Assembly: GCA_965656375.1 (NCBI GenBank)
Contig: CBFHKH010000001.1
Coordinates: 13,432 to 77,431 of the forward strand
Length of the DNA stretch: 64,000 nt
Origin: Minisyncoccia bacterium
GTDB taxonomy: Bacteria > Patescibacteriota > Minisyncoccia > Phycocordibacterales > UBA9973
Reading direction: 5' to 3'
In this document: in pieces, positions 1 through 64,000 of the stretch
Layout of the letters: each line of letters starts with the position of its first letter
How positions within the stretch are numbered: position 1 is the first letter of the stretch
The notes under the pieces: generated by a model
The model's database searches: none
The model's input: the letters and a program-made list of their open reading frames with translations, nothing else
What the model was told of the DNA's origin: nothing
Program-made: the position numbers and the translations under genes

Positions 1-1
1 A

Positions 2-505
2 TATCCAGATCGTGATGAAGGGGATTTGACGGCATATCGTTCAGCTCTCGTGAATGCCGTTATCATCGGTGAAGTTGCACATGAACTCGGAATGAACGAA
101 TACTTACTCCTCTCAAAAGGTGAAGCAAAAGACGCAGGTCGTGCACGCAGTTATATCCTCGCTAATACTTACGAAGCATATGTTGGTGCAGTGTATCTTG
201 ATCAAGGATATGATGTAGCTCAAAAATTTATTGCGCATACGTTGTTTGGCAAAATCGATATGATTGTTGCGAAGAAGCTCTGGCGTGATGCAAAGAGTCT
301 CATTCAGGAGAAAGCACAGGAACATCTGAATGTTACTCCATCATACAAGGTATTAAACGAGACAGGCCCTGATCATGATAAGCATTTTACTATTGGTGTA
401 TTTTTCGGTGATGAGTGTATTGCAGAAGGAAAAGGTAAGAGTAAGCAAGAGGCTGAGCAGATGGCTGCACGTAGCGCATTAGAAATTAAAGATTGGCTTG
501 ATTAA
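2..505 (+). CDS. rnc: Ribonuclease III, C-terminal part (5' end lies upstream of the window): catalytic-domain tail plus dsRBD
   Basis: The reading frame is open from position 2, and the tracked ORF begins at an internal TTG. Motifs YRSALVN...LGMNEYLLLSKGE and the dsRBD-like C-terminus (KQEAEQMAARSALE) match RNase III. The rnc-smc order is conserved. Confidence 0.85.
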   Translation, partial: YPDRDEGDLTAYRSALVNAVIIGEVAHELGMNEYLLLSKGEAKDAGRARSYILANTYEAYVGAVYLDQGYDVAQKFIAHTLFGKIDMIVAKKLWRDAKSLIQEKAQEHLNVTPSYKVLNETGPDHDKHFTIGVFFGDECIAEGKGKSKQEAEQMAARSALEIKDWLD

Positions 506-507
506 GT

Positions 508-2769
508 ATGACTCTTAAATCTCTCGAGCTTAATGGATTCAAATCATTCGGTAAAAAAGGTACTGTTTCTTTTACAACGCCGATCACTGCTGTAGTTGGT
601 CCGAATGGATCGGGTAAGTCTAACATCGTTGAATCTATTCGGTTCGTTTTAGGTGAACAATCAATGAAATCTCTTCGCGGAAAGGGTGGAGTTGATCTCA
701 TATTCAAGGGTTCGAAAGCGCTTTCACACAGCAATCACGCCCAAGTAACAATCACATTTGATAACAGCAAAAAGGTATTCTCTTTTACCAACAGTGGACT
801 TGGAGTATCTCTTGAGTACGATGAAGTGAGTATCTCCCGTGAAGTTTTTGCCGATGGAGCAAACAAGTATAGTATAAATGGTTCTGAAGTGCGTCTGAAA
901 GATGTGATTGATCTCCTTGCATCGGTTAACATCGGTAGTTCAGGACATCATATTATCTCTCAAGGTGAGGCAGATCGTGTGCTCAACGCTTCGAATAAAG
1001 ATCGACGTGCGATGATCGAAGACGCGCTTGGATTAAAAGTATATCAATATCGCATTAAAGAATCAGAACGGAAACTCGAGAAGACATTTTTAAATATGAA
1101 AGAGGTACAAGCGCTCCGTCGCGAGATCGCACCACACTTGGCATTTCTCAAAAAGCAGGTCCAAGTTGTAGAAAAAGCCCGTGCGATGCGCGAAGAGCTA
1201 GGGGGTCTTTACAAGTCGTATTTTTCCCAAGAAGCAGCGTATATTCAAAAAGAAACAAAGCGCCTTACCCACAACCGACGAGAACTTGATGAAAAAGGTC
1301 TTTCACTTGATGAGCGCATAGAGAAACTTCAAACAGAAAAGAGAGAAGACAAAGTCGAGAGCTCACACATCACAAAGATCAAAGAGTATGAAGGAGAAAT
1401 GTCTCTTTTACGTGCAAAAAAAGATGAACACGCACGTTCTCTTGGTCGTATCGAAGGAATCCTTGAAAGTCTTGAGCGGCAGCTTGCGAAAGTAGAAAAT
1501 ACTGAAGAACACATGCTCTCTCTATCAGAATGGAATACAATCGTGAATGATTTAGAAGAGCGTATAGACGCAGCATTGGAATCTGAGAATTTGGGTACCA
1601 TGATGCAGATTTTGCATTCGATGAAAGAAAAGTTGCACGCTCTTCACACAGATTCTACTCCGGTAAAACATACTGGAAATACAGAACTACAAACAGAATT
1701 TGATGAGCTCAAAGTCCAAAAAGCAAATCTCGTGGAGAGTATTGAACATATCAAAGAACAAGAGAAACATATTCAGGCCGAGATAGCTAATCTCCGCGCT
1801 CTTGAAAAAGAAGCAGAAGAGAATCTTCGCGATAGTGAGCGTGTACTCTACGAACTTCTTCGCGAAAAAAACGAAGTTACTTCTGATATGCATTCACTTG
1901 TATTTGAAGAAGAGAAGTTGGCAGGAATCAAGAATGCATTTGAAATAGAGATCGCGGAAGGAGGAGCGCTTATCGGGCGCGAGGCTCTTTCATATCTGCA
2001 GGTAAGCGTTGAAGGTGAAGTAACGAGAACTGTCCAAGAGGAGCTTCGTCGCAAAATTGAACGTATAAAGATCAAACTCGAAGATGCAGGAACGGGGAGT
2101 GGCGCTGAAATATACAAAGAATACGAGGACACCGAAGCACGCGACACATTTTTGGTAAAAGAAATCGATGATCTTACACAGAGTATTGAGTCTTTAAAAG
2201 TTCTTATTGGTGAATTAAAAGATACGCTTGATACGGAATTCAAAGGTGGTGTAGACAAGATCAACAAGCAATTCAACGAATTCTTCTCACTTATGTTCGG
2301 TGGTGGTAGTGCACATCTCTCTGTTGTCGTAGAGCATAAGCGCCAGAAGAAATCTGAAGATGAAGAGGACGAATCAATAGAGATAGATACTGACGATAGT
2401 GGGATCGAGCTTGAGCGGGGAATTGAAATCAATGTCACACTCCCGCAAAAGAAAGTCAAAGACTTGCATATGCTCTCTGGTGGCGAGCGCTCGCTTACTT
2501 CTATTGCACTTCTCTTTGCGATGTCCCAAGTGAATCCTCCACCATTCCTCGTGCTTGATGAGACGGATGCAGCTCTCGATGAGGCAAATTCTCGCAAATA
2601 CGGCAATATGTTAGAGAATCTATCCAAGTACTCCCAGTTGGTCGTCGTTACTCATAATCGCGAGACGATGTCACGTGCTCAAGTCCTGTACGGAGTCACT
2701 ATGGATTCCTCTGGAGTTTCAAAACTTCTTTCTATTCGTCTCGAAGACGCTAGCACGTACGCAAAATAA
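508..2769 (+). CDS. smc: SMC-family chromosome segregation ATPase, short form of 753 aa versus about 1,150 aa for the canonical protein
   Basis: The N-terminal Walker A segment LNGFKSFGK...VVGPNGSGKSNI is present. The C-terminal signature LSGGERSLTSIALLFA and Walker B FLVLDETDAALD are present. The internal region is predicted coiled-coil. The gene lies immediately downstream of rnc, as in many bacteria. Confidence 0.75.
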   Translation: MTLKSLELNGFKSFGKKGTVSFTTPITAVVGPNGSGKSNIVESIRFVLGEQSMKSLRGKGGVDLIFKGSKALSHSNHAQVTITFDNSKKVFSFTNSGLGVSLEYDEVSISREVFADGANKYSINGSEVRLKDVIDLLASVNIGSSGHHIISQGEADRVLNASNKDRRAMIEDALGLKVYQYRIKESERKLEKTFLNMKEVQALRREIAPHLAFLKKQVQVVEKARAMREELGGLYKSYFSQEAAYIQKETKRLTHNRRELDEKGLSLDERIEKLQTEKREDKVESSHITKIKEYEGEMSLLRAKKDEHARSLGRIEGILESLERQLAKVENTEEHMLSLSEWNTIVNDLEERIDAALESENLGTMMQILHSMKEKLHALHTDSTPVKHTGNTELQTEFDELKVQKANLVESIEHIKEQEKHIQAEIANLRALEKEAEENLRDSERVLYELLREKNEVTSDMHSLVFEEEKLAGIKNAFEIEIAEGGALIGREALSYLQVSVEGEVTRTVQEELRRKIERIKIKLEDAGTGSGAEIYKEYEDTEARDTFLVKEIDDLTQSIESLKVLIGELKDTLDTEFKGGVDKINKQFNEFFSLMFGGGSAHLSVVVEHKRQKKSEDEEDESIEIDTDDSGIELERGIEINVTLPQKKVKDLHMLSGGERSLTSIALLFAMSQVNPPPFLVLDETDAALDEANSRKYGNMLENLSKYSQLVVVTHNRETMSRAQVLYGVTMDSSGVSKLLSIRLEDASTYAK

Positions 2770-2798
2770 AACCACTCTTAAAGAGTGGTTTTATTTTG
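2767..2798. terminator. Bidirectional rho-independent terminator between convergent smc and the capA-vanY fusion
   Basis: A 10-bp stem, aaaccactct / agagtggttt, with a 3-nt loop is followed by ttttatttt. It overlaps both stop codons. Confidence 0.6.
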
Positions 2799-4430
2799 CG
2801 CTTCGTTCTCTTTTTTCTGTTTCAAGTATTCGTTTATTGTCTGACCACTTTTCCGTATCTCAAGAGCATTCTTAATACCGACATAGCGATAATGCCAGGC
2901 TTCGTACATGTAACCAGTGATATCTAACTTATTTTCTGGATAGCTTTGTACAAATCCATATTCATGTGCATGTTGTTCGAGCCACGTATCTTCTTTCGTA
3001 TCTTTGAATTTGATAGTTGCAGATGCATTTGCGATAGATGAACCTGTTAGATCAACAGCAACTCCGAGCTGGTGTTCTGAGTATCCTGGCTTTGCGACTG
3101 CAATTGTCGCATTTTTATTTCCGCTTTGTATGTTGCTTGCAAGTATTGCTTTCTGTGTAGCATAGCTTCTAAAGCCTGATGATGCTTTTATCGTACGCCC
3201 GTCTTTCTTTGCTGCCGCGACCATCGCACCCAACGCTTCCCGCGCTTCCTTTCGGAGACAGATAGAGGTTGTCGATGTACTCTTGTCGAGAAGTTCAAGA
3301 TCAGAAGGGATATACAGTGGTTCAGGTATTGCTACCGTTTGTCCCACATCAAGATATGTATAATCTAGATATTCTTTGTCAGGTTGCGGACACGCTCTTT
3401 TCCGTTCTGCTTCTGCTCGATCCTTGAATATGCCCTCAGGTTGGTATTTTTTGTTGAGTGTTATAACCTTGTGTTCTGTTTTTGTAAGCTCTTTGCCGAG
3501 ATATGTCGCTTGAAAGAGCATGCCTTCCATCGTGTCTTTTGAAAAATGCTGATCAAAGATGAAATTACCGAGTGAATAGACAATCGGCTTTCCTTTGTAT
3601 ATCTCAATATCTTCTATAACATGCGGATGATGTCCGATTACCATATCTGCACCGTTATCGATGGCAAGATGCGCAAGTACTTCCTGACGTATAGTATGGA
3701 TTTTCTTGTATTCCTCGCCCCAGTGGAAAGAAACGATAAGAACATCAGATTTTGCTTTTGCGTTTTTTAATATCTCTGGAAGCTGAGGATCACTTGCAAG
3801 CAATATTCCCGGTGTATCAGCTTTTGCAGCGATCCAGTCGGGACCGACATCAGAAAGTGCGATGAATCCGAATTTTATACCATTTCGCTCAATGAGCGTA
3901 GGCATCTCTGCCTCACTTTTTGTAAAACCTGCTCCAGCTTTCGCGATACCGATAGCATTCAATCGCGTAAGGGTATCTGTAAAGGCGGTCATGTTCCAGT
4001 CGCCGACATGGTTATTTGCAAACGATACAATATCAAAACCCGCATCCTTTAGTGCAGGGAGTACAATTGGATCCATGCGGAATGAATATTTACTACCAAC
4101 ATTGTTGCCTACATCAGATACATCACCTTCGAGGTTTGCAAAGAGGATATCGGCTTTTTTCAATTCACCGAGATGTGCGAAGAGTTTGCTATAGTCACCG
4201 CCGAAATTTTTTGTTACAGATGTACGCACAGAACGATCAAGCATGATGTCTCCCAAGAAGTAGAGAGTTGTTTCTTTTGGTAGGGGTGCTGGGATGATTG
4301 TTGTTTGTGAATTAATTACAGAAGCCTTCTGAGTATCTCCGTTAGGGAAGTACATATGCACCGCAAAGAATCCAATGATGAATCCTAGAGCAAGTACGCC
4401 GAGTATAAGTACTGTATGTTTCCTTTCCAT
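2778..4430 (-). CDS. Membrane-anchored fusion protein: N-terminal CapA/PGA_cap-type metallophosphoesterase domain plus C-terminal VanY-like (peptidase M15B) D-Ala-D-Ala carboxypeptidase domain
   Basis: There is an N-terminal TM segment. The region LYFLGDIMLDR...FANLEG...GHHPHV...YSLGNF resembles CapA. The C-terminal region SSGFRSYATQ...GYSEHQLGVAVDL...YEAWHYRYVG resembles the VanY/M15 zinc D,D-carboxypeptidase. Confidence 0.65.
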   Translation of the reverse strand: MERKHTVLILGVLALGFIIGFFAVHMYFPNGDTQKASVINSQTTIIPAPLPKETTLYFLGDIMLDRSVRTSVTKNFGGDYSKLFAHLGELKKADILFANLEGDVSDVGNNVGSKYSFRMDPIVLPALKDAGFDIVSFANNHVGDWNMTAFTDTLTRLNAIGIAKAGAGFTKSEAEMPTLIERNGIKFGFIALSDVGPDWIAAKADTPGILLASDPQLPEILKNAKAKSDVLIVSFHWGEEYKKIHTIRQEVLAHLAIDNGADMVIGHHPHVIEDIEIYKGKPIVYSLGNFIFDQHFSKDTMEGMLFQATYLGKELTKTEHKVITLNKKYQPEGIFKDRAEAERKRACPQPDKEYLDYTYLDVGQTVAIPEPLYIPSDLELLDKSTSTTSICLRKEAREALGAMVAAAKKDGRTIKASSGFRSYATQKAILASNIQSGNKNATIAVAKPGYSEHQLGVAVDLTGSSIANASATIKFKDTKEDTWLEQHAHEYGFVQSYPENKLDITGYMYEAWHYRYVGIKNALEIRKSGQTINEYLKQKKENEAQNKTTL

Positions 4431-4431
4431 A

Positions 4432-5121
4432 TTAGTTTGTAATAAGAGCAGGATCTAGGAATGTGTACCCTTGAGCCTCGATTATTTTTAATAAATCATC
4501 CAGGTATTTCGTCGTCCATTCATGCTCATGGAGGAGGATGATCTCACCCGGGTGGAGTGTGGATGTGACATTATTTATGAATTTTGTTTTATCTTTGGCA
4601 TCCTTCTCCCAATCTAGCGCCGAGCCTGACCAGTTCATCGATATCATACCTTCATTTTTGATGAGATCTTTGGCATATGGAGTGGTCATTCCGTAGGGCG
4701 CACGGAAGAATCGCGGCATCTGTCCTGTTTCTTTTTGTATGAGCGTATTCGTATCGTCGATTTCTTTTTTGATCTTGTTCTCTTTTTTCTCCTTTTTCAA
4801 ATTTATATGGCTCCAAGTGTGGTTGCCGATAGCAAAGCCATCTTTGAATTGAAACGCAATGTTGCCTTTGTTGCCCTTGTCGTGGATACCATTTATGAAA
4901 AATATTGCTTTTGCGTTGTGCATATTGAGGATCCGTACCATTTCTTTTCCGTACTTGCTCGGACCATCATCAATCGTGATAAGTACAACTCGTTTGTTGC
5001 CGTTAGGATCGTGCGGTATAAGGTTTACATTTTTATCGATAAAATACCCTGACGTACCCGCATGGAGAACGAAAGGGGAGAAAAGGAGGGCTATGGCAAG
5101 TGTCGTTGAGTATTTCTTCAT
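4432..5121 (-). CDS. Polysaccharide deacetylase of the NodB-homology / peptidoglycan GlcNAc deacetylase-like family, secreted
   Basis: The protein has a signal peptide. Motifs VLITIDDGP and the GNHTWSH histidine motif are present. Confidence 0.75.
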   Translation of the reverse strand: MKKYSTTLAIALLFSPFVLHAGTSGYFIDKNVNLIPHDPNGNKRVVLITIDDGPSKYGKEMVRILNMHNAKAIFFINGIHDKGNKGNIAFQFKDGFAIGNHTWSHINLKKEKKENKIKKEIDDTNTLIQKETGQMPRFFRAPYGMTTPYAKDLIKNEGMISMNWSGSALDWEKDAKDKTKFINNVTSTLHPGEIILLHEHEWTTKYLDDLLKIIEAQGYTFLDPALITN

Positions 5122-5124
5122 AGG

Positions 5125-7068
5125 TTAGAGAAGTGTGTAATCAATAGTTTTTTTGTTTCTATCAGCACCTTTTACTTTAAATTCTACAGTGTCGCCGAGT
5201 GTGTATTTTTTGTGTTTTTTCTGGCCTCTGATACTCATGTATTTCTTGTCGAATACATAATAGTCGTCATCGAGGTCACGCATGCGGATCATACCTTCAC
5301 ACTTTGTCTTTTTGTCTTCGATATAGAGCCCCCACTCGGTTACACCCGTAATGATACCTTCGAATTTCTGCCCAATACGAGTCGACATGTATTCTACTTG
5401 CTTGTATTTGATAGATGCACGTTCTGCTTCTGCAGCTTCTTTTTCTCGGCTCGATGCTTCGCTGCTCATCTCCTCGTACTCTCTCCAGCGTTCCTTTGGA
5501 ATGAGTTTGTCGTTTAGGAATGATGCCAGTAATCGGTGGACAATCACGTCAGGATAGCGGCGAATAGGGGAGGTAAAATGAGTATAGAATTTAAATCCGA
5601 GCCCGTAGTGTCCGATGTTTTTCGTAGAGTAGATAGCTTTTGCCATCGTCCGTATGATGATGCTATGCACGGTGTCGCGTAGAGGATTATGCTCAAGCTT
5701 ACCGATGAGCGCGTTAATCTCCTCGGATGGGATGACTCCGTCTTTAAGTTTTACGTTATAGCCAAGTTTCTTGAGAAATGTGACGAGGTCCTGCATCTTT
5801 TCCTTGTTCGGAGTATCGTGGATACGGTAGAGTACTACGCCTTGGACACCTTTTTTCTTTGTAGACATATATTCAGCGACGCGTCTGTTTGAAAGCAACA
5901 TAAACTCTTCGATCATTTTGTGTGTGTCGCCACGGGCTTTGGTGTATACCGAAATAGGAACTCCATTTTGATCGAGTTTGAATTTTACTTCTTCAGTTTC
6001 AAGAGATATTGCTCCTTCGGCAAATCGCTTCTTCAAAAGCTTTTTGGCAATTGCATTGAGCGTTGATAGTTCAGTAAAGAATTGACCTGTACCGTCATCA
6101 AGCACTTTCTGGGCGTTCTCATACGTAAAACGTTTATCTGAGTGTGTTACTGTTCGGCCGAACCACTGTCCATACACTTTTCCATCTTTATCCATCTCAA
6201 ATATGGATGAGAATGTAAGGCGATCGACATCGGGATTCAAGCTGCATAGCCCGTTGGAAAGTTCTTCTGGAAGCATCGGGATAGTGCGATCTACCAAGTA
6301 CACGGATGTCCCTCTACGACGAGCCTCGATATCAAGTGCGGTATTGTGTGTCACGTAGTGCGATACATCGGCGATGTGAATTCCAATTTCGAAATGCCCA
6401 TTCGGAAGCTTCTTGAAAGAAAGTGCATCATCGAAGTCTTTTGCATCTTCTGGGTCTATAGTGAATGTAGTTGTCGCTCGCATATCGCGACGACCCTTCA
6501 AATCTTTTTCTGTGATACCAGCTTCCGCAATCTTCTTTGCTTCTCTATCAACCGCTTGAGGGAAAAGCGCATCGAATCCTTTCTCAAGAGCAATAGCTTC
6601 CATCTCTGCATTGTGTTCCATCGGCATTCCGAGGATTTTTGTTACTTCACCGATCGGCGCTTTTTTCGCGTCTTTCCATTCCGTAATCGTTACGAATACT
6701 TTCTGTCCGATCTTTGCACCACCAAGTTTTTTCTCAGGTATGACGATATCAGCATACATCTTGAGATCTGATGGTATAAGGAAATACGTGTCGTGTTCAC
6801 GTTCGATGATTCCAGAAAAACCAACTTTTGACCTGCGGAGTACTTCTGATACTTCTCCACGGAGAGAGCCATCTTTTGCTTTCGGGTGGAGGAGGACTTT
6901 GACTGTATCGCCTTGGCATGCTGTGTGAAGGAAGGTATGCTCGACTTCAATGACATCATTGGTATGGGGTATGCGGACTGTGCCGACGCCCTTGTGGCTT
7001 ATATGCATTACACCCTCCATGTATCGTTCATGAGTGGGCTTTTTCTTGGTATTTTCTTTCTTTTTCAC
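5125..7068 (-). CDS. rnr: Ribonuclease R / exoribonuclease II family protein with an RNB domain and a C-terminal S1 domain
   Basis: The RNB-domain motif TIDPEDAKDFDDALS is present. There are N-terminal cold-shock/OB segments and a C-terminal S1-like region (GIITGVTEWGLYIE). Confidence 0.85.
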   Translation of the reverse strand: MKKKENTKKKPTHERYMEGVMHISHKGVGTVRIPHTNDVIEVEHTFLHTACQGDTVKVLLHPKAKDGSLRGEVSEVLRRSKVGFSGIIEREHDTYFLIPSDLKMYADIVIPEKKLGGAKIGQKVFVTITEWKDAKKAPIGEVTKILGMPMEHNAEMEAIALEKGFDALFPQAVDREAKKIAEAGITEKDLKGRRDMRATTTFTIDPEDAKDFDDALSFKKLPNGHFEIGIHIADVSHYVTHNTALDIEARRRGTSVYLVDRTIPMLPEELSNGLCSLNPDVDRLTFSSIFEMDKDGKVYGQWFGRTVTHSDKRFTYENAQKVLDDGTGQFFTELSTLNAIAKKLLKKRFAEGAISLETEEVKFKLDQNGVPISVYTKARGDTHKMIEEFMLLSNRRVAEYMSTKKKGVQGVVLYRIHDTPNKEKMQDLVTFLKKLGYNVKLKDGVIPSEEINALIGKLEHNPLRDTVHSIIIRTMAKAIYSTKNIGHYGLGFKFYTHFTSPIRRYPDVIVHRLLASFLNDKLIPKERWREYEEMSSEASSREKEAAEAERASIKYKQVEYMSTRIGQKFEGIITGVTEWGLYIEDKKTKCEGMIRMRDLDDDYYVFDKKYMSIRGQKKHKKYTLGDTVEFKVKGADRNKKTIDYTLL

Positions 7069-7131
7069 ATTCGAAGTATAGCATATAAATAGAGGCTTGA
7101 TTGATATATATGTTTATGGTAGGATAGCTCC

Positions 7132-7437
7132 ATGCTCAAAATTCGACTTCAGAGAATAGGACGCAAGAACGACCCAGCTTTCCGGGTTGTTTTAACTGAT
7201 TCCAAAAACGCTGCCAAGAGCGGAAAGTTCAAGGAAATCCTTGGTTCATACAATTTAAAGAGTGGAGAAGTGGTATTCAAGGCTGATCGTATAAAACAGT
7301 GGATCGGCAATGGCGCACAGACTTCTGACACAGTTCATAATTTCCTCGTAAAGCAAAAGCTCATCGAAGGAAAGAAGAAAAATGTATTGTCTAAAAAGAC
7401 CCCAACAAAATCACGTAAAGAACTAAAGAAAGCGTAA
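7132..7437 (+). CDS. rpsP: 30S ribosomal protein S16 with a Lys-rich C-terminal tail
   Basis: The N-terminus MLKIRLQRIGRKNDPAFRVVL is typical of S16. Confidence 0.9.
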   Translation: MLKIRLQRIGRKNDPAFRVVLTDSKNAAKSGKFKEILGSYNLKSGEVVFKADRIKQWIGNGAQTSDTVHNFLVKQKLIEGKKKNVLSKKTPTKSRKELKKA

Positions 7438-7440
7438 TAT

Positions 7441-7466
7441 AAAAGACCCCGAATGGGGTCTTTTAT
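7441..7466 (+). terminator. Rho-independent terminator after rpsP
   Basis: The hairpin aaaagacccc gaat ggggtctttt is followed by a T tract. Confidence 0.6.
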
Positions 7467-7560
7467 ATTGTATGTAGTCTTTTCATGATTGTGATATACT
7501 AGTACATGTGCAGGTTGTAGTCGATACACTGCGCAAATTACTATAAGACTATAAGATATT

Positions 7561-7905
7561 ATGGCAGACGATAAAGCATTCCTTGAATATATTGTAAAAG
7601 CATTAGTAGATAATCCGAACGATGTCGTGATCGACCGTACTGTAGATGAAATGGGTGTCCTCATCACTATGACAGTAAACGCCGCAGACATGGGTAAAAT
7701 CATCGGCCGACAGGGTAACACTGCAAAAGCGATCCGCACTCTACTACGAGTTATCGGTATGAAGAACAATGCCCGCGTAAACTTGAAGATCAACGAACCA
7801 GAAGGCGGCTCACAGGTAGACCGCACGCAATCTGCTCCTGCACTGTCACAGGGTGAAGCATCACGATCGGTCGATGCAGCACTCGAAGACTTGAAAGGAA
7901 TTTAA
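7561..7905 (+). CDS. KH-domain RNA-binding protein (KhpA/YlqC-like) with a roughly 35-aa C-terminal extension
   Basis: A GxxG-type KH motif, IIGRQGNTAKAIRTLL, is present. The position after rpsP is conserved. Confidence 0.7.
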   Translation: MADDKAFLEYIVKALVDNPNDVVIDRTVDEMGVLITMTVNAADMGKIIGRQGNTAKAIRTLLRVIGMKNNARVNLKINEPEGGSQVDRTQSAPALSQGEASRSVDAALEDLKGI

Positions 7906-7916
7906 TACACATATGA

Positions 7917-7950
7917 AAACGCCCCGCAATACTGCGGGGGTTTTTATTTT
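7917..7950. terminator. Bidirectional terminator between the KH gene and the convergent hypothetical gene
   Basis: The stem ccccgca / tgcgggg has a 3-nt loop. It is followed by a T run on the + strand and an A run on the - strand. Confidence 0.6.
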
Positions 7951-8360
7951 TACTCAAGATAATTTGCTGTGTCATCTGGGTCAAAATTTTCTCCCCAGTG
8001 TAGCCACTTTTCAAAAGTATTAAGAGGCGTGTGTCTGTCATAGTTGATCTTGTACTTCTTTGTAACTTCACAAAATAACATAATGCAACATTGTTCTAAA
8101 ATATCTATGCGAGGTTTCTTTTTCCCTGGTACAAGTTCCGTGTATTTGGGTCTATTAATATCCTGATACTTGTCCTCTTTTAGAGATTTTAAGTATAGAG
8201 AAAAGTGTGGAATTATAGTTGGACCGCCATAGTTTATCATTCTGTTCTTGTGGATTGCCGCTTCTTTGTAGGCAGATTGATATCCTGTAGTATCAAACGA
8301 TACCACTGTACAGAATCTTTTAAATAGATTGAGCATTGGCTCGCTTGTTTGTCTTTTCAT
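7950..8360 (-). CDS. Hypothetical 136-aa protein
   Basis: A complete ORF lies on the opposite strand, in the position where rimM normally sits. No motif was recognised. Confidence 0.4.
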   Translation of the reverse strand: MKRQTSEPMLNLFKRFCTVVSFDTTGYQSAYKEAAIHKNRMINYGGPTIIPHFSLYLKSLKEDKYQDINRPKYTELVPGKKKPRIDILEQCCIMLFCEVTKKYKINYDRHTPLNTFEKWLHWGENFDPDDTANYLE

Positions 8361-8436
8361 GTTGGTATAATTTTTCTTTTAATATACCTTAATTAATAGA
8401 AGTGTCAAATGTGGCCATTTATGATATAGTGGTCTC

Positions 8437-9114
8437 ATGAATTTTTATATCGTGACGTTATTCCCGGAAATGTTTGATTCATATCTGGGAGAGTCTATTT
8501 TGGGACGGGCGATTAAAGAGAAAAAGATTTCTGTGTCGTTTGCTAATCCGCGTATGTTCGTCTCTGGTAAATACAAAAAAGTCTGGCCTGATGGTAATGT
8601 CTCGCGCCAAATTGATGAGCGACCATATGCTGGCGGTCCAGGCATGGTTATGATGGCCGAACCGATTATTAAAGCCGTTGAGTCTATTACACACAAAATA
8701 GCAAAGAGAAAAAACAAAAAAGTTCTTGTTGTAAATTTCATCCCATCTGCGGAAAAATTTACGACGAAAGTCGCAAAGACTATTTCAAAAAAATATACTG
8801 ATGTAATACTTATCTGTGGCAGATATGAAGGGATAGATGCACGAGTTGATAAAATACTGAAGACCAAACAATTCTCAATCGGCGACTATGTGCTGACGGG
8901 GGGTGAAATTCCGGCCATGATTCTGATCGATTGTGTTTCTCGCCAAGTAGAGGGGGTTCTCGGAAATTTTGACTCTCGAGAAGAGGAGCGAGTATCTTCG
9001 AGTGAAGTATATACTCGACCAGAATTGATTATCCACCATAAAAAGAAGTATACCGTTCCTAAAGTACTTCTCTCTGGAGACCACAAAAAAATCAAGGCTT
9101 GGAAATCAAGATAA
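8437..9114 (+). CDS. trmD: tRNA (guanine37-N1)-methyltransferase
   Basis: The SPOUT/TrmD N-terminus FYIVTLFPEMF is present, together with the C-terminal motifs IDARVD and GGE. Confidence 0.9.
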   Translation: MNFYIVTLFPEMFDSYLGESILGRAIKEKKISVSFANPRMFVSGKYKKVWPDGNVSRQIDERPYAGGPGMVMMAEPIIKAVESITHKIAKRKNKKVLVVNFIPSAEKFTTKVAKTISKKYTDVILICGRYEGIDARVDKILKTKQFSIGDYVLTGGEIPAMILIDCVSRQVEGVLGNFDSREEERVSSSEVYTRPELIIHHKKKYTVPKVLLSGDHKKIKAWKSR

Positions 9115-9200
9115 CGCCACGAACTATATGTTTATAAAGTGTGGATAACCGTAATCTCTTTGTGTTGCTAAATATGCACATATCTGGGATACTAAAGTAT

Positions 9201-9860
9201 ATGAAAAAGTCACATATTAAATTCGCCTTAAAAAGTATTGGGATTTCGACACTAATAGTCACACTTTTTGTTCAAGTCCTATACGTTGCATTTGAACCAA
9301 CAACAGTTAAAGCTGCATCCGTTACAGATGCTATTCTTGTTACTTTGACAGTAGACTCCGGAATAGCAATCACATCACCAGCAGACTGTGCACTTACTCC
9401 AAATATCAGCATTACTGCAAATAGTGCAATATGCAGCTCAACATGGAATGTTAAGACAAACCATGCTACAGGGTACACACTTGCTATCAAAGCTCAAGCG
9501 TCACCAGCACTTGTAAGTGGAGGAAATAGTTTTGCCGACTATACGCCAGCTGTAGCAGGAACTCCAGAACTCTGGTCAGTAGGTTCAGGAGCTAAGGAGT
9601 TTGGTTACTCTGTATTTGGTACTGATTCATCTACTGCAACATGGGGTACGTCTCTTTCATGTGGAACATCAGGAACTCCTGCTGCTGCTCAGAAATATCG
9701 AGATACAACAACAAGTGATGTTACTGTAGCTACACGTGCTGTCCCTACTCCATTTGCAGGTATTGATACTACATTCTGTGGTGCAGCTGCTCAAAATGGT
9801 ATCTACGCTGCAGCAGGATCATACCAAGCGACTATAACTGCGACCGCAACTGAAATATAA
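9201..9860 (+). CDS. Secreted beta-rich surface protein, WxL-domain-like (paralog 1)
   Basis: Start chosen at the internal ATG, which precedes a signal peptide (KFALKSIGISTLIVTLF). W-x-V motifs STWNV / ELWSV are followed by GYTLAIKAQASPAL. The C-terminal strand AGSYQATITATATEI resembles the terminal WxL strand. It is paralogous to the 10871-11647 protein. Confidence 0.5.
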   Translation: MKKSHIKFALKSIGISTLIVTLFVQVLYVAFEPTTVKAASVTDAILVTLTVDSGIAITSPADCALTPNISITANSAICSSTWNVKTNHATGYTLAIKAQASPALVSGGNSFADYTPAVAGTPELWSVGSGAKEFGYSVFGTDSSTATWGTSLSCGTSGTPAAAQKYRDTTTSDVTVATRAVPTPFAGIDTTFCGAAAQNGIYAAAGSYQATITATATEI

Positions 9861-9882
9861 TTTTAGTTACGACTATTAACCT

Positions 9883-10860
9883 GTGAACTTACATACATAT
9901 AAAAAAATAGTTTTCTCAATTGGGGTATTTGCGCTTTTTTCAATAGCCGGAGGATTGATATACGCCGCTGAGAGGACAACCATAACAACTGAAGATTTCA
10001 ATGACTTCGTTGTAGAACCAGGTAGAACTGAAGTGCTTCTTGATCCTGGTCAGCATATTACAAAATACGTAAGTATTACGAACCGTATTAACAAAACTGT
10101 TAACTATGTTCTTACGAAAGAGGACTTAGTTGGAAGTAACGATCCTGATTCTCCGGTTAAACTTCTTGGTAATGAAACAGGACCATATTCTCTAAAAGAT
10201 TTTATAACTCCTGAGATAAATACTTTTAGCCTTAAATTCGGAGAGAAGATTACTATTGCTGTTGATATTTCAGTACCAGAGAAAGCTGAACCACGCGGAC
10301 ATTACGGCGCGCTTATCATTTCTACAACACCAAGTCTTAATGCAGATGGAACAGTCGCTGAAGAAGCAAAAGGAGGTGCACGTATTGTTTCGCGTATTGG
10401 CTCACTGTTTCTCGTTAAGGTAAATGGAGAGGGAAGACAAGAAGCATCGCTTCATGATTTTAAAACAATTGGTCCAAAGCGGTTAATTTTTAGCCATCCA
10501 CCAGAGGGTTTTGAAGTTGCACTTAAAAATACTGGTACGGTTCACCTTGTTCCGTACGGTACAGTAACAATTAAGAACATGGTAGGAAAGACTGTTGATA
10601 TACTACCGATAAATGCATATTTCTCACTTCCAGATTCAATACGATATATACAAACGCCGTGGGATAAAAAATTTGGTTTCGGCCGGTATACCGCTGATCT
10701 ATCGCTCTACCGTGGGTATGAGGGTGAAAACTTAGAATCGAAAATCGCCTTTTGGATTCTTCCATGGAAGATAATAATTCTTGCTATTGTCGTAATATTG
10801 ATCTTAGTTTCTATCTTCTATTATATTTCTACTCGATTTGAACTTAAAAAGAAAGGCTAA
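9883..10860 (+). CDS. DUF916/DUF3324-like cell-surface protein with an N-terminal signal peptide and a C-terminal TM anchor plus basic tail
   Basis: GTG start. The architecture is signal peptide, Ig-like region, second domain, then C-terminal anchor. The Ig-like region is FVVEPGRTEVLLDPGQ...YVSITNR...GHYGALI. The anchor FWILPWKIIILAIVVILILVSIFYYISTRFELKKKG is typical of WxL-locus CscA-type anchors. Confidence 0.5.
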   Translation: MNLHTYKKIVFSIGVFALFSIAGGLIYAAERTTITTEDFNDFVVEPGRTEVLLDPGQHITKYVSITNRINKTVNYVLTKEDLVGSNDPDSPVKLLGNETGPYSLKDFITPEINTFSLKFGEKITIAVDISVPEKAEPRGHYGALIISTTPSLNADGTVAEEAKGGARIVSRIGSLFLVKVNGEGRQEASLHDFKTIGPKRLIFSHPPEGFEVALKNTGTVHLVPYGTVTIKNMVGKTVDILPINAYFSLPDSIRYIQTPWDKKFGFGRYTADLSLYRGYEGENLESKIAFWILPWKIIILAIVVILILVSIFYYISTRFELKKKG

Positions 10861-10870
10861 TTCTACTGTG

Positions 10871-11647
10871 ATGAGAGTGTATACCACTACTAAAAAAAGT
10901 ATTCGTTTTTACGTAATACTTTTTTTAGTAGCAAGCACTACTCTTATCCCATGTTTATCTGTAACTGCGTATGTCATGGGGAGTGGTGCGTATCAAATTC
11001 AATCTGATAGCATTAACGTCGGAGGACTCTCGTCAACATCTACAAACTATGGTCTCAATGATACGCAAGGAGAGGTAGGAACAGGCTACTCAAACAGTTC
11101 AAATTATTATATGCATGCCGGGTACTGGCAGATACAAGATAGTTATATATCAATTTCTTCACCTGCAGATATCGCACTCTCTTCTATCTCTGGACTTACT
11201 GGTGGCGGTTCAGAAGGAACTGCAGCATGGACTGTTATTACTGATAATGTGGCAGGATATTCAATGACGATACAGACGAGCACTACTCCAGCACTCAAAT
11301 CGACCTCCGATTCATTTGCAAACTACACACCGAGTGGTGGGAATCCTGATTATCTATTTACGAATGCATCAGCGAATTCTTCATTTGGGTTTTCACCAGA
11401 AGGTTCTGATGTAATTACTCGCTTCAAAGATAACGGTTCAGCATGTAATACTGGAACGTCCGAAACTAGCTCTCGCTGTTGGGATGGATTATCAACGAGC
11501 GCGGCAAATATTGCAGGAAGTAGTACCAGTAACCACCCAGGTGGCACGCCTACCACGGTTCGCTTCAGAGCTGAATCAGGAGCAACTCATATACAGACCG
11601 CTGGTGCGTACTCTGCGACTGTAACGGTAACAGCAACTACGCTATAA
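10871..11647 (+). CDS. Secreted beta-rich surface protein, WxL-domain-like (paralog 2)
   Basis: Internal ATG start with a signal peptide. Motifs AAWTV...GYSMTIQTSTTPAL and the C-terminal AGAYSATVTVTATTL parallel the 9201-9860 protein. Confidence 0.5.
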   Translation: MRVYTTTKKSIRFYVILFLVASTTLIPCLSVTAYVMGSGAYQIQSDSINVGGLSSTSTNYGLNDTQGEVGTGYSNSSNYYMHAGYWQIQDSYISISSPADIALSSISGLTGGGSEGTAAWTVITDNVAGYSMTIQTSTTPALKSTSDSFANYTPSGGNPDYLFTNASANSSFGFSPEGSDVITRFKDNGSACNTGTSETSSRCWDGLSTSAANIAGSSTSNHPGGTPTTVRFRAESGATHIQTAGAYSATVTVTATTL

Positions 11648-11654
11648 TACAGTA

Positions 11655-13604
11655 ATGAAATCTCTATACCGGACACTTCCTCTTTCTATAGTCATCCTTT
11701 TTGCCAGTATAAGCATTGCTTCTGCTGCAACGAGCACTTTCCCAGTACGTCTCAATGTCCAAGGATGTAACAATAACGGTATCTGTGAAGCAGTGCTCGG
11801 CGAAGACACTAGCAGTTGTCCAGCTGATTGCCATACAGGACCTCCTGGCGATGATGGTGGGGGTGGTGGAGGTTCTCCAAACTATTTTTATGACATACGA
11901 GTAACTCCGACGCAAACAGGTGCGTATTTTGATTGGAAGAGTCGATTTCCTGCACTCTCAACGCTCAAGTGGGGACTAACGACTGATTATGCGCTTGGCT
12001 CTACCCAAGAAACAATGTATTCTGCAACGCATACATCTTTTATTCAAAATTTACTAACTAATACTCGCTACTATTTTAAAATCGAAGGTCAAAATACTGA
12101 TCGTACTACAGTTCCAGCATATGTTAGTTTTTTTAATACCCTCCGCGTTCCTGATGATACACGACCGTCTCCTCCAACAGATTTTATAGCTACACCAAAC
12201 ATCGCTACGAATACCATCACTCTTACTTGGCACAATCCAACTGATTCTAATTTTAATTATGTACGTATAGTGAGAAACAGGGAGACAGGGAATACAAGTC
12301 CATTCCTTGGCCAGATTATATATGAGGGAAATCTTGAGTACGCAATAGATAGAGATATCTTTGTATTTACTCGATATTTTTATACTATTTTTGCCCGCAC
12401 AACAGAGGGCGAATTTTCTTCTGGTGTTGAAGCAAACGCTATGGTGAGTCCTATTTCTATTGATCAGTGTATCCTCAATCCGTCATCATGTGTGCCACCT
12501 CCGAATCCATGCACACTCAATCCATCATCATGTATTAATCCACCAGACCCATGTCTCTCAAATCCTTCGTTATGCACCACTCCACCTACAGATCCATGCC
12601 TAGCAGCTCCGTCACCATGCACTACAGAGCCTATCGATCTACCAGTTAAAGAAGTACCAAATATCGTAACCCTTACTCCGTCTATTGCTGTTGGTCTCAG
12701 TGTCTTACTCTCAACACTATCCGCATTGCTTTCAGGATCATTTGCATTTGGAGAAATAGGATTCTTACTCTTACGATTGTGGTCACTTCTCCTCATTGCA
12801 TTTGGACTCAAGAAACGTACTCCACCGTGGGGTGTCGTGTATGATAGCGTTACCAAGCAACCACTTGATCCGGCGTATGTCGTTCTTCTTGATAAGAATG
12901 GAAATGAAGTTGCAAGTTGTATTACAGATTTGGATGGACGATACGGATTCGTAGCAGAGCCTGGAGTCTATACAATCGTTGCTACCAAAACTAATTATTC
13001 ATTTCCATCTAGAAAGCTCCATGGCATGAGAGGGGATGAGCTCTATGGTAATTTATATTTTGGTCACGATATCGAAATTACAAAAAGTGGATCAATCATT
13101 GCAAGTAATATTCCGCTCGATCCTATTAACTTCGACTGGAACGAATTTGCGAAAAGAGATCAGCATCTTATGAAATTCTTCAATGCTCGAGATGTGTGGC
13201 TCGGTAGACTTTCAAACGTACTATTTTGGGCAGGGTCACTGTTCTCTGTATATGCAGTTATCGTGAGCCCTACAGGGTACAATATCGCAATTGTAGGACT
13301 TTCTCTTTTTGTATATATACTGCGAACTCTTGGATTGCAGAGTTATCCAAAAGGATCAATTTTTGAAGGTCTAACTAAGAATCCGCTTCCATTCTCAATC
13401 TTGCGCGTCTACGGGGAAGGTAGTACAAACGAACTCTATCACAAAGTTGCTGATCGAACAGGTAGATATTATGCAATTGTGCCAAATGGTAAATATCGAG
13501 CTATAATTGAAAAGAAAAATGCCGATGAATCATATACAAAGATTCCAGTTTCTGAACCTGTTTCAGTAACCAGAGGCTATCTCAAAAAGAATTTTAAGAT
13601 CTAA
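11655..13604 (+). CDS. Polytopic membrane protein with a signal peptide, an FN3-like domain, a Cys-Pro-rich repeat linker, multiple TM helices and two carboxypeptidase-regulatory-like beta-sandwich domains
   Basis: The FN3-like region is PSPPTDF...TITLTWHNPTD...YVRIVR. There are six repeats of the form P-x-P-C-x-x-N-P-S-x-C. The hydrophobic stretches are LSVLLSTLSALLS and LLLRLWSLLLIAF. The CarbopepD_reg-like segments are GVVYDSVTKQPLDPAYVVLLDKNGNEV...DLDGRYGF and GRYYAIVPNGKYR. Confidence 0.55.
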   Translation: MKSLYRTLPLSIVILFASISIASAATSTFPVRLNVQGCNNNGICEAVLGEDTSSCPADCHTGPPGDDGGGGGGSPNYFYDIRVTPTQTGAYFDWKSRFPALSTLKWGLTTDYALGSTQETMYSATHTSFIQNLLTNTRYYFKIEGQNTDRTTVPAYVSFFNTLRVPDDTRPSPPTDFIATPNIATNTITLTWHNPTDSNFNYVRIVRNRETGNTSPFLGQIIYEGNLEYAIDRDIFVFTRYFYTIFARTTEGEFSSGVEANAMVSPISIDQCILNPSSCVPPPNPCTLNPSSCINPPDPCLSNPSLCTTPPTDPCLAAPSPCTTEPIDLPVKEVPNIVTLTPSIAVGLSVLLSTLSALLSGSFAFGEIGFLLLRLWSLLLIAFGLKKRTPPWGVVYDSVTKQPLDPAYVVLLDKNGNEVASCITDLDGRYGFVAEPGVYTIVATKTNYSFPSRKLHGMRGDELYGNLYFGHDIEITKSGSIIASNIPLDPINFDWNEFAKRDQHLMKFFNARDVWLGRLSNVLFWAGSLFSVYAVIVSPTGYNIAIVGLSLFVYILRTLGLQSYPKGSIFEGLTKNPLPFSILRVYGEGSTNELYHKVADRTGRYYAIVPNGKYRAIIEKKNADESYTKIPVSEPVSVTRGYLKKNFKI

Positions 13605-13692
13605 ATCACCCATATATCTACGTGTGGATAACTTAATCTTTTTATTAGCATAAAAAGATTATTTTAGCTATACTGTATATAGTTATTTTTGT

Positions 13693-13739
13693 TATATCGT
13701 CTATCCGATACACTCATTCTTTCTATATCGTCTATCCGA
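13693..13739 (+). promoter_or_regulatory. Two exact 16-nt direct repeats, tatatcgtctatccga, with starts 31 nt apart, upstream of the HTH / giant-protein operon. Candidate operator or promoter element.
   Basis: Repeats at 13693-13708 and 13724-13739 lie in the AT-rich 160-nt intergenic region before the ATG at 13765. Confidence 0.3.
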
Positions 13740-13764
13740 GATAGCCTTATAATATATAGCTTAT

Positions 13765-14121
13765 ATGGAATCTCTTAAAAAAATTATAAATTTAAGCGAA
13801 GCAGCAAAAATGAGCGGCTATACTCAAGACTATTTGGGCTATCTGATTCGCACGGGCGAGATGAAAGGCAAGAAGCTTGGTAGGAACTGGGTCACCACTC
13901 AGGAAGAACTCAATAATTACATTTTTAAGAGAAAAATTCGCCAAAATGAGCTCGCGTTAAACTATTTTGTCTCAAAGCGCCGTATCAAAAGTATCATCAC
14001 TATTTCTATTATCTTACTGATTATAGTCACCTCGATAGTGATGGTTTCTCAAAGCGAGAAAACTCCTGTCACGCTTCAAACTGAACTTTCGAATACGGTG
14101 GAAGCAACAACTACTAATTAA
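13765..14121 (+). CDS. Small excisionase/MerR-type HTH (HTH_17-like) DNA-binding protein with a C-terminal TM segment
   Basis: The HTH region LSEAAKMSGYTQDYLGYLIRTGEMKGKKLGRNWVTTQEEL matches the HTH_17 pattern. The C-terminus is hydrophobic (IITISIILLIIVTSIVMV). The stop codon is 2 nt before the giant gene's start. Confidence 0.5.
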   Translation: MESLKKIINLSEAAKMSGYTQDYLGYLIRTGEMKGKKLGRNWVTTQEELNNYIFKRKIRQNELALNYFVSKRRIKSIITISIILLIIVTSIVMVSQSEKTPVTLQTELSNTVEATTTN

Positions 14122-14123
14122 TA

Positions 14124-17100
14124 ATGGAATCTTTAATTAAAAACGTAAAAAAAACTGTTGTTAAAAAAAAGATCTCTGTAGTATTTCTTGTGCTACTCAT
14201 AGTTTTCTCAATCTCATACTCCGCTACGAACGCAGCATTTAATAAACAAATAAATTACCAAGGAAAACTTACAACATCTGTAGGGGTGGCTGTTGCAAAT
14301 GGAACATATAACATGGAGTTCAAACTCTATACTGTAAGTTCTGGTGGAACTGCTGTATGGACAGAAACAAGAACTGGTGCTGATAAAGTTCAAGTGACAA
14401 GCGGACTTTTCTCAGTACTTCTTGGTGAAGTAACATCACTCTCAGGAGTCGACTTCAATCAGACGCTTTATCTAGGAGTCAACATCGGAGGTACTGGTTC
14501 TCCAGCTTGGGATGGAGAAATGACTCCACGAAAAAAATTGGGTGCTGTACCTGCTGCAGTAGAAAGTGAACGGGTGGGTGGCTTTACACCTGCGCAATCA
14601 GCGAGTGGAAGTCAAATCCCAGTGCTCACATCTGATGCGATTATTTTAAGTGGTAGCGCAGCAGGCCTTACTGGCACATCTGCAAATGTTCTCAAGCTTC
14701 AAGGTGGATCGACGGGCGATATACAGTTTTTTGGAGCAACAAATAAAATTTCAAATGCTGGTATGCTTACACTTGCTGGAGGCATTACTGTCACGCCCTT
14801 CACTGCTGCAAACGGCGTCGTCTATGCCACAAGTTCTGGGGTACTTACACAAACTGCTGCATCATCCGGTGCATCATGTCTCATCTCAGCATCGGCTGGT
14901 GCTGCACCGACGTGGGGAGCGTGTACGGCTGGAGGATACTGGTCCCGTTCTGGAACCACAGTCAGTCCGAGTACAATTACCGATAAAGTAAATATCGGCA
15001 ATGCAACAGATCAGGGAAGTTACATATTGCAAGTCACCGGAGATCAGTACCTCGATGGAAAACTTCATCTAAAAAATACTGATATTCAAGAAATGGGAAC
15101 GCGATCCATTTCAATCGGGGCAGATATACCAAGTGTCACGGACAGCTTCTTTTTTGGACAAAATGCTGCAACTTCTGCAACTGGAGCGAGCAACTCAAAT
15201 TTTTTAGGTAACAACGCAGGATATACTGCTACGTATGCTCAAAACTCAAACTTTTTGGGCAATAGAGCAGGGTACGCTGCAACTTCTGCAAGTGGTTCAA
15301 ATTTCTTTGGTTATAGTGCTGGAGAAAGCGCATCCTCTGCAAGTGGTTCAAATTTTTTTGGTACTAGTGCTGGAAACGGAGCTACTAGCGCTGCCGAATC
15401 GAACTTCCTAGGCTCATATGCAGGCGGCAGTGCGTCGTCAGCTTCATTTTCAAACTTTTTAGGATACGCAGCCGGCTATCAGGCAACGAGCGCACTCCGC
15501 TCAAACTTTTTCGGTAATAGCGCAGGACAAGGTGCTTCAAATGCGTCGTATTCAAATTTTATAGGATACTTGGCTGGAAAAACTTTTTCGGGAAATAATG
15601 TCGGGTCAAACAATATAATCATCGGTACCAACATTTCTCTTCCAAATGCTGCTGCAAATTCCATCAATATCGGAGGAATCCTTTTTGGAACCGGTACCTA
15701 TGCAACTACGACAGGTAATGCATCGATTGTTCCAGTTGCGGCAGGAAATATTGGTATCGGCGTAGTATCCCCGACAGCTCGCCTTCATCTTGCAGCAGGT
15801 ACTGCCACTGCAAACACTGCTCCGCTTAAATTTACAACTGGTACGGCACTTACCACGCCTGAAGACGGATCAGTAGAATATCACAGCTCACACTTATACT
15901 TTACAATTGGTTCGACTCGATATCAGCTTGACCAACAAGCAGCCGGAGGAGGAGTGCATCTTGATCAGATAGCTGCAGCGCTTGCTTCTAATGGATCGGG
16001 TATTGATAACTTAAACTATGCACAAACCTGGAATTGGTCTACCGCTACAACTCAAACCCCACTCACACTCACTGCAAACGGTTTAACAACGGGAAGTATC
16101 CTCTCCCTTACTTCAAGTTCTGCTTCAGCAACAACTGGTCAGAAAGGATTGAATGTTGCACTTACTGGTGCACTCACTGGAGCACAGACAACCTATGGTG
16201 GATATTTCTCAAATGCTCGTACTGGTGCAAGTGCGGTTAATGTCGGTCTCTATGCAACTGCATCGGCAGCAGGTACAAACTATGCTGCAATCTTTGATCA
16301 AGGGAATGTGGGGATTGGGACGACGACACCTGCTTCTAAATTAGATATTGCGGGAACCATTACTACCAACGGAGACACTGTCTCAAATCTGGTAGCCACG
16401 GTGAGTAATATGAATGGCGGTACTCTATATGGTTCAAAGATTGCGCTCACTGCTGGAAGCGGTGCAGGTGCAGGTGGGGCGATTGTAGCAAATAACATCA
16501 GTACGACCTTGTCTGGAACTACCAACTTACCAAGTAGTATTGTTGGTTTGGCAACTCAGACTAATCACGGAGCGGCGTCAGGTACCCTCACAAACCAGGT
16601 TGAATATCAGACAGGACCTTCAGTGACAGGTGGTGCGACAACGACAACATTGCAGCATATCAGCTTGAGAGATGTCTTTACTTCAACAGGAGGTACGGTT
16701 ACCAACCAATACGGCCTGTACATCAATGGATTAACTGCCGCAGCTACTAACTACGGCATATATTTTGCAAACACACCCAATGGTGGCTCGATTACTTCTG
16801 GTGCTTCAACAGACATCGCAATTATACCTGGTGCTGGTGGCAACGTCGGTATAGGTGACACAACTCCAGCGTCACTCTTCACCGTCGGTTCAGGTGACCT
16901 ATTCCAGATCAACTCTTCTGGTAATGTCGCTGCTATAGGCGGCGCGGCACATACGATTGCAAATTCTTCTGGTGCACTCAGCATTGATGCTGCATCCTCA
17001 GGTGCCTTGAATTTGAACAACACAGGAACCGGCGACGTTCTCCTTGCAGGAGGTTCAGCAGCAACAGGTTGTACGGTTGCAAACTCAACTGGAAACCTCA

Positions 17101-20100
17101 CGTGTTCTGGTAACATCATCGGTGGAACTACTGGTACTATCGGCTACTGGGCACGTAACAATTCTACTTTTACCCTCACTCCTGCAACTGCAAACGACAT
17201 AATTTCAATTTCAACAAATTTAACCACTGCATCCAACAAAGCAATCGAAGGCCTCCAGACTGGCGCGACATCTGGCACGGACTACGCCGGCTATTTCTCA
17301 AACACTGGCGCAGCCACAACAAATGTTGGTTTGTATGCGACTGCAAGTGGAGGAACGAACAACTACGCAGCGATATTTGACCAAGGGAATGTTGGGATTG
17401 GGACAACGACACCAAATGCTTCATATGAATTACAAATAGGAAATGGTTCAGGGTCAGCTACAGGGCGAATCCTTCTTAGTGGAAATGGTGATGATGAACA
17501 TATAATGTTTGCTAATAGTGGAGGTAACCGCTTTCGGATTGGTCAAAACGGAACGGTTCTTGGCTTCGTAAGCCAAGGAACTGGTGTTGGAGGTGTCGGG
17601 CAGTCATTCTTATTTACTGGTGGTACTCCTGATACGAGTCACCAAGGTTCCTTGTTTAAGATAAGTGGTACATTTAATCAGGCAGCACAGGTAACTGATG
17701 GCTTGCTTGTAAATATTACTAACACTGCTTCAGCTGCTGGTTCGAGTCTTGCTAATTTCCAAATCGGAGGCTCTTCAAAATTCTTTATTGATGCCAATAA
17801 CGGCAACGTCGGTATCGGGACGGCAACACCAGGACAAAAATTACAAGTTGAAGGTGATGTTAGTATCACTCGTTCATCGTTTTCTAGTACTCATCAAATT
17901 CAAATAAACAATGGAGGTAATACTATCGGTATCGGTTTTAATTCACCTGTCTCAACTCTCGACATTATTGGTTCAAGTGGAAGCCAGGCATACATTGTTT
18001 CTAATAATGCTGCGCTTAATGTCGGTAACCGCTCAACGGGACCAATTAATTTTGTCACACAGAGCGCTTCAGGAACAAAATGGCAAATAACTTCAGCTGG
18101 TAACTTTATTACTGGTGCTGACAACAGTTACGATATAGGAGCAAGTGGTGCAACAAGACCTAGAACTGGATATTTCGGTAGCACTGTCGTTGTAGGTGCA
18201 TCTCAAATTAAAACACTCTCATCAACAGGCTATTATGTGGCTACGAGGGGTTCATTGCAAAATCCATCTGATGGTGTTTGGCTAATTACTGATGCAGCTG
18301 AAACAAGTTTCGGTCGCCTTCAACTTGGCGGGACTACATCTAGTTTCCCAGCAATCAAGCGAAACGGTACAGCAATAAACTTCAGGCTCGCTGATGACTC
18401 GGCCGACACTACAATCACCGCATCTGGCGCGACGCTCTCGACAGCTCCGACTACTTCTGCGGGAAGTTACGACATCATCACTCGAAACTCTTCAACTGGA
18501 GTATTAGAAAAAATATCTAGCACTGCTATGCCAGGTGGATCAGGTACCACAAACTATGTTGCTCGTTGGACGGGAACAAATACACTTGGCACTGGAGTAC
18601 TCTATGATAACAATACAAGTGTTGCTATTAGTGATACATCGACTGATAGTGTCGGGGCAAAATTATTCGTTAATGGTGCAATCTCGGCAGTAGGAACTAT
18701 CAGATCATTTGCTGCGAAAGATACTTATAATGTTGCTATCAGTTCAAACAGTATCAATGCCTATAACTATACTAACCCTAGCGGCCAAGGACTCAGTATT
18801 TTGAATGTGAGTACGGGGAATCTCGCTTTAGTAGGCGGAGGCGGAAACGTTGGCATCGGCAATGCTTCCCCATCGGGACTTCTCTCGCTCGCTGGCAACC
18901 GTACTGCTTTAGCGTGGGGCACAACAGGTATTAATTTTCAGACTGCTGCAGCGACTTACACTGACAGTTCGTCTTCAGGAACAGTTGCAAGCGTAGTTGC
19001 AAATTCTTTTGGAGTTCCAACATTCGCAGCATCATCAGCGACGACATACACTGCTGCATCAAATGTCTACATCGCTGGAGCACCAAGTGCTGGGACTAAT
19101 GTCACGATCACAAAAGGATACGCGCTTGATGTTAATGGTCCAACAAGAATAAAAACAAACTCTGGAAGCGCAACAGGACTAACGCTCACAAGTACTGGAA
19201 CTATAAACTGGAGATTTGGAAATGTGGCGACAAATGATTTTGGTCTATTTGCTCCAACAAGTGCAGGTGGAGAAGTTGCACTCCTTAACTTTACAGATTA
19301 TACCGACGCTTCTGTGCCAGTTTTGAGATTTGGAGGAGGTATTGCTGCATATGGATTCAATCCATATTGGGGCATTAATACAACGGGTGCAGGTACAAAC
19401 TATAGTAGTGATTTTGTTGTGAAGTCTTTTGGATCAACTCATGTGACTTCGGTTTCTAATTCCTCGAATGTACTTACACAGTGGGTTAATAGTAATGGTG
19501 ATGGATACTTTGCAGGCAACGTAGGTATTGCGAATACAAGTCCGACAGCGAAGCTTGATATAACATCGACCCAGACAGCGACAGCGAACAGCCAAGTGCT
19601 CGGAGTCAATCTAACAGGAACACTTACTGCACGTGCTACTGCGTCAGATACGCTCTATTCGATGCGCAACACTCAAGTATTAACTGCTGCGGCGAACAAT
19701 CAAAATCTTGTCGGATTGTCTATTGCTCCTACTTATTCTTTAGGAGCTTTTACTGGAACAACTATGTTCCCCCTTGATGTTGTAGGCTCTGCAGGCGCAA
19801 GAGTTAGAGTCAAAGCATTATCAAACGGCAATGTTGAATTACAAGTAGGTGATCCTACAGGAGGTGGCAATGGTGGCAATATAAGATGGTTACGTCCTTC
19901 TGGTGGCGCAGATGGACCAACAATATCTTTCGGTAATGCTGACTTAGCTTTCGATAATCCAGGTTATGGAGGATTTGTATTTACCGCTACTTTAGGAGCT
20001 TCTATGTCTGTATTAAAATTAACAAATACTCCTTATGCAGCAGGTACAGCTACAACTAATCATCCATTATTTTATAGAAATGGCGGTACAGCACCGACGA

Positions 20101-23100
20101 CATGGAGTACAGCCGGTACGTACGACGGATGGAACGCGGTATCTGGATTTACTGGGAACTTCTTGGATGCTCACGTAAACGGAGGAGCGAGTGTCTTCAG
20201 TGTCGACTACACTGGCAAGGTCAATGGCTCAGGGGCGAATTTCTCTGGTCTCACCGCATCATCTGCTGTCTATACAGACGGTTCAAAAAATCTCACCTCA
20301 AGCGCGCCAAGTTCTGGCACCATCGGTTACTGGGCGCGAACTGGAACTCAACTTTCACCTGCATCAATTGGTGACGAAGTAAATATTGGAAATACAACTG
20401 ATCAAGGTGCGTATACACTTCAGAATACAGGGAACTTTTATAATAGTGGCTCAATCGTACAAGTCAGTCCAAGCTTCACAGGTACTCACACCATTGCGTT
20501 TAGTGCTAACAATCAAATAACTTTTACAAATAGTGGAATCGGTGCGTACATGGTAGTAGGAGCAGGTAACTTTGTTGACTTCCAGGGGCAGTCAGTTAGA
20601 TCTACTGGTCGTGGATATATTGCGGGCTCAACAGTAGCAGGAACTTCTCCATTTTCTATAAGCACTGTTCCGGCACAATCATCTGGTACGACTGATAACA
20701 ACTCAATATCAATTACTCAGACGATAAACAACACTGGAACATATTCTGGAGTGTATCGAGGATTTTACTACAATCCGACACTTACATCCCTCACTGGTAC
20801 GACACATCGAGCAATTGAAACGGTAACAGGCGATGTAATCTTAGGTAGTACTAGTGGTAATGTTGGAATCGGGAACCCTACTCCTTTTAGCGGTGCAACT
20901 GTCGCACCATCACTAGAAATCGGAACAACAGGCACAGCAAGTGGTAACCTTATTGTTCGAGGATTTTCAGCACTTGGCAGTACACAAGCTAACGGTTTTG
21001 GTGCGGTTGGTTCAAACTACTATTTGGATTCTTCTAATGCTATACGCAGAAAAAATGGAGATTTCGTATCTGTCCTTGAGTTTCCATCAGGAGGATTTGC
21101 ATTCAAAACATCAGGGAATGGGGCAGCTAACTCTAGTGTGTCACTAACAACTCTCTGGAATATTGCAGCAAGTGGAAATATTACCGCTGGTACTGATAAT
21201 GCATATGATATCGGCGCAAGTGGAGCGAACCGAGCAAGGGACTTCTTTTTAGGAAGAGATGCGGTAATAGGTAGGAACTTTACTATTACAAACGGAAATA
21301 TAAATGCAACGAGTTCTCTCACATCTATAGCAGGTTCAGGTAACGGAAATCTATTTACAACAAATCATACAGTCAATACTTCAGCCTCATATCTTGGTAC
21401 GAACTTCCTTTCAAATGTATCCACTGCTTCAGGTGCCGGTGGAACTGTTGTTGCCCAGCAAGCAACAGTAAACTACTCTGCAACAGCAAATCATATTTCA
21501 GGTATAACTGGGTATCAAATTGATGTTAATCATACGGGTAGTGGAACATTATCGTCTGTATCAGGATTGGTTTCTCAAGGATTTGTTGGAAACAGTGCAA
21601 CAGTATCAAATTATTATGCATTTAAAACACTCGGATTGTTTACCCCGGCGACAGGTGCGGTCACTACTCAGTACGGATACTATTATGACCAAGCATATAT
21701 CACACCTGGTATAGGCTACGCATTTTATTCAAAAGTAAATCCGTCAGGAGGAACACTTGCATCTGCTGCTTCAACTGCTATTAGTATTATCCCTGGTAAT
21801 AGTATTATTCAGATTGGAGGTCAAACCTCCTCATTTCCAGCGTTAAAGCGAAACGGTACGGCAATAAACTTCAGATTGGCGGACGATTCTGCAGATGCGG
21901 CGATCACTGCTTCTGGTGCTACATTCTCTGGCCTTGGAGGTGGGGGTACTCAATGTGTGCAGACAAACAATACGGGAGTACTCTCGGCAGCAGCGTGTGG
22001 TGGAGGTGCGACTCGTCTCGATCAAATCACTGCTGCAACAGGAACTAACAGTATCGACTCGCTCAACTTCGATCAAACATGGAATTGGTCCACTGCTTCT
22101 ACCAGCAGTCCAATGACGCTCACTGCAAACGCTCTTTCGAGTGGCTCACTTCTCACACTTTCTTCAAATAGTACACAGGCAAGTGGAGGTAGCCAGTCAT
22201 TATTGAAAATTGATCTTTCAGGTGCGAATGCAAATACTGGAGAATCTACTTTTGGTGCTAATATATCGAACGGTCACACTGGGACTTCGGGAACTAATTA
22301 TGGAGTAAATTCTATTGCGTACGGTGGGGATACTAATTACGGTTTGTATGCTAGTGGATCTGGAAACGGAACTCAGAATATCGGTGTTGGCGCTGATGCG
22401 TATACTACTAACAATGCTACGGAAAATATTGGACTCATGGCTACTGCTTCAGGAGGTCTGCTAAATTACGCTATCATTGTCCCTCCTACCTACGGTAATG
22501 TTGGTATCGGAAATAGTGCTCCAGGAAGTTTACTTACTGTAGGTTCATCATCACAGTTTAGTGTCACCTCTGCTGGTGTAACCACTATTACTGCATCAAG
22601 TTCCAGTGCATTTACTGTTGCAAAGACTGGAACTAATTATGCGCTCCAAGTTGATACATCAACCGGTTCTGCGGTAACAGGGCTCAAGATTAAAAATAAC
22701 GCAGCCACCGGTGGTGTAGCACTCTCAGCTATTTCTTCAGGTACCAATGAATTCCTCACACTCGACGCAAAAGGAACAGGTGAAGTTCGTATTGGTGGTA
22801 TCTCTACGGGCGACGTTCTCCTTGCAGGAGGTTCAGCAGCAACAGGTTGTACGGTTGCAAACTCAACTGGAAATCTGACCTGTTCCGGCAACATCATCGG
22901 TGGAACTACTGGTACTATCGGCTACTGGTCTCGCTCAGGTACTACACTTACTCCTGCAACAGGAAATGATATCCTCTCAATCCCAACTACAAATACATCT
23001 GGTGCAGACCTTGCAATCACAAACACTGGTGCATATACAGGTACAGGAATATTCAATCTCACTGCAAACTCAGCAACGACGGGTACACTTGCGAGTATTT

Positions 23101-25289
23101 CATCATCATCACTGACCTCAGGTATGCTTGCAAAATATCTTCTCTCAGGATCATCAGCAGTTGCTACTGCCGCAAATTCTGGTTCTATTGCGACATTTGC
23201 TTCAACTGCGACTGGATTTACCGCTGCAACGCAGGCACTTGTCGCCGTGAATTCAAGTGGAACAAACGGAACTACTGGTGTAACAATTCAAGGTATTAAT
23301 TCTACGGTGACGAATGCAGGTACTACGAGTACCAATGTTGCGGGCTTCTTCAGTGCATCAGGTGGAACGAACAACTATGCGCTTATCGTGCCTTCAGGAG
23401 GAGGAAGAGTGGGTATAGGAACAAGTACTCCAACTGCTACGCTCTATGTCACTCAAGCTGCTATGACCTCAGTCGGTTCAGGAAGCGGTACGAACAATAT
23501 TGCGCCGCTTACGATTCTTGGAGGAGCAGGCGGTGCTACTTCTGCAACGTCAGGAACGGTGTTTGGAGGTAATGCTGGTGCTATAAATCTTACTGGTGGA
23601 AATGGTGGAGCTATTACTGGTACCCCAGGTACAGGCTTCGGTGGTAACGGAGGAACGATTAATCTTACTGGAGGAGATGGAGGACTCGGTACGACATTTG
23701 GTGGAGCTGGTGGAAACGTCGAAATTGCAGCTGGCGTTGGAGGATTTTCAACCGGTGTATCAGGAGTGGGAGGATATGCTGCACTTAAAGGAGGGAATGG
23801 TGGCTCGACGAATGGGACTGGTGGCAATGTCTACTTGATCGGTGGAGCAAAAAGTGGTTCTGGATCCGACGGTAATATCTACTTGAATGTTTCACCATCA
23901 CTCACTGTCCGCGGACTCACTGGTATCGGTACAACAAACGCAGTCTATCGTCTTGATGTTCTCAATGACGCCGCAGGACAAACTACATCAAATCGCATCG
24001 CGAACTTCTCAAATGCTGGAGCAACATTCAATACAACGAGTGGAGCGCTCTTGTCCTATGGAGGATATTTCTCCTCGACATCAACTCGATCAACCGGAGC
24101 AAATGATTTGAACAACGTAGCTCTCTATGCGACTGCTTCTGGTGCGCAGAATAACTACGCGGCGATCTTTGATCAGGGAAATGTTGGTATCGGAACCGCA
24201 ACTCCGAACACCTCTTTGCATATCCTTGGCACTCCAAACGTTAATGCTGGTCTCCTTAAGTTACAGGCAAAGACGGGAAGCGGCGAAGATGATGCTGGCA
24301 TCACCTTTTTTGCCATGCCGTCAGGCGCAGATACCAACTCCCGCAACTGGCAGATCGCAAATAACTACCAAGCATACGGCAACTTGGATATAATGCGTAG
24401 CACTTCTAATACAGGGAATCCTACTACTGCTGTCGCATCGTTTGATATGAACGGTAACTTCGGTATCGGTGATACAACACCGGACTACTTGCTTGATGTT
24501 GCTAACACAGGAGTAGACAATAATATCTTTTCTTTAACAGACTCGGACGGAGAGTGTCTCTATAATCCAGAGGCTGGTTCAGTCACGGTTACGTGCTCAT
24601 CAGATGAGCGTCTAAAGAATAATATTGTTGATGCTCCTTCGGCGCTTGCATACTTTAAATCATTCAAAATAAGACAATACAACGTTAGAGCATCTGGTGA
24701 CAGAATGATTGGAGTCATTGCACAAGAAGTATTACAAACAAACCCAGAGCTTGTAACAGTGAGCCCAAGTGGAATGTACTCAGTGCAGTTGCCGAGTCAG
24801 TGGCAAGTAGTGGGAGCGTTACAAGAACTCGATCTTAAAATCGCAGGACTTTCATCGCTTGATACGATGAATAATAATTCGATAGGATATTTAATTAAAA
24901 GCTTTTTGGCCGATGTAGGGAACACTATAGAGAGTATATATGCAAAAGTAATTCATTCTGACCGTATTGAGACGAAAACGCTTTGTGTTGGAAGTACGTG
25001 TGTTACTGAAGAGCAATTCTTGCAAATGGTACAGGGAGCTGGCGGTCAAAATTCTGGTGGTGGAAATGGTGGCAGTGGAGGAGGAAATCTGCCACCAACT
25101 CCACAGACCGACGTCTGTCCAAATATAGATGGTGATCAAGCTATCGTTCCAGATGAAATGCATATTGATCAAGACAACAATTGTGTAGCAAATCCGTCTA
25201 CAGAGGGGGGTGAATCAACTCCTCCAGCTACAGATGGCGAAAGCACAGGTGACGGGGAAAGTACACCACCAGTTACTGACGGGCAATAG
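14124..25289 (+). CDS. Giant (3,721 aa) Gly/Ser/Thr/Asn/Ala-rich surface fiber-like protein. It has an N-terminal signal/anchor, beta-helix-type repeats and a C-terminal phage tail-spike-type intramolecular chaperone (peptidase S74) autocleavage domain.
   Basis: A single uninterrupted 11.2 kb ORF. The N-terminal hydrophobic segment is ISVVFLVLLIVFSI. There are tandem 17-aa SNF(L/F)G..AG repeats. The motif GN(V/I)GIGTTTP...KL recurs at least 10 times. There are Gly-rich GGNGG stretches. The C-terminus carries CSSDERLKNNIV...IGVIAQEVLQTNPELV. Confidence 0.8.
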   Translation: MESLIKNVKKTVVKKKISVVFLVLLIVFSISYSATNAAFNKQINYQGKLTTSVGVAVANGTYNMEFKLYTVSSGGTAVWTETRTGADKVQVTSGLFSVLLGEVTSLSGVDFNQTLYLGVNIGGTGSPAWDGEMTPRKKLGAVPAAVESERVGGFTPAQSASGSQIPVLTSDAIILSGSAAGLTGTSANVLKLQGGSTGDIQFFGATNKISNAGMLTLAGGITVTPFTAANGVVYATSSGVLTQTAASSGASCLISASAGAAPTWGACTAGGYWSRSGTTVSPSTITDKVNIGNATDQGSYILQVTGDQYLDGKLHLKNTDIQEMGTRSISIGADIPSVTDSFFFGQNAATSATGASNSNFLGNNAGYTATYAQNSNFLGNRAGYAATSASGSNFFGYSAGESASSASGSNFFGTSAGNGATSAAESNFLGSYAGGSASSASFSNFLGYAAGYQATSALRSNFFGNSAGQGASNASYSNFIGYLAGKTFSGNNVGSNNIIIGTNISLPNAAANSINIGGILFGTGTYATTTGNASIVPVAAGNIGIGVVSPTARLHLAAGTATANTAPLKFTTGTALTTPEDGSVEYHSSHLYFTIGSTRYQLDQQAAGGGVHLDQIAAALASNGSGIDNLNYAQTWNWSTATTQTPLTLTANGLTTGSILSLTSSSASATTGQKGLNVALTGALTGAQTTYGGYFSNARTGASAVNVGLYATASAAGTNYAAIFDQGNVGIGTTTPASKLDIAGTITTNGDTVSNLVATVSNMNGGTLYGSKIALTAGSGAGAGGAIVANNISTTLSGTTNLPSSIVGLATQTNHGAASGTLTNQVEYQTGPSVTGGATTTTLQHISLRDVFTSTGGTVTNQYGLYINGLTAAATNYGIYFANTPNGGSITSGASTDIAIIPGAGGNVGIGDTTPASLFTVGSGDLFQINSSGNVAAIGGAAHTIANSSGALSIDAASSGALNLNNTGTGDVLLAGGSAATGCTVANSTGNLTCSGNIIGGTTGTIGYWARNNSTFTLTPATANDIISISTNLTTASNKAIEGLQTGATSGTDYAGYFSNTGAATTNVGLYATASGGTNNYAAIFDQGNVGIGTTTPNASYELQIGNGSGSATGRILLSGNGDDEHIMFANSGGNRFRIGQNGTVLGFVSQGTGVGGVGQSFLFTGGTPDTSHQGSLFKISGTFNQAAQVTDGLLVNITNTASAAGSSLANFQIGGSSKFFIDANNGNVGIGTATPGQKLQVEGDVSITRSSFSSTHQIQINNGGNTIGIGFNSPVSTLDIIGSSGSQAYIVSNNAALNVGNRSTGPINFVTQSASGTKWQITSAGNFITGADNSYDIGASGATRPRTGYFGSTVVVGASQIKTLSSTGYYVATRGSLQNPSDGVWLITDAAETSFGRLQLGGTTSSFPAIKRNGTAINFRLADDSADTTITASGATLSTAPTTSAGSYDIITRNSSTGVLEKISSTAMPGGSGTTNYVARWTGTNTLGTGVLYDNNTSVAISDTSTDSVGAKLFVNGAISAVGTIRSFAAKDTYNVAISSNSINAYNYTNPSGQGLSILNVSTGNLALVGGGGNVGIGNASPSGLLSLAGNRTALAWGTTGINFQTAAATYTDSSSSGTVASVVANSFGVPTFAASSATTYTAASNVYIAGAPSAGTNVTITKGYALDVNGPTRIKTNSGSATGLTLTSTGTINWRFGNVATNDFGLFAPTSAGGEVALLNFTDYTDASVPVLRFGGGIAAYGFNPYWGINTTGAGTNYSSDFVVKSFGSTHVTSVSNSSNVLTQWVNSNGDGYFAGNVGIANTSPTAKLDITSTQTATANSQVLGVNLTGTLTARATASDTLYSMRNTQVLTAAANNQNLVGLSIAPTYSLGAFTGTTMFPLDVVGSAGARVRVKALSNGNVELQVGDPTGGGNGGNIRWLRPSGGADGPTISFGNADLAFDNPGYGGFVFTATLGASMSVLKLTNTPYAAGTATTNHPLFYRNGGTAPTTWSTAGTYDGWNAVSGFTGNFLDAHVNGGASVFSVDYTGKVNGSGANFSGLTASSAVYTDGSKNLTSSAPSSGTIGYWARTGTQLSPASIGDEVNIGNTTDQGAYTLQNTGNFYNSGSIVQVSPSFTGTHTIAFSANNQITFTNSGIGAYMVVGAGNFVDFQGQSVRSTGRGYIAGSTVAGTSPFSISTVPAQSSGTTDNNSISITQTINNTGTYSGVYRGFYYNPTLTSLTGTTHRAIETVTGDVILGSTSGNVGIGNPTPFSGATVAPSLEIGTTGTASGNLIVRGFSALGSTQANGFGAVGSNYYLDSSNAIRRKNGDFVSVLEFPSGGFAFKTSGNGAANSSVSLTTLWNIAASGNITAGTDNAYDIGASGANRARDFFLGRDAVIGRNFTITNGNINATSSLTSIAGSGNGNLFTTNHTVNTSASYLGTNFLSNVSTASGAGGTVVAQQATVNYSATANHISGITGYQIDVNHTGSGTLSSVSGLVSQGFVGNSATVSNYYAFKTLGLFTPATGAVTTQYGYYYDQAYITPGIGYAFYSKVNPSGGTLASAASTAISIIPGNSIIQIGGQTSSFPALKRNGTAINFRLADDSADAAITASGATFSGLGGGGTQCVQTNNTGVLSAAACGGGATRLDQITAATGTNSIDSLNFDQTWNWSTASTSSPMTLTANALSSGSLLTLSSNSTQASGGSQSLLKIDLSGANANTGESTFGANISNGHTGTSGTNYGVNSIAYGGDTNYGLYASGSGNGTQNIGVGADAYTTNNATENIGLMATASGGLLNYAIIVPPTYGNVGIGNSAPGSLLTVGSSSQFSVTSAGVTTITASSSSAFTVAKTGTNYALQVDTSTGSAVTGLKIKNNAATGGVALSAISSGTNEFLTLDAKGTGEVRIGGISTGDVLLAGGSAATGCTVANSTGNLTCSGNIIGGTTGTIGYWSRSGTTLTPATGNDILSIPTTNTSGADLAITNTGAYTGTGIFNLTANSATTGTLASISSSSLTSGMLAKYLLSGSSAVATAANSGSIATFASTATGFTAATQALVAVNSSGTNGTTGVTIQGINSTVTNAGTTSTNVAGFFSASGGTNNYALIVPSGGGRVGIGTSTPTATLYVTQAAMTSVGSGSGTNNIAPLTILGGAGGATSATSGTVFGGNAGAINLTGGNGGAITGTPGTGFGGNGGTINLTGGDGGLGTTFGGAGGNVEIAAGVGGFSTGVSGVGGYAALKGGNGGSTNGTGGNVYLIGGAKSGSGSDGNIYLNVSPSLTVRGLTGIGTTNAVYRLDVLNDAAGQTTSNRIANFSNAGATFNTTSGALLSYGGYFSSTSTRSTGANDLNNVALYATASGAQNNYAAIFDQGNVGIGTATPNTSLHILGTPNVNAGLLKLQAKTGSGEDDAGITFFAMPSGADTNSRNWQIANNYQAYGNLDIMRSTSNTGNPTTAVASFDMNGNFGIGDTTPDYLLDVANTGVDNNIFSLTDSDGECLYNPEAGSVTVTCSSDERLKNNIVDAPSALAYFKSFKIRQYNVRASGDRMIGVIAQEVLQTNPELVTVSPSGMYSVQLPSQWQVVGALQELDLKIAGLSSLDTMNNNSIGYLIKSFLADVGNTIESIYAKVIHSDRIETKTLCVGSTCVTEEQFLQMVQGAGGQNSGGGNGGSGGGNLPPTPQTDVCPNIDGDQAIVPDEMHIDQDNNCVANPSTEGGESTPPATDGESTGDGESTPPVTDGQ
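15194..15601 (+). repeat. Eight tandem in-frame 51-nt (17-aa) coding repeats, S-N-F-(L/F)-G-x-x-A-G-x-x-A-T/S-x-A-x-x, inside the giant gene
   Basis: The units SNFLGNNAGYTATYAQN, SNFLGNRAGYAATSASG, SNFFGYSAGESASSASG, SNFFGTSAGNGATSAAE, SNFLGSYAGGSASSASF, SNFLGYAAGYQATSALR, SNFFGNSAGQGASNASY and SNFIGYLAGKTFSGNNV follow one another directly. Confidence 0.7.
17031..17150 (+). repeat. 120-nt intragenic segment duplicated at 22809-22928 at about 96% nt identity (copy A)
   Basis: Both copies encode GDVLLAGGSAATGCTVANSTGNLTCSGNIIGGTTGTIGYW. There are 5 mismatches in 120 nt. Confidence 0.75.
22809..22928 (+). repeat. Copy B of the 120-nt intragenic duplication
   Basis: See copy A. A second, more diverged duplicated module at about 80% nt identity pairs 18343-18435 with 21831-21925 (SSFPA(I/L)KRNGTAINFRLADDSAD..ITASGAT). 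Confidence 0.75.
24590..25000 (+). other. C-terminal intramolecular chaperone / autoproteolysis domain (peptidase S74, phage endosialidase / tail-fiber type) of the giant protein
   Basis: It matches the conserved core S-D-x-R-L-K-x-N-I...(A)QEV...P..V and the following helical segment (LQELDLKIAGL...IESIYAKV). By analogy the scissile Ser is expected directly before DERLK. Confidence 0.6.
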
Positions 25290-25297
25290 AAGAGTGG

Positions 25298-25326
25298 TTG
25301 ACAATACTATATATATAGTATAGGAT
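25298..25326 (+). promoter_or_regulatory. Sigma-70-like promoter TTGACA-N17-TAGGAT upstream of rpoB
   Basis: A perfect -35 hexamer lies at 25298-25303, and a TAnnnT -10 at 25321-25326 after a 17-nt AT-rich spacer. It is 160 nt upstream of the rpoB ATG. Confidence 0.4.
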
Positions 25327-25488
25327 AGTACCTAGTGAAATTCGATTGAGTTATGGCAGATCAATCACTACTTGTTTCTTACGTTAAGACAATGCACGTG
25401 TCAAAACTACCTGCCAACAATTATAAATAGTTTCCATAAACCCGGTTTGGTCCCCGAGTGTTTTTTTGTTTATTAACTAATTGCAATT

Positions 25489-28400
25489 ATGAAGAAAACA
25501 GCAACACGTGAGAAGAAGTATTTTACACGGTACAAGAAACCGTTGGTCGAGTTCCCAAATCTTATCCAAGATCAGCTTGCATCATTCAACTGGCTCGTGG
25601 AAAAGGGACTTAAAGAAGTGTTCAAAGAATTTTCTCCGATCAACGATTACTCAGAGAAAAAATTTCAGCTCGATTTCACATCGTTCTCACTTGGTGAGCC
25701 GAAGTTCGACGAAGAGTATACAAAGATCAACAAGCTTACCTACGAAGGTCAGCTCAAAGCTCGCGTTAAACTTTTGAATAAATCAATCGGAACTTCCAAA
25801 GAACAGGAAATCTTCATGGCAGATGTGCCGCTCATGACCAAGCATGGCACATTCATCATAAACGGCGTCGAGCGTGTTATCGTCGGACAGCTTACACGAT
25901 CTTTCGGAGTATTCTTTACTGAACAGGAATTAAAAGGCAAGCGATACTTCGGTGCAAAGATAATACCTGCTCGTGGCGTGTGGATCGAGATCGAATCTGA
26001 TCCCGATGGTGGCATCTATGTTCGTATCGACAAGAAGCGCAAATTCTCTGTTGCGTCTTTACTGCGCGTACTTGGACTCTCTACTGATGAGGCTTTGACC
26101 AAAGCCTTTGGTAAGGACGAAGAGGTTTTGAAAGCTATTAAAATCTGCCTTGAAAAAGATCCAAGCAAGAACCTTTCTGATTCATTTATCGAAATCTATA
26201 AGCGTCTTCGCGATGGCGACCTCGCTACTGCCGATAACGCACGTGAATTCATCACAATGCTTCTCTCAGCTGAGCGATATGATCTTTCTCCTGTCGGCCG
26301 ATTCCGCTTCAACAAGCGCTTCGAGAAAAACATGGATGATAAAGAGATGGAACGACGCACAATCTCATCTGATGATGTGGTCTCTATCGTCAAACACATA
26401 GTAGAGCTCAACAATACACCTCATGCAAAGGCAGACGACATCGATCACCTCGGCCAGCGTCGTGTTCGTTACGTAGGTGAGATGCTCCAGCAGAAGGTTC
26501 GCATGGGTATGGCTCAGATCAAGAGAAACATCCAGGATCGAATGTCTACTATTGATGTTGGTACGACAATGCCAATACAGATCATCAACCAGCGCCCACT
26601 CCAGGCTCGTATCAAAGAATTCTTTACTGCAAACCAGCTTTCACAATTCATGAACCAGGAAAATGTCATGGCGGAAGTCGAACACTTGCGTATTTTATCT
26701 GCGCTCGGCCCGGGAGGTCTTACTCGCGAACGTGCAGGTCTTGAAGTTCGTGACGTGCACACATCTCACTATGGTCGCGTCTGTCCGATCCATACTCCAG
26801 AAGGTCCTAACATCGGTCTCATTCTTCACCTTTCTACATATGCAAAGATCAACGAATTCGGCATCATCGAGACTCCATACATCAAAGTAAAGAATGGCAA
26901 GATCACTTCCGAAGTGGTGTATCTAAACGCTCTCGAAGAAGAGAAATACAATATCGCACACGCTGGTATCGATTACGATGAGAAGGGAACTATCTTGGAA
27001 GATCGTGTTGAAGCTCGTCTTTCTACGAAACCAGGTATGATCTCAAAAACTGAAGTCGACTATATAGACGTGGCGACGAATCAGGCGTTCTCTATCGCGA
27101 CATCTATGATCCCGTTCCTCGAACACGATGACGCGCACCGAACACTCATGGGAAGTAACATGCAGAAGCAAGCGCTTCCATGTATCATTCCTGAAGCGCC
27201 ACTTGTTGCAACTGGCATGGAAGAGCTCGCATCACGTGACTCTGGCCGTCTCATCGTCTCTGAAGTTTCAGGTACAGTATCATACGTAGATGGTAAGAAA
27301 ATCACTATCAAAGACGACAAAGGAAAAGATCATACATATCCACTTATTACATTTTCTCGCACAAATAACTTCTCAGTTTTCCATCAGCGCCCAAGTGTTT
27401 CTCTTGGCGATCATGTAAAGAAAAATCAGGTGCTTGCAGATACATCTACAACCGATCGAGGACAGATCGCACTCGGACAGAATGCGCTTGTTGCATTCAT
27501 GTCATGGGGTGGTGCAAACTACGAAGACGCGATCATTCTCTCAGAGCGTCTTGTAAAAGAAAGTAAATTCACTTCTATCTATGTAACTGAATTCGTCTGT
27601 AATGTCCGCGATACAAAGCTCGGACCAGAAATCACTACGCGTGATATTCCAAACGTTGGTGAAAATAAATTGAAGGATCTCGATGAAGACGGTATCGTTG
27701 TTGTTGGTGCAGAAGTTCGCGAGAATGATATTCTTGTCGGTAAGATCACACCAAAAGGCGAGACTGAACTTACTCCAGAAGAGCGCCTTCTCCGATCAAT
27801 CTTTACTGAAAAGGCTCGCGATGTAAAAGACACATCACTTCGCCTTGAACATGGTAAAAAAGGCCGCGTTGTCGGTGTGAAGATTTTCTCACGTGACCAG
27901 GGTCACAATCTTGAATCAGGCATCATCAAGAAGATCGTTGTTGAAATTGCACAGATCCGCAACATCTCAGTGGGTGACAAGCTCGCTGGTCGTCACGGTA
28001 ACAAAGGTGTTATTTCAGTTATCCTTCCAGAAGAAGAAATGCCATACATGGCAGACGGTACTCCTGTCGACATTATCCTCACTCCGCTCGGCGTGCCATC
28101 ACGTATGAACTTGGGTCAGGTCCTCGAAATGCACTTGGGATATGCTGCGCATACACTTAACTATCAGGCAATCGTGCCTCCATTCTCATCTGCAACAGTG
28201 CCAGAGATCAAAGCAGAACTTGCAAAGGCAGGTATGCCAGAGAACGGTAAGGTTGTACTCTATGACGGCCGTACGGGAGATGCATTTGATCAGGATATCG
28301 CTATCGGATATATGTACATGCTCAAGCTTCACCACATGGTGGAAGATAAACTCCACATGCGTTCTATTGGTCCATACTCTCTCATTACACAGCAGCCACT

Positions 28401-28668
28401 CGGAGGTAAAGCACAAGGTGGAGGACAGAGATTCGGAGAAATGGAGGTCTGGGCACTTGAAGGTCATGGTGCCGCATATGCGCTTCGTGAAATGCTTACA
28501 ATAAAGTCTGATGACATCATGGGTCGTTCACAGACATTCGACGCTATTATCAAAGGTCAGACGATCGGCGAGCCGAACGTTCCTGCATCGTTTAATGTGC
28601 TTCTTAATTACTTACGAGGACTTTCACTTGATGTTGACCTTAAGAAGTCCGAGAGAACACAGCAGTAA
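25489..28668 (+). CDS. rpoB: DNA-directed RNA polymerase subunit beta
   Basis: Conserved blocks are present throughout, for example GQLTRSFGVFF, the rifampicin-cluster region, NMQKQA, and GGQRFGEMEVWALEGHGAA. Confidence 0.97.
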   Translation: MKKTATREKKYFTRYKKPLVEFPNLIQDQLASFNWLVEKGLKEVFKEFSPINDYSEKKFQLDFTSFSLGEPKFDEEYTKINKLTYEGQLKARVKLLNKSIGTSKEQEIFMADVPLMTKHGTFIINGVERVIVGQLTRSFGVFFTEQELKGKRYFGAKIIPARGVWIEIESDPDGGIYVRIDKKRKFSVASLLRVLGLSTDEALTKAFGKDEEVLKAIKICLEKDPSKNLSDSFIEIYKRLRDGDLATADNAREFITMLLSAERYDLSPVGRFRFNKRFEKNMDDKEMERRTISSDDVVSIVKHIVELNNTPHAKADDIDHLGQRRVRYVGEMLQQKVRMGMAQIKRNIQDRMSTIDVGTTMPIQIINQRPLQARIKEFFTANQLSQFMNQENVMAEVEHLRILSALGPGGLTRERAGLEVRDVHTSHYGRVCPIHTPEGPNIGLILHLSTYAKINEFGIIETPYIKVKNGKITSEVVYLNALEEEKYNIAHAGIDYDEKGTILEDRVEARLSTKPGMISKTEVDYIDVATNQAFSIATSMIPFLEHDDAHRTLMGSNMQKQALPCIIPEAPLVATGMEELASRDSGRLIVSEVSGTVSYVDGKKITIKDDKGKDHTYPLITFSRTNNFSVFHQRPSVSLGDHVKKNQVLADTSTTDRGQIALGQNALVAFMSWGGANYEDAIILSERLVKESKFTSIYVTEFVCNVRDTKLGPEITTRDIPNVGENKLKDLDEDGIVVVGAEVRENDILVGKITPKGETELTPEERLLRSIFTEKARDVKDTSLRLEHGKKGRVVGVKIFSRDQGHNLESGIIKKIVVEIAQIRNISVGDKLAGRHGNKGVISVILPEEEMPYMADGTPVDIILTPLGVPSRMNLGQVLEMHLGYAAHTLNYQAIVPPFSSATVPEIKAELAKAGMPENGKVVLYDGRTGDAFDQDIAIGYMYMLKLHHMVEDKLHMRSIGPYSLITQQPLGGKAQGGGQRFGEMEVWALEGHGAAYALREMLTIKSDDIMGRSQTFDAIIKGQTIGEPNVPASFNVLLNYLRGLSLDVDLKKSERTQQ

Positions 28669-28693
28669 TTAGTAACTAACTATAAAACATAAA

Positions 28694-31600
28694 ATGAAAA
28701 CAATTGATACAACAGATTTCGATTCAATCACGCTCAAACTCGCATCACCTGAGCGTATTCGTGAGTGGTCATATGGTGAAGTTACAAAGCCAGAGACGAT
28801 CAACTACCGTACTGGTCGCAGTGAACGCAGCGGACTCTTCGATGAGCGTATTTTCGGTCCAGAAAAAGACTACGAATGTTACTGTGGAAAATACCGACGT
28901 ATTCGCTACAAAGATATCGTCTGTGAAAAATGTGGCGTGGAAGTTACTCGCTCAATAGTTCGTCGTGATCGTATGGGTCACATTGAGCTCGCATCACCGG
29001 TTGCACATATCTGGTTCCTTCGTGGTGTTCCATCACGCATGTCAGTACTCCTCAATATATCAGTGGGTGATCTTGAAAAAGTGATTTACTTTGCAGGATA
29101 CATCATTACGAAAGTTCACAATGAAGAGAAGGAGATGATCGTCAAAAATCTTGAAAGTGAATTTAAAGCTAAAGTTAAAAGTGCTCCAGACGAAGAATCA
29201 AAAGAGAAGCTCAAAGAGCTCCTTACAAACACAAAGCGTGAGATTGGTGACATTGTAGAAGGAAAAGTGCTCAATGAAATCGCATATCATCACTTTGGGC
29301 TCAAATACGGTTCATGTTTCGAAGCGTCAATCGGTGCAGAAGCTATATTTACATTGTTCAAAAATCTCGACCTCGAAAAATTGAAAGCAGAGACTTCGGC
29401 AATGATTCCGAAAGCAAGTGCGATCGAGAAAGAAAAGCTCGAGAAGCGAATGTCACTTATCCGTTCTATGCTTCACTCTGGCATCCGACCTGAATGGATG
29501 TTCCTTACGGTGATTCCAGTTATTCCTCCAGCACTTCGCCCTATGGTTGCGCTTGATGGGGGACGTCATGCAACATCTGACCTCAACGACTTGTATCGCC
29601 GCGTGATAAATAGAAACAACCGTCTCAAGAAATTGAAAGAGATCGGTGCTCCAGACGTGATCCTCCGCAATGAAAAGCGTATTCTTCAAGAAGCATGCGA
29701 TGCACTTATCGATAACTCTATCGCAAAGCAAAATGATTCACAGGCAATTTCTGCTTCACAGAAGCGTGCACTCAAATCTCTCTCTGATAATTTGAAATCA
29801 AAGCAAGGTCTCTTCCGCCAGAACCTGCTTGGTAAGCGTGTGGACTACTCAGGACGTTCTGTTATCGTGGTTGGTCCGGGACTCAAGCTTAATCAGTGTG
29901 GTCTTCCAAAGCACATGGCGCTTGAACTTTTCCGTCCGTTCGTTATTTCTAAAGTTCTCGAGACAGAGCTTGCCTTTAACATCCGCGGTGCGAACCGCTT
30001 AATCGAAGAAGGAGTTCCAGAAGTCTGGGCGATCCTCGAAGAGGTGATCCGCGGTAAGCATGTACTTTTGAACCGTGCGCCGACTCTTCACCGCCTTGGT
30101 ATTCAGGCATTCAATCCAATACTCATCGAAGGTAATGCGATCCAGGTTCACCCACTCGTCTGTACAGGATTCAACGCCGACTTCGACGGAGACCAGATGG
30201 CAGTATATGTACCGCTTTCAGATATGGCTCAAGCAGAGGCACGTGATTACATGGCTTCAAACAAGAACTTGCTCAAGCCACAAGATGGTGCTCCGATTGT
30301 AATGCCGAAAATGGATATGATTCTCGGCTGTTACTGGATGACAAAATCAGTTGATGGTGAACGCGGCGAAGGAATGGCATTCTCAAGTCCAAATCAGGCT
30401 ATTACTGCATTCGACCTTGGAGTGATTACATTCCGCGCGAAAATTAAAGTGCTTGGTAACAGTGAAAAAGCTCGATACGACAGATTTGAAGGTAAACCAT
30501 TTGAAACGACAGTTGGAAGACTTTTCTTCAACAGTATTTTCCCTGAAGATTTCCCATACATGAACGAAGAAATCACAATCAAGCGCATGTCACTCCTCGT
30601 GGATGAACTCATCATGCATTACGGTATTGATGCGACTCCAAAAGTCCTCGACAAGATCAAGGATTTCGGTTTCCAATATGCGACATATTCAGGAGTTACC
30701 TGGGGTATCGACAATGTTCGAGTGCCAGAAGGAAAAGCAGCGATCGTAGCAAAAGGCCGCAAAGAAGAAGAACTTGTTCGCGAACAGTTTGCTGACGGTC
30801 TGCTCTCATCCGATGAACAGTATCAGAAGGTGATTGAGATCTGGGAACATGCAAAGAAAGAAATTGAGAAGATCATTCCAGAAACACTCGATATCAAAGG
30901 ATCGACTTACGACCTTATTACTTCAGGGGCTCGAGGAAACATGGGATCATTGGTACAGATGTGTGGTATGAAAGGTCTCATTGTAAACACATCAGGTGCG
31001 ACGCTCGATTTCCCAATCATCCCATCATACATCGAAGGTCTTTCTCCACTTGAATACTTCATTACAACACACGGTTCTCGTAAGGGTGCAGCCGATACTG
31101 CTCTTAATACTGCGAAGGCTGGATATCTTACACGTCGTCTTGTAGATGTTGCTCAGGATGTCGTTGTTACCGAAGAAGATTGCGGTACAAAAAATGGCAA
31201 GAAGATCGTTGCTGTCGAAGGTGTATTTGCAAAATACATCCACGGACGAGTACTCCTTGCTGATATCAAAGGTGAAGACGGAAAAGTTCTCTTTAAGAAA
31301 GGTTCCCTCATCATGAAAGAAGATTCGAGAATGCTTGAGAAAGTAGGGGTCAAAGAAGCATTTGTTCGTACGCCGCTATCATGTGAGACAACACACGGCA
31401 TCTGTCGTATGTGTTACGGTCTTGATCTTGGACGAAACGCTATGATTGAACGTGGTCAGGCTGTCGGTATTATCGCAGCCCAGGCTATCGGTGAACCAGG
31501 TACACAGCTTACCCTCCGTACATTCCACGCCGGAGGTGTGGCGACTGTCGACATTACGACTGGGCTACCTCGTGTCGAAGAAATCTTTGAGCGACGTATT

Positions 31601-32338
31601 CCAAAGAACCCGGCAATTGTTTCAGTTACGAATGGTGAAGTTATAGACATCACTGACAATGGCAAGGAGAAAATCATTAAGGTTCTCTCTGACCTGTCTG
31701 CGCAGGCAGGTACAAAAGGCGATGCAAAGACAAACGAAATGGAATACACTGTTGCATTCCGTCGCCAGCCACTTGTAAAAGTTGGTTCAAAAGTCAAAAA
31801 AGGTGATCTTCTTACAGATGGATCTGCAGATATCAATGAAATCGTAAAATATGGAGGCAAAGAAGTTGCCGAAGAATACATCGTCGATGAAATCAACAAA
31901 GTCTACGACCTCCAGAGTGCATCAATCTCTCGTAAGCACATCGAAATTATTATTCGTCAGATGTTCTCTCGAAAGCGCATCAAGGATGCAGGTGATACGA
32001 CATTCTCACCTGGTGAGATCGTTGAAGCTATCGAACTAATAGAAGAAAATGCTCGGGTTGTAGAAGAAGATAATGGAAAAGAAGCAGAAGCAACTACAAT
32101 TGTCCTTGGTATTACAGAAGTATCCCTTACGACAAAGAGCTGGCTTTCTGCAGCATCATTCCAGAACACGAATCGTGTCCTCATCAATAATGCTGTTCGC
32201 GGCGGAGTCGATAATCTACGCGGACTCAAGGAAAACGTGATCATCGGAAACCTTATTCCAGCCGGTACTGGATTTGGGCTAAAGCGTGCGGACAGAATAC
32301 AAGAAGAAGCTGCCCAAAACGTTGAGGAGTCTTTATAA
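28694..32338 (+). CDS. rpoC: DNA-directed RNA polymerase subunit beta'
   Basis: The Zn-finger [23 protein letters not shown], the catalytic [11 protein letters not shown] motif, and bridge-helix and trigger-loop regions are present. Confidence 0.97.
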
Positions 32339-32360
32339 CTAATGTAGGTACAGGGGAAAT

Positions 32361-34109
32361 ATGAACTCACCTGTGGATCAAATCAAAGAACGCCTTCCTA
32401 TCGTTGATGTTATTTCCTCGTACCTGAAAGTTGATCAATCGGGTAAGAATTTTAAAGCTCGTTGCCCGTTTCATAACGAGAAGACTCCATCATTCTATAT
32501 ATCTCCAGACCGCAATACGTACTATTGCTTCGGGTGCGGAGCCAAAGGTGATATCTTTTCATTCGTTGAGAAATTCGAAGGCACTGACTTTTTAGGTGCC
32601 CTTCGGATGCTCGCGCTTCGTGCAGGAGTTACACTTACGCGTGGTAATTCAAGCGAATCTCGTGACAAGAAAGAATTGTGGTATGAGATCATGGATGAGG
32701 CCGCTACATTTTTCGAAAATACATTTATCGGTAAATCGGAAGCACGAGCATACCTTTTAAGTCGTGGTCTGAGCGATGCTACGATGGCACATTTTCGTAT
32801 TGGCTATGCAGAAGATAAATGGCGATCAGTTTCTGACCACCTTATCTCCAAAGGTTACAAAAAAGAAGATCTCGAAACAGTGGGTCTGATAAAAACAAAA
32901 GAAGACGGATACTATGATCGGTTCCGCTCTCGGATTATGTTTCCGATTAGCGATTCAAGTGGTCGAGTTATCGCATTCTCTGGAAGGATTTTTAACCTGC
33001 CTGCGCAGGCAGGTAAAGCAGAGATACCAGAGGCAAAATATCTCAACAGCCCGGATACTCCACTTTTTAATAAATCAAACGTATTATTTGGGATTGATAA
33101 AGCAAAAACATCAATACGGACTCGCGGATACAGTATCGTTGTCGAAGGACAGCTTGATCTTATACTTTCTCATCAGGCAGGATTTACGAACACTGTTGCC
33201 GTTTCAGGGACTGCACTTGCAGATAATATTACTGGTACTGAGGAAGATAAGATAAACAACCTCGGTCTCATTCGTCGCCTTTCTCCGAATATCATTTTTG
33301 CATACGATGGAGATGAAGCTGGTGTTCGTGCAGCGGGTAGATCGGCAACGATTGCGCTTGCGCTTGATATGCAGGTCAAAGTCGCTGTCATGCCCGAAGG
33401 AAAGGATCCAGCGGATATTATCTTTGAAAACCCTGATTCATGGAAAGAGTACATCAGGAAATCCGTCAATATTATAAGCTTCCATATTGACCGAATTACG
33501 AGAAGCACCACTGATACCAGAATACGAGGCAAGAAGGTTAGAGACATCGTATTTCCATTTCTTGCGATGATAAAAAGCGCTATAGAGAAATCAGCTTATA
33601 TAACAGAGATCAGTTCAAAAATCGGATTACCTGAGCGAGCGATCCTGGAAGATTTTGAATCCTATCTACAGACCAGAACAAAAGAGGTAGATGTGCCAGC
33701 AATCAAAAAAGATTCTGCACCACCGAAGGAGAAACAATCCCGCAGGCAAGATCTAGAAAATAGGCTCTTCAGTATCATTTTTTGGCAAGGGGACACAGGT
33801 GAGAAGTCAGAACGGATAAAAGAATTGTGTGATCATTTTAAAACAGAAGTCGGTGCGGAAGAGTTTGAAAGTATGTATCAAAGCTATCAACCATTTTCTG
33901 ATTCTCTCGCATTTGAAGCCGAAACGTGGTATGGTAGCAAGACTGATACTCTCAGTCGCGATACGGAAGAATTATTGCTTAATCTTGAGGAAGAAATACT
34001 CCATGGGCGTAAACACTCTCTTGGTCCACTGGACACTGAAGATAAACTGAAGCAATTTAATATATTATCAAAACGCATAGAAGAAATTAAGCATAAACGC
34101 TCCTTATAA
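32361..34109 (+). CDS. dnaG: DNA primase
   Basis: The Zn-ribbon [11 protein letters not shown]...CFGCGAKGD is present. The TOPRIM region EGQLDLI...YDGDEAG is present. Confidence 0.9.
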
Positions 34110-34113
34110 TCGT

Positions 34114-35403
34114 ATGAAGAAAAAAACAAAACAAAAATCAAATAAGAAGATACAGAGCAAGAAAACAAAACCAGCAGTGAAGAAAAAGGTTGTAAAAAAA
34201 GCACCTAAGAAGACTACCAAAAATGCTCCTCACAAAAAGCCTATAAAGAAAGCTCCACAAAAAAAAGCTGTAGTGGCAAAGAAGAAGGTGGTAGCGCCAA
34301 AGAGCGCCAAGCAAACAGCCGGCAGCAAAAAGTCCCAAGAACTTGAGCAAAAATCACTCGAGATGATAGAAAAAGGCAAGAAGCGGGGTTTTGTTACTTA
34401 TGACGAGATAATCAAAGTATTTCCTGATATTGAAAATAATATCCTTTTCTTGGACGAATTGTATGAGAAGCTTGCCGTTGCGGGTATCGATGTGCTCGAA
34501 GGAGGTAACCTCCTCGATACTGACGGAGAGAATGAAAAAACTGCGCTTAAGTATAGCAAGGACGCTGTTGCGTATGACTCTATACAGATATATTTGAAGG
34601 AAATTGGCCAGTATCCGCTCATCAACGCAAATGACGAGAAGGACCTTGCTCGACGTATTGAAAAAGGGGATTTGGAAGCAAAGAATTTGCTTGCCCGTGC
34701 GAATCTCCGCCTCGTAGTTTCTATTGCTAAGAAATATGTAGGACGTAGCTCTGATTTGACGCTTCTTGACCTTATTCAAGAAGGAAACCTTGGCCTGTTC
34801 AAGGCTGTAGAGAAATTCGACTGGACAAAGGGATACAAATTCTCAACCTATGCGACATGGTGGATTCGCCAGTCCATCACACGTGCGCTTGCCGATCAGT
34901 CTCGTACGATCCGTATTCCAGTTCACATGGTTGAAACTATTTCTAAATACAAACAGGTTGTTCGAAGACTTTCGCAAGACCTTGGTCGCGAACCGCTCGT
35001 TGAAGAAATTGCAACAGAAATGAATCTTGAAGTAGAGAAGATCCACATCATAGAGCAGATCAATCAGGAGACAGTATCACTCGAACAGCCAATAGGGGAT
35101 GATGATGAGAAATCTACTCGTGGTGAGTTTATTCCTGATGACAAGATTCTTCGCCCTGATCAGGATTCATCACGTCGTATTCTTTCCGATCAGATCAAAG
35201 AAGTGCTCGATACACTCAGTCCAAAGGAACGTAAGATCCTCGAGCTTCGCTACGGACTCAATGATGGTATCCAGCATACCCTTGAAGAAGTGGGAACTGA
35301 GTTTGGTGTTACTCGTGAGCGTATTCGTCAGATTGAAGCGAAAGTCCACGAAAAACTCCGCAACAATGATAAGATCGCTCGATTGAAAAACTATTTTGAT
35401 TAG
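34114..35403 (+). CDS. rpoD: RNA polymerase sigma factor of the RpoD/sigma-70 family, with a roughly 85-aa Lys/Ala-rich N-terminal extension
   Basis: Region 2 ([18 protein letters not shown]...[13 protein letters not shown]), region 3 and region 4 ([15 protein letters not shown]...[18 protein letters not shown]) are present. The dnaG-rpoD order is conserved. Confidence 0.9.
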
Positions 35404-35484
35404 CGAGGAGCATTTGAAAGTAAACTTTCAAACTGTCCGAGTGACATCAAAATATTGTACCCAGTTATATTTCGATTAGTAAAA

Positions 35485-35525
35485 ATACAGAAATAGCCCT
35501 TACAGAAGGGCTATTTCTGTATTTG
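35485..35525 (+). terminator. Rho-independent terminator after rpoD
   Basis: A 15-bp perfect stem, acagaaatagccctt / aagggctatttctgt, has a 4-nt loop and is followed by atttg. Confidence 0.7.
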
Positions 35526-35627
35526 ACGCAGTTTAATTTTAATGTTAATATCCGTAAAAATATACTCGCACAAACTGTGCTCAATTATATATAACTATTC
35601 TTTGACAAAAAACTTAAAACTCAAAAC

Positions 35628-37391
35628 ATGATCGATTTCCAAAAGTTACTATCAGAACAATCTTCAGTGAAGGTAGTTTTGAACGGAGGGCACTCCGTAT
35701 TAGAAGATGCAACTGTTCCCTTTATGATAGGACTCGACGACAAAACTGCTGAAAGGCAACCTACACATGTGTTGGTAATTACATTGCCACATTCATCTTA
35801 TGAAACCCATTATGGATCGTTAGACGATGCAAAAAGATGGTGTACTCAGGCTGGTGAAAGGCAAATATTCGAACTGAACAAGATTGGATATTTGCAATTC
35901 CACAAGCCTGGAAAACAAAATGTAATTTTTGTGCTTATCAAAGATTTAAACCGTGAAAGAAAAGGAGAACTTTTGAAAAAAAGAAGCTTGTGCACGCATT
36001 ATTCAAATGAAATCCATTTTTCCGATGTTGAAGCAAATACAATTACCGGGGTTAATGTGGTGGGGTATTGTGAAGAGTTGATCGAAATACCAAAAGAATT
36101 TTTTGCTACGAAACCAGAAAAAGGTTTACGACTGGAGTGGCACAAATGGGTAAACCGATGGTGGCTATCTTCGCCAATTGATGAATGCCAATTCAGAAAA
36201 AGAGCGATAATAGCAACAACTATCCAGCCTATTGCCTGGGTTTTGGGATTTACCTTACGTTTCATCTTTGCGATGGTATGTAATGTTTTGTACCCAACGA
36301 TCATATTACTTGCTTTCCTGGTTGGTTCGCAATTCGGGGCAAAACAATTCTTCATTAATTTGGGTAAACTGAACTGGGATTTTCTATTCCTGTTTAGAAA
36401 GCTGCGATGGAGTAATGTCCTTGCAATTTCGGATTTCTTTTTTCAGGAGGATAAATGGTTCGAATTTAAGGAGTACAGGATGGGTAAGAAATCATTCGGT
36501 ATACCTATATCGCCGCTTGGCCTGACTATACAGATTATTTCAGGAATCTATCTTTATTTAGCTTTCTATTCTATAATTTTTCTGCAAAGAGATTTTATAG
36601 GATCGTTTGTGCAGGGATCGATCGCAATTCTGGTTACTCTATGGCACGCCTTCTTTGTTGTAAGTACTATGCCGTATGATGGAGTAGATAAATGGCTTGA
36701 TAAAACGTTAGGTGAAAAAGAAAAGTTTAAAATCAACCGTATCTGGACTATCATAGGTACAATGATCTTTATTTTGGGTGTGACAGCATTTTCAATATGG
36801 ATGCCGTGGGTTAAAACTGGCAATGCCATTAGTTCATTTGTTATAACATATTGGAAATTCATTGCCGTAATAGCAGGGGTAGTATTATTCTTTACCTTTG
36901 GTAAAAAGGTTTTAAAGCACTATTACAAAAGAACTCTGGTGTTCTTGATGTTTGCCACGGTGACCTATGCGATTTTGGTGATAATGACCCCCAGCATGTT
37001 GTTTAAAAGTAATTATTCATTTAGTACTAAACATTGGATTGTAATTATCACTGGCCTGGTATTTATCCTCATCTCAGTTTTTGGTAGTAAACTATCTTAC
37101 GTAATGAATAGTATTGCTAAGAAACTCAGCAAGATGGAGATATTTAAAAAGCAAGAATCTAAAAAACTTGCTCCAGTTCAAATCAAGACAACGCAGTACG
37201 TGTCACCAAGCCTTGGGCTTGATGAGTGGTATAAGAAGAACATGGCAATCACTGATCTGCCGGTGAATGTGAATAACTTAACCCCAAAAGACATCGTTGC
37301 TCCAACAAAAAAAGCAGCCTTTGTTCTGCAATTCAAAGTTGGGTATTGGCGACTGAAATCAAAGCTATGTAAGCCGTATGCTAAGAGTTAA
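35628..37391 (+). CDS. Hypothetical polytopic membrane protein: roughly 150-aa N-terminal soluble domain plus about 10 predicted TM helices
   Basis: Complete ORF in an AT-rich segment. The hydrophobic segments include AWVLGFTLRFIFAMV and ILLAFLVGSQFG. No motif was recognised. Confidence 0.45.
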   Translation: MIDFQKLLSEQSSVKVVLNGGHSVLEDATVPFMIGLDDKTAERQPTHVLVITLPHSSYETHYGSLDDAKRWCTQAGERQIFELNKIGYLQFHKPGKQNVIFVLIKDLNRERKGELLKKRSLCTHYSNEIHFSDVEANTITGVNVVGYCEELIEIPKEFFATKPEKGLRLEWHKWVNRWWLSSPIDECQFRKRAIIATTIQPIAWVLGFTLRFIFAMVCNVLYPTIILLAFLVGSQFGAKQFFINLGKLNWDFLFLFRKLRWSNVLAISDFFFQEDKWFEFKEYRMGKKSFGIPISPLGLTIQIISGIYLYLAFYSIIFLQRDFIGSFVQGSIAILVTLWHAFFVVSTMPYDGVDKWLDKTLGEKEKFKINRIWTIIGTMIFILGVTAFSIWMPWVKTGNAISSFVITYWKFIAVIAGVVLFFTFGKKVLKHYYKRTLVFLMFATVTYAILVIMTPSMLFKSNYSFSTKHWIVIITGLVFILISVFGSKLSYVMNSIAKKLSKMEIFKKQESKKLAPVQIKTTQYVSPSLGLDEWYKKNMAITDLPVNVNNLTPKDIVAPTKKAAFVLQFKVGYWRLKSKLCKPYAKS

Positions 37392-37413
37392 GTTCTATAC
37401 GTTTTTGAAGGAT

Positions 37414-37451
37414 AAAAAATCCCGCTCATTATGGAGCGGGATTTCTTTTTG
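37414..37451. terminator. Bidirectional terminator between convergent genes
   Basis: The stem aatcccgctc / gagcgggatt has a 4-nt loop. It is flanked by an A tract and by ttcttttt. Confidence 0.7.
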
Positions 37452-37456
37452 ATAAT

Positions 37457-38245
37457 TTAGAGTTGCTCAGAGACTGATTCGTCGCCGGTTTTGAGGAGGC
37501 CGAAGAGAAGATCGCTGTATTTCCAGAATGCGTCATTGCCTTTCAATTGTGCGATGCAATCTGCGGCTACGAGCTTCTCGAATGAATGTTGATGGATGGG
37601 GTAGTGACGGTAGATCCAGCGGACGCTCTCTCCATTTTCTTTGATGATACGCTCCATTGTTGGATGGAATTGCTTGCAGAACGGACATTCAAAGTCTGAG
37701 TATTCTATTACCGTAACAACTGGATTCGAGGCGCCCATGGTATGATCATTTGGTTCACTGATGGCAACGCTTCCTTTATAAACTTCACTGATGTTTTGTG
37801 TCTCTATTTTTGTAGTTCCATCAGCTTGCTTGACTGAAACGTCTGCTGTCGCAATACGTCCTTCTTTCGCTGCCGCAATGATCATATTCGTTCGTTCATA
37901 GCTATCAGCGCCTCGGATCTCAGTCTTGAATCCGTTTGGACCGATAACAACACTATATGGTGTACCTCGCTCATCTTTCGGAATGTGGCTCATAGCTTTA
38001 TCTACACTCTCGCTTATTCGCGTCGAAACGGCATCTACATCTGTCGCTACAATGCATGCATTGAGCTTGTCTTTTGATACACCGACTTGTTCTGATAATG
38101 TTTTTGATTGACCACTGTTTACTGAAAATCCACCTGTACCAGCTCCTTTTGTTATTATGATTCCTATCATAATGAGAAATCCTGCTAGTACGATAGCTAC
38201 TGGAGTTGATAATTGTTGTTTTGGTTGTGTATTGTTTTCTTCCAT
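37457..38245 (-). CDS. Membrane-anchored DsbA/thioredoxin-family thiol:disulfide oxidoreductase with an extra N-terminal domain
   Basis: There is an N-terminal TM (VAIVLAGFLIMIGIII). The CxxC active site lies in VIEYSDFECPFCKQFHP. The overall fold pattern is DsbA-like. Confidence 0.6.
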   Translation of the reverse strand: MEENNTQPKQQLSTPVAIVLAGFLIMIGIIITKGAGTGGFSVNSGQSKTLSEQVGVSKDKLNACIVATDVDAVSTRISESVDKAMSHIPKDERGTPYSVVIGPNGFKTEIRGADSYERTNMIIAAAKEGRIATADVSVKQADGTTKIETQNISEVYKGSVAISEPNDHTMGASNPVVTVIEYSDFECPFCKQFHPTMERIIKENGESVRWIYRHYPIHQHSFEKLVAADCIAQLKGNDAFWKYSDLLFGLLKTGDESVSEQL

Positions 38246-38380
38246 ATGGCATAGTATATCACACAGGTTTACTTGTCTCCTATTTAGAAGTAGTGGTATA
38301 CTAGGGGAGTACGAATAACGGTTCTCTTATTAATTAATTTCGCCTATCGCACTTTTGCGAGGCGAATAACATACACGTAT

Positions 38381-38668
38381 ATGACATGTAATTGTAATCA
38401 CGGTAAATGTGGACTTGCAAAGTTCGCATGGGTTCTCGTTGTTATTGGTGGTCTTAACTGGGGTCTTGTCGGTCTCGGCATGCTCATGAATTCTGACTGG
38501 AATGTAGTTGGAATGCTTCTCGGTTCATGGCCTATGGTGCTTGCAATCGTTTACCTCTTGGTAGGTATTGCGACACTTGTTAAGCTCTTTGGCTGCCCAT
38601 GCAAGAAGTGCAAGGAATGCACAGTAGCTACTCCAAGTGCAACTTCTACACCAGGTTCAACAATGTAA
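38381..38668 (+). CDS. DUF378-family small membrane protein with Cys-rich N- and C-terminal tags
   Basis: The core VLVVIGGLNWGLVGL...LVGIATLVKLF matches the DUF378 signature. It is flanked by CNCNHGKC and CPCKKCKEC. Confidence 0.55.
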   Translation: MTCNCNHGKCGLAKFAWVLVVIGGLNWGLVGLGMLMNSDWNVVGMLLGSWPMVLAIVYLLVGIATLVKLFGCPCKKCKECTVATPSATSTPGSTM

Positions 38669-38676
38669 TTTGGTTC

Positions 38677-38708
38677 TAAAAATACCCCGGAGATCGGGGT
38701 ATTTTTAC
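38677..38708 (+). terminator. Rho-independent terminator
   Basis: The hairpin taccccgg agat cggggta is followed by ttttt. Confidence 0.6.
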
Positions 38709-38747
38709 GTTGGAAACCAATGAAAATATGGTATACTACGCGTATAA

Positions 38748-39989
38748 ATGGAATCCACCTCAAGCATCGTATTTTATATAATTTCCTTCCTGCTCATGTA
38801 TACCCAGATCTTCTTTATGGTCACGTTCTTAGAGAAGAGACGAGAGATTAAAAAGCGAGTGGATTCGATTGATCTTGATGACTATCCTGCCATCACTGTT
38901 ATTGTCCCATGTTGGAACGAAGAGAAAACAATTCAAAAGACAGTAGAATCTCTTTTGAATGTACGGTATCCTCGAGACAAATTTTTTATTTTTTTGATAA
39001 ATGACGGAAGTACCGATCGGACAGAAGAAGTGTGCCGACAGTATGAAGGCAATTCTCAGATTCGCATATTTACGCAAGAGAATAGTGGTAAACATGCAGC
39101 TCTTAATCTCGGACTTTCACATGTCACTACTCCGTTTGTCGCATGTCTTGATGCTGATTCGTATGTCGATAAAGAAGCTGTCGTTCGAATGATGACTTAT
39201 TTCCAGAATCCGAAAGTGATGGCTGTCGCTCCTGTAGCGATTGTGGATGCCCCGAATACCTTCATGCAGAAGATTCAGCGTGTAGAGTACAATATGTCTG
39301 CTTTTACCAAGCAAATGCTTGCGCTTGTTGGAGGAATGCATGTGACACCGGGAACCCTTCCCATATACAGAAAGGAAGTTTTTGATAAGATCGGAGGATT
39401 TCGTCATGCATATAATACCGAAGATGGGGAGATAGCCCTTCGAATGCACAAGAATCATTTGAAGATCGCATACTGTGCTGATGCGTATGTATACACTACG
39501 GCGCCATCCTCAATTCCAAAGCTCTACAAGCAGCGTCTTCGCTGGATGTATGGTTTCATAAACAATGTCATAGATTATCGATCTATGTTGTTCAATCCAA
39601 AATACGGCGCCCTCGGGCTCCTCAGCCTTCCTTCAGGATTGATCGCGATCGTAGGTATTGTCTTCCTTTTTTTTAAATTCATTGGGAATCTGTTTAATTA
39701 TGTATATCTCAAAGCGGTCCAGTATAGTGTCGTAGGAACTGAAGGCGTTGTAAGTCATTTTCGCTTCGATTGGTTTTCTGTCAATACGAAAGCAATTGTA
39801 TTTATTATTTTAATAATGTATATTTTCTCCATACTATCGATCATCATCGGGACGAGAATTGTTTCCATGAAAACTAAATTCCCGTTACATACGGTCTCAT
39901 TTATGGTAGTATATACATTCATCGCCCCGTTTTGGATGTTAAAAGCGATTTATAATGTCCTTACATCAAAGCAAACCTCTTGGCGATAA
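38748..39989 (+). CDS. Processive family-2 glycosyltransferase (NodC/IcaA/PgaC/hyaluronan-synthase-like) with N- and C-terminal TM segments
   Basis: Motifs ITVIVPCWNEE, DGSTD, CLDADSYVD, TEDGE and QRLRW (the QxxRW motif) are present. TM helices flank the catalytic domain. Confidence 0.8.
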   Translation: MESTSSIVFYIISFLLMYTQIFFMVTFLEKRREIKKRVDSIDLDDYPAITVIVPCWNEEKTIQKTVESLLNVRYPRDKFFIFLINDGSTDRTEEVCRQYEGNSQIRIFTQENSGKHAALNLGLSHVTTPFVACLDADSYVDKEAVVRMMTYFQNPKVMAVAPVAIVDAPNTFMQKIQRVEYNMSAFTKQMLALVGGMHVTPGTLPIYRKEVFDKIGGFRHAYNTEDGEIALRMHKNHLKIAYCADAYVYTTAPSSIPKLYKQRLRWMYGFINNVIDYRSMLFNPKYGALGLLSLPSGLIAIVGIVFLFFKFIGNLFNYVYLKAVQYSVVGTEGVVSHFRFDWFSVNTKAIVFIILIMYIFSILSIIIGTRIVSMKTKFPLHTVSFMVVYTFIAPFWMLKAIYNVLTSKQTSWR

Positions 39990-39998
39990 TATATTTTT

Positions 39999-40730
39999 AT
40001 GGAAAAAAAAGATTCATCATCATTCATTAAGTACGTTGCTGTTTTTATCATAACGCTTTTTGTATTTGTTATCGCATCCTACCTTTCAGATTTCTTCACG
40101 AATAAGAAAATCCAGAGTATCAAGACGATCCAGGACAATATATTCCTTGACCTTCTTTCGTCTGAAACGCAATTCTCTCTTTTGCAAGAGATTCCATGCA
40201 ATACAGATAGTGGCTCAATCGTTTCTCCCGAGATGAATAACCTCGCTCAGAAAGTTGCCTCAAGCGAGCGAAGCTCAAGTATAAGCGAAGATGAAATTAC
40301 CAGTCTCAAAAAGTATTATTCAATACTCGAGATCAAAGATTATCTTTTGATGAAACGGATCAGCCAGCGCTGTTCTACTAAAAATGAGTTCATGCTTTAT
40401 TTCTACGAAAGCGATACGTGTGATGAATGTATGAAGCAGGAATATGTTCTCGATGCACTTCGAGTCAAATATCCTCAGTTACGAGTGTATCTCTTCGATA
40501 CAAAACTTGATCTTTCTGCACTTCGTTCGATGATAAGCATCTACAAGCCGGAAAAAGACTCAACATCATGGCTTGTCGTTAATGACAAAGTGTATACTGG
40601 ATTCAAATCAGTAGAAGATATTGAAAAGATAATTCCTACACTCAAAGCATCGGTAAAAGATGAATCAAAATCTTCATCGAGTGGAGAGAGTGCTACATCA
40701 TCAAGCAAACCTACCTCAAAGACTCGCTAA
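39999..40730 (+). CDS. Membrane-anchored thioredoxin-like protein with an atypical CDEC motif and a Ser-rich C-terminal tail (tentative)
   Basis: There is an N-terminal TM. MLYFYESDTCDECMKQEY...WLVVNDKVYTGFKSVEDIEKII fits the thioredoxin beta1-CxxC-alpha1 ... beta4 layout. Confidence 0.35.
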   Translation: MEKKDSSSFIKYVAVFIITLFVFVIASYLSDFFTNKKIQSIKTIQDNIFLDLLSSETQFSLLQEIPCNTDSGSIVSPEMNNLAQKVASSERSSSISEDEITSLKKYYSILEIKDYLLMKRISQRCSTKNEFMLYFYESDTCDECMKQEYVLDALRVKYPQLRVYLFDTKLDLSALRSMISIYKPEKDSTSWLVVNDKVYTGFKSVEDIEKIIPTLKASVKDESKSSSSGESATSSSKPTSKTR

Positions 40731-40733
40731 TAT

Positions 40734-41177
40734 ATGAAAAGTTTGTCTCGGAAGTTCATAACCTTTTCTCTTATAGGTATACTCAATACGCTGATCGACT
40801 TTGCGTTCTTCAATGGATGTATCTTTGTATTTGGACTGCCATATCTATGGTCATACCCACTCTATAAAGGGGTGAGCTTTACGATCGCATGTATTAACAG
40901 CTACTTTCTCAATACTCGATTTACATTTCAGGTAGAGAAAAAGACTGTCCATTCTTTTTCTTACTTTTTCCTTGCTACGATATCGGGCATGGCAATAAAT
41001 ATCTTGATTGCAACTGTTTTGTTCGCAGTGACCGAAGGGACAGGCATATCGTTATTCATACGTGCAAATGGGTCTGCTATTATTGCCACAATTGTGAGCA
41101 TGGTATGGAACTTTATTTTTTATAATTATGTTGTATTCCGTTCAAACAATAAAACAGTGGATAAAGAATCCATCTAA
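40734..41177 (+). CDS. GtrA-family small membrane protein (polyprenyl-phosphate sugar translocation, flippase-like)
   Basis: A 4-TM protein. FSLIGILNTLIDFAFFN...NSYFLNTRFTF...VWNFIFYNYVVFR matches the GtrA pattern. Confidence 0.7.
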   Translation: MKSLSRKFITFSLIGILNTLIDFAFFNGCIFVFGLPYLWSYPLYKGVSFTIACINSYFLNTRFTFQVEKKTVHSFSYFFLATISGMAINILIATVLFAVTEGTGISLFIRANGSAIIATIVSMVWNFIFYNYVVFRSNNKTVDKESI

Positions 41178-42561
41178 TCTTTTTGTCGTACTTTTTCTTG
41201 TACTGATAGGGGCACGGATTGTAGATATCTTGCGACCTGCGACACTCTGGTGGGATGCATCTGTGTATATTGGTATGGCACGATACCTGTCATCTTTTGG
41301 AGCGAACGGCCTCTGGGAATTTTTCCGCCCACCCCTTTTACCGATTATATTTTCTGTTGGAGGATTTCTTCATATTGGGCTCATTTTCTGGGCAAAGCTC
41401 GTTACATTTTTCTTTGCTGCAGGTTCACTTGTTCTACTCTATCGCATCGGTGAGCGCATTCGCCCATTCGTAGGTGTGTGTGCAAGCTTCATACTTGGGA
41501 TTGCAAGTCTATTTGTGAGCTTTACTACAGTGCCAATGACAGAGATTTCTGGTATCTTCTTCAGTCTGGTTGCACTGTATCTCTTTATCTCAAAAAGGAA
41601 TACATTTATTGTAGGAATAGGTGTTGCACTTTGTTTCCTGCTCAGATTTCCGTACGGAATTCTTTTTCCGCTATTTGGACTTTTGATACTTGTGTCTGGG
41701 ATAGTAAATCGTACTCGATTTAAAGATGTATTTGTATCTGCACTCATGTATGGCCTCGGATTTGCGCTCATCATACTACCGTATCTTATTCTCAATAGAG
41801 TGTTGTATGGAAGCTACCTTGAACCCTTTATTGTAGGCAGTCAGATGATTACAGGATCGCTCTGGCTCTATGATCAATCGGTATGGTTTTACACACAAAA
41901 GCTTTTTATAGATAATCCGATCTCACTTTTTTCTCTGGTAGCCATCGTCTCTATAGGTAAAAGAGAACTCTCAAAAGAACAGAAAATATTTCTTGTTTTC
42001 TTGTGTGCATGGGTTCTTATATTCTTGGGCTACTTTACTTCTAACCCTCACAAGGAATGGAGATATATCGCGCCAGTTCTGCCTGCGCTCGCACTCCTTG
42101 CCGGGGTTGGTCTCTTCTATTCATATCGTTTTTTGAACAAAATCTTTTTCATTCTCGTAGTTCTTGCGATGTCAGTCTACGCGTTCTCACATACGACTAT
42201 CTACACCGCTACAAAAGTAGAATCAGGTGCCTATAGAGAATTCTATAACTTTCTAAAGACAGAACGAAATGCTACGGTTATATCGGATTCTCCGATCATT
42301 ACTGCATACTCGCCAGTCCGTATTATACCTGCATATGATACGTGGGAGAATTTCCACCGTGTTTATAGCGAGAGCAGAGACAAAGCTGACTATATCCTGA
42401 TCAATACATGCGAGCTTCATGTTTGTGTTCCGGGGAAAGAAAAGGAGTGTGAAGCAAAGAGATTAAATACCCTAAACGAGATAGAAAAAAGAGAATCCAT
42501 CATCTACGACAAGACCGAGATGAGTTGTCGCCTTATTATTAGTAAGATTAACAAGCAGTAG
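41128..42561 (+). CDS. Polytopic GT-C-type glycosyltransferase-like membrane protein (ArnT/PMT/GtrC-like), about 11 TM plus a C-terminal soluble domain
   Basis: Overlaps the GtrA-like gene by 50 nt. Multiple TM helices carry conserved Asp/Arg in the first loops (WWDASVYIGMARYL). It sits between GtrA-like and GtrB-like genes. Confidence 0.5.
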   Translation: MLYSVQTIKQWIKNPSNLFVVLFLVLIGARIVDILRPATLWWDASVYIGMARYLSSFGANGLWEFFRPPLLPIIFSVGGFLHIGLIFWAKLVTFFFAAGSLVLLYRIGERIRPFVGVCASFILGIASLFVSFTTVPMTEISGIFFSLVALYLFISKRNTFIVGIGVALCFLLRFPYGILFPLFGLLILVSGIVNRTRFKDVFVSALMYGLGFALIILPYLILNRVLYGSYLEPFIVGSQMITGSLWLYDQSVWFYTQKLFIDNPISLFSLVAIVSIGKRELSKEQKIFLVFLCAWVLIFLGYFTSNPHKEWRYIAPVLPALALLAGVGLFYSYRFLNKIFFILVVLAMSVYAFSHTTIYTATKVESGAYREFYNFLKTERNATVISDSPIITAYSPVRIIPAYDTWENFHRVYSESRDKADYILINTCELHVCVPGKEKECEAKRLNTLNEIEKRESIIYDKTEMSCRLIISKINKQ

Positions 42562-42562
42562 C

Positions 42563-43297
42563 ATGGATATAAGCATCATCATTCCTGCATATAATGAAGA
42601 GAAGCGAATCAAAAAGACGCTTGATGCTGTTTCAAGCTTTCTCCGTACAAGGAACATGGCATTTGAAATAATTGTTGTTGCCAATAACTGTACTGATAAC
42701 ACCGTTTCGCTTCTTGAGAATCTTAAAGAAAGCTCAATTCCAGAACTTGTAATTATAAACATTCCTCATGAAGGTATAGTCGGAAATACAAAAGGCTACG
42801 CTGTCGAAGTGGGCATGAGAGCTGCCAGGGGAGCATGGCATCTTTTTATTGACGCTGATAATGCGACTCGGTTTACAGAAGTACTTGAGTTTCTGAAATA
42901 TGGTTGTGGTGGATACGATGTGATTATCGGCTCGCGGTATATTTCCGGGGCTCATGTAGTAAAGAAACAGCCACTGTATCGTATTATATTGTCGCGTGTG
43001 AGCAACCTTTTGATTCGCCTCGTTCTTCTTCCTGGTATCTACGATACACAGTGTGGATTTAAAATGTTCCGAAAAGATGTGTCAGAAAAGATTTTTTCCC
43101 GTACGACCATCGAGGGTTGGGGAGCAGATCTCGAAATGCTTGCAATCGCTCGAGTATGGAAATTCAAGATAAAAGAAGCTCCGGTCTATTGGGAGGCGCA
43201 AGATGAATCTACCGTACGGTCACATGCCTTCTTCTATACACTCAAGGAGTTATTTGTTATACGTCATCGTGTACTGAAAGGGGATTATAAAAGATAA
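42563..43297 (+). CDS. Family-2 glycosyltransferase, polyprenyl-phosphate sugar synthase type (GtrB/DPM1-like)
   Basis: Motifs ISIIIPAYNEE, FIDADNAT and GSRY are present. Confidence 0.8.
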   Translation: MDISIIIPAYNEEKRIKKTLDAVSSFLRTRNMAFEIIVVANNCTDNTVSLLENLKESSIPELVIINIPHEGIVGNTKGYAVEVGMRAARGAWHLFIDADNATRFTEVLEFLKYGCGGYDVIIGSRYISGAHVVKKQPLYRIILSRVSNLLIRLVLLPGIYDTQCGFKMFRKDVSEKIFSRTTIEGWGADLEMLAIARVWKFKIKEAPVYWEAQDESTVRSHAFFYTLKELFVIRHRVLKGDYKR

Positions 43298-43338
43298 AAC
43301 AAAACACTCACATCTAAATGTGAGTGTTTTGTTTTATC

Positions 43339-43413
43339 TGGAGCCGCTTCTCAGACTCGAACTGAGGACCTTCGCTTTACAAAAGCGTTGCTCTACCAAC
43401 TGAGCTAAAGCGG
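43339..43413 (-). tRNA. tRNA-Thr (anticodon UGU)
   Basis: The reverse complement folds as a cloverleaf. The acceptor stem is GCCGCTT / AAGCGGC. The D arm is GCTC-AGTTGGTA-GAGC. The anticodon loop is TTTGTAA. The T arm is CTCAG-TTCGAGT-CTGAG. The discriminator is T and CCA is encoded. Confidence 0.85.
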
Positions 43414-43462
43414 CAATATAATATCTATCCTAACACCTTGTCTAAATTTACCAAAGCCGACG

Positions 43463-43512
43463 ATTCTGTCGGCTCCCCGACTGTACCTGCGTCGGGGCTG
43501 AGCTAAAGCGGC
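43463..43512. repeat. Composite intergenic repeat: one arm of the rpsB-leader palindrome (ccgacgattctgtcgg), a 7-bp hairpin (ccccgac-N9-gtcgggg), and an exact 15-nt copy of the tRNA-Thr 5' end (gccgctttagctcag on the - strand)
   Basis: The 29-nt stretch at 43461-43489 is the exact reverse complement of 45694-45722. The string gagctaaagcggc recurs at 43498-43510 and at 43401-43413. Confidence 0.55.
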
Positions 43513-43522
43513 GTATATGATT

Positions 43523-43948
43523 TTATACCTGTTCTTCTGTCTTTTGGGTTTCCTGCCCATGCTCTCGTTTTACTCGTTCCTTTATCCTTTTGATCTTCGC
43601 TTTTGACTCTATTACAGTACGCTTTACGAATGAAGGGGATCGAGGTTCTGTACTAGGCGTATTCGTTTTAAACAAAGAATGTGCCTTTGGCCATTTTCCA
43701 ACAATCCATTTCTTAGCCTTTGTTGTCAGTATGAACCAGTACTTTGCACAGGTAAGGACTATTCCTTGTACGATGTGCTTCGTCAAATATAGCATACTTT
43801 TTTCTACCTGTCTAAAGGACACTTCAGGTGTTCGCCTTTCTGTTCTTTCGGGTACGATACGGTTGGTCCGTATCTCCCATGCACGAAAGGCGAGCATCCC
43901 AAATGCAAAAATTATAGCTATAAAGAAAATAATGAAAGTGATGATCAT
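43523..43948 (-). CDS. Hypothetical membrane-anchored basic protein, co-transcribed downstream of tsf
   Basis: There is an N-terminal TM (IITFIIFFIAIIFAFGMLAF) and a Lys/Arg/Glu-rich C-terminus. The start is 2 nt after the tsf stop. Confidence 0.45.
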   Translation of the reverse strand: MIITFIIFFIAIIFAFGMLAFRAWEIRTNRIVPERTERRTPEVSFRQVEKSMLYLTKHIVQGIVLTCAKYWFILTTKAKKWIVGKWPKAHSLFKTNTPSTEPRSPSFVKRTVIESKAKIKRIKERVKREHGQETQKTEEQV

Positions 43949-43950
43949 GA

Positions 43951-44733
43951 TTACCCGATAGACTCACGAACAAATTGTACCAATGTTGCACCCTTTCCTG
44001 CAAGGAGAGCACTGATTGTGAGGTCAGGGTTTTTGATGAATGGCTGATCCATAAGAGTCTGCTCTTTGAAGTATGTAGTAATTTTACCTTCAAGCATTTT
44101 CTTTTTGATGTCTTCTGGTTTGTCAGATTCTGCTACTTCTTTCTCGAATACTTCAGTAACCTTTGCCTTGTCTTCTTCCTTGATATCCTCACGAGTCGTG
44201 AATACTGGCTTCATTGCAGCGATATGCATTGCTACATCTTTTGCAAGCTCCTGTGTTCCACCTTTGAGGGATACAACGACCGCAGCCTTTCCAGAGTGAA
44301 CGTATGCACCTACTGTTTCGCCAGTTATTTCTTCGACGCGACCGAGTTCGATTTTCTCACCGACTTTCTGTACAACTCCATTTATCATATCAGTTGATTT
44401 TTCCTTCATAGCGTCTATACCATCTACAAGAGCAATCTGTGCGAGCTCATTTGCAAGTGTAGTGAAGTCTTCATTCTTTGCGACGAAGTCAGTCTCAGAG
44501 TGAAGGACGAGGATAACTGTCTTGCCTGATCCTTCTGCTACGACGATAGTGCCATCATGAGCATCGCGGTCTGCCTTTTTCATTGCGATTGAGCTTGATT
44601 TCTTCTTGAGGATGATAAGTGCCTTTTCCATATCGCCACCTGCTTCTTCGAGGGCATTACGACATTGCATGACGGAAACGCCAGTGCTATCTCTTAATTC
44701 TTTTACCAATTGTGCGGTTATTTGTATAGACAT
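43951..44733 (-). CDS. tsf: Elongation factor Ts
   Basis: The UBA-like N-terminus ITAQLVKELRDSTGVSVMQCRNALEEAGGDMEKA is present. It lies downstream of rpsB. Confidence 0.9.
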   Translation of the reverse strand: MSIQITAQLVKELRDSTGVSVMQCRNALEEAGGDMEKALIILKKKSSSIAMKKADRDAHDGTIVVAEGSGKTVILVLHSETDFVAKNEDFTTLANELAQIALVDGIDAMKEKSTDMINGVVQKVGEKIELGRVEEITGETVGAYVHSGKAAVVVSLKGGTQELAKDVAMHIAAMKPVFTTREDIKEEDKAKVTEVFEKEVAESDKPEDIKKKMLEGKITTYFKEQTLMDQPFIKNPDLTISALLAGKGATLVQFVRESIG

Positions 44734-44742
44734 ATTTTTTAG

Positions 44743-44840
44743 TTACGCTTCTTGAATTATATTCTTTCCTCGGGTCCTCGGGTAAAGTCACCAGACCGGC
44801 TCGGAAATAAAATAATTCAAGAAGCTTTTTGTGAGCGTAA
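44743..44840 (-). promoter_or_regulatory. Long imperfect stem-loop in the rpsB-tsf intergenic region
   Basis: A 14-bp perfect stem, gcttcttgaattat (44747-44760) / ataattcaagaagc (44812-44825), can be extended by ttacgc / gcgtaa. The roughly 50-nt loop contains cctcggg twice and ccggctcgg. Confidence 0.3.
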
Positions 44841-44969
44841 CGAATTCTTTTATGAAAAATAGTCTGGCCTCGTTTCTTTTTGAATTTAGCACGAGGAGAT
44901 CCGAGGACTTTTTTCAGAATAGAATTCGTGGAGCGTACTTGATTAAATATAATGGAAAACGTTTAGAAT

Positions 44970-45668
44970 TTATTTCTTATCTCCAGCTGTTCCGCTTCGG
45001 TACGCGTCTTTAACAGCGTTGAGGAAGAATGAAATGCTTGATACTGATGCGTCGTTTGCAATGATAGGGAACTCAACCTGCTTGATATTGCAGTCTGTAT
45101 TGAGGACGCCGATAACAGGCAAATTCATCTTGTGAGCTTCGGTAACAGCAATGTGCTCTTTCTTTGGATCGATTACGAACATAACGTCCGGAGTGCGAGT
45201 GATTCCTGTAAGTCCCTGGAAGTTCTTTGTCATGTCATCCATCTCACGATCAATGAGAAGGCGTTCTTTCTTCGTATATTTATCGAGACCACCTTTTTCT
45301 TTCTGATCGCGGAGGTCGAGAAGCTTTGTAATGCGCTTCTTTATTTCTGGGAAATTTGTAAGTGATCCTCCAACCCAGCGCTCTCCGACATATGGCATGC
45401 CGAGTGCAAGTGCAGTTTCGATGATCTGCTGGCGAGCCTCTGCTTTTGTTCCGACAAAGAGGATCACTTTTCCTGTACTTGCAAGACGGGTGACTTCTTC
45501 GATGGCTTTTTCAAAAAGTTCGTAGCTCTTTTCAATATTTATAATATCAACGCCGTTTTTCGTTGCGAAAATGTACGGTGTTGTTGATGGATGGCGTCGG
45601 CTCTTTGAGTAGCCGTAGTGCGCACCATTCTTGAACATCTCTTCCACGTGTGTTTGTTGTGTACTCAT
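44970..45668 (-). CDS. rpsB: 30S ribosomal protein S2
   Basis: MLEAGVHFGHQ-like N-terminus (FKNGAHYGYS) and conserved core (ILFVGTKAEA...PYVGERWVGG) are present. Confidence 0.92.
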   Translation of the reverse strand: MSTQQTHVEEMFKNGAHYGYSKSRRHPSTTPYIFATKNGVDIINIEKSYELFEKAIEEVTRLASTGKVILFVGTKAEARQQIIETALALGMPYVGERWVGGSLTNFPEIKKRITKLLDLRDQKEKGGLDKYTKKERLLIDREMDDMTKNFQGLTGITRTPDVMFVIDPKKEHIAVTEAHKMNLPVIGVLNTDCNIKQVEFPIIANDASVSSISFFLNAVKDAYRSGTAGDKK

Positions 45669-45683
45669 ATTCTCTGTGCCCCG

Positions 45684-45719
45684 ACGATTCTGTCGGGGAG
45701 CCGACAGAATCGTCGGCTT
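45684..45719. repeat. Perfect 16-bp palindrome, ccgacgattctgtcgg-ggag-ccgacagaatcgtcgg, in the rpsB 5' leader. It is 15 nt upstream of the rpsB start codon on the - strand.
   Basis: Read directly from the sequence. One arm plus flank recurs in inverted orientation at 43461-43489. Confidence 0.6.
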
Positions 45720-45924
45720 TAATTATAATATCCTGCTTTCGATGCAGGTGTTCCGTTTTTAAGCATTCCAGCTTATCTACAAGGTCCTTTTTAATAAAAA
45801 ACTTCTGCCTTATCGGCAGACAGGCCTCACGGAACGTAGGACCATAATACCAGAAAAACCATTATTCTGCAAGTCTTTATTTTATTCAGTTTTTTGACCT
45901 AAAGGCTTTTTTAGAGTAGTATAA

Positions 45925-47379
45925 ATGGTACCTATGGAACAATCTAAATTCGAAGATAAAAAGATCACAACTCGTGCCGAAGACTACAATCAATGGTATT
46001 TAGATGTTATAGAACAAGCTTCGCTTGCTGAAAATGCACCTGTAAAAGGCTGTATGATCATCAAGCCCTATGGATACGCTCTGTGGGAGAAAACTCAAAA
46101 AATCCTCGATGAAAAATTCAAAGAAACTGGAGTAGAAAATGCATATTTCCCGATGCTCATTCCTGAGCGGCTGCTTAAGAGAGAGGAAAATCACGTAGAA
46201 GGGTTTGCGCCAGAAGTTGCAGTCGTTACGCATGCAGGAGGCAAGAAGCTTGAAGAGCCGCTCGTCGTTCGTCCAACATCCGAGACGATTATGTACGAAG
46301 TATTTTCAAAATGGATTCATTCTCATCGTGATTTACCGCTTTTGGTAAATCAATGGGCGAACGTTGTCAGATGGGAGATGCGAACACGACTATTCCTCCG
46401 CACTACAGAATTTCTCTGGCAGGAAGGTCATACAGTGCATGCAACAGAAAAAGAAGCTGACCATAGAGCTCGAATGATGCTTGAGGTATACAAAGATTTT
46501 GCTGAAAATTACATGGCAATCCCAGTTGTTCCTGGTCAAAAATCAGAATCAGAAAAGTTTGCAGGAGCACTCACTACATATACGATTGAAGCAATGATGC
46601 AAGATGGAAAGGCTCTTCAGTTTTCAACGTCTCACAATCTTGGACAGAATTTTGCGAAAGCATTTGATGTGAGTTTTCTAGATGAAGAGAGTAAGAGTCA
46701 GTTCGGTTGGCAGACAAGCTGGGGCCTCTCTACTCGCACAATCGGAGGACTCATCATGACTCACAGTGATGACAAGGGCCTCGTGCTTCCTCCTCGCATT
46801 GCGTCTATCCAAGTCGTCATTATACCGATCATACCGAAAGAATGGGACACAGAGCTTGTCATGGAAGAATCAAAATCTCTATTCAATAATCTTAAATCTG
46901 CGCATATTTCAACAAAACTTGATGATCGAGATTTTCGCCCAGGTGAAAAATTCTATGAATGGGAGAAAAAAGGCGTTCCGCTTCGAATCGAGATCGGTCC
47001 GAAAGATATTGCCAATAGTAGTGTTGTGATTGCACGTCGCGATACAGGAGAAAAGAAAACAGTGCCTCTCTCAGAATTAGTAGAGACGGCACAAAGTATG
47101 CTTGATGCGATACAGGAGAATCTGTATTCTCAAGCGTTATCTCGCCGATTAGAAAATACTGTATCGGTTGATACATGGGAGCAGTTTACCGAAGCAATAG
47201 AAGCAGGGAAGTTTGTCCTCGCGCACTGGTCAGGGGAAAAAGAAGTAGAAAGTGAGATAAAAGAAGAAACAAAAGCCACTATTCGCTGTATTCCGTTTGA
47301 TCAAAAGAAAGAAGAGGGTGTCTGTATTAAATCAGGCAAGCCGTCAGAGGGTCGCGTTCTGTTTGCAAAAGCGTATTAA
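45925..47379 (+). CDS. proS: Prolyl-tRNA synthetase, archaeal/eukaryotic-type class II with a C-terminal Zn-binding domain
   Basis: The class II motifs [10 protein letters not shown]...VVRPTSE and [17 protein letters not shown] are present. There is an anticodon-binding domain and a C-terminal CIPFD...C segment. Confidence 0.9.
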
Positions 47380-47383
47380 ACAT

Positions 47384-48430
47384 ATGTTCAAGAAATTCTA
47401 CAACTCATTTTCCAATGATATCGGCATTGATCTCGGCACGGCAAATACGCTCGTGTATTTGAAAGGGCACGGTATCGTGATCAACGAACCGTCTGTTGTT
47501 GTCGTTAATCAGAAGACTGGGCAAATTGTCGCAGTCGGCGCTGAAGCAAAAGAAATGCTTGGCCGTACGCCGGGCCATGTGCGCGCAGTGCGACCGGTTG
47601 TTGATGGAGTTATTTCGGATTTTGAAGTAACCGAAGAAATGCTTTCATATCTCATCAGCAAAGCAGAAAAGATCTCAAAGAAATTCATTCGTCCTCGTGT
47701 TCTCGTCGGTGTACCGACAGGTATTACAAATGTCGAGATTCGCGCTGTCGAAGATGCTGCTCGTTCTGCAGGTGCACGTGAAGTGTATATCGTCGAAGAA
47801 CCAATGTCTGCTGCTGTCGGTATTCGTATGCCAGTCAAAGATGCTGTCGGATCTGTGATCGTGGATATTGGCGGAGGTACGACTGATATCGCAGTCATCT
47901 CACTCTCTGGTGTCGTTAGATCAAAGAATCTCAAGATTGCTGGTGATCTTCTCAATACAAATATCGTTAACTACATGAAAGATGAATTTAAACTCCTAAT
48001 CGGGGAGAGAACCGCCGAGAATGTAAAGATTGCCATCGGGTCTGTTGTTGAGACTGAACCTATGGAAGCCGAAGTGCGTGGACGCGATCTTGTAACTGGC
48101 CTGCCTCGCCAAGTTGTTATCACGGACTCGGACATTCGCGAAGCAATCATGCCTTCTGTTATTGGACTTGTAGATGGCATCAAAGAAGTCCTCGAAACAA
48201 CGCCACCAGAGCTTCTCTCTGACATAATGCATCGTGGGCTCGTTCTCTCGGGGGGCGGAGCATTATTGAAAGGCCTCAATACTCTTTTGGGGAGTGCACT
48301 TAAGATTCCTATTTACATAGCCGAAGATCCTCTGACTGCAGTTGCTCGGGGAACAGGAGTCATACTCGATGACTTTGAATCATTCAGAGAAGTTTTAGTA
48401 AACACCGATGATACATCAGTTCCGCGATAA
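47384..48430 (+). CDS. mreB: Rod-shape determining actin homolog MreB
   Basis: Start assigned at the internal ATG, which gives MFKKF...IGIDLGTANTLVY. Phosphate-1/2 and adenosine motifs are present (VIVDIGGGTTDIAVIS, LSGGGALLKGL). Confidence 0.88.
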   Translation: MFKKFYNSFSNDIGIDLGTANTLVYLKGHGIVINEPSVVVVNQKTGQIVAVGAEAKEMLGRTPGHVRAVRPVVDGVISDFEVTEEMLSYLISKAEKISKKFIRPRVLVGVPTGITNVEIRAVEDAARSAGAREVYIVEEPMSAAVGIRMPVKDAVGSVIVDIGGGTTDIAVISLSGVVRSKNLKIAGDLLNTNIVNYMKDEFKLLIGERTAENVKIAIGSVVETEPMEAEVRGRDLVTGLPRQVVITDSDIREAIMPSVIGLVDGIKEVLETTPPELLSDIMHRGLVLSGGGALLKGLNTLLGSALKIPIYIAEDPLTAVARGTGVILDDFESFREVLVNTDDTSVPR

Positions 48431-49202
48431 AAAACAAAGAGCGCAGCGTAGAAGTACAATAAAGACCATAGTTGTTTGTGGAGTAATTTTACTGTTATCA
48501 GGTCTTGGTGTCCTCGCATGGTCTGGAAAGATTTTCATTTTCCTCGGTAGGCCTCTTTGGAAAGTAGAGAATACTATTACGAGTAGCGTCGAAAGTGGCG
48601 GGTATCTTGTGCGAACAAAGTCATCAGTTTGGAATGAAAACGAAACTCTCAAAAAGGAAAATGAAGAGCTTAGGCTTTCATTGATAGATCACGATGTCTT
48701 GAAAACAGAGAATACAGAACTTAAAGAGTTACTCGGTCGTATCCCAGTCAAAGGTGAATTCATACTTGCAAGCATTCTTACAAGACCGAATCGTTCTCCA
48801 TATGACACTATTATCATCGACGGTGGGGCACGTGCAGGTATGACTCTAGGTGCTCATGTGTATGCGAATGCCGATGTGCCTATCGGAGAAGTGAGTCGAG
48901 TGTACGCTGATTCCGCGCTTGTGATGCTGTATTCAAATCCGGGTCAGACTACTGAAGGGCTTCTTGATGGATCAAATGCGACGGTGGAGCTCGTTGGTCG
49001 TGGCGGAGGTAATTTTGAAATGATGATTCCTGTAGAACTTGCATCCGAGACTGGTACAGGAGTTGTGCTTCCCGGCGTCAAACCAGAGATCATCGCGCTT
49101 ATCGATGCAGTAATTTCACTTCCCACTGATCCTATGAAAAAAGTTATCCTTCACTCTCCAGTAAACATCCAAGGCCTCAAATGGGTACAAGTGAAGAAGT
49201 AG
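48408..49202 (+). CDS. mreC: Rod-shape determining protein MreC
   Basis: There is an N-terminal TM and a coiled-coil (ENEELRLSL...ENTELKELL). The beta-rich C-terminus and position after mreB fit MreC. Confidence 0.75.
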   Translation: MIHQFRDKKQRAQRRSTIKTIVVCGVILLLSGLGVLAWSGKIFIFLGRPLWKVENTITSSVESGGYLVRTKSSVWNENETLKKENEELRLSLIDHDVLKTENTELKELLGRIPVKGEFILASILTRPNRSPYDTIIIDGGARAGMTLGAHVYANADVPIGEVSRVYADSALVMLYSNPGQTTEGLLDGSNATVELVGRGGGNFEMMIPVELASETGTGVVLPGVKPEIIALIDAVISLPTDPMKKVILHSPVNIQGLKWVQVKK

Positions 49203-49204
49203 CG

Positions 49205-50518
49205 ATGTCATCACTTCGATTTAAAATTGAAAAGAAACTCGAGGGTGGTCTTGGTCGTGCAGGTACCATCGAGACTCCTCATGGAATGATACAGACACCT
49301 GCGTTCGTTGTTGTCGGTACAAAGGCTGCCGTTAAAGCAATGACCCCAGAACAGGTCCGTGATAGTGGCGCTCAAGTTGTCCTTGCTAACACGTACCATT
49401 TGTATCTACAGCCAGGTGATGAATTGGTGCGAGATGTAGGAGGTCTCCAAACATTTATGAATTGGTCCGGTCCTACCATGACCGACTCAGGGGGATTCCA
49501 GGTCTTTTCGCTCGGCGCAGCTTATGGGAAAGAGATTTCAAAAGTAACTACGGTTACCGATCCTAATTTTTTAATACCAGAGCGATCAATTGATAGCGTG
49601 ATTCCACTCGCAAAGATCAGTAATGATGGCGTGTCATTCAAGTCGCACCTCGATGGCACAATGCACTATATTACTCCGGAGAAATCGATCGAGATTCAGC
49701 ATAACCTCGGCGCTGATATTATCTTTGCATTTGATGAGTGCACATCTCCAACTGAAAATGAGAAATATCAAGACGAAGCACTTTCTCGTACCCATGCATG
49801 GGCAAAGAGAAGTCTTGAAAAACACAAACAATTAGAAAATATGAAACTGGATGGGAAACAGATGCTTTCTCGCGATTCGCACTCTGCCCTGAATATGACA
49901 AATAAGAGTAGGGAAGCGGAGATCGCAGAAAGCACTGTTTCCCATCCGTTATATCCTCAAGCATTATTTGGGATTGTCCAAGGTGGGCGATCGGAAGTAT
50001 TGCGGAAGAAATCTGCCGAGGTAATCGGTGCAATGGATTTTGATGGGTTCGGTATCGGTGGAAGTTTTGCCAAGGAAGATATGTCGACTGCAGTAAAGTG
50101 GGTCAACGAAATACTGCCGGAGGAAAAACCACGGCATTTGCTTGGTATTGGGGAGCCGGAAGATTTATTTATGGGAGTAGAGAATGGTGTCGACCTCTTT
50201 GACTGCGTCGGACCGACACGGATCGCTCGTAATGGGACTCTGTTTACAAAAAACGGAAAGATAAATCTTTTTAATGCACAGTTCGTAAACGATTTTAATC
50301 CAGTTGAGAAAGACTGCGGTTGCTACACATGCAAGAATTACACGCTCGCATATGTATCACACCTCTTTCGTGCAAAAGAGATGGAGGCTGCAACCCTTGC
50401 GTCCATTCACAATGTCTATTTTATAACAAAGCTTGTTTCTGATATGCGTCAGGCGATCCTAAATAATACATTTTCTACATTCAAAGAAAGTTTCTTACAT
50501 CTCTATTTGCATAAATAG
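49205..50518 (+). CDS. tgt: Queuine tRNA-ribosyltransferase with a roughly 50-aa insertion
   Basis: Motifs FQTPAFVVVGTKAAVK, VLANTYHLYLQPG, GGFQVFS and the Zn site C..C.C...H (CGCYTCKNYTLAYVSHL) are present. The internal ATG was chosen as the start. Confidence 0.85.
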   Translation: MSSLRFKIEKKLEGGLGRAGTIETPHGMIQTPAFVVVGTKAAVKAMTPEQVRDSGAQVVLANTYHLYLQPGDELVRDVGGLQTFMNWSGPTMTDSGGFQVFSLGAAYGKEISKVTTVTDPNFLIPERSIDSVIPLAKISNDGVSFKSHLDGTMHYITPEKSIEIQHNLGADIIFAFDECTSPTENEKYQDEALSRTHAWAKRSLEKHKQLENMKLDGKQMLSRDSHSALNMTNKSREAEIAESTVSHPLYPQALFGIVQGGRSEVLRKKSAEVIGAMDFDGFGIGGSFAKEDMSTAVKWVNEILPEEKPRHLLGIGEPEDLFMGVENGVDLFDCVGPTRIARNGTLFTKNGKINLFNAQFVNDFNPVEKDCGCYTCKNYTLAYVSHLFRAKEMEAATLASIHNVYFITKLVSDMRQAILNNTFSTFKESFLHLYLHK

Positions 50519-50572
50519 TTTCTTTGTGGTTAAATTGCTTTAAAATTTAACTAAAACCTAAAACGAAATATC

Positions 50573-51175
50573 ATGAAACTTTCAGAATTTTTGATTGCAA
50601 ACAATCTTCAAAAACCTCTTATTGCTTTACAGGGTGATATTTTTAAAACCCCTGCTGATCACATTGCGTTTGGCGTACATTGGCGAAATAAAAAAGGCGA
50701 ACTCAATAATTCGAATGGTGGTTTTGCCGGACAGGTAGCAAAGTATGGCTGGCCAGAACTTGCAACACTGGAATTTGAAAAAGGTAAGCCAGTTTCAAAA
50801 TGGATAAAAGGAAAATGCTTTCATGCATTACCTATACATACAAATGAAGTTGGTGGATGGGATGAAGCTCCACAGTTGATTGAAGAATGTCTCAATATAC
50901 TACCTGTTTCAAGTACGGAAGTTATCGCTTGTATTTTAATGGGAGGTGGATACGCTGGATTAAAATACAAAGCTACTGTGAACAACATAGAAGGTATTTT
51001 AAAAACATACAAGACAACAGTTTTGTATGTGTATGATGAGGTTTTGTACAATGCGCTTGTTGGTACCGGAGTTGTTGCCGCAGGTATCCCATTACATGGC
51101 TCTCTTATAAATCTGCCAAAAGTATTTAAGTACGGGGAAAAAAATCTTGCAGAAGTTTTAGAATTGCAAAGCTAA
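50573..51175 (+). CDS. Hypothetical protein, possibly macro-domain-like (tentative)
   Basis: LQGDIFKTPADHIAFGVH...NGGFAGQVA loosely resembles the macro-domain GDIT..DAIVNAAN..GGGV pattern. Confidence 0.3.
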   Translation: MKLSEFLIANNLQKPLIALQGDIFKTPADHIAFGVHWRNKKGELNNSNGGFAGQVAKYGWPELATLEFEKGKPVSKWIKGKCFHALPIHTNEVGGWDEAPQLIEECLNILPVSSTEVIACILMGGGYAGLKYKATVNNIEGILKTYKTTVLYVYDEVLYNALVGTGVVAAGIPLHGSLINLPKVFKYGEKNLAEVLELQS

Positions 51176-51202
51176 GTTTTAGATCATATCTTTATATCAT
51201 AC

Positions 51203-51229
51203 AAGCCGGCAATATGCCCGGCTTTTTTA
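51203..51229 (+). terminator. Rho-independent terminator
   Basis: The hairpin agccgg caatatgc ccggct is followed by ttttt. Confidence 0.6.
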
Positions 51230-51262
51230 TTGCTCGCTTGACGGCTGTGCTATTATGGATAG

Positions 51263-53437
51263 ATGGCAAAGGTTTTCAAATTAAAAAGCGAATACAAGCC
51301 TGATGGTGACCAGCCAAAGGCTATTTCAGAGTTGCTGAATGGGCTCAAGAAGGGGATGGGAAAACAGACGCTTCTCGGTGCCACAGGTACTGGCAAGACC
51401 TTCACTATGGCTAATGTCATAGAGGAGTGGAACAAGCCGACGCTTGTAATCGCACATAACAAAACGCTCGCAGCTCAGCTTGCCCAAGAATTCCGAGAGT
51501 TCTTCCCGGATGCTGCTGTACACTATTTTGTATCATACTATGACTACTATCAGCCGGAAGCATATATGCCGGTCACTGATACCTATATCGAAAAAGACGC
51601 CCAGATCAACAAGGAGATAGATCGTCTTCGTCATGCGACTACGCAAGCCTTGCTCACTCGTAAAGACGTGATTATCGTCGCTTCTGTTTCCTGCATCTAC
51701 GGCCTGGGTTCACCTGAAGAATATGAAAAGGTGAATCTCAAACTTGCAACTGGTATGAAGATGGATCGGACGACACTTATGAAAAAGCTTATCGAAGTGC
51801 ATTTCGAACGTACGAATGCTGATATAAATTCCGGACAGTTCCGATCAATCGGTGCAAAGGTTGAAGTTATGCCGGTATCTGAGACGTTTGTGTATCAGAT
51901 AGAGTTTGCAGGCGGAGCGATCTCTCGCATCGCCAAAGTTGATCCAGTTTCATCGCATATCTTGAAAGAAGAGGAGAATATTTTTCTCTTTCCCACCAAA
52001 CACTTCATCACGGAGAAGGATCAGATAGATCGTGCGATCAAAAGCATCAAAGCGGAACTTGCATCACAGCTAAAATATTTCGAAAAGGAAGGCAAGCTTC
52101 TCGAAGCTGAGCGTATCAAGCGCCGTACGAGCTACGACTTGGCGATGATAAAGGAGATCGGCTATTGTAACGGTATTGAAAACTATTCTCGCCACCTATC
52201 AGGAAAGAGAGAAGGTGAACCACCAGAGACACTCCTCTCATATTTCCCCGAAGGATTCCTCACTATCATCGACGAATCGCATGTAACCCTTCCGCAACTA
52301 AATGGTATGTATGCGGGTGATGCATCTCGTAAGAACACACTTGTCGAGTTTGGTTTTCGTCTGCCATCTGCAAAAGATAATCGACCGCTCAAATACCCAG
52401 AGTTCGAAGAGCGCATCGGCCAGGTTGTGTATGTGTCGGCAACACCATCAAACATTGAGAAAGAATCAAGCGAGCAGATCGTCGAGCAGATCATTCGTCC
52501 AACTGGGCTCATTGATCCAGAGGTTATTGTTCGACCAGTGAGTGCAGATGTGGTTTCGACTCCGATTGCGGAAGAGGATTTTTCGAGGTCCTCGGGTAGG
52601 TTCATCAGACCATCAAAAAATCCTCTTCCGCAATCTCCATACCCAGGGCAAATTCAGGATTTTATTGCTGAAGCAGAAACTACTATCAAAAAAGGTTTCC
52701 GAGTGCTTGCGACTACGCTCACCAAGCGCATGGCTGAGGACCTTTCTACGTATTTAAAAGATAAAGGTATCAAAGCTGAGTATCTCCATAGTGAGATTAA
52801 AACAATAGAGAGAATTCAGATACTGACTGCATTTCGAAAAGGAGATATGGATATTCTCGTCGGTGTGAACTTGCTTCGTGAAGGATTAGATTTGCCAGAA
52901 GTTGCACTTATCGGAATACTCGATGCCGACAAAGAAGGATTCCTTCGTTCGGAGACGTCACTCATCCAGACTATCGGTCGCGCAGCCCGTAATGTTGAGG
53001 GCCGTGTAATACTGTATGCAGATGTTATGACAGGCTCACTAGAGCGTGCGATAGGGGAGACGAATCGAAGACGTGCGATTCAGATAGCGTATAACAAAAA
53101 GCACGGTATCACCCCAAAGACTATTCTCAAAAAAATTAAAGATATTACCGAAGATCTTGAGGATAAACACGAGAAAGCAGTCAACGCAGAACTCGATCTT
53201 GATATAGAACTCTTCAAGAAAGCATTTGCAAAAGACAAGAATAAGAAAGGGAAAACCGAGAAGGACTCGGTCAAAAATCTTCTAATCTCTGACGAAGAGA
53301 GAAATAAGACAGTATATGAAAAGATAATCAAGATCAAAGAAAAAGAAATGAACAGTGCGGTTAAAACGCTCGATTTTGAAACAGCAGCAATTTTACGCGA
53401 CGAGATTATGGTATTGAAACAAAGAATGGAGAAATAG
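51263..53437 (+). CDS. uvrB: Excinuclease ABC subunit B
   Basis: Helicase motifs (GATGTGKTF, DESH) and the beta-hairpin region are present. The C-terminal UVR domain is FETAAILRDEIMVLK. Confidence 0.95.
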   Translation: MAKVFKLKSEYKPDGDQPKAISELLNGLKKGMGKQTLLGATGTGKTFTMANVIEEWNKPTLVIAHNKTLAAQLAQEFREFFPDAAVHYFVSYYDYYQPEAYMPVTDTYIEKDAQINKEIDRLRHATTQALLTRKDVIIVASVSCIYGLGSPEEYEKVNLKLATGMKMDRTTLMKKLIEVHFERTNADINSGQFRSIGAKVEVMPVSETFVYQIEFAGGAISRIAKVDPVSSHILKEEENIFLFPTKHFITEKDQIDRAIKSIKAELASQLKYFEKEGKLLEAERIKRRTSYDLAMIKEIGYCNGIENYSRHLSGKREGEPPETLLSYFPEGFLTIIDESHVTLPQLNGMYAGDASRKNTLVEFGFRLPSAKDNRPLKYPEFEERIGQVVYVSATPSNIEKESSEQIVEQIIRPTGLIDPEVIVRPVSADVVSTPIAEEDFSRSSGRFIRPSKNPLPQSPYPGQIQDFIAEAETTIKKGFRVLATTLTKRMAEDLSTYLKDKGIKAEYLHSEIKTIERIQILTAFRKGDMDILVGVNLLREGLDLPEVALIGILDADKEGFLRSETSLIQTIGRAARNVEGRVILYADVMTGSLERAIGETNRRRAIQIAYNKKHGITPKTILKKIKDITEDLEDKHEKAVNAELDLDIELFKKAFAKDKNKKGKTEKDSVKNLLISDEERNKTVYEKIIKIKEKEMNSAVKTLDFETAAILRDEIMVLKQRMEK

Positions 53438-53474
53438 AAATGGACATGCAAATTGATTGCATGTCCATTTTTGT
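53438..53474. terminator. Bidirectional terminator with a 14-bp perfect stem
   Basis: The stem aaatggacatgcaa / ttgcatgtccattt has a 5-nt loop and is followed by tt. Confidence 0.7.
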
Positions 53475-53485
53475 CTTATTCTTTC

Positions 53486-53947
53486 TTAATACACTTTTAT
53501 TTTCCCTGATACAATATCTTCCGCTCGGCTGATACATTTACCCATTTGAAAGATATTCTTATTTGCTTTATGGATATCGTAGGTATCTTTGAGGCTATCC
53601 AGATATTCCTTTATCTTTTTGTTCTTCGTGTAGAATATTTTCTCTTTAAGAAGCAATTCATTTTTATCTGCAATGTTGAGGAGAAAAATATCTTCATTGT
53701 TAGAGAACCATATTATTTTTGCAAAAAAGCTGTTTTTATCCTTTCCAAAAGTAGTAAAGTGAATTGAAGCACTGTTTTTTGTAAAGTCTGACAGCCCTCT
53801 GCCATCTGCACAATCTATTCCACTCGAAAATAATAAGAATTTTCTAAATTTATCAAGTAAAATTATCGGGCTACCTAGAATAAAGAAATCCAACACATCT
53901 CTATTCTGACCGACGATTTTCTGGGATTGAATATATATGGCTTTCAT
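53486..53947 (-). CDS. Hypothetical 153-aa protein in an AT-rich island
   Basis: Complete ORF. No motif was recognised. Confidence 0.4.
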   Translation of the reverse strand: MKAIYIQSQKIVGQNRDVLDFFILGSPIILLDKFRKFLLFSSGIDCADGRGLSDFTKNSASIHFTTFGKDKNSFFAKIIWFSNNEDIFLLNIADKNELLLKEKIFYTKNKKIKEYLDSLKDTYDIHKANKNIFQMGKCISRAEDIVSGKIKVY

Positions 53948-54003
53948 ATGCTTTGTTTTTAAAGGTTATCAAATAGAGTACTTACTTAAAAAATACTACT
54001 GAG

Positions 54004-54058
54004 ATTGACTTTTGTCAATCAATAGAAAAACCGCAAGCAGTTTTTCTATTTGCGGTTT
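54004..54058 (-). terminator. Two hairpins downstream of the small membrane-protein gene: gattgac-tttt-gtcaatc, and aaaccgcaa-N13-ttgcggttt
   Basis: Both are perfect inverted repeats with adjacent A/T runs. Confidence 0.45.
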
Positions 54059-54066
54059 CAGATATT

Positions 54067-54363
54067 TCACCAACTCTTTACTTTAAAATACATTATCACT
54101 AAAGTTAATAGCCAGATTAAAAAGGCAATTCCCCATAATTTAAAGGGAAGTGGATCCACCATGCCTATTTTCTTGTACGCTTTGTACAAGCTAAAGATGA
54201 TAATTAATGCAGGTAAAGCAATGCTTAATTGGATAAACAATATCCAACCAAACAGATTTGTAGCTGCACTTTCTTTTGTAAAAAATACACACGCAACGAT
54301 CAATTCAATGATTGAAGTAACAATTGCTACCCAGGCAAAGGGCTTTAAGAAGTTATTTTTCAT
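54067..54363 (-). CDS. Hypothetical small 3-TM membrane protein
   Basis: The hydrophobic segments are AWVAIVTSIIELIVACVFF, ILFIQLSIALPALIIIFSLY and LWGIAFLIWLLTLVIMYF. Confidence 0.4.
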   Translation of the reverse strand: MKNNFLKPFAWVAIVTSIIELIVACVFFTKESAATNLFGWILFIQLSIALPALIIIFSLYKAYKKIGMVDPLPFKLWGIAFLIWLLTLVIMYFKVKSW

Positions 54364-54519
54364 AATGAGTAGTTTTTCCTCATAAAGAGGGCTATAAAAT
54401 TTTTTCTTAGTATACTATTAAAATATAACTTTGTCAATGATTGACGTGTATGCTACAATTATTACATAGATAAATAGAGATACACCCCCACTATGTATAT
54501 TGTGGAGGGATGCGTTTGT

Positions 54520-57114
54520 ATGAAAAAAGACACACATGACAAAATAATAGTAAAAGGGGCACGCACTCATAACTTGAAGAACATCAATGTAGAAATGCCA
54601 CGCAACAAAATGGTGGTTATTACTGGCATGTCAGGGTCTGGAAAGTCTTCACTTGCATTCGATACGATCTTTGCAGAAGGTCAGCGTCGCTATGTCGAAT
54701 CACTTTCAGCGTACGCTCGCCAATTCCTAAACCAAATGCCAAAGCCTGATGTTGATGAGATCAGCGGCCTTTCCCCAGCAATTTCAATTGATCAGAAATC
54801 GCGTTCAAACAATCCTCGCTCAACAGTAGCGACGATCACCGAGATATACGACTATCTTCGTGTTCTCTATGCACGTATTGGCCGACCACACTGTCCAGAA
54901 TGCGGCGATGAGATCCAGAAACTCTCAAATGAAGAGATCATGAATTTCGCTCTCAAAAAGATCAAAGCTCATAAGAAACCAGATTCAAAAAAGAAAGTCA
55001 TGGGCGTCGAATGGGATGAAACTCCGATTTCAATATATTCTCCTGTCATTCGAGGAAGAAAAGGCGAATACTATCAGTTGCTCTATGATCTCTTAAATAA
55101 AGGTTTCTCAAAAGTCCGCATGGATGGAGAGATTCGCAACCTTCGCGAACGTATTGATATCTCAAAGACCAAAAAGCACGACATTGATGTACTTGTAGAT
55201 TCTTTCCAGATTCATGAATTCCACGACACTCCAGATGATGCTCGTATGCGACTTGCCGAGGCTATTGAGCGCGCGCTTGTCGAGTCCGAAGGGTTGGTGA
55301 CTATCGCTATCGCTGATGAAGAATTCCTTATGTCTTCAAAGTTTGCCTGTCCTCGTGATGGATTCTCATTCCCTGAAGTTGAACCGAGATTGTTCTCTTT
55401 CAATTCACCATACGGTGCATGTCCTACGTGTAACGGTCTTGGTACCAAATACTTTGGTGGAACTGAACCATGCGATGATTGTGGTGGTGCGAGACTTCGT
55501 ACTGAAGCGCTTCATGTATACCTTGGTAAGACAAAAGGTATCAATATCGTAAAGCTAACACATCTCTCAATCGCTGAAGTTGCCGACTACTTTATTGAGC
55601 TCGAACTCAACGAACAAGAAAAAGAAATTTCTAAAGTCGTGATTAAAGAAATCGAGGCTCGCATTCAATTCCTCCTCAATGTGGGACTTGAGTATCTTTC
55701 ACTTGATCGTAAGGCAAATACGCTCTCTGGTGGGGAAGCGCAGCGTATTCGCTTAGCTTCCCAGTTGGGTTCTCGTCTTGTTGGGGCGCTCTATGTGCTC
55801 GATGAACCGACTATCGGCCTTCACCAGCGTGACAATGATCGCTTAATCAAGACACTTCTTGATCTTCGAGACCTTGGCAATACGATCATCGTTGTCGAGC
55901 ATGATGAAGATACAATCTATGCATCTGACTATATCGTTGATATTGGTCCAAAGGCAGGTGTTCATGGCGGTAAAGTTATCGTTTCTGATTATCTTGAACC
56001 GCTCCTTGAGGCAAAGACCAATCTTTCCAAATCCCGCACCCTTGCATATCTTCGCGATGAAGTACGTATTGAAGTACCGGAAAAGCGCCGCACCAGCGAT
56101 AAAGGGTCGCTCAAGATCGTTGGAGGGAAAGTTTTCAATATTGATAATTTAAATGCAGAAGTCCCACTTGGCAAAATGGTAGTTATTACGGGCGTCTCTG
56201 GATCTGGCAAGAGTTCCTTTATGTATGAGATCCTGCACAAGAATTTGCAAACACGGTATGAGCGGAAGACTCGCAGTGCAAATATTTACAACTGCGCATC
56301 ATTTACCGGAACCGAATACCTGTCGCGTGCGATTCTCATTGATCAGTCGGCTATTGGTCGTACGCCGCGTTCAAACATCGCTACCTATACCGGAGCGTTC
56401 ACGCATATTCGTGATTTGTTTGCTGCGACCGATGATGCTCGTCTTCGTGGATGGAAGTCGAACCGATTCTCATTCAATGTCAAAGGTGGACGCTGCGAAG
56501 CATGTGAGGGGAATGGAGAAATAGCAGTAGAAATGCATTTCTTGCCGACAGTGTACGTGACCTGTGATGTCTGTAACGGCAAGCGCTTTGATAAAGAAAC
56601 ACTCACAGTCAAATACAAAAAGAAAAATGTATACGAAGTTCTCCAGCTTACCATCGAAGAAGCAGTAGTGTTTTTTGAAGATATTCCAAATGTATATGAT
56701 AGATTAAAGACACTTATGGATGTAGGCTTGGGGTACATCAAGCTTGGTCAGTCTGCTACGACGCTCTCTGGTGGGGAAGCGCAGCGTGTAAAGATTTCTT
56801 CGGAGCTCTATCGTCCGCATCTTGAAAAGACGATTTACCTTCTCGATGAGCCAACTGTCGGACTTCACTATGATGATGTGGCAAAACTTTTAGAAGTATT
56901 AAATAAGCTTGTAGACAAGGGTAACACCGTTGTCCTCATCGAACACAGCATGGATATCATCAAATGCGCTGATTATCTGATCGATATTGGTCCAGAAGGC
57001 GGAACAGGTGGTGGTAAAATCGTTGCTCGCGGTACACCAGAGGAAGTTGCCAATACTCCCGGATCCTATACAGGAAAATACCTTAAGAAAGTATTGAAAA
57101 AAAATAAAAGCTGA
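54520..57114 (+). CDS. uvrA: Excinuclease ABC subunit A, compact 864-aa form
   Basis: There are two ABC modules ([33 protein letters not shown] twice). Zn-finger Cys clusters are present (CPECG, CPTC...[14 protein letters not shown]...CDVCNG). GGAGG lies 11 nt upstream of the chosen ATG. Confidence 0.93.
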
Positions 57115-57176
57115 ACTCTATGTTCAGCTTTTATCATTATTTTGTATATCACACCTTTCTAGATATCAAGCAGAAA

Positions 57177-58025
57177 TCATCGGTACTGCACATACCAGAT
57201 GACTCTTACTGGTTGCATCGTAAAGGAATTCTTCAGTTCTATAAAGAAGTTGGAAATTCTTTTCTTATAGCTCAAACCTATTTTTTCCTTCACAACCTTC
57301 TTTTCAGGAAATAATCTTGTGCAAATTTGTAAACCCAATTCAGCATAAAAGAGGCCCGCTGTAATTGGGAGCTCATCATCTGTGTCTAAAGAGAATATCC
57401 TTACCCTCAATGTATCCTTGATCATCCACTCGATCTTTCCATATGCAGCACAGAAATTCTTCACTTCATGTGGACCCTTTGGCAGTATCACTTTTTTGAA
57501 AAGTTTATCAATGACAATGTGGGCATACGGTGAACCTATATTGTCGGTGTATAGTGTATCTCTGTATTTAAAAAGGTTGCATTCAGAGCGAAAAGTTATA
57601 AGAACTACATATCTCATCATCAAGAATCCTCTCAACCATCTTTTCATACCCTTTTTTACCAGAAATATTTTTTTTGTTGTTTCATTCAATCCGATAACCA
57701 TTTCCTTGGTAATATTCGTTTTATGGTTTGCGTCTCTAGCTAGACCATAAAAAAACTTTATAGAGATATTTCCAGTTTCTTTTTCAAGTGAGATTTTCAT
57801 TGATTTCTGAGTAAATCTTTTTTGCCTTTTGGTTATTACTAAGGTATAGACATGGTATCTATTTTCTTGAATACCTTCAGGTGCTAAGCATAATCCAGAA
57901 TAGTTTATCAACAAGTTTTTTATGAAGTTGGAAAATTTTGTTTTATGAAAAGGGGTGTAGTTAACGATTCCTTTTCGAGAAGATAATATCTTTTTTTGGG
58001 GTGGAATTGCCGCAATATTTTGCAT
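57177..58025 (-). CDS. Hypothetical 282-aa protein in an AT-rich island
   Basis: Complete ORF. No motif was recognised. Local GC is visibly lower than in the flanking uvr genes. Confidence 0.4.
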   Translation of the reverse strand: MQNIAAIPPQKKILSSRKGIVNYTPFHKTKFSNFIKNLLINYSGLCLAPEGIQENRYHVYTLVITKRQKRFTQKSMKISLEKETGNISIKFFYGLARDANHKTNITKEMVIGLNETTKKIFLVKKGMKRWLRGFLMMRYVVLITFRSECNLFKYRDTLYTDNIGSPYAHIVIDKLFKKVILPKGPHEVKNFCAAYGKIEWMIKDTLRVRIFSLDTDDELPITAGLFYAELGLQICTRLFPEKKVVKEKIGLSYKKRISNFFIELKNSFTMQPVRVIWYVQYR

Positions 58026-58125
58026 AAGAGTTAAATTTTAAAAGTTTTGAGTTTGGTTTAGATACTATAATATAGTAGATCTCCAAAAAGTCAAGAACCA
58101 AAATAAAAAGGCATCACCGTGTGGG

Positions 58126-58443
58126 CTAGCCTTTGTCTTTTCTTTTCGCTTTTCTTATTTTCACTATTACTAGTATTGTAAATACTGTTCCCATCAGGCC
58201 ACTGATAGTGGCAATTCCAGGAGAATCACATGCAAGTACCAGGATAAATAATACTATCGACAAAAAAAGATTGATAGAAATTTGTAAAATTTCCTTCCAT
58301 GAAATTTCCAGTAAATTTATAAGAAAGTAGAATACTACTAATCCAATAAAAATACTTCCACTGATCAAAATTACATCATAACTGAATCCAAAATAATTGA
58401 GGTATTCAGTTGAAGGTCCTTTTCGTTGTCCGAATAGAGGCAT
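58126..58443 (-). CDS. Hypothetical small membrane protein
   Basis: There are two hydrophobic helices. The C-terminus is basic (RKAKRKDKG). Confidence 0.4.
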   Translation of the reverse strand: MPLFGQRKGPSTEYLNYFGFSYDVILISGSIFIGLVVFYFLINLLEISWKEILQISINLFLSIVLFILVLACDSPGIATISGLMGTVFTILVIVKIRKAKRKDKG

Positions 58444-58495
58444 ACAATTATTTTTAGAGGTTTGAAATAGCTTAGATTTATCATATAGTAAGAGG

Positions 58496-59734
58496 GTGAA
58501 AAGTCAATTTTTGAAAAAGCTCAAAATCCCCGATACACCGGGAGTATATTTCTTCCGAAAAGGGAAGACTATTCTCTATATCGGCAAGGCTACCTCTCTC
58601 CGTTCCCGTACCCGAAGTTATTTCGCTAAAGACTTGATCGCTACTCGTGGCCCTACTATTGTAGATATGGTATTCAAAGCAGGTGACATTACATGGACTG
58701 AGACTGACTCAGTGCTCGAAGCTCTTCTTCTTGAAGCTGAACTGATTAAAAAGCACAGACCCTACTACAATGTTCAAGAAAAAGATGATAAAAGTTTCAA
58801 TTGCGTCGTCATAACTCGAGAGGATTTCCCAAAGGTATTAGTGATCCGCAAGCGCGAGCTTATCGCAGATTTAGATGCAAAAAAGAAGTATCAAGCTATC
58901 TACGGACCGTTTACAAATGGGCTTCAGCTTCGAGAAGCACTCAAGATTATCAGGAGAATATTCCCATTCATTGATGCTCAGTCTGCAAAGAAGGATAATG
59001 AGTTATTCTATCATCAGCTCGGCCTTTCTCCGGATACGCATTCTGACAGAGCGGAAAAAGCATATCAAGATACTATCCGAAATCTCAAGCTATTCTTCTC
59101 AGGCAAGAAGAAAGAAGTGATAACGAATATGAAAAAAGAGATGAAGGAAGCCGCACGCATGCGTAACTTTGAACACGCAGCCCAAATCCGTAATCGAATA
59201 TTTGCACTTGAACATATCAACGACGTCTCGCTTCTCAAAGACGATCCAACTGCATCACTCGAGAAAAAATATTTCACTTCTTCAAATACATTTCGTATCG
59301 AAGCGTATGATATCGCGCATATGTCTGGCAAAAATATGGTCGGGGTGATGACAGTAATCGAAGATGGAGAAGTTGCTAAAAAAGAATACAAAAAGTTTAT
59401 TATTCGTACACAAAGCGGATCCAATGACACAGGCGCACTTGAAGAAGTTCTTTCTCGTCGCCTTCGTCATACGGAGTGGGGATTGCCGAGTCTTATTGTT
59501 GTTGACGGAAGTACAGCTCAGATAAACGTTGCTAAGCAAGTGCTTGATCGCTATCAATTTAATATTCCAATTATTTCAGTAGTAAAAGATGATCGACACA
59601 AAGCCAAAGCACTGATGGGGGATGCGGAAATAATAAAAACGCACAAAAAATCGATACTCCTAGGGAATAGCGAAGCACATCGCTTTGGTATCGCATTTCA
59701 TAAGTTGAAGCGCTCAAAGAATTTCCTCAAATAA
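58496..59734 (+). CDS. uvrC: Excinuclease ABC subunit C, short form: GIY-YIG, UVR and RNase H-like endonuclease domains, lacking the C-terminal (HhH)2 domain
   Basis: The GIY-YIG motifs are GVYFFRK...ILYIGKA. The UVR domain is FEHAAQIRNRIFALE. The endonuclease domain is IEAYDIAHMSGKNMVGVMTV...LIVVDGSTAQ. The protein stops at 412 aa. Confidence 0.8.
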   Translation: MKSQFLKKLKIPDTPGVYFFRKGKTILYIGKATSLRSRTRSYFAKDLIATRGPTIVDMVFKAGDITWTETDSVLEALLLEAELIKKHRPYYNVQEKDDKSFNCVVITREDFPKVLVIRKRELIADLDAKKKYQAIYGPFTNGLQLREALKIIRRIFPFIDAQSAKKDNELFYHQLGLSPDTHSDRAEKAYQDTIRNLKLFFSGKKKEVITNMKKEMKEAARMRNFEHAAQIRNRIFALEHINDVSLLKDDPTASLEKKYFTSSNTFRIEAYDIAHMSGKNMVGVMTVIEDGEVAKKEYKKFIIRTQSGSNDTGALEEVLSRRLRHTEWGLPSLIVVDGSTAQINVAKQVLDRYQFNIPIISVVKDDRHKAKALMGDAEIIKTHKKSILLGNSEAHRFGIAFHKLKRSKNFLK

Positions 59735-59765
59735 AAAAGCTTCCCGGGAAGGGAAGCTTTTTATC
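59735..59765. terminator. Bidirectional terminator
   Basis: The stem aagcttccc / gggaagctt is flanked by A and T runs. Confidence 0.65.
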
Positions 59766-59769
59766 TTTA

Positions 59770-60363
59770 TTATCTTGATATGTCAGCAATTTCTAAGAAT
59801 AGCTTTTCCATTACAGTTTCATAAGATTTATAAAATTCTTTTGCAAATCGTCCCATGCCTGGAGGTAGGGAAATTTGTTGGAAATTGGCTGCAACAGTAG
59901 GGGCAATTTCTTTAAACTTATCTGTTAATTCATCTTTGCCTGGTATTTTATACGGATCAAGTGGTAGGTCAATTGATTGATTTTTATCCACATGCATTGT
60001 CAGCGTATGTTCACCTTCCTTGTAATTTACCTGAAACAGATTTTTACCAGTATATTTTTTGCCGTCAAATCCGTAATTCGTAGTGAAATCTGCATTATCT
60101 CCATTTTGGGTGTACATTCTCAGGGAATAAACACCTTCACCTGATTTATGAAATTGCAGTACTGTGGTTTGATCGTCCTTGGATATAAATTCAGATCTTT
60201 CATCAAAAGCTTTATGTGAGGCTATTGATAATTTTTCAGATCCTTCAAAAAAATTCCAATATAACTTATAAAAGCCGTATAGGAAATTTACAGGAAAGAT
60301 CCGGTACTGCTTAGGTAATTCATCAGATGATAAATAACCGAGTATTAATGAATTTGTTAACAT
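59770..60363 (-). CDS. Hypothetical 197-aa protein
   Basis: Complete ORF. No motif was recognised. Confidence 0.4.
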   Translation of the reverse strand: MLTNSLILGYLSSDELPKQYRIFPVNFLYGFYKLYWNFFEGSEKLSIASHKAFDERSEFISKDDQTTVLQFHKSGEGVYSLRMYTQNGDNADFTTNYGFDGKKYTGKNLFQVNYKEGEHTLTMHVDKNQSIDLPLDPYKIPGKDELTDKFKEIAPTVAANFQQISLPPGMGRFAKEFYKSYETVMEKLFLEIADISR

Positions 60364-60482
60364 AGTATTAAAATTTTAAGGTTTACGATTAATATAACTA
60401 TACAATATAATTTAGATTTATGCAAATATTGTAGATGATCAACTCTAGACGCTCTACTCTATAGGCGATATACTGTACATAT

Positions 60483-61484
60483 ATGATACGAGTTGGAGTT
60501 ATTCGAGGAGGTATAAGTTCTGAATACGATGTGTCGCTCAATACAGGCGCAAATGTTCTTGCTCATTTGCGGAGTGAGCATATGTCTGATACATACAAAC
60601 CGATCGATATCTATATCGATAAAGCTGGCGCATGGCATGTTGCTGGCAAACCTGCAACACTCGAAGATATTTCCAAAAAAGTAGATGTCGTATTCAATGC
60701 ACTTCACGGTGACTTTGGGGAAGATGGCAAAGTGCAAACACTCCTTGATCAATGGGGTATACCATATACTGGATCGAAAGCATTTCCATCTGCTCTCGGA
60801 TATAACAAAGCCCTCGCTAAAGAAAGATTCAAAGCACTCGGCATACAGACCCCGCAATCGGTTATCATCACCATGGATAGTATTGATAGAGAGAAAGATC
60901 TGCGCGCGACAGCAAAAGAACAAGCACGATTCGTCTGGAGCAAGATCGCACCGCCATGGGTAGTCAAACCGATCTCAAGCGGATCATCAGTTGGTGTAAA
61001 AGTTTCGAAGACATTCCCTGAGCTTGAGAGTGCGATTGAATCTTGTATTACTGGTAACACTGATATCCTTGTTGAAGAGATGATCGAAGGTAAAGAAGCA
61101 ACCGTCGGAGTAGTAGAGGGTTTTCGTGGTAAAGATATCTACACGCTCCCGCCGATTGAGATACGTGTTCCAAAGCATAAAACATTCTTCGACTATGACG
61201 CCAAGTATTCGGGAATTTCCGAAGAGATTTGCCCTGGTAATTTCACGCATGCAGAAAAAGAGGAATTACAAAAGATGGCATCTCTCATCCATAGCGGGCT
61301 TGATCTCAGTCATTACTCACGAAGTGATTTTATCGTTCACCCAAAGAAGGGAATATACGCGCTTGAGGTCAATACGCTTCCAGGTCTCACTGATGAGTCT
61401 CTGACCCCAAAGGCTTTGAACGCCGTCGGTGCAACAATGCCGGAATTTCTTAGGCATATTCTCAACCTTGCCCACAAGAGGTAA
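60483..61484 (+). CDS. ddl: D-alanine--D-alanine ligase
   Basis: The ATP-grasp protein shows VGVIRGGISSEYDVSL, ALHGDFGEDG and EVNTLPGLT. Confidence 0.9.
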   Translation: MIRVGVIRGGISSEYDVSLNTGANVLAHLRSEHMSDTYKPIDIYIDKAGAWHVAGKPATLEDISKKVDVVFNALHGDFGEDGKVQTLLDQWGIPYTGSKAFPSALGYNKALAKERFKALGIQTPQSVIITMDSIDREKDLRATAKEQARFVWSKIAPPWVVKPISSGSSVGVKVSKTFPELESAIESCITGNTDILVEEMIEGKEATVGVVEGFRGKDIYTLPPIEIRVPKHKTFFDYDAKYSGISEEICPGNFTHAEKEELQKMASLIHSGLDLSHYSRSDFIVHPKKGIYALEVNTLPGLTDESLTPKALNAVGATMPEFLRHILNLAHKR

Positions 61485-61504
61485 GTGTGGTATAATTTCC
61501 TCAC

Positions 61505-62563
61505 ATGAATAGATTTCTAAAGGCTTTAAAACATTTTTTCATACCGCATAAGCACAACGACTACAAGCCGCATCTCCTTCGTGAGGTTTCTATTGTCTCA
61601 ATCACTATTGGTGCTATTGTACTCCTATCTATTTCTGCAGGTACAAGCCTTTATATAAAGAATACAAATATGACCGCTACAGTCCTTCCGGCTGTGCTTG
61701 TCGACCTTACAAACAATGTCCGTGCATCGAATAATGAACGGATACTTACTCGTAGTGACGTACTCGATACCGCAGCACGGCTTAAAGCAGAAGACATGGC
61801 TCGCAATGGTTACTTTGCTCATACGAGTCCCGCTGGTCTTTCTCCATGGCATTGGTTCAATGAAGCAGGATATTCTTTTAAATACGCAGGAGAGAACCTC
61901 GCAATAGACTTTAGTGAGTCTGTAGATGTACAAAATGCATGGCTCAACTCTCCAACACACAAGGCAAATATCTTGGGAAGTCGTTTTACTGAGATCGGTA
62001 TCGCTACTGTAGATGGTATGTATCAAGGTCACGCAACTACATATGTAGTAGAGATGTTCGGAATGCCCGCAGCTTCACCAATTGCAAAGGCTAAGAGTCC
62101 TACACCTGCGAAAGTAGAAACAGGTATGCAAGCCGGACCTGTTCCTTTGACTGAAGCTCCTATCACAGTTAGAACTGCGCCAGCAGTTGAAGGTGAGTCC
62201 ATTGCACTTCCACCAGAGCAAAATCTTGAAACAGTAACAGAAACGAAAGAATTCGTAGAAGTAAAGAATAATGCTACACAAGAAAAAGTAGAGACACCTA
62301 TTATACAGGAAGTACACTACTCAAAGTGGTACGAGAAGTTTATGTTCCTCACTCCAGCGTATGCGAATCTCATCTACAAGATATGTATGTGGGTAGTTCT
62401 TGTAGCGCTTCTTCTTATGATAATCATAGAGTTTCGAAGACAGCATCTCCGAAATATATTCTATGGAGTTTTACTCTTGGTCATAATGTTCTCCTTTGTG
62501 TATATCAACAAGGCTCTGTTCATAAATAGCTTTTCATCAGAACCTATTATAAATTTTATCTAA
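61505..62563 (+). CDS. CAP / SCP / PR-1-like domain protein with an N-terminal TM and a C-terminal TM anchor
   Basis: The CAP core is ARLKAEDMARNGYFAHTSP...KYAGENLA...AWLNSPTHKANIL. A Pro/Glu-rich linker and C-terminal hydrophobic helices follow. Confidence 0.7.
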   Translation: MNRFLKALKHFFIPHKHNDYKPHLLREVSIVSITIGAIVLLSISAGTSLYIKNTNMTATVLPAVLVDLTNNVRASNNERILTRSDVLDTAARLKAEDMARNGYFAHTSPAGLSPWHWFNEAGYSFKYAGENLAIDFSESVDVQNAWLNSPTHKANILGSRFTEIGIATVDGMYQGHATTYVVEMFGMPAASPIAKAKSPTPAKVETGMQAGPVPLTEAPITVRTAPAVEGESIALPPEQNLETVTETKEFVEVKNNATQEKVETPIIQEVHYSKWYEKFMFLTPAYANLIYKICMWVVLVALLLMIIIEFRRQHLRNIFYGVLLLVIMFSFVYINKALFINSFSSEPIINFI

Positions 62564-62577
62564 ACTCGAAATACTAA

Positions 62578-62609
62578 AAATACCCCTATAGATAATGGGT
62601 ATTTTTTGA
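62578..62609 (+). terminator. Rho-independent terminator after the CAP-domain gene
   Basis: The hairpin aataccc ctatagataat gggtatt is followed by ttttg. Confidence 0.5.
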
Positions 62610-62742
62610 TTTAAATGTTATGCACTCGTTATGCACCATTCGTAAATTGACATAATCGCAATTTACTATAATGTGAGGTATACAGACGTTTTTATACGTT
62701 TTTTAACAATTAATTATTAGCTTTTAATAGATATTTTATTTT

Positions 62743-64000
62743 ATGTTTACTCTAAAAAGGGATTCAAATCTCAAATCTGTTTCTGCAGGAGTTCTCGCAT
62801 TCATGATGGCATTCGGCGGACTTTTTGGCCTCGCTCCGAAAGCCTTCGCAGCGAGTATCAGTACATACAGTGATTCTGGATGTACAACACCTGCAAGTTC
62901 TTTTAACACAGGTGCAGTAGTATATATCGGTGGATCAGACTATACCGTTGCTCAAGATCCACAATGGTCAGTGAGCGGTCTTAATGTCGATGATGCTGGT
63001 GTCACAACTGCATCAGGAGGAAATATTTGTTTTTCTCTTCGCACAATAGGTGCTACTGAAAGTGGTTCTTATAATGTATCTGTTATCCAAACTAATGGAG
63101 ACGAGATCATTAGTGGTTCTACTTCATACACTGTCGTAGTTCCAACTACAACAAGTACACAGCCTGCGACAGACATCACATCAAGTGATGCAACGCTTAA
63201 TGGTACTAATGGATCAGGAGCTGCAAGCGAAGAATCATTCTGGGTATCACTTGCTCCGTTTGACACTTCAACTCCTAACATCCCAGCTGATGTGTACTCA
63301 ACACCAGTTCTTCCAGGGGTTCCAGCAAATGCAACATTCTCAACATCACTTTCAATCGTCAGTACAAACGGTATCATCACAGGTGGTGCATCAGGCAACC
63401 TTGCGATCACACCAAACACAACATACTACTACGTAGCATGGGCAAACTTTGACGGTGGATGGAAGCCAGGTGAGATAGAGAGCTTTACTACACTCGCTGT
63501 AGTTCCGCCTCCAACACCAGCAGAGTGTAACGACAGTACATTTGATATGTTCACACTCGGTTCAGTAAACGGTCAGGATGGCTGGAGTGCGACTGGTCCA
63601 TTTGATCAGGAAGTTGAAGAAAATACATATGGCTTCTCTGGCTTTGGATGTAAAGTCCTCCGCATCTCAGATGCGATCGCGTCAGGTTCATTTGGTGATC
63701 AGATCTTCTCAAAGTCTCTAACAAATGAAGCAGGTGAGGCAGATGCCCAGAATGGTGGTATGTCATCTGGTACACGTCAGAGTCGTTTCGAAGCGCAGTT
63801 TGAGCTTGCGTCAGCACTTCCTACATACCAACCAGGAATGCATTTCACAGTTTCTCCAGATCGAGGAGATGGTGCTCGCATGAGTTACCTCCGCTTTGAA
63901 GATACTCCAGCAGGTATAGATGTATTCTTCTATGATGTACAGGGTGAGACAAATCCTGCAAACTTTGTAGAGACACAGATTGCAAATGATCTCTCTCGAA
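62743..64000 (+). CDS. Secreted Thr/Ser-rich hypothetical protein; 3' end beyond the window
   Basis: The frame from the ATG at 62743 stays open to the window end, so the ORF tracker did not list it. The signal peptide is LKSVSAGVLAFMMAFGGLFGLAPKAFAAS. Confidence 0.55.
   Translation, partial: MFTLKRDSNLKSVSAGVLAFMMAFGGLFGLAPKAFAASISTYSDSGCTTPASSFNTGAVVYIGGSDYTVAQDPQWSVSGLNVDDAGVTTASGGNICFSLRTIGATESGSYNVSVIQTNGDEIISGSTSYTVVVPTTTSTQPATDITSSDATLNGTNGSGAASEESFWVSLAPFDTSTPNIPADVYSTPVLPGVPANATFSTSLSIVSTNGIITGGASGNLAITPNTTYYYVAWANFDGGWKPGEIESFTTLAVVPPPTPAECNDSTFDMFTLGSVNGQDGWSATGPFDQEVEENTYGFSGFGCKVLRISDAIASGSFGDQIFSKSLTNEAGEADAQNGGMSSGTRQSRFEAQFELASALPTYQPGMHFTVSPDRGDGARMSYLRFEDTPAGIDVFFYDVQGETNPANFVETQIANDLSR

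Follow-up and report, generated by a model that had tools for sequence, protein, structure and literature searches.

Five genes on the + strand fill positions 38748-43297 of the 64,000-nucleotide stretch of DNA analysed here (the window), from an ultrasmall Paceibacteria-type bacterium. They encode a membrane GT2 synthase of apparently processive type (GT2syn), a thioredoxin-fold membrane protein that appears to be its fixed partner (TrxTM), and a triad composed of a GtrA-family protein, a GT-C-fold glycosyltransferase and a soluble DPM1/ALG5-like GT2. In the model we favour, to which we give an even chance, a HexNAc glycan would be exported and a polyprenyl-phosphate sugar would then serve to hexosylate it outside the membrane, with product, donor and acceptor being what we infer from the proteins described below.

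Organization of the locus

The original prediction had described five tightly spaced genes on a single strand, and the ORFs bore this out (Table 1), with intergenic gaps of 9, 3, -50 and 1 nt. Their coordinates also established the predicted 50-nt overlap between the GtrA and GT-C genes, which is present in a relative (L001) as well. The identical five-gene order was found again in L001, L002, L006, L086 and L129, and in part in L098, where the locus is truncated; the clustering is thus no accident. Neither were the genes scattered among relatives, which carried either the full set in the same order or no triad.

Table 1. Features of the glycosyltransferase locus and its immediate flanks
Feature	Position	Strand	Length	Basis
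GT2syn, membrane GT2 synthase	38748-39989	+	413 aa	Pfam, NCBIfam
TrxTM, single-pass thioredoxin-fold partner	39999-40730	+	243 aa	
GtrA-family small membrane protein	40734-41177	+	147 aa	PF04138
GT-C-fold glycosyltransferase	41128-42561	+	477 aa	homologue profile and AlphaFold model
Soluble DPM1/ALG5-like GT2	42563-43297	+	244 aa	PF00535
DsbA-like membrane-anchored thiol-disulfide oxidoreductase	37457..38245	-		Thioredoxin_4 3.6e-14, DSBA 2.7e-7 (Pfam)
DUF378 small membrane protein, Cys-rich ends	38381..38668	+		DUF378 2.2e-11 (Pfam)
Perfect 20-bp-stem hairpin	43292..43339	.		terminator-like scan and sequence
tRNA-Thr(TGT)	43339..43414	-		ARAGORN

The hairpin overlaps the stop codon of the DPM1-like gene and is likely to be a bidirectional terminator that marks the end of the operon. 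At the other end, the DsbA-like protein is encoded divergently from the operon and probably supplies disulfides to the extracytoplasmic parts; in 31/39 Paceibacteria loci a homologue is encoded no more than 900 nt upstream of the GT2. The DUF378 gene, situated immediately 5' of the GT2 in 22/39 loci, is a frequent and not a constant neighbour.

The synthase and its thioredoxin-fold partner

GT2syn matched Pfam Glyco_tranf_2_3 (2.4e-36) and aligned over its full length (residues 11-409 of 413) with the PgaC_IcaA family (TIGR03937), in agreement with the QxxRW-type, NodC/PgaC-like enzyme that had been predicted, while its best relatives in the PDB were BcsA and chondroitin synthase. The D,D,D / QxxEY / ED / QRLRW motifs were intact, QRLRW occupying residues 262-266, and D86, D135xD137, Q177xxE180Y181, E225D226, Q262RxRW266 and W412 were kept across the 116 homologues scored (68 from Paceibacteria and 48 archaeal). 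We take the QxxEY, ED and QRxRW motifs and the C-terminal Trp to resemble those of chitin, hyaluronan and NodC synthases. One hydrophobic segment was found at the N-terminus and three or four at the C-terminus, where the topology is ambiguous by sequence. By its motifs and flanking helices GT2syn appears to fit the processive-type membrane GT2 synthases (cellulose, chitin, hyaluronan, NodC, PNAG), with a GT-A domain predicted to be cytoplasmic. As the PgaC_IcaA score of 177.8 bits falls far under the curated cut-off of 422.3 bits, GT2syn was not filed as an equivalog of that poly-beta-1,6-GlcNAc synthase family, and the score does not establish the type of polymer.

GT2syn is like the PNAG, NodC, chitin and hyaluronan synthases in its size (413 aa), in being a membrane GT2 and in its D,D,D / ED / QRxRW motifs. 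As in IcaADBC and PgaABCD, a small membrane partner is encoded immediately downstream of the synthase and some relatives of the present locus carry an attached deacetylase activity. In contrast to the PNAG systems, however, the partner is a single-pass thioredoxin-fold protein rather than one of the two-helix PgaD/IcaD type, and the linked deacetylase is of the PIG-L/LmbE and not the CE4 type. A PgaD/IcaD-type partner with a CE4 deacetylase was not found in the operon, the sole CE4 gene of the window (4432-5121) lying 34 kb away, and the locus contained neither PgaA/PgaB nor IcaC and showed no sign of c-di-GMP control.

TrxTM consists of a transmembrane helix, a long helical region, a thioredoxin-fold domain with a CDEC motif and a Ser/Thr-rich tail; its CxxC sits at the N-terminal end of the fold's first helix, as befits the thioredoxin superfamily. 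The protein is predicted to be oriented N-in, C-out, and the basic N-tail of archaeal members, the K-rich linker of a fusion, the invariant Cys pair and the many S/T/P-rich tails indicate that it is probably extracellular. GT2syn and TrxTM were neighbours in 74/74 TrxTM-seeded Paceibacteria loci, and in one genome (P0331) the two are fused at the orthologous tsf-rpsB-proS-mreB locus. The thioredoxin-like membrane protein of the original prediction thus stood, and its role was amended, as gene neighbourhood and the fusion point to a fixed partner of GT2syn and not a bystander. Two other proteins (P0269, P0291) combine TrxTM and a PIG-L/LmbE GlcNAc de-N-acetylase domain in one chain, P0269 being encoded immediately after a GT2. 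These fusions tie the GT2syn-TrxTM pair to a GlcNAc-bearing substrate, comparable to the association of IcaB and PgaB with PNAG.

Homology of TrxTM to Ost3/Ost6 (MagT1/TUSC3) was considered and rejected, as the family profile gave no such match against PDB sequences, leaving an analogy only. Ost3/6 consists of a thioredoxin domain followed by four C-terminal membrane helices, whereas TrxTM has the reverse architecture, one N-terminal helix and then the thioredoxin domain.

The GtrA protein, the DPM1-like GT2 and the GT-C transferase

Both family assignments put forward for the small components of the triad were recovered, the GtrA protein matching PF04138 (GtrA_DPMS_TM; 3.2e-18, 66.5 bits against a cut-off of 26.1 bits) and the DPM1-like GT2 matching PF00535 (Glycos_transf_2; 9e-24). 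The best solved relative of the latter was the Pyrococcus dolichyl-phosphate mannose synthase 5mlz (3e-13, residues 1-231), with weaker matches to ArnC, PpgS and DPhHxTase; its homologues are named 'dolichyl-phosphate beta-glucosyltransferase' by JGI and NCBI, so that the databases liken this donor synthase to eukaryotic ALG5. Of the predicted GtrB/DPM1-like synthase, therefore, the DPM1/ALG5 likeness was upheld and the GtrB membrane helices were not found. We regard it as a candidate polyprenyl-phosphate hexose synthase devoid of membrane helices, presumably acting on a lipid phosphate, and propose that the GtrA protein serves this soluble enzyme as flippase and/or membrane anchor. In type-III DPMS, the GtrA-like TM domain may flip the product (PMC12992685).

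The catalytic domain of the type-III Pyrococcus furiosus enzyme (PfDPMS, 5mlz) aligned in its entirety with the DPM1-like GT2. In PfDPMS this domain and the GtrA-like membrane domain belong to one protein, whereas in the window two separate genes, on either side of the GT-C gene, encode them. Fused GtrA-GT2 proteins occur close to GT-C in archaeal loci L010, L023, L060 and L078, and also in a Berkelbacteria protein (CPR), and the two proteins studied here resemble a split form of these archaeal and CPR fusions. GtrA is N-terminal in the fused archaeal neighbours, the reverse of the domain order in PfDPMS.

The GT-C protein of the window gave, on its own, only sub-threshold matches (GT22, E=0.009; LA_3751/3752, 1.9e-8), and the GT22/Alg9-like family PF03901 was rejected for it at 15.7 bits against a gathering score of 23.8 bits. 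Its homologues carry PF13231, PF03901 or PF04922 (several of them PF03901 and/or PF13231 in precomputed annotation), and a profile of these homologues matched ALG12, ArnT and ALG9. When the AlphaFold model (pLDDT 89.8) was compared with the PDB by Foldseek, the best 25 matches were all GT-C enzymes at a TM of ~0.6, and the fold matches took in ALG12, ALG9, STT3, ArnT, AglB, Pmt4 and AftA. The family invariants are W42, D43, Y47, R67, P68, K309, E310 and R312, of which W42 and D43 form a WD past the first helix, in keeping with the conserved acidic residue that three-component GT-Cs have in the first outer loop. An HKExRY motif is aligned with its counterpart in the eukaryotic lumenal N-glycan enzymes ALG9 and ALG12 (GT22), the nearest matches by both fold and profile, and a C-terminal extracytoplasmic domain of ~100 aa contains four conserved Cys. 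The original prediction had been made to depend on a GT-C signature in the polytopic protein; profile and modelled fold both indicate a true GT-C-fold transferase.

Distribution of the triad in bacteria and archaea

Among the sampled Paceibacteria the triad appears to be a rare accessory extension of the GT2syn-TrxTM pair, being present in 3/48 loci, with the pair alone in 45/48. It occupies a slot between TrxTM and a conserved tRNA-Thr, the 3' end of which forms the far boundary. The tRNA held the same position in 20/20 related loci, immediately after TrxTM where the slot was empty, and elsewhere the slot contained unrelated cargo such as an ice-binding-like protein, a binding protein with a histidine kinase, GDSL hydrolases or IS200 transposases. 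Taken alone, the bacterial adjacency could be incidental, and the rarity of the triad and the variability of the slot would suit a self-contained kit that has settled in a recombination-prone site and serves another acceptor (peptidoglycan, a teichoic-acid-like polymer or pili), the more so as other bacteria have three-component kits that are modular and mobile (PMC11127046).

We nevertheless consider such independence of the triad quite improbable. The same GT-C subfamily, which is mainly archaeal, was found beside GT2 and TrxTM homologues in 32/38 DPANN archaeal loci with enough flank. In 37/41 loci its distance from the GT2 was at most 6 kb, and in 35/41 this applied to GT2 and TrxTM alike. 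All three orientations occurred (co-directional with overlapping stop/start in 9 loci, divergent in 10, convergent in 9), and the recurrence of the linkage in several gene orders argues that it is functional, which strengthened the predicted pairing of the triad with a processive-type GT2. Within Paceibacteria, moreover, all GT-C genes found (7/7 examples) held the triad at exactly the same place in the order TrxTM-GtrA-GT-C-DPM1 and belonged to a single clade, and in the window the insertion follows TrxTM after 3 nt with neither repeat nor integrase. The module of synthase, partner and GT-C is thus common to Paceibacteria and ultrasmall DPANN archaea, which amends the original prediction.

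Proposed pathway and alternatives

In the preferred model of an exported, hexosylated glycan, GT2syn would take UDP-HexNAc, most likely UDP-GlcNAc, at the cytoplasmic face, build a beta-linked GlcNAc-containing chain and move it across the membrane, where TrxTM, as its fixed subunit, would receive or handle the chain outside the cell in a manner comparable to PgaD, IcaD or BcsB. The DPM1/ALG5-like GT2, docked on or cooperating with GtrA, would load a hexose, possibly glucose, onto polyprenyl phosphate; GtrA would bring this lipid-linked sugar across to the outer side of the membrane and the GT-C would move it onto the exported chain. Proteins of the locus may also form a physical complex. A three-component logic of this kind is known for other glycans (PMC11127046; PMC7389260). 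As in the Gtr-type systems of Shigella and Salmonella (GtrA-GtrB-Gtr*), Listeria and Bacillus (GtcA-CsbB/GtlA-YfhO/GtlB) and streptococci (GacI-GacJ-GacK-GacL), a polyprenyl-phosphate-sugar GT2, a small GtrA-family protein and a GT-C are clustered. In contrast to these, the GT2 is a soluble DPM1/ALG5-like protein (244 aa) that lacks the C-terminal membrane helices of GtrB, the order is GtrA, GT-C, GT2, and the kit is joined to genes for a GT2 of synthase type and a protein with the thioredoxin fold.

More tentatively, and with some doubt, GT2syn, an extracytoplasmic TrxTM and one to three GT-Cs might together constitute an undescribed synthase-dependent surface-glycan machine, shared by DPANN and Paceibacteria through interdomain transfer, that builds a GlcNAc-based, hexose-decorated coat and gives TrxTM a new redox-linked role. 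Were this so, the coat would be the surface through which DPANN and Paceibacteria episymbionts meet their hosts, and redox-linked participation of TrxTM in glycan export or attachment would be new.

Protein glycosylation would assign the same genes differently: the GT-C would place a polyprenyl-phosphate sugar on secreted or membrane proteins in the manner of PMT or ArnT, TrxTM would hold Cys-containing substrates close to the transferase, as Ost3/Ost6 does for STT3, and the GT2 would supply or prime the glycan. Eukaryotic OST likewise has a membrane-anchored CxxC thioredoxin protein alongside GT-C enzymes, such thioredoxin subunits being established (PMC4137057), and the similarity of the GT-C to ALG9, ALG12, STT3 and ArnT, together with the predicted extracellular CxxC domain, would suit this role. 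The TrxTM and DUF378 proteins of the window bear Ser/Thr-rich tails, and streptococci are reported to glycosylate Ser/Thr-rich regions through a GtrB-type enzyme and a GT-C (PMC12041528). Furthermore, 21 archaeal loci add two STT3/AglB-like paralogues beside the module (X1 profile against STT3, 6.4e-9), which hints at protein glycosylation. We find it unlikely, however, because TrxTM is tied by neighbourhood and a fusion to the GT2 and not to the GT-C, the Ser/Thr content of its tails does not follow whether a GT-C is present (mean 0.20 with one, 0.26 without), the PIG-L fusion indicates a GlcNAc substrate, similarity to Ost3/6 was not detectable in its sequence, and an STT3-like gene was absent from the window and the Paceibacteria loci.

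A lipoglycan pathway seems to us less probable still, in which GT2syn would glycosylate a membrane lipid like GT21 or a processive glycosyl-diacylglycerol synthase and the GT-C would extend the glycolipid outside, as for mycobacterial lipomannan. QxxRW is also present in lipid glycosyltransferases such as GT21, GT2syn has a weaker match to Pfam Glyco_transf_21 (3.4e-11), and PimE, one of the GT-C enzymes that extend glycolipids, was among the fold matches. The PIG-L fusion is compatible with such a pathway, yet does not favour it. Against it stand PgaC/IcaA as the best full-length match of GT2syn, a motif set and C-terminal Trp that we take to be like those of chitin, hyaluronan and NodC synthases, and the occurrence of the module in bacteria as well as archaea, two groups with different membrane lipids.

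The operon and its genomic site

Reading the open reading frames of the window bore out the original prediction of a processive GT2 followed by a GtrA / GT-C / GtrB-like triad, whose five closely set, forward-strand genes were found in their proposed places. The genes encode, in order, a membrane GT2, a single-pass thioredoxin-fold protein (TrxTM), GtrA, a GT-C enzyme and a soluble DPM1/ALG5-like GT2, and are separated by 9, 3, -50 and 1 nt. Upstream lie rpoB, rpoC, dnaG and rpoD, and downstream tsf, rpsB, proS and mreB; this position between rpoD and tsf/rpsB is a conserved housekeeping site in Paceibacteria. The flanking genes and the nearest relatives place the organism among Paceibacteria-type members of the Candidate Phyla Radiation.

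Further membrane proteins are encoded between rpoD and the operon. The DUF378 protein, which has a Ser/Thr/Pro tail, is rich in cysteine at both termini (MTCNCNHGKCG... and ...CPCKKCKEC), and its gene immediately precedes the GT2 gene in 22 of 39 related loci. The 587-aa polytopic protein matched no Pfam or NCBIfam model and was dropped as a candidate conserved component, with 0 homologues among the sampled related loci; it appears to be an insertion peculiar to this genome.

Positions of the operon, its surroundings and related features (window positions unless preceded by an L-number, the handle of a related locus)
Feature	Position	Strand	Remark
Gene 1, membrane GT2	38748-39989	+	
Gene 2, thioredoxin-fold protein	39999-40730	+	
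Gene 3, GtrA	40734-41177	+	
Gene 4, GT-C	41128-42561	+	
Gene 5, soluble DPM1-like GT2	42563-43297	+	
Hairpin	43292-43339		perfect 20-bp stem; overlaps gene 5 stop codon, abuts tRNA-Thr
tRNA-Thr(TGT)	43339-43414	-	
DUF378 protein	38381-38668	+	
587-aa membrane protein	35628-37391	+	between rpoD and DsbA-like gene
CE4 polysaccharide deacetylase	4432-5121	-	
PGA_cap + VanY fusion protein	2778-4430	-	adjoins CE4 gene
Run of secreted proteins	9141-13604		
3721-aa ORF	14124-25289	+	
CAP domain protein	61505-62563	+	close to window end
P0331, GT2-Trx fusion	L165:3970-6123		
P0269, Trx-PIG-L fusion	L163:6001-7428		
bAvd-like gene + reverse transcriptase	L082:11467-12838		between rpsB and proS
X1/X2 paralogue pair	e.g. 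L014:2771-5774		L004, L005, L007, L014, L015, L016, L024, L031, L033, L036-L038, L040, L043, L045, L062, L065, L066, L071, L072
~700-790-aa insert	L024:5501-7864, L028:2050-4155, L033:5893-7977, L036:5822-7939, L038:5765-7963, L062:5538-7745		between Trx gene and GT-C

The membrane GT2 and its thioredoxin-fold partner

The product of gene 1 matched the Pfam family Glyco_tranf_2_3 (2.4e-36) and, weakly, Chitin_synth_2. Its best curated model was PgaC_IcaA, which aligned with residues 11-409 but scored 177.8 bits where 422 is required; since this score falls below the cut-off and the partner protein differs, the enzyme is not a PgaC/IcaA equivalog. Residues D86, D135xD137, Q177xxE180Y181, E225D226, Q262RxRW266 and the C-terminal W412 are kept in homologues from Paceibacteria (68) and archaea (48), and the C-terminal tail is basic, with the conserved Trp at its end.

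Relatives of TrxTM numbered at least 722 in a word-indexed search, and scanning 1.84 billion representatives in full gave 1151 clusters at 50% identity, a family for which there is no Pfam model. At the sequence level, homology to Ost3/6 was rejected, and so was homology to any protein of solved structure, as only weak thioredoxin matches (E of at least 0.028) were obtained. All 134 sequences compared, which span both domains of life, have C67 and C125. The CxxC motif (C141/C144) occurs throughout the sampled Paceibacteria, is 72/80% conserved in archaea, and is missing from one close relative. The charge pattern in Paceibacteria alone is ambiguous for topology; the archaeal homologues have a basic N-terminal tail (K+R 3.8, D+E 0.8) and a segment past the helix that is not basic. 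These tail charges, together with the lysine-rich linker of the GT2-Trx fusion P0331, the GT2 C-tail, the cysteine conservation and the many tails rich in Ser, Thr and Pro, indicate that the thioredoxin domain is probably extracellular, an arrangement that the divergent DsbA-like gene would fit.

The triad

Gene 3 encodes a GtrA protein (PF04138, 3.2e-18). The gene 4 product by itself gave matches below threshold only, and noise in a single-sequence search of the PDB, so that its placement required a homologue profile and a fold search. Its homologues matched PMT_2, GT22 or ALG10 in Pfam, a profile of 17 sequences matched ALG12 (5e-6), ArnT (7e-6) and ALG9, and the top 25 PDB matches to the predicted structure (pLDDT 89.8) were all GT-C enzymes. 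W42 and D43, which lie in the first outer loop, are invariant across the family, as is an HKExRY motif; in most members the C-terminal domain, some 100 aa long, carries four cysteines. Gene 5 encodes a 244-aa GT2 devoid of membrane helices, which aligned with the full catalytic domain of Pyrococcus DPMS (3e-13) and whose homologues are named dolichyl-phosphate beta-glucosyltransferase by JGI and NCBI.

The original prediction would have fallen had the polytopic protein lacked a GT-C signature or had the genes been scattered in relatives. Profile and fold matches upheld the GT-C identity, and the order Trx, GtrA, GT-C, DPM1 proved constant in all Paceibacteria with this GT-C, namely the window, L001, L002, L006, L086 and L129, and in L098 up to the contig end.

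Linkage in Paceibacteria and DPANN archaea

A set of 80 metagenome loci seeded on TrxTM, 74 with upstream and 48 with downstream sequence, was used to analyse the surroundings of this gene. A GT2 gene lay directly 5' of TrxTM in all 74, and GT-C 3' of it in just 3 of 48. The Paceibacteria backbone runs rpoD, DsbA-like, DUF378, GT2, Trx, variable slot, tRNA-Thr, a 141-aa gene, tsf and rpsB, with the DsbA-like gene, on the reverse strand, in 31 of 39 loci and DUF378 optional. Transfer RNA-Thr occupied the matching site in 20 of 20 loci checked and lay immediately 3' of the Trx gene when the slot was empty. This constant association of GT2 with Trx, the rarity of GT-C and the constant backbone with variable cargo mark the triad as an accessory addition to the GT2-Trx pair, which is itself conserved.

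The slot, at the 3' side of tRNA-Thr(TGT), is variable in Paceibacteria (the window and L079-L162). Elsewhere it may hold an ice-binding-like surface protein, a histidine kinase paired with a sugar-binding protein, or GDSL hydrolases accompanied by IS200-type transposases; MscL is among its other contents. A dedicated glycan-modification site was rejected, the other cargo being unrelated except for two GDSL hydrolases. Recent integrase-mediated insertion of the triad was likewise rejected, there being no integrase and a 3-nt gap past TrxTM that leaves no room for an attachment site; the GC content of the triad resembles that of its surroundings. In one related Paceibacteria contig, L082, a bAvd-like gene and a reverse transcriptase probably represent a diversity-generating retroelement, of which the window contains neither.

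Scanning one genome per species for the most conserved GT-C motif yielded 78 loci: three from Paceibacteria, one labelled just 'bacterium', one from Terriglobia and the remainder from DPANN archaea (Woesearchaeota, Nanoarchaeota, Pacearchaeota, Aenigmatarchaeota and Iainarchaeum), which are truly archaeal as judged from neighbouring RadA, eRF1 and TruD genes. The window proteins were searched against all ORFs of the 78 loci. In the 41 that have 2.5 kb or more on each side, GT-C lay within 6 kb of a gene 1 homologue in 37, of a gene 2 homologue in 36 and of both in 35 (34, 33 and 32 of the 38 archaeal loci); GtrA was found nearby in four and a DPM1-like gene in 12. GT2, Trx and GT-C were co-directional in 13 loci, with stop/start overlap in nine of these, and the arrangement was head-to-head in 10 and tail-to-tail in nine. 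As the linkage of the three genes outlasts rearrangement, a functional association is argued.

Some archaeal loci carry additional genes. The paralogous proteins X1 and X2 (~480-510 aa, 8-11 TM helices), always in this order, adjoin the GT2/Trx/GT-C module in 21 archaeal loci, and were found in none of the Paceibacteria loci nor in the window. An X1 profile matched STT3/AglB (6.4e-9), that of X2 more weakly; both proteins are short and seemingly lack the canonical WWDYG motif. The ~700-790-aa insert is weakly similar to TrxTM, and the three examples examined (L024, L036 and L062) matched no Pfam family.

Fusion proteins suggest two functional units

The 717-aa protein P0331 joins GT2 and Trx, its GT2 part being 35% identical to the window GT2 over 409 residues, and its locus is orthologous, continuing with tsf, rpsB, proS, mreB and mreC. 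P0269 and P0291 combine Trx with a PIG-L/LmbE GlcNAc de-N-acetylase domain that bears PHLDDA and PDHxxxH motifs; P0269 lies immediately 3' of a GT2 in a Patescibacteria genome, and its deposited name, 'PIG-L family deacetylase', overlooks the N-terminal half. GtrA-GT2 fusions occur near GT-C in four archaeal loci, and a Berkelbacteria protein fuses a close gene 5 homologue to GtrA. The membrane domain of Pyrococcus DPMS has recently been described as GtrA-like and as possibly flipping the enzyme's own product (PMC12992685). A single-sequence PDB search found nothing to link GtrA with this domain; the link is drawn from the Pfam family definition, that paper and the fusion proteins. Taken together, the fusions argue for GT2 plus Trx as one functional unit and for GtrA plus the DPM1-like enzyme as another.

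A proposed two-layer pathway

Beyond fold and family, we infer function from sequence. A two-layer scheme, to which we give an even chance, would have the chitin/PNAG/NodC-type GT2 synthesise and export a GlcNAc-containing chain, with the fixed thioredoxin-fold subunit working at the outer face, and the triad then adding hexose from a polyprenyl-phosphate donor to the exported chain. The assignment to GlcNAc draws on family resemblance, the weak Chitin_synth_2 match and the PIG-L fusion. The hexose is perhaps glucose, given the source names and a DTQCGFK motif, which we take to be that of ALG5. GtrA and DPM1 accompany GT-C in the bacteria but not in most archaea, perhaps simply because archaea already produce dolichyl-phosphate sugars for N-glycosylation.

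A protein glycosylation machine, with the Trx protein in an Ost3/6-like role, would find favour in the STT3/AglB-like pair beside the archaeal module. However, the Trx protein is tied to GT2, and its Ser/Thr-rich tail was rejected as the GT-C acceptor, as the Ser/Thr fraction of the tail did not differ between loci with GT-C (0.20) and without (0.26); we consider this reading unlikely. That the triad is independent and merely settled in the variable slot seems less likely still, being contradicted by the archaeal linkage, and a lipoglycan route is the most doubtful of all. The two-layer scheme would resemble the Gtr, GtcA/CsbB/YfhO and GacI-L systems in the working of its triad, which has their composition; in contrast to these, the synthase is soluble and DPM1/ALG5-like, the gene order differs and the triad is joined to a synthase-type GT2.

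Distribution and other predicted surface genes

Neighbour-joining trees placed the GT-C sequences of Paceibacteria in a single clade inside far more diverse archaeal sequences, and did likewise for GT2 and for Trx. Transfer from archaea to bacteria is only suggested by these trees, because the bacterial sample was picked by similarity to the window and rooting was by midpoint only, with no support values. Our searches of the available literature found no description of a GT2, thioredoxin-fold and GT-C module in CPR or DPANN.

Both Paceibacteria and DPANN archaea are abundant, have for the most part not been cultured and are believed to live on other cells, to which they attach; to our knowledge, almost nothing is known of their surface chemistry. 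The locus offers a concrete candidate surface glycan pathway that recurs in DPANN archaea, and its interest lies in the cross-domain conservation and in the unannotated partner family, a sizeable one that is the fixed partner of a membrane GT2. Should the thioredoxin subunit prove necessary for glycan synthesis or attachment, this enzyme class would gain an accessory subunit of a new type. The GT2-Trx, Trx-PIG-L and GtrA-GT2 fusions provide direct hypotheses for experiments.

Other genes of the window also encode secreted or surface proteins. The secreted deacetylase is the sole CE4 enzyme in the window; its gene lies 34 kb away from that of the synthase, and the enzyme's substrate could be either peptidoglycan or the product of the synthase. 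The 3721-aa ORF, with an N-terminal hydrophobic segment and a Peptidase_S74 (endosialidase chaperone) domain close to the C-terminus as its sole Pfam match, probably encodes a surface fibre or adhesin. It is preceded by a run of secreted proteins, three of which matched no family and one of which has CarboxypepD_reg and fn3 domains. The CAP (cysteine-rich secretory protein) domain protein bears an N-terminal membrane anchor.

Follow-up and report, generated by a model that had tools for sequence, protein, structure and literature searches.

The 15-nt copy of the tRNA-Thr(UGU) 5' end that lies just upstream of the gene is, with a probability that we put at about 0.7, the orphaned start of a tRNA-Thr gene split in its D-loop by a 43-nt pair of hairpins, here called element E. 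The layout is that of a widespread and selfish family of nuclease cassettes that invades tRNA genes in Patescibacteria and rebuilds them. The module in the window (the whole 64,000-nt stretch of DNA analysed here) would be a degenerate cassette from which the nuclease gene has been lost. Read along the minus strand, the locus consists of the ORF141 stop codon, 10 nt, the copied tRNA start (a), E (43 nt), a second short copy of tRNA sequence (b), a spacer (X, 34 nt) and the intact tRNA gene (Table 1).

Table 1. Features at the tRNA-Thr(UGU) locus and at the rpsB leader, in coordinates of the window
Feature	Coordinates	Strand	Basis or remark
22-bp perfect hairpin (I2), terminator-like; context only	43292-43339		inverted repeat I2, terminator-like scan
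Intact tRNA-Thr(UGU), functional gene copy (a-b-c)	43339-43414	-	ARAGORN; Rfam RF00005, 68 bits, full length
X, spacer (34 nt) between b and intact tRNA	43415-43448	-	promoter scan
b, TTGGTA, exact copy of tRNA nt 16-21 (D-loop)	43449-43454	-	a = 15, b = 6, 100% identity
Perfect 29-nt inverted repeat (I1)	left arm 43453-43481, right arm 45692-45720		inverted-repeat scan
E, two abutting GC-rich hairpins (43 nt)	43455-43497	-	covariance model R1, 69.5 bits
H1, AGCCGAC-AGAATC-GTCGGCT (plus strand AGCCGAC-GATTCT-GTCGGCT)	43455-43474	- (tRNA sense)	hairpin of E
H2, CCCCGAC-GCAGGTACA-GTCGGGG	43475-43497	- (tRNA sense)	hairpin of E
a, orphaned copy of tRNA nt 1-15	43498-43512	-	exact repeat of tRNA start
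ORF141, conserved small ORF after tsf, no Pfam match	43523-43948	-	homologues in same position
Second, solo E	45679-45718	+	R1, 66.5 bits; between rpsB -10 box and start codon, antisense to rpsB

Both ARAGORN and Rfam call a single tRNA at the locus, the intact Thr(UGU) gene; tRNA models find no cloverleaf in the fragment and its hairpins. The window holds two exact copies of the 15-mer GCCGCTTTAGCTCAG, one at 43400-43414 and one at 43498-43512, both on the minus strand. Even with two mismatches allowed, only 0.08 matches are expected in shuffled sequence, and none of 100 shuffles reached two. A chance match is therefore negligible and the duplication genuine, as the original prediction held. 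That prediction had placed the copy at 43496-43510, 2 nt from its actual position, and 85 nt from the gene; the gap between the copies is 83 nt (98 nt from start to start). Two other elements of it hold as described, namely the ccccgac-N9-gtcgggg hairpin fused to the copy, which is H2 and abuts it directly, and the junction with one arm of the rpsB-leader palindrome, which takes the form of the perfect inverted repeat I1. The copy comprises the acceptor 5' strand, nt 8-9, the D-stem 5' strand and the first two bases of the D-loop. It begins where, in the relative L004, the tRNA itself approximately begins.

On the far side of the hairpins, b resumes the tRNA sequence, so that the hairpin pair sits precisely within a copy of tRNA nt 1-21. 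These six bases had been overlooked in the earlier reading. The upstream partial copy is broken exactly in the D-loop, at position 15/16 (CTCAG^TTGG), and there is no target-site duplication. The intact tRNA, with which both a and b are identical throughout, lies 41 nt downstream.

A covariance model (R1) built from 34 distinct members of the E family matches the window at 43452-43500 on the minus strand and at 45676-45721 on the plus strand, with no further match in the window or in loci L001-L016. Likewise, four CCGAC-N-GTCGG hairpins are found in the 64 kb, against 0.11 expected, and all of them belong to the two E copies. At gathering thresholds, the tRNA is the only Rfam family detected in the window; at other loci the same search returned tRNA, 5S, 23S, tmRNA, group I introns and LOOT RNA, and none of these families matches E. 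In the solo copy the H2 loop reads GATTCT, the reverse complement of the H1 loop, which makes a perfect 16-bp palindrome at 45681-45716. This copy may have entered the rpsB 5' untranslated region (5'UTR) by insertion at a tRNA-like target, TTAA^CACAG as compared with TTAG^CTCAG.

The 29-nt inverted repeat, which brackets the rpsB-tsf-ORF141 operon, is simply the stretch common to two E copies in opposite orientation. It had prompted us to consider an invertible rpsB-tsf segment, or a core site for a tyrosine recombinase (7-6-7 nt). We dropped this reading because the repeat consists of two copies of a dispersed element, no recombinase lies nearby among the ORFs scanned (34 to 62.5 kb), and the orientation of the segment is that of the ancestral synteny. 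The practical consequence within the window is modest: the relic and the rpsB 5'UTR copy form an inverted repeat around an essential operon.

A metagenome scan with an E 20-mer yielded matches in 52 contigs, and our hand tally of the listed E flanks gives about 22 non-redundant loci at which tRNA 5' ends flank the element. The common layout in these Patescibacteria metagenomes is a tRNA start (a), E, b, a spacer and an intact tRNA. Exact copies of both a and b were verified at at least 12 tRNA species (Thr, Ala, Met, Ile, Pro, Phe, Gly, His and others). Without exception, a begins at tRNA +1, to within a few A/T bases, and b is 5-11 nt long. In the window, as at 12 or more tRNA species, the exact copies of the RNA gene that flank E meet at a YAG^T site, and the short arm (5-11 nt) faces the intact gene. 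Mirror forms exist at 5S rRNA and tRNA-Val genes, in which the intact gene is followed by 6-11 nt, E and the 3' remainder. Orphaned and rebuilt copies are identical in the window and divergent in L106 (Val2 versus Val1) and L012. Among viral contigs there was one match, to H1 alone, in an unrelated AT-rich context. We also considered E as a tRNA intron or part of a split-tRNA system. We rejected this reading because there is always an intact tRNA copy next to E and bacteria are not known to possess the splicing machinery.

In fuller members of the family, the place of the spacer is taken by a gene for a stand-alone, single-domain GIY-YIG nuclease of 86-97 aa or, in one case, for an HNH nuclease. 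In every complete cassette the nuclease ATG lies 4-11 nt after b; the reading frame of the fuller members closes at tRNA +1 or a few bases into the rebuilt gene. The association holds from the side of the nuclease as well. All GIY-YIG ORFs (Pfam PF01541) in the roughly 0.6 Mb of loci examined adjoin both E and a tRNA. Contexts were also examined for six clusters of GIY-YIG homologues, a choice guided by the length or number of contigs and made without regard to E. All six abut the 5' end of a tRNA: in five, a-E-b directly precedes the ATG, and in the sixth E lies in a partial copy of the mirror form. At L106, two halves of tRNA-Val2 each lie beside an E, and between them are a GIY-YIG ORF and a replacement tRNA-Val. 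Internally deleted nuclease ORFs occur at L083/L121 and L084. These stand-alone GIY-YIG proteins are thereby tied to a concrete DNA context, a CCGAC...GTCGG hairpin pair in the DNA coding for a tRNA D-loop, which provides a testable hypothesis for their substrate.

The site seen in the window is itself variable among relatives. Two related genomes carry complete cassettes at the same rpsB-tsf-ORF14x-tRNA-Thr site (L144-149 and L151-153), where rpsB, tsf and ORF137/139 are followed by a, E, b, a GIY-YIG gene and tRNA-Thr(UGU). Conservation of the arrangement in all relatives would have suggested a functional sequence, according to the original prediction. The comparison gave a different result: at L003 and L004 the site is empty, and the tRNA directly follows the ORF141 homologue, with neither fragment nor hairpins. 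Orthologous positions therefore include empty, nuclease-less (the window) and full states, and further contrasts between presence and absence are found between L120/L136 and L084, and between L138/L142 and L139-141/143. The reference point for these comparisons is ORF141, which closes the rpsB-tsf operon, delimits the insertion site on its upstream side and has homologues at the same position in L001-L007, L144 and L152. Look-ups of the exact ORF141 and RpsB proteins, and of P0068, returned no entry. The cassettes of the two relatives differ from the window in insertion point or in the orientation of E. The rpsB-tsf-tRNA-Thr site has been struck at least three separate times in related lineages. 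For Patescibacteria, with their tiny genomes and mostly single-copy tRNAs, tRNA genes are recurrent targets of very small nuclease cassettes, which would persist through regeneration of their target.

L144 also bears directly on the state of the window. A second unit there, adjoining the complete cassette, has no nuclease gene and a spacer of 33 nt, which equals the 5' end of the nuclease gene at 25 of 32 positions, the first 13 exactly. Such a nuclease-less unit beside a complete one fits our reading of the window module as a degenerate cassette. For the window itself, the architecture alone argues for a past nuclease gene: tblastn and jackhmmer found no GIY-YIG ORF or remnant near the tRNA, where the spacer is just 34 nt long, and an ungapped comparison of X with the GIY-YIG gene 5' ends of eight cassettes was not significant (p about 0.57). 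X carries a sigma-70-like match, TAGACA-18-TATATT, that ends at tRNA -1; a 12-mer in X, GTGTTAGGATAG, is also present in the tRNA-Thr leader of L011, as read directly. A simple tandem duplication of the leader together with the tRNA 5' end was tried as a general origin and is unsupported. Alignment of the spacer with the region preceding the fragment at 15 loci gave p < 0.05 at only two, and for X in the window the similarity was not significant (p about 0.45).

The likely mechanism is homing-like, with putative site-specific cutting followed by copying through break repair. The nuclease would break the DNA of a naive tRNA allele near the sequence coding for the D-loop, and repair of the break would then copy the cassette into that allele. 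The survivors would be only those products left with a whole tRNA; for this reason a regenerated tRNA 5' part would always be present, and the original 5' end (in mirror forms, the 3' part) would be left as an orphan beside E. In the window, the relic is probably devoid of nuclease activity. Its hairpins may now stand between the rpsB-tsf-ORF141 transcript and the tRNA, for which X would supply a promoter-like sequence. Several observations speak against the cassette reading, among them the lack of a nuclease ORF in the window and the constancy of a-E-b at the tRNA-Ala loci described below. The rebuilt tRNA still includes the presumed target, at odds with self-immunity, and the spacer is no recognisable duplicate of the upstream flank that would account for the supply of a correct 5' part to each new tRNA species. 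In addition, sequence-specific homing is putative, since the nucleases are bare catalytic domains whose best relatives are UPF0213/Slx1-like proteins. The cassette proteins match PF01541 and, more weakly and over the same residues, T5orf172 (PF10544), whereas TIGR01453 matches residues 2-39 only, far below its cut-off. The closest solved structures are the UPF0213/Slx1-like 1ZG2 (E = 3e-7) and 1YWL (E = 1e-5), and at 86-97 aa the proteins lack the layout of I-TevI and Seg enzymes, which have about 200-250 aa and a C-terminal DNA-binding domain.

The cassette family is apparently undescribed: searches of the open-access literature by sequence and for tRNA D-loop MITEs, Patescibacteria GIY-YIG and UPF0213/YhbQ found no description of E or of the cassette. 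A close parallel is in fungal mitochondria, where endonuclease ORFs supply a substitute for the gene end that they displace, and the original end persists as a duplicate (PMC3630166). In these hybrids (Allomyces macrogynus atp6; Glomus atp6, atp9, cox2 and nad3; PMC3630166), as in the E cassettes, a free-standing endonuclease ORF (GIY-YIG or LAGLIDADG) sits in an essential gene together with a replacement end and an orphaned native end. However, the fungal targets are protein-coding genes whose C-terminal end is replaced, whereas E cassettes occupy bacterial tRNA and 5S rRNA genes and usually replace the 5' end. The fungal replacement is often foreign and divergent, while the orphaned and rebuilt parts beside E are mostly identical. 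The conserved 43-nt double hairpin at the junction and the small size of the nuclease also set the E cassettes apart. A second parallel is SegB of phages T4 and T6, a free-standing GIY-YIG enzyme of the phage tRNA gene cluster whose cuts fall inside tRNA genes and bring about segmental amplification (PMC13096335). As with the cassettes, a GIY-YIG gene lies by tRNA genes, and recombination yields segmental duplications that contain tRNAs. SegB is likened here by description: it is a phage enzyme with extra domains, for which neither a hairpin element nor a split and regenerated tRNA is described, whereas the cassette proteins best match UPF0213-type domains.

Stand-alone GIY-YIG proteins of the Slx1-like/UPF0213 kind have been classified (PMC1564403), and those represented by 1ZG2 and 1YWL have the same minimal single-domain size as the cassette nucleases; the literature searched held no mobile-element role or tRNA-gene linkage for this family. 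As a tentative extension, which we consider possible though doubtful, E and a stand-alone Slx1-like (UPF0213-type) GIY-YIG protein may make up an undescribed two-part mobile system, in which the minimal nuclease recognises or cuts either the extruded hairpin or the D-arm DNA of the tRNA gene, and so spreads the cassette through tRNA and 5S rRNA genes while rebuilding them. Structure-specific cleavage by the cassette nucleases is suggested by analogy only, with eukaryotic Slx1. If true, a protein family that has long gone uncharacterised would gain a biological role, and the tRNA genes of Patescibacteria would be seen to turn over by a new route.

Conservation of the module raises the question of whether a-E-b is instead a functional cis-element of the transcript or DNA, selected in leaders of translation-apparatus genes, the nuclease link being secondary. 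It might, for example, stabilise a 5' or 3' end, mark a site of processing, work as terminator or as insulator, or mimic the tRNA 5' strand as a decoy. At the orthologous tRNA-Ala loci L090, L098 and L111, a-E-b sits downstream of a conserved promoter and is constant apart from one base in L090, while the spacer has diverged, a constancy more readily explained by selection or by repeated conversion than by a dead relic. The sets of tRNA-Met and tRNA-Ile loci likewise keep a-E-b and differ in their spacers and H2 loops. Across the family, the H2 stem shows compensatory double changes from C-G to U-A and the loops vary freely; the predicted RNA fold contains both E hairpins and is far stabler than that of shuffled sequence (z = -3.8 and -5.5). 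E is also found in the rpsB and leuS 5'UTRs and in the S10-L3 spacer. At the rpsB 5'UTR position some relatives have other, unrelated hairpins and some none, downstream of a conserved promoter block. Nevertheless, we regard this explanation as unlikely. Relatives lack E at both of its sites in the window, E is found both with and against the direction of transcription (the rpsB copy, L144 and L152), and one copy lies in frame within a PurL-like ORF. Moreover, the coupling of E to small nuclease genes is both tight and recurrent, no Rfam family corresponds to it, and the terminator scan did not call the copy beside the tRNA. Under the tentative two-part system proposed above, modules that are kept could also have been domesticated, for example for immunity to re-invasion or as leader structures.

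E shares with REP/REPIN and Rickettsia palindromic elements the form of a short, GC-rich palindromic repeat and a scattered distribution between genes, and it resembles the latter in being sometimes tolerated in frame inside genes. E could be a miniature element of the REP, PATE or RPE kind, moved to YAG^T sites by an unlinked transposase of the IS200/IS605 or RAYT type, with the tRNA duplications arising independently as insertion-tolerant sequence and the nuclease genes being separate neighbours. Such an element would have terminal hairpins, a short target consensus and no target-site duplication, and would insert in coding and intergenic DNA alike, all of which is true of E; decayed a-b remnants that lack E, at L001 and L006, also fit. 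We nonetheless think this improbable. ORF clustering within 2.5 kb of 56 E copies revealed no shared transposase family, only housekeeping orthologues, and the distance from E to the duplication junction is 5-11 nt in every case, which independent duplications would not predict. In every complete cassette, the nuclease start codon follows E and b by 4-11 nt. E further differs from REP/REPIN in its low copy number (two in 64 kb), its strong bias to copies of structural-RNA genes and its link to GIY-YIG/HNH nucleases rather than to RAYT transposases.

Partial tRNA duplications classically mark att sites, and the fragment could in principle be the att scar left by an island or prophage that was mobilised by an integrase and later lost almost completely. 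Integrative elements that rebuild a tRNA at attL or attR are like the E cassettes in that they insert within the tRNA, carry a partial copy that keeps the tRNA whole and leave a partial duplicate behind. They differ in that they use tyrosine or serine integrases, usually duplicate the 3' end and span kilobases, whereas the E cassettes have no integrase, duplicate the 5' end and have an insert of 0.1-0.4 kb. The region 3' of tRNA-Thr, which in the window has the terminator-like hairpin between the tRNA and a convergent glycosyltransferase gene, has no synteny among relatives, and at L144 the gene for a large serine recombinase lies on that side of tRNA-Thr. Against this, the duplicated end is the 5' one, only 83 nt separate the repeats, the ORFs scanned between 34 and 62.5 kb include no integrase or recombinase, and the identical micro-architecture, with the same 43-nt element, recurs at 12 or more tRNA species. 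An att-type origin is thus very unlikely. The original prediction had favoured a scar or a repeat-mediated rearrangement over an intact island: scar is a fair word, and there is no intact island, but in place of a generic rearrangement we find a defined, recurrent module, and the 5'-end copying that had seemed unusual is a regular property of the E family. E cassettes account for a class of tRNA fragments that would otherwise be annotated as att scars.

Finally, an assembly artefact caused by the hairpins and repeats is hardly credible: two independent Logan contigs from run ERR15116721 do break around the 34-nt spacer (at 43457 and 43417), one on each side of X, and their confirmation covers the flanks outside it, yet both are 100% identical to the window, the confirmed flank includes the fragment and E next to ORF141, and the same architecture is present in dozens of unrelated assemblies.

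The first 15 nt of tRNA-Thr(UGU) recur exactly, as copy a, 83 nt from the 5' end of the gene. Matches to this 15-mer are expected 0.08 times in shuffled sequence even with two mismatches allowed, and the duplication named in the original prediction is real, although the position given for it was 2 nt off the true one in the table. A 43-nt element of two hairpins, E, adjoins the copy, so that the transcribed strand reads ORF141 stop (the conserved small ORF that ends the rpsB-tsf operon), 10 nt, a, E, b, a 34-nt spacer X and the intact tRNA. E thereby splits the truncated tRNA copy precisely in the D-loop, between positions 15 and 16, and no target-site duplication accompanies it. A nuclease or integrase gene is absent near the tRNA in the window. 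Two independent Logan contigs (L081 and L134, run ERR15116721) reproduce the window sequence on both sides and end at 43457 and 43417, so independent confirmation covers the flanks and not X; the contigs may stop there because coverage falls, because of the hairpins or because strains differ at this spot.

Features of the window and of compared metagenome or relative loci (L handles)
Feature	Position	Strand	Remark
tRNA-Thr(UGU)	window 43339-43414	-	sole tRNA in window; ARAGORN; Rfam 68 bits
a, exact copy of tRNA nt 1-15	window 43498-43512	-	GCCGCTTTAGCTCAG
H2 hairpin, CCCCGAC-N9-GTCGGGG	window 43475-43497		abuts copy a
H1 hairpin, AGCCGAC-GATTCT-GTCGGCT	window 43455-43474		abuts H2
b, TTGGTA	window 43449-43454		tRNA nt 16-21, beyond hairpins
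Perfect 29-nt inverted repeat	window 43453-43481 with 45692-45720		second arm in rpsB leader
Complementary H1 and H2 loops	window 45681-45716		rpsB leader
Promoter-region block	window 45719-45790		CCTTGTAAA..GCTGGAATGCTTAAAAACGG..TATAATTAA; also upstream of rpsB in L001-L007, L010
3721-aa ORF	window 14124-25289	+	single ORF
Intact 5S, then ATGATAG + E + 3' part of 5S 180-255 nt on	L125:1075-1521	-	
Same	L126:3860-4221	-	
Same	L117:509-860	+	
PurL-like ORF	L107:10056-12272	+	E at 11186-11231
tRNA-Ala 5' fragment + E units	L112:3100-4780	+	upstream of tRNA-Ala(GGC)
Tandem tRNA-Val units	L120:1-270	-	
Group I introns (Rfam RF00028)	L130:794-986; L131:2742-3057		
Sister E variant	L106:10124-10173, 10513-10562, 12133-12181	-	H1 loop CGAAGC
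TAG at tRNA nt 8-10	L003:~4030-4055; L152:1425-1445; L106:10245-10260		
tRNA-Thr 5' copies lacking E	L011:~5220-5312; L012:~5190-5233		17 nt each
Large serine recombinase	L144:1870-3261	-	530 aa

E marks a coherent family of hairpin-bearing cassettes that targets and regenerates Patescibacteria tRNA genes, of which we found no description in the literature searched. Hairpins of the form CCGAC...GTCGG occur at only two places in the 64 kb, the tRNA-side module and the rpsB leader, and both copies of E belong to this family. The 20-mer AGCCGACGATTCTGTCGGCT matched 52 contigs in a metagenome scan, against a hand estimate of about two for any random 20-mer, and nearly all 52 have the two-hairpin unit in common; its H2 loops are free to vary, and C-G to U-A double changes occur at two H2 stem pairs. 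By hand tally, tRNA sequence flanks E at ~22 non-redundant loci. The layout is the first 10-15 nt of a tRNA, E, the next 5-11 nt, a spacer of 12-105 nt and the intact tRNA, and the flanks are exact copies of the neighbouring gene, whether Thr (CGU, GGU, UGU), Ala (UGC, GGC), Met, Ile, Pro, Phe, Gly or others. E is inserted at ...CTCAG^TTGG (after nt 15) or ...TAG^(C/T)TCAG (after nt 10). A mirror form, comprising the intact gene, a spacer, 6-11 nt, E and the complete 3' remainder, is found at 5S rRNA (L125, L126, L117) and tRNA-Val (L084, L120). Solo copies lie in 5'UTRs and spacers of leuS, S10-L3 and rpsB. No transposase common to the neighbourhoods of E copies was found.

Several loci show further variation. 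In L126 paired changes set the partial 5S apart from the intact one (CGGA..TCCG to CAAA..TTTG) without loss of the helix. In L107 E lies in-frame within an ORF resembling PurL (FGAM synthase; orthologue in L095), which thereby has some 14-16 additional residues (NKADDSVGSPTKTSGE) separating conserved blocks; the Rickettsia palindromic elements are likewise translated in-frame. Four or five units crowd into 1.6 kb at L112, and at L120 units of GCTCAG, E, tRNA-Val nt 16-76 and trailer follow the intact tRNA-Val in tandem. Some E-adjacent tRNA genes carry group I introns, that of L131 coding for an HNH-like ORF, and thus host mobile inserts of two kinds. The sister variant of L106 has the H1 loop CGAAGC rather than AGAATC; other variants occur at L136 (AGCATC), L138 (CCAGGGC), and L144 and L152 (TCCCGAC stems), all with the core CCGAC...GTCGG, twice.

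The fullest cassettes carry a small nuclease gene. On one strand of L106 the order is tRNA-Val2 nt 1-10, E, CTCAGT, an 87-aa GIY-YIG ORF, an intact different tRNA-Val, 9 nt, E and tRNA-Val2 nt 11-76. All GIY-YIG ORFs found in ~0.6 Mb of Patescibacteria loci adjoin E and a tRNA (L106, L120, L104). The "spacer" of L083/L121 is a GIY-YIG ORF remnant with an internal deletion, and in L122 an HNH-like ORF (a match at the Pfam threshold) takes the nuclease position. A search for small GIY-YIG homologues found 142, most of 85-97 aa, and those with source names are all labelled as Patescibacteria group members. Contexts were taken for six homologue clusters, selected without regard to E because their contigs were long or several. 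Each of the six abuts a tRNA 5' end (Val-GAC, Pro-CGG, Phe-GAA, Thr-UGU twice, Val-UAC); a-E-b directly precedes the nuclease ATG in five, and in the sixth some contigs, but not others, have E in a partial tRNA-Phe of the mirror form. The ATG lies 4-11 nt past b, and the stop falls at tRNA +1 or is the TAG at tRNA nt 8-10. This TAG ends ORF14x (the counterpart of ORF141) and several GIY-YIG genes, protein-coding genes overlapping the tRNA 5' end at L003, L152 and L106; an orphaned fragment then also gives the upstream ORF its last codons and stop.

Retrieval via Tsf yielded 16 Patescibacteria loci (Paceibacteria, Nomurabacteria and similar; Tsf 55-78% identical). Wherever the contig reaches, tRNA-Thr(UGU) comes after rpsB-tsf-ORF14x, on the same strand except in L014. 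E and a repeat of the exact 15-mer are missing from all 16. In L003 and L004 the tRNA begins no more than 10 nt past the stop codon of ORF14x, or overlaps that codon, which is where the fragment stands in the window, so the window has ~98 extra nt. The arrangement with its fragment, whose conservation in all relatives would have spoken against a scar and for a functional sequence, is not universal among these relatives. Upstream of its intact tRNA-Thr, L011 has an exact 17-nt copy of the tRNA 5' end and then a hairpin of another kind (CCCGCC-AGA-GGCGG); the divergent 17-nt copy of L012, GCCGGAATAGCTCGGTT, also upstream of the intact gene, matches the tRNA of L011 and not its own; L001 and L006 have decayed a-b-like remnants. 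All four hold traces of similar events. Synteny 3' of this tRNA-Thr is not kept among relatives, and that region may therefore be a separate integration hot spot. In L144 a serine recombinase with Resolvase, Recombinase and Zn_ribbon_recom domains is encoded immediately 3' of tRNA-Thr(UGU).

Two of the six nuclease clusters occupy the window's own site. In L144-149 (Hainich aquifer), rpsB-tsf-ORF137 is followed by GCCGCCTTAG, the copy E', CTCAG, ATTT, a GIY-YIG gene (86 aa) and, after 8 nt, a second unit of GCCGCCTTAG, E', CTCAG, 33 nt and tRNA-Thr(UGU). In L151-153 (Candidatus Nomurabacteria, GCA_002772925.1) the order is ORF139, GCCACCTTAG, the copy E'', CTCAG, 8 nt, a GIY-YIG gene (87 aa) and tRNA-Thr(UGU). 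E follows nt 10 in both, in the orientation opposite to the window copy, so one hot spot has been struck by independent events. The orthologous site thus exists empty, as a relic and full. The second unit of L144 has a-E-b, 33 nt and the tRNA without a nuclease, and its spacer can still be recognised as the start of the nuclease gene, identical at 25 of 32 positions, the first 13 exactly; it offers a direct model for the window module. Comparison of L084 with L120 and L136 shows the same decay at tRNA-Val, an ATG being fused to the last four codons.

We infer that the window module is most likely a degenerate cassette. The original reading of a scar rather than an island holds up, but it missed what kind of scar this is, a hairpin-marked tRNA module; as a relic, the feature itself is of limited consequence. 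Sequence comparison gave no support to X as a nuclease-gene derivative, nor does X duplicate the upstream flank. Its 3' half and the tRNA-Thr leader of L011 have the 12-mer GTGTTAGGATAG in common, so leader and rebuilt tRNA 5' part may have arrived together or be ancestral.

Cassettes probably spread by breakage and repair. A naive tRNA gene would be broken in the DNA coding for the D arm, repair would copy in E and the nuclease gene, and only products regaining a whole tRNA would survive; both classes of partial copy could derive from the two-E composite of L106 by recombination between its direct repeats. Fungal mitochondrial "mobile ORFs" behave alike: these endonuclease ORFs insert into an essential gene and bring a replacement gene end, the native end being left as a duplicate (PMC3630166). 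A second parallel is phage SegB, a GIY-YIG enzyme whose cuts within tRNA genes lead, through recombination, to segmental duplication (PMC13096335). Three observations would also allow a structure-guided system in which the nuclease acts on E, or a domesticated E: the nuclease consists of the catalytic domain alone, closest among solved structures to the UPF0213 proteins 1ZG2 and 1YWL (which PMC1564403 files with the structure-specific Slx1); the presumed target is still present in the rebuilt tRNA; and at orthologous loci a-E-b is kept while the spacer diverges.

The promoter block GCTGGAATGCTTAAAAACGG...TATAATTAA is kept upstream of rpsB in the window and L001-L007; the GC-rich hairpin or hairpin pair between it and the rpsB ATG differs from one relative to the next, and L003 has none. 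The window's E stands here antisense, 10 nt from the ATG. Its flanks (TTAA^...^CACAG) are like those at the tRNA target where E is inverted (TTAG^...^CTCAG), which fits a solo copy having inserted at a look-alike site. The two copies of E give rise to the 29-nt inverted repeat that brackets rpsB-tsf-ORF141, and this repeat is no evidence for an invertible segment. In the rpsB-leader copy the H2 loop reads GATTCT, exactly the reverse complement of AGAATC in the H1 loop, a complementarity seen in none of the other family members examined, so the two hairpins can refold as one perfect 16-bp stem (predicted -31.5 kcal/mol, z = -5.5). Elsewhere in the window, two ORFs, of 1059 and 1214 aa, come after the 3721-aa ORF.

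Follow-up and report, generated by a model that had tools for sequence, protein, structure and literature searches.

The perfect palindrome preceding rpsB, the gene for ribosomal protein S2, is a copy of E, our name for a double-hairpin element of 40-45 nt that is scattered among Patescibacteria genomes. E is an inserted sequence whose home is the border of a cassette that interrupts a resident tRNA gene within the D-arm. The best explanation of the data, to which we assign a probability of roughly 0.7, is that E is a mobile double hairpin linked to this cassette and a passenger at rpsB, and that its mobilisation would be due to a small GIY-YIG nuclease.

The palindrome was examined in a 64-kb stretch of DNA (the window), in which the minus strand carries, in order, rpsB, tsf, a 141-aa ORF and tRNA-Thr(UGU). 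An earlier sequence-only reading had quoted the palindrome correctly but placed it at 45684-45719, 3 nt away from its actual position, and had estimated that the hairpin ends about 15 nt before the AUG; the A of the rpsB ATG is in fact 12 nt past the hairpin's end. The genes and the two copies of E in the window are as follows.

45681-45716, no strand: 16-bp perfect palindrome from an inverted-repeat search, arms 45681-45696 and 45701-45716, 16/16 complementary
44970-45668, minus strand: rpsB (S2), Pfam Ribosomal_S2, E-value = 8e-69
43951-44733, minus strand: tsf (EF-Ts), from a Pfam search
43523-43948, minus strand: 141-aa ORF after tsf, conserved, without family match, from Pfam and relatives
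43339-43414, minus strand: intact tRNA-Thr(UGU), from a tRNA search and Rfam
45679-45718, minus strand: E copy B, a solo double hairpin in the rpsB 5′ UTR, AG-CCGACGATTCTGTCGG-CTCC-CCGACAGAATCGTCGG-GG, 10 nt from its end to the ATG
43455-43497, plus strand: E copy A, AG-CCGACGATTCTGTCGG-CTCC-CCGACTGTACCTGCGTCGG-GG, at the D-loop position of a tRNA-Thr 5′ fragment

The palindrome arms are CCGACGATTCTGTCGG (45681-45696) and CCGACAGAATCGTCGG (45701-45716), separated by the spacer GGAG. With up to three mismatches allowed, the 16-mer has four matches in the 64-kb window against 0.31 expected, a count that 0 of 100 shuffles reached, and its recurrence there is not chance. The partner copy at 43453-43481 is the 29-nt perfect reverse complement of 45692-45720; the sequence-only reading had described this match accurately but located it 8 nt off, at 43461-43489. 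It had also put the partner downstream of the tail gene of the tsf operon, and the partner does lie 27 nt beyond the 141-aa ORF's stop codon and 34 nt upstream of tRNA-Thr(UGU). When aligned in one orientation, the two window copies have the form AAAG-CCGACGATTCTGTCGG-CTCC-CCGAC-(5 or 8 nt)-CGTCGGGG, which spelled out is AAAG-CCGAC-GATTCT-GTCGG-CTCC-CCGAC-(loop)-C-GTCGG-GG. Their first hairpins are identical and the second loop is the sole difference, so what is repeated is a pair of small hairpins and not one palindrome arm. No third copy was found in the 64-kb window by a fuzzy scan with mismatches allowed.

Copies A and B lie in inverted orientation 2.2 kb apart and flank rpsB-tsf-ORF, as the sequence-only reading had described. 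Such an arrangement could mark the ends of a composite mobile unit carrying these genes, but the order rpsB-tsf-ORF-tRNA-Thr recurs in dozens of relatives with neither copy, and each copy has its own local explanation, given below; the bracketing is coincidental, and a composite unit is scarcely credible. The S2 protein of the window has no exact match on record. ORFs of 137-142 aa after tsf in loci L200-L208 are positional counterparts of the ORF at 43523-43948 and have no Pfam or NCBIfam family match. A perfect 22-bp inverted repeat with a 4-nt loop (AGATAAAACAAAACACTCACAT / ATGTGAGTGTTTTGTTTTATCT; 43292-43339), located between the end of a family-2 glycosyltransferase gene and the tRNA-Thr 3′ end, looks from its sequence like a bidirectional terminator.

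The family was collected with the pattern CCGAC-N4-10-GTCGGCTCCCCGAC-N4-12-GTCGG in one genome per species, for which about 0.3 chance matches are expected, and at least 119 matching stretches were recovered. Among the matches listed, 104 are labelled Patescibacteria/CPR by record title, and the labelled lineages include Saccharibacteria, Paceibacterota/Parcubacteria, Nomura-, Zambryski-, Taylor-, Yanofsky-, Kaiser-, Wolfe-, Adler-, Nealson- and Berkelbacteria. Other matches listed comprise six unclassified MAGs, six third-party MAGs labelled Gammaproteobacteria or Bacteriovoracaceae with a like architecture, and three high-GC chance matches (L067, L084 and L098). The contigs with Gammaproteobacteria or Bacteriovoracaceae labels (L008, L015, L024, L057, L064 and L106) carry the E/tRNA architecture, two of them (L024 and L106) together with a GIY-YIG gene, and their labels are probably wrong. 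The sequence-only reading had listed a small REP-like repeat family among its options, which was right in kind, with at least 119 copies across Patescibacteria, though only about 2 per 64 kb here; many scattered copies were what it had named as refuting a regulatory role, and they are present.

The layout of E is (AG CCGAC-G-N..N′-GTCGG CT)(CC CCGAC-N..N′-C-GTCGG GG), that is, two abutting hairpins with 7-bp stems, the second being an inverted unit of the first type; 13 inner sequences were found in both positions. A bulged G is present in 113 of 121 copies and a bulged C in 107 of 121. At the inner closing positions, 93% and 85% of copies have a Watson-Crick pair (C-G, U-A and A-U all occur), whereas shuffles give 61% and 53%. 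Because the E-selected sample was ascertained by fixed stems and a fixed CTCC linker, the apparent conservation of those bases is partly circular, and the nuclease-selected sample described below also has the linkers GATC, CCTC, CTTC and GGTC. The 16-bp hairpin at rpsB exists because the two loops of copy B happen to be complementary. Perfect long palindromes make up 4 of 121 family copies, the rpsB copy included, so the palindrome is an unusual state of the family and not a conserved feature. The window has 2 copies in its 64 kb, and S2-selected relatives have 2 in 364 kb; E-selected loci held about 12 extra copies per 830 kb fetched, and outside selected sites there is about 1 copy per 70-180 kb. 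The E pattern had no match in IMG/VR viral contigs, giving no sign of a phage vector.

Several observations identify E as inserted DNA. Its flanks are uniform, with A at -2 and G at -1 each in 118 of 120 copies and GG at +1,+2 in 115-118 of 121. Insertion is at CAA^C/T, with the target consensus (T/C)CAA^CT, and exact filled-versus-intact comparisons, in which a disrupted and an intact copy share one locus, revealed no target-site duplication. E is found in either orientation, adjoins gene starts and gene ends alike, with no bias of the kind a terminator would show, and at orthologous sites is present in some genomes and absent from others. Copies lie in-frame inside SecA, GatB, IleRS, LysRS, L7/L12, HtpX and other proteins, the LysRS site being identical in two genomes. 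Long ORFs translate E as ..VGEPT.. or ..VGSPT.., and the encoded residues correspond to gaps in the solved homologues of LysRS (3a74) and GatB (3h0l). Many assignments to the inside of an ORF were spurious in crude ORF-based statistics and were rechecked one by one; the verified coding copies are all 39, 42 or 45 nt long. Copies in one genome are related, since 11 of 27 within-genome pairs share a hairpin unit compared with 494 of 6994 between-genome pairs (p = 1e-6), and copies A and B are one such within-genome pair.

An origin as a MITE or IS-derived element was rejected because target-site duplication is lacking. A transposase adjoining E was also discounted: clustering of ORFs of at least 90 aa within 1.5 kb at 119 loci returned only housekeeping genes. 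Gene callers and long-ORF scans extended some proteins through E (P0002; L055, L063; VKLVGEPTETSAL...), so E can create false N-terminal extensions in annotations.

The sequence-only reading had proposed that the hairpin acts in the rpsB leader, with autoregulation by S2 in mind. The rpsB leader was compared across 80 loci recovered by S2 protein (47-90% identity), of which about 54 leaders could be anchored, in relatives at 70-90%. The leader features in the window are listed here.

45844-45872, minus strand: likely rpsB promoter, TTGCAG, 17 nt, TATTAT, conserved in 49 distinct upstream sequences
45752-45834, minus strand: conserved rpsB leader core, TTCCGTGAGG...AAGCTGGAATGCTTAAAAACGGA
45804-45820, minus strand: extra GC hairpin and T-run lengthening the GTGA-loop hairpin, terminator-like, from a terminator scan and the alignment
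45732-45748, minus strand: extra hairpin CCTGC-N7-GCAGG between leader core and E, common to L079 only

E was absent from the leaders of all of the approximately 54 anchored relatives and present only in the window and in L079 (81% S2 identity), where it occupies the same rpsB site with non-complementary loops. L120, the closest relative (90% S2 identity), lacks E and has a different hairpin in a different spot; given that the window and L079 carry E and the closer L120 does not, loss, replacement or recombination of the leader is needed. The stretch from the conserved block to the ATG measures 28 to 116 nt in relatives. Five of 54 leaders have no hairpin there and the rest have unrelated single or double hairpins at several positions, so the rpsB-leader site collects hairpins and E is one arrival. 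Four leaders (L135, L143, L152 and L182) contain two abutting hairpins of a second family, unrelated to E, whose stems are TCNNC/GNNGA (for example, TCCGCCAAAGGCGGA / TCAGCCTATGGCTGA), and a third recurrent rpsB-leader hairpin, GCCGCCTACGCCTAAAGCTACGGCGAGC, occurs in L140, L154, L162, L166, L168 and L172.

The promoter common to 49 distinct sequences is TTGCAAAATAATGGTTTTTCTGGTATTAT, from which transcription is predicted to start near 45837. Downstream of it comes an 85-nt leader with a consensus fold of three helices, a GTGA-loop hairpin and a T-run. Covariation is slight (one compensatory pair, in two sequences) because the leader is so conserved. E lies about 120 nt into a UTR of about 170 nt. 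A TATAAT beside E, which as rpsB promoter would have made E 5′-terminal, was dropped in favour of the conserved, better promoter about 170 nt upstream. Rfam searches at the gathering threshold and at E-value <= 10 returned only tRNA and chance matches, with none for the rpsB leader.

It is highly improbable that the hairpin is a selected rpsB leader structure, either an S2 operator or a protective or translational stem-loop. Its position in the 5′ UTR, 12 nt before the AUG, and its predicted stability (-30.5 kcal/mol as one long hairpin, compared with -25.6 as two hairpins) would suit such a role, as would the presence of some hairpin in the same leader stretch of most relatives. However, the relatives' hairpins are unrelated in sequence and variously placed or lacking, E itself recurs in hundreds of unrelated contexts, ORFs included, and a separate, strongly conserved leader lies upstream. 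With E absent from relatives' leaders and scattered elsewhere, the S2-operator reading fails, and E at rpsB is probably a passenger. Its stem, of about -30 kcal/mol and 10-12 nt before the AUG, would at most modulate mRNA stability or ribosome access. Judged by sequence conservation, the leader at 45752-45834 appears a better candidate for any S2 control than E, and in this clade the 85-nt sequence could be an r-protein leader not described before.

Nor do the window copies resemble intrinsic terminators in the sense in which they would be transcribed. Copy B, which the sequence-only reading had considered as part of a terminator/attenuator pair, has no U-tract in mRNA sense, where it is followed by GGCACAGAGAAU, and the terminator scan flags the antisense strand only; the hairpin of copy A is followed by CUUUGG, which is not a U-tract. 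A more general host function for E, as a terminator or insulator, an RNA-processing site or a DNA-uptake sequence, might be argued from the conservation of the stems across many CPR classes, from the ending GCCGACG..CGTCGGCTTT of Erc, so oriented in about 13 copies within 20 nt of a stop codon, and from the position of copy A after the last ORF of the rpsB operon. Yet about as many gene-end copies have the opposite orientation, without a T-run, others are in 5′ UTRs or ORFs, copies are much too sparse for an uptake sequence, and orthologous sites exist without E, leaving a host-functional motif a very faint prospect.

The setting in which E recurs is the tRNA gene. Forty-four of 124 E matches lie less than 200 nt from an intact tRNA and occupy the D-loop of an incomplete duplicate of it. 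In many cases the sequence is ...TAGCTCAG-E-TTGGTAGAGC..., as for a D-loop intron, but ARAGORN restored a tRNA in only 1 of 124 excisions, so E is not an intron; what is seen is an intact tRNA, which the fragment always has beside it, and not a tRNA restored by the removal of E. Copy A has this arrangement, made up of the following features.

43498-43512, minus strand: pseudo-copy of tRNA-Thr nt 1-15, GCCGCTTTAGCTCAG, a direct repeat of 43400-43414
43449-43454, minus strand: remaining D-loop of the fragment, TTGGTA; with E removed, 21 nt are identical to the intact tRNA
43415-43448, minus strand: 34-nt spacer from the fragment to the intact tRNA; a GIY-YIG ORF is at this position in L115, L164, L162 and L200

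Copy A thus reads GCCGCTTTAGCTCAG, CC-E′-CT, TTGGTA, then 34 nt, then intact tRNA-Thr, and its location in a tRNA-Thr 5′ fragment accounts for the 15-nt direct repeat of 43400-43414 and 43498-43512. It is a cassette remnant before tRNA-Thr from which the nuclease gene has been lost, and copy B is a solo E. A second unit in L205-L208, with the nuclease ORF cut to its first 20 nt, has a layout like that of copy A. The tRNA-Thr site is empty in most relatives, and the fragment occupies the position of the native tRNA start of these empty relatives.

Other arrangements were seen at tRNA genes. Thirteen loci (L135, L140, L143, L144, L147, L150, L152, L157, L160, L163, L167, L168 and L173) have tandem units upstream of tRNA-Thr, 1-3 per locus and without E or nuclease, each made up of a tRNA pseudo-fragment from the 5′ end (GCCGCTTTAGCTGTTTTGGTAGGTA) and about 45 nt with a -10-like box. 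The D-loop of these fragments has CAG changed to GTT, whereby the CAA^CTG target is destroyed; the units may be either cassettes that have decayed or duplicated promoters. L165 has another hairpin (CCCGCATGCATCGCTATGCGCGAAGCATTGCGG) at the D-loop position of a 5′ fragment of tRNA-Thr, about 76 nt upstream of that gene, and L189 and L191 have a degenerate E at tRNA position 10/11. In L205 a large serine recombinase gene (Resolvase/Recombinase/Zn_ribbon_recom; 1070-1661) is directly downstream of the tRNA-Thr with tandem E/GIY units, which suggests that this tRNA-Thr is also used as an integration site.

The ORF that accompanies E encodes a GIY-YIG protein of 86-89 aa and lies less than 100 nt from E in 19 E-selected loci; it was seen only once ORFs of 55-140 aa were examined, the first neighbour survey having covered those of at least 90 aa. 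The protein matches Pfam PF01541 (E-value = 4e-17), and the catalytic set Y5, Y15, G17, R25, H29 and E61 is invariant. Its AlphaFold model (pLDDT 86) is nearest to the UPF0213 proteins 1zg2 (E-value = 3e-5, 36% identity) and 1ywl and to the Slx1 nuclease domain (7cq3, TM 0.62, rmsd 2.3 A). By this model, the nuclease would be closest to the structure-specific branch of GIY-YIG enzymes and not to the I-TevI/Seg type. Read along the tRNA strand, the order that recurs is tRNA nt 1-16, E, tRNA nt 17 to about 27, 5-25 nt, the nuclease ORF and the intact tRNA, and the ORF often ends on a TAG within the tRNA's first ten bases. In ten loci (L014, L076, L080, L088, L106, L115, L162, L164, L210 and L212) this TAG is at tRNA positions 8-10; with the stop inside the tRNA, RNase P cleavage of a co-transcript would remove the stop codon.

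To remove ascertainment bias, homologues of the nuclease were fetched by protein alone (53 proteins). In this sample, a CCGAC..GTCGG double hairpin precedes the ORF, within a tRNA 5′ fragment, in 9 of 9 distinct places. These involve tRNA-Thr, Phe, Lys and Val, with the hairpin at tRNA position 16/17 or 10/11 and several linker variants, and nuclease clades track the position and orientation of E insertion. The complete form, found in L212 and L024, consists of old tRNA(1-16), E, nuclease, a new complete tRNA, E and old tRNA(17-76); the old tRNA halves pair across the cassette and the acceptor stem of the new tRNA differs. The full home layout of E is old tRNA(1-16), E, GIY-YIG gene, replacement tRNA (or its 5′ part), optionally a second E, and old tRNA(17-76). 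We did not detect a homologue of the GIY-YIG nuclease within the 64-kb window, so a partner nuclease in this genome is only putative.

The manner in which E might move can be sketched from these associations. The Slx1/UPF0213-like nuclease would recognise the E hairpin or cruciform and cut there or at a D-loop-like target, and the cutting would mobilise the cassette, and solo E copies in trans, as RAYT does for REPINs. A perfect 16-bp palindrome such as that at rpsB would probably result when one arm templated the other. E might instead have been moved by other means (another transposase, replication template switching or an RNA intermediate), its adjacency to the nuclease being an indirect effect of the harmless CAA^CTG targets that tRNA fragments offer. 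Three observations would fit such movement: the orientation of E relative to the nuclease flips, with Erc in Thr/Val/Lys/Ile-type D-loops and Efw in Arg-type, always on the CAA^ strand; solo copies occur far from any nuclease gene, of which the window has none; and relatives have tandem tRNA 5′ fragments without E or nuclease. Against it, all nine nuclease genes sampled independently of E have the double hairpin in the fragment, both S2-selected loci with E have the nuclease and the reverse holds, tRNA fragments without E carry the mutated target (CAG to GTT), and neighbours within 1.5 kb of E at 119 loci show no enrichment of any other candidate enzyme. We regard movement by such other means, the main rival reading, as rather unlikely. 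Mobilisation by the nuclease remains our preferred account, and a stronger form of it is possible, which we offer tentatively: E and the 87-aa Slx1-like nuclease may constitute an undescribed mobile system, one that invades tRNA genes but repairs them with a replacement tRNA or 5′ part, has hairpin ends that serve as the nuclease's structural substrate, and, by the action of the same nuclease, has left solo hairpins scattered phylum-wide in UTRs and in-frame in essential proteins. If that is true, E and the nuclease would be a GIY-YIG counterpart of the RAYT/REPIN partnership.

E shares traits with several known kinds of element. Rickettsia palindromic elements are about 100-150 bp long, occur in one genus and have no transposase of their own, and Ogata et al. 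in 2000 reportedly described them in-frame in conserved protein genes, translated as loop insertions. E is similar in lying in-frame in conserved protein genes and in having no transposase of its own, but it is 40-45 nt long, phylum-wide and linked to a nuclease cassette. REP/BIME/REPIN-RAYT systems of enterobacteria and pseudomonads (PMC3733652) resemble E in their short palindromic inverted doublets, which can fold into one long hairpin, in being mainly intergenic with copies related within a genome, and in an adjoining single-copy nuclease-type gene. REP elements, however, are tagged with GTAG/CGTC (PMC3733652), whereas E has no such unpaired tag and its flanks AG...GG are themselves paired (AG/CT, CC/GG). 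No Y1/HUH RAYT family was found within 1.5 kb of E at 119 loci, the linked gene being GIY-YIG; copies per genome are few, judged from the window and fetched loci, compared with hundreds; the stems are conserved across the phylum and not within a species; and E is tied to tRNA-gene fragments.

Double-hairpin elements of Allomyces mitochondria (Paquin et al. 2000, as cited in PMC2800124) are two stem-loops located between genes without flanking duplication, and PMC2800124 also cites GC palindromes that flank tRNA genes in Neurospora mitochondria. E is like these in its two stem-loops, its lack of flanking duplication and its intergenic sites, and some of the mitochondrial elements adjoin tRNA genes; they differ in being organellar and unrelated in sequence, and no report of a link to a GIY-YIG/tRNA cassette was found for them. 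Phage T4 SegB is encoded by a free-standing GIY-YIG homing endonuclease gene in a tRNA gene cluster (PMC2330249). Seg systems and the E cassette both have a GIY-YIG gene among or inside tRNA genes, with partial duplication or replacement keeping the target functional, but Seg and I-TevI enzymes exceed 200 aa and have DNA-binding domains, and Seg systems have no hairpin repeat. The E-linked nuclease, at 86-89 aa, is essentially the catalytic domain with one short extra C-terminal helix and no separate DNA-binding domain. Slx1 and UPF0213 (YhbQ-like) proteins are its best fold matches, and its size fits UPF0213, but the E-linked subfamily is distinguished by a C-terminal motif of its own, LKRxDYIEKIVxDGYIKI. 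We know of no Slx1 or UPF0213 nuclease that is mobile or resides in tRNA genes. E fails a defining test of each known kind (tag, RAYT gene, copy number, duplication or DNA-binding domain) yet combines their traits. A full-text literature search found no description of E or of GIY-YIG/tRNA cassettes in Patescibacteria, and a 2026 paper on group I introns in Patescibacteria tRNA genes does not mention E.

For annotation of these genomes, the result removes a tempting but wrong regulatory label at rpsB and points to the conserved promoter and leader in its place. E splits tRNA genes, and the pseudo-fragments confuse tRNA and gene callers; it also adds 13-15 residues to essential proteins, and it travels with a minimal nuclease of structure-specific type. 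If the partnership between nuclease and hairpin is true, it would be a compact DNA-mobility system in very small genomes and a possible source of small structure-guided nucleases.
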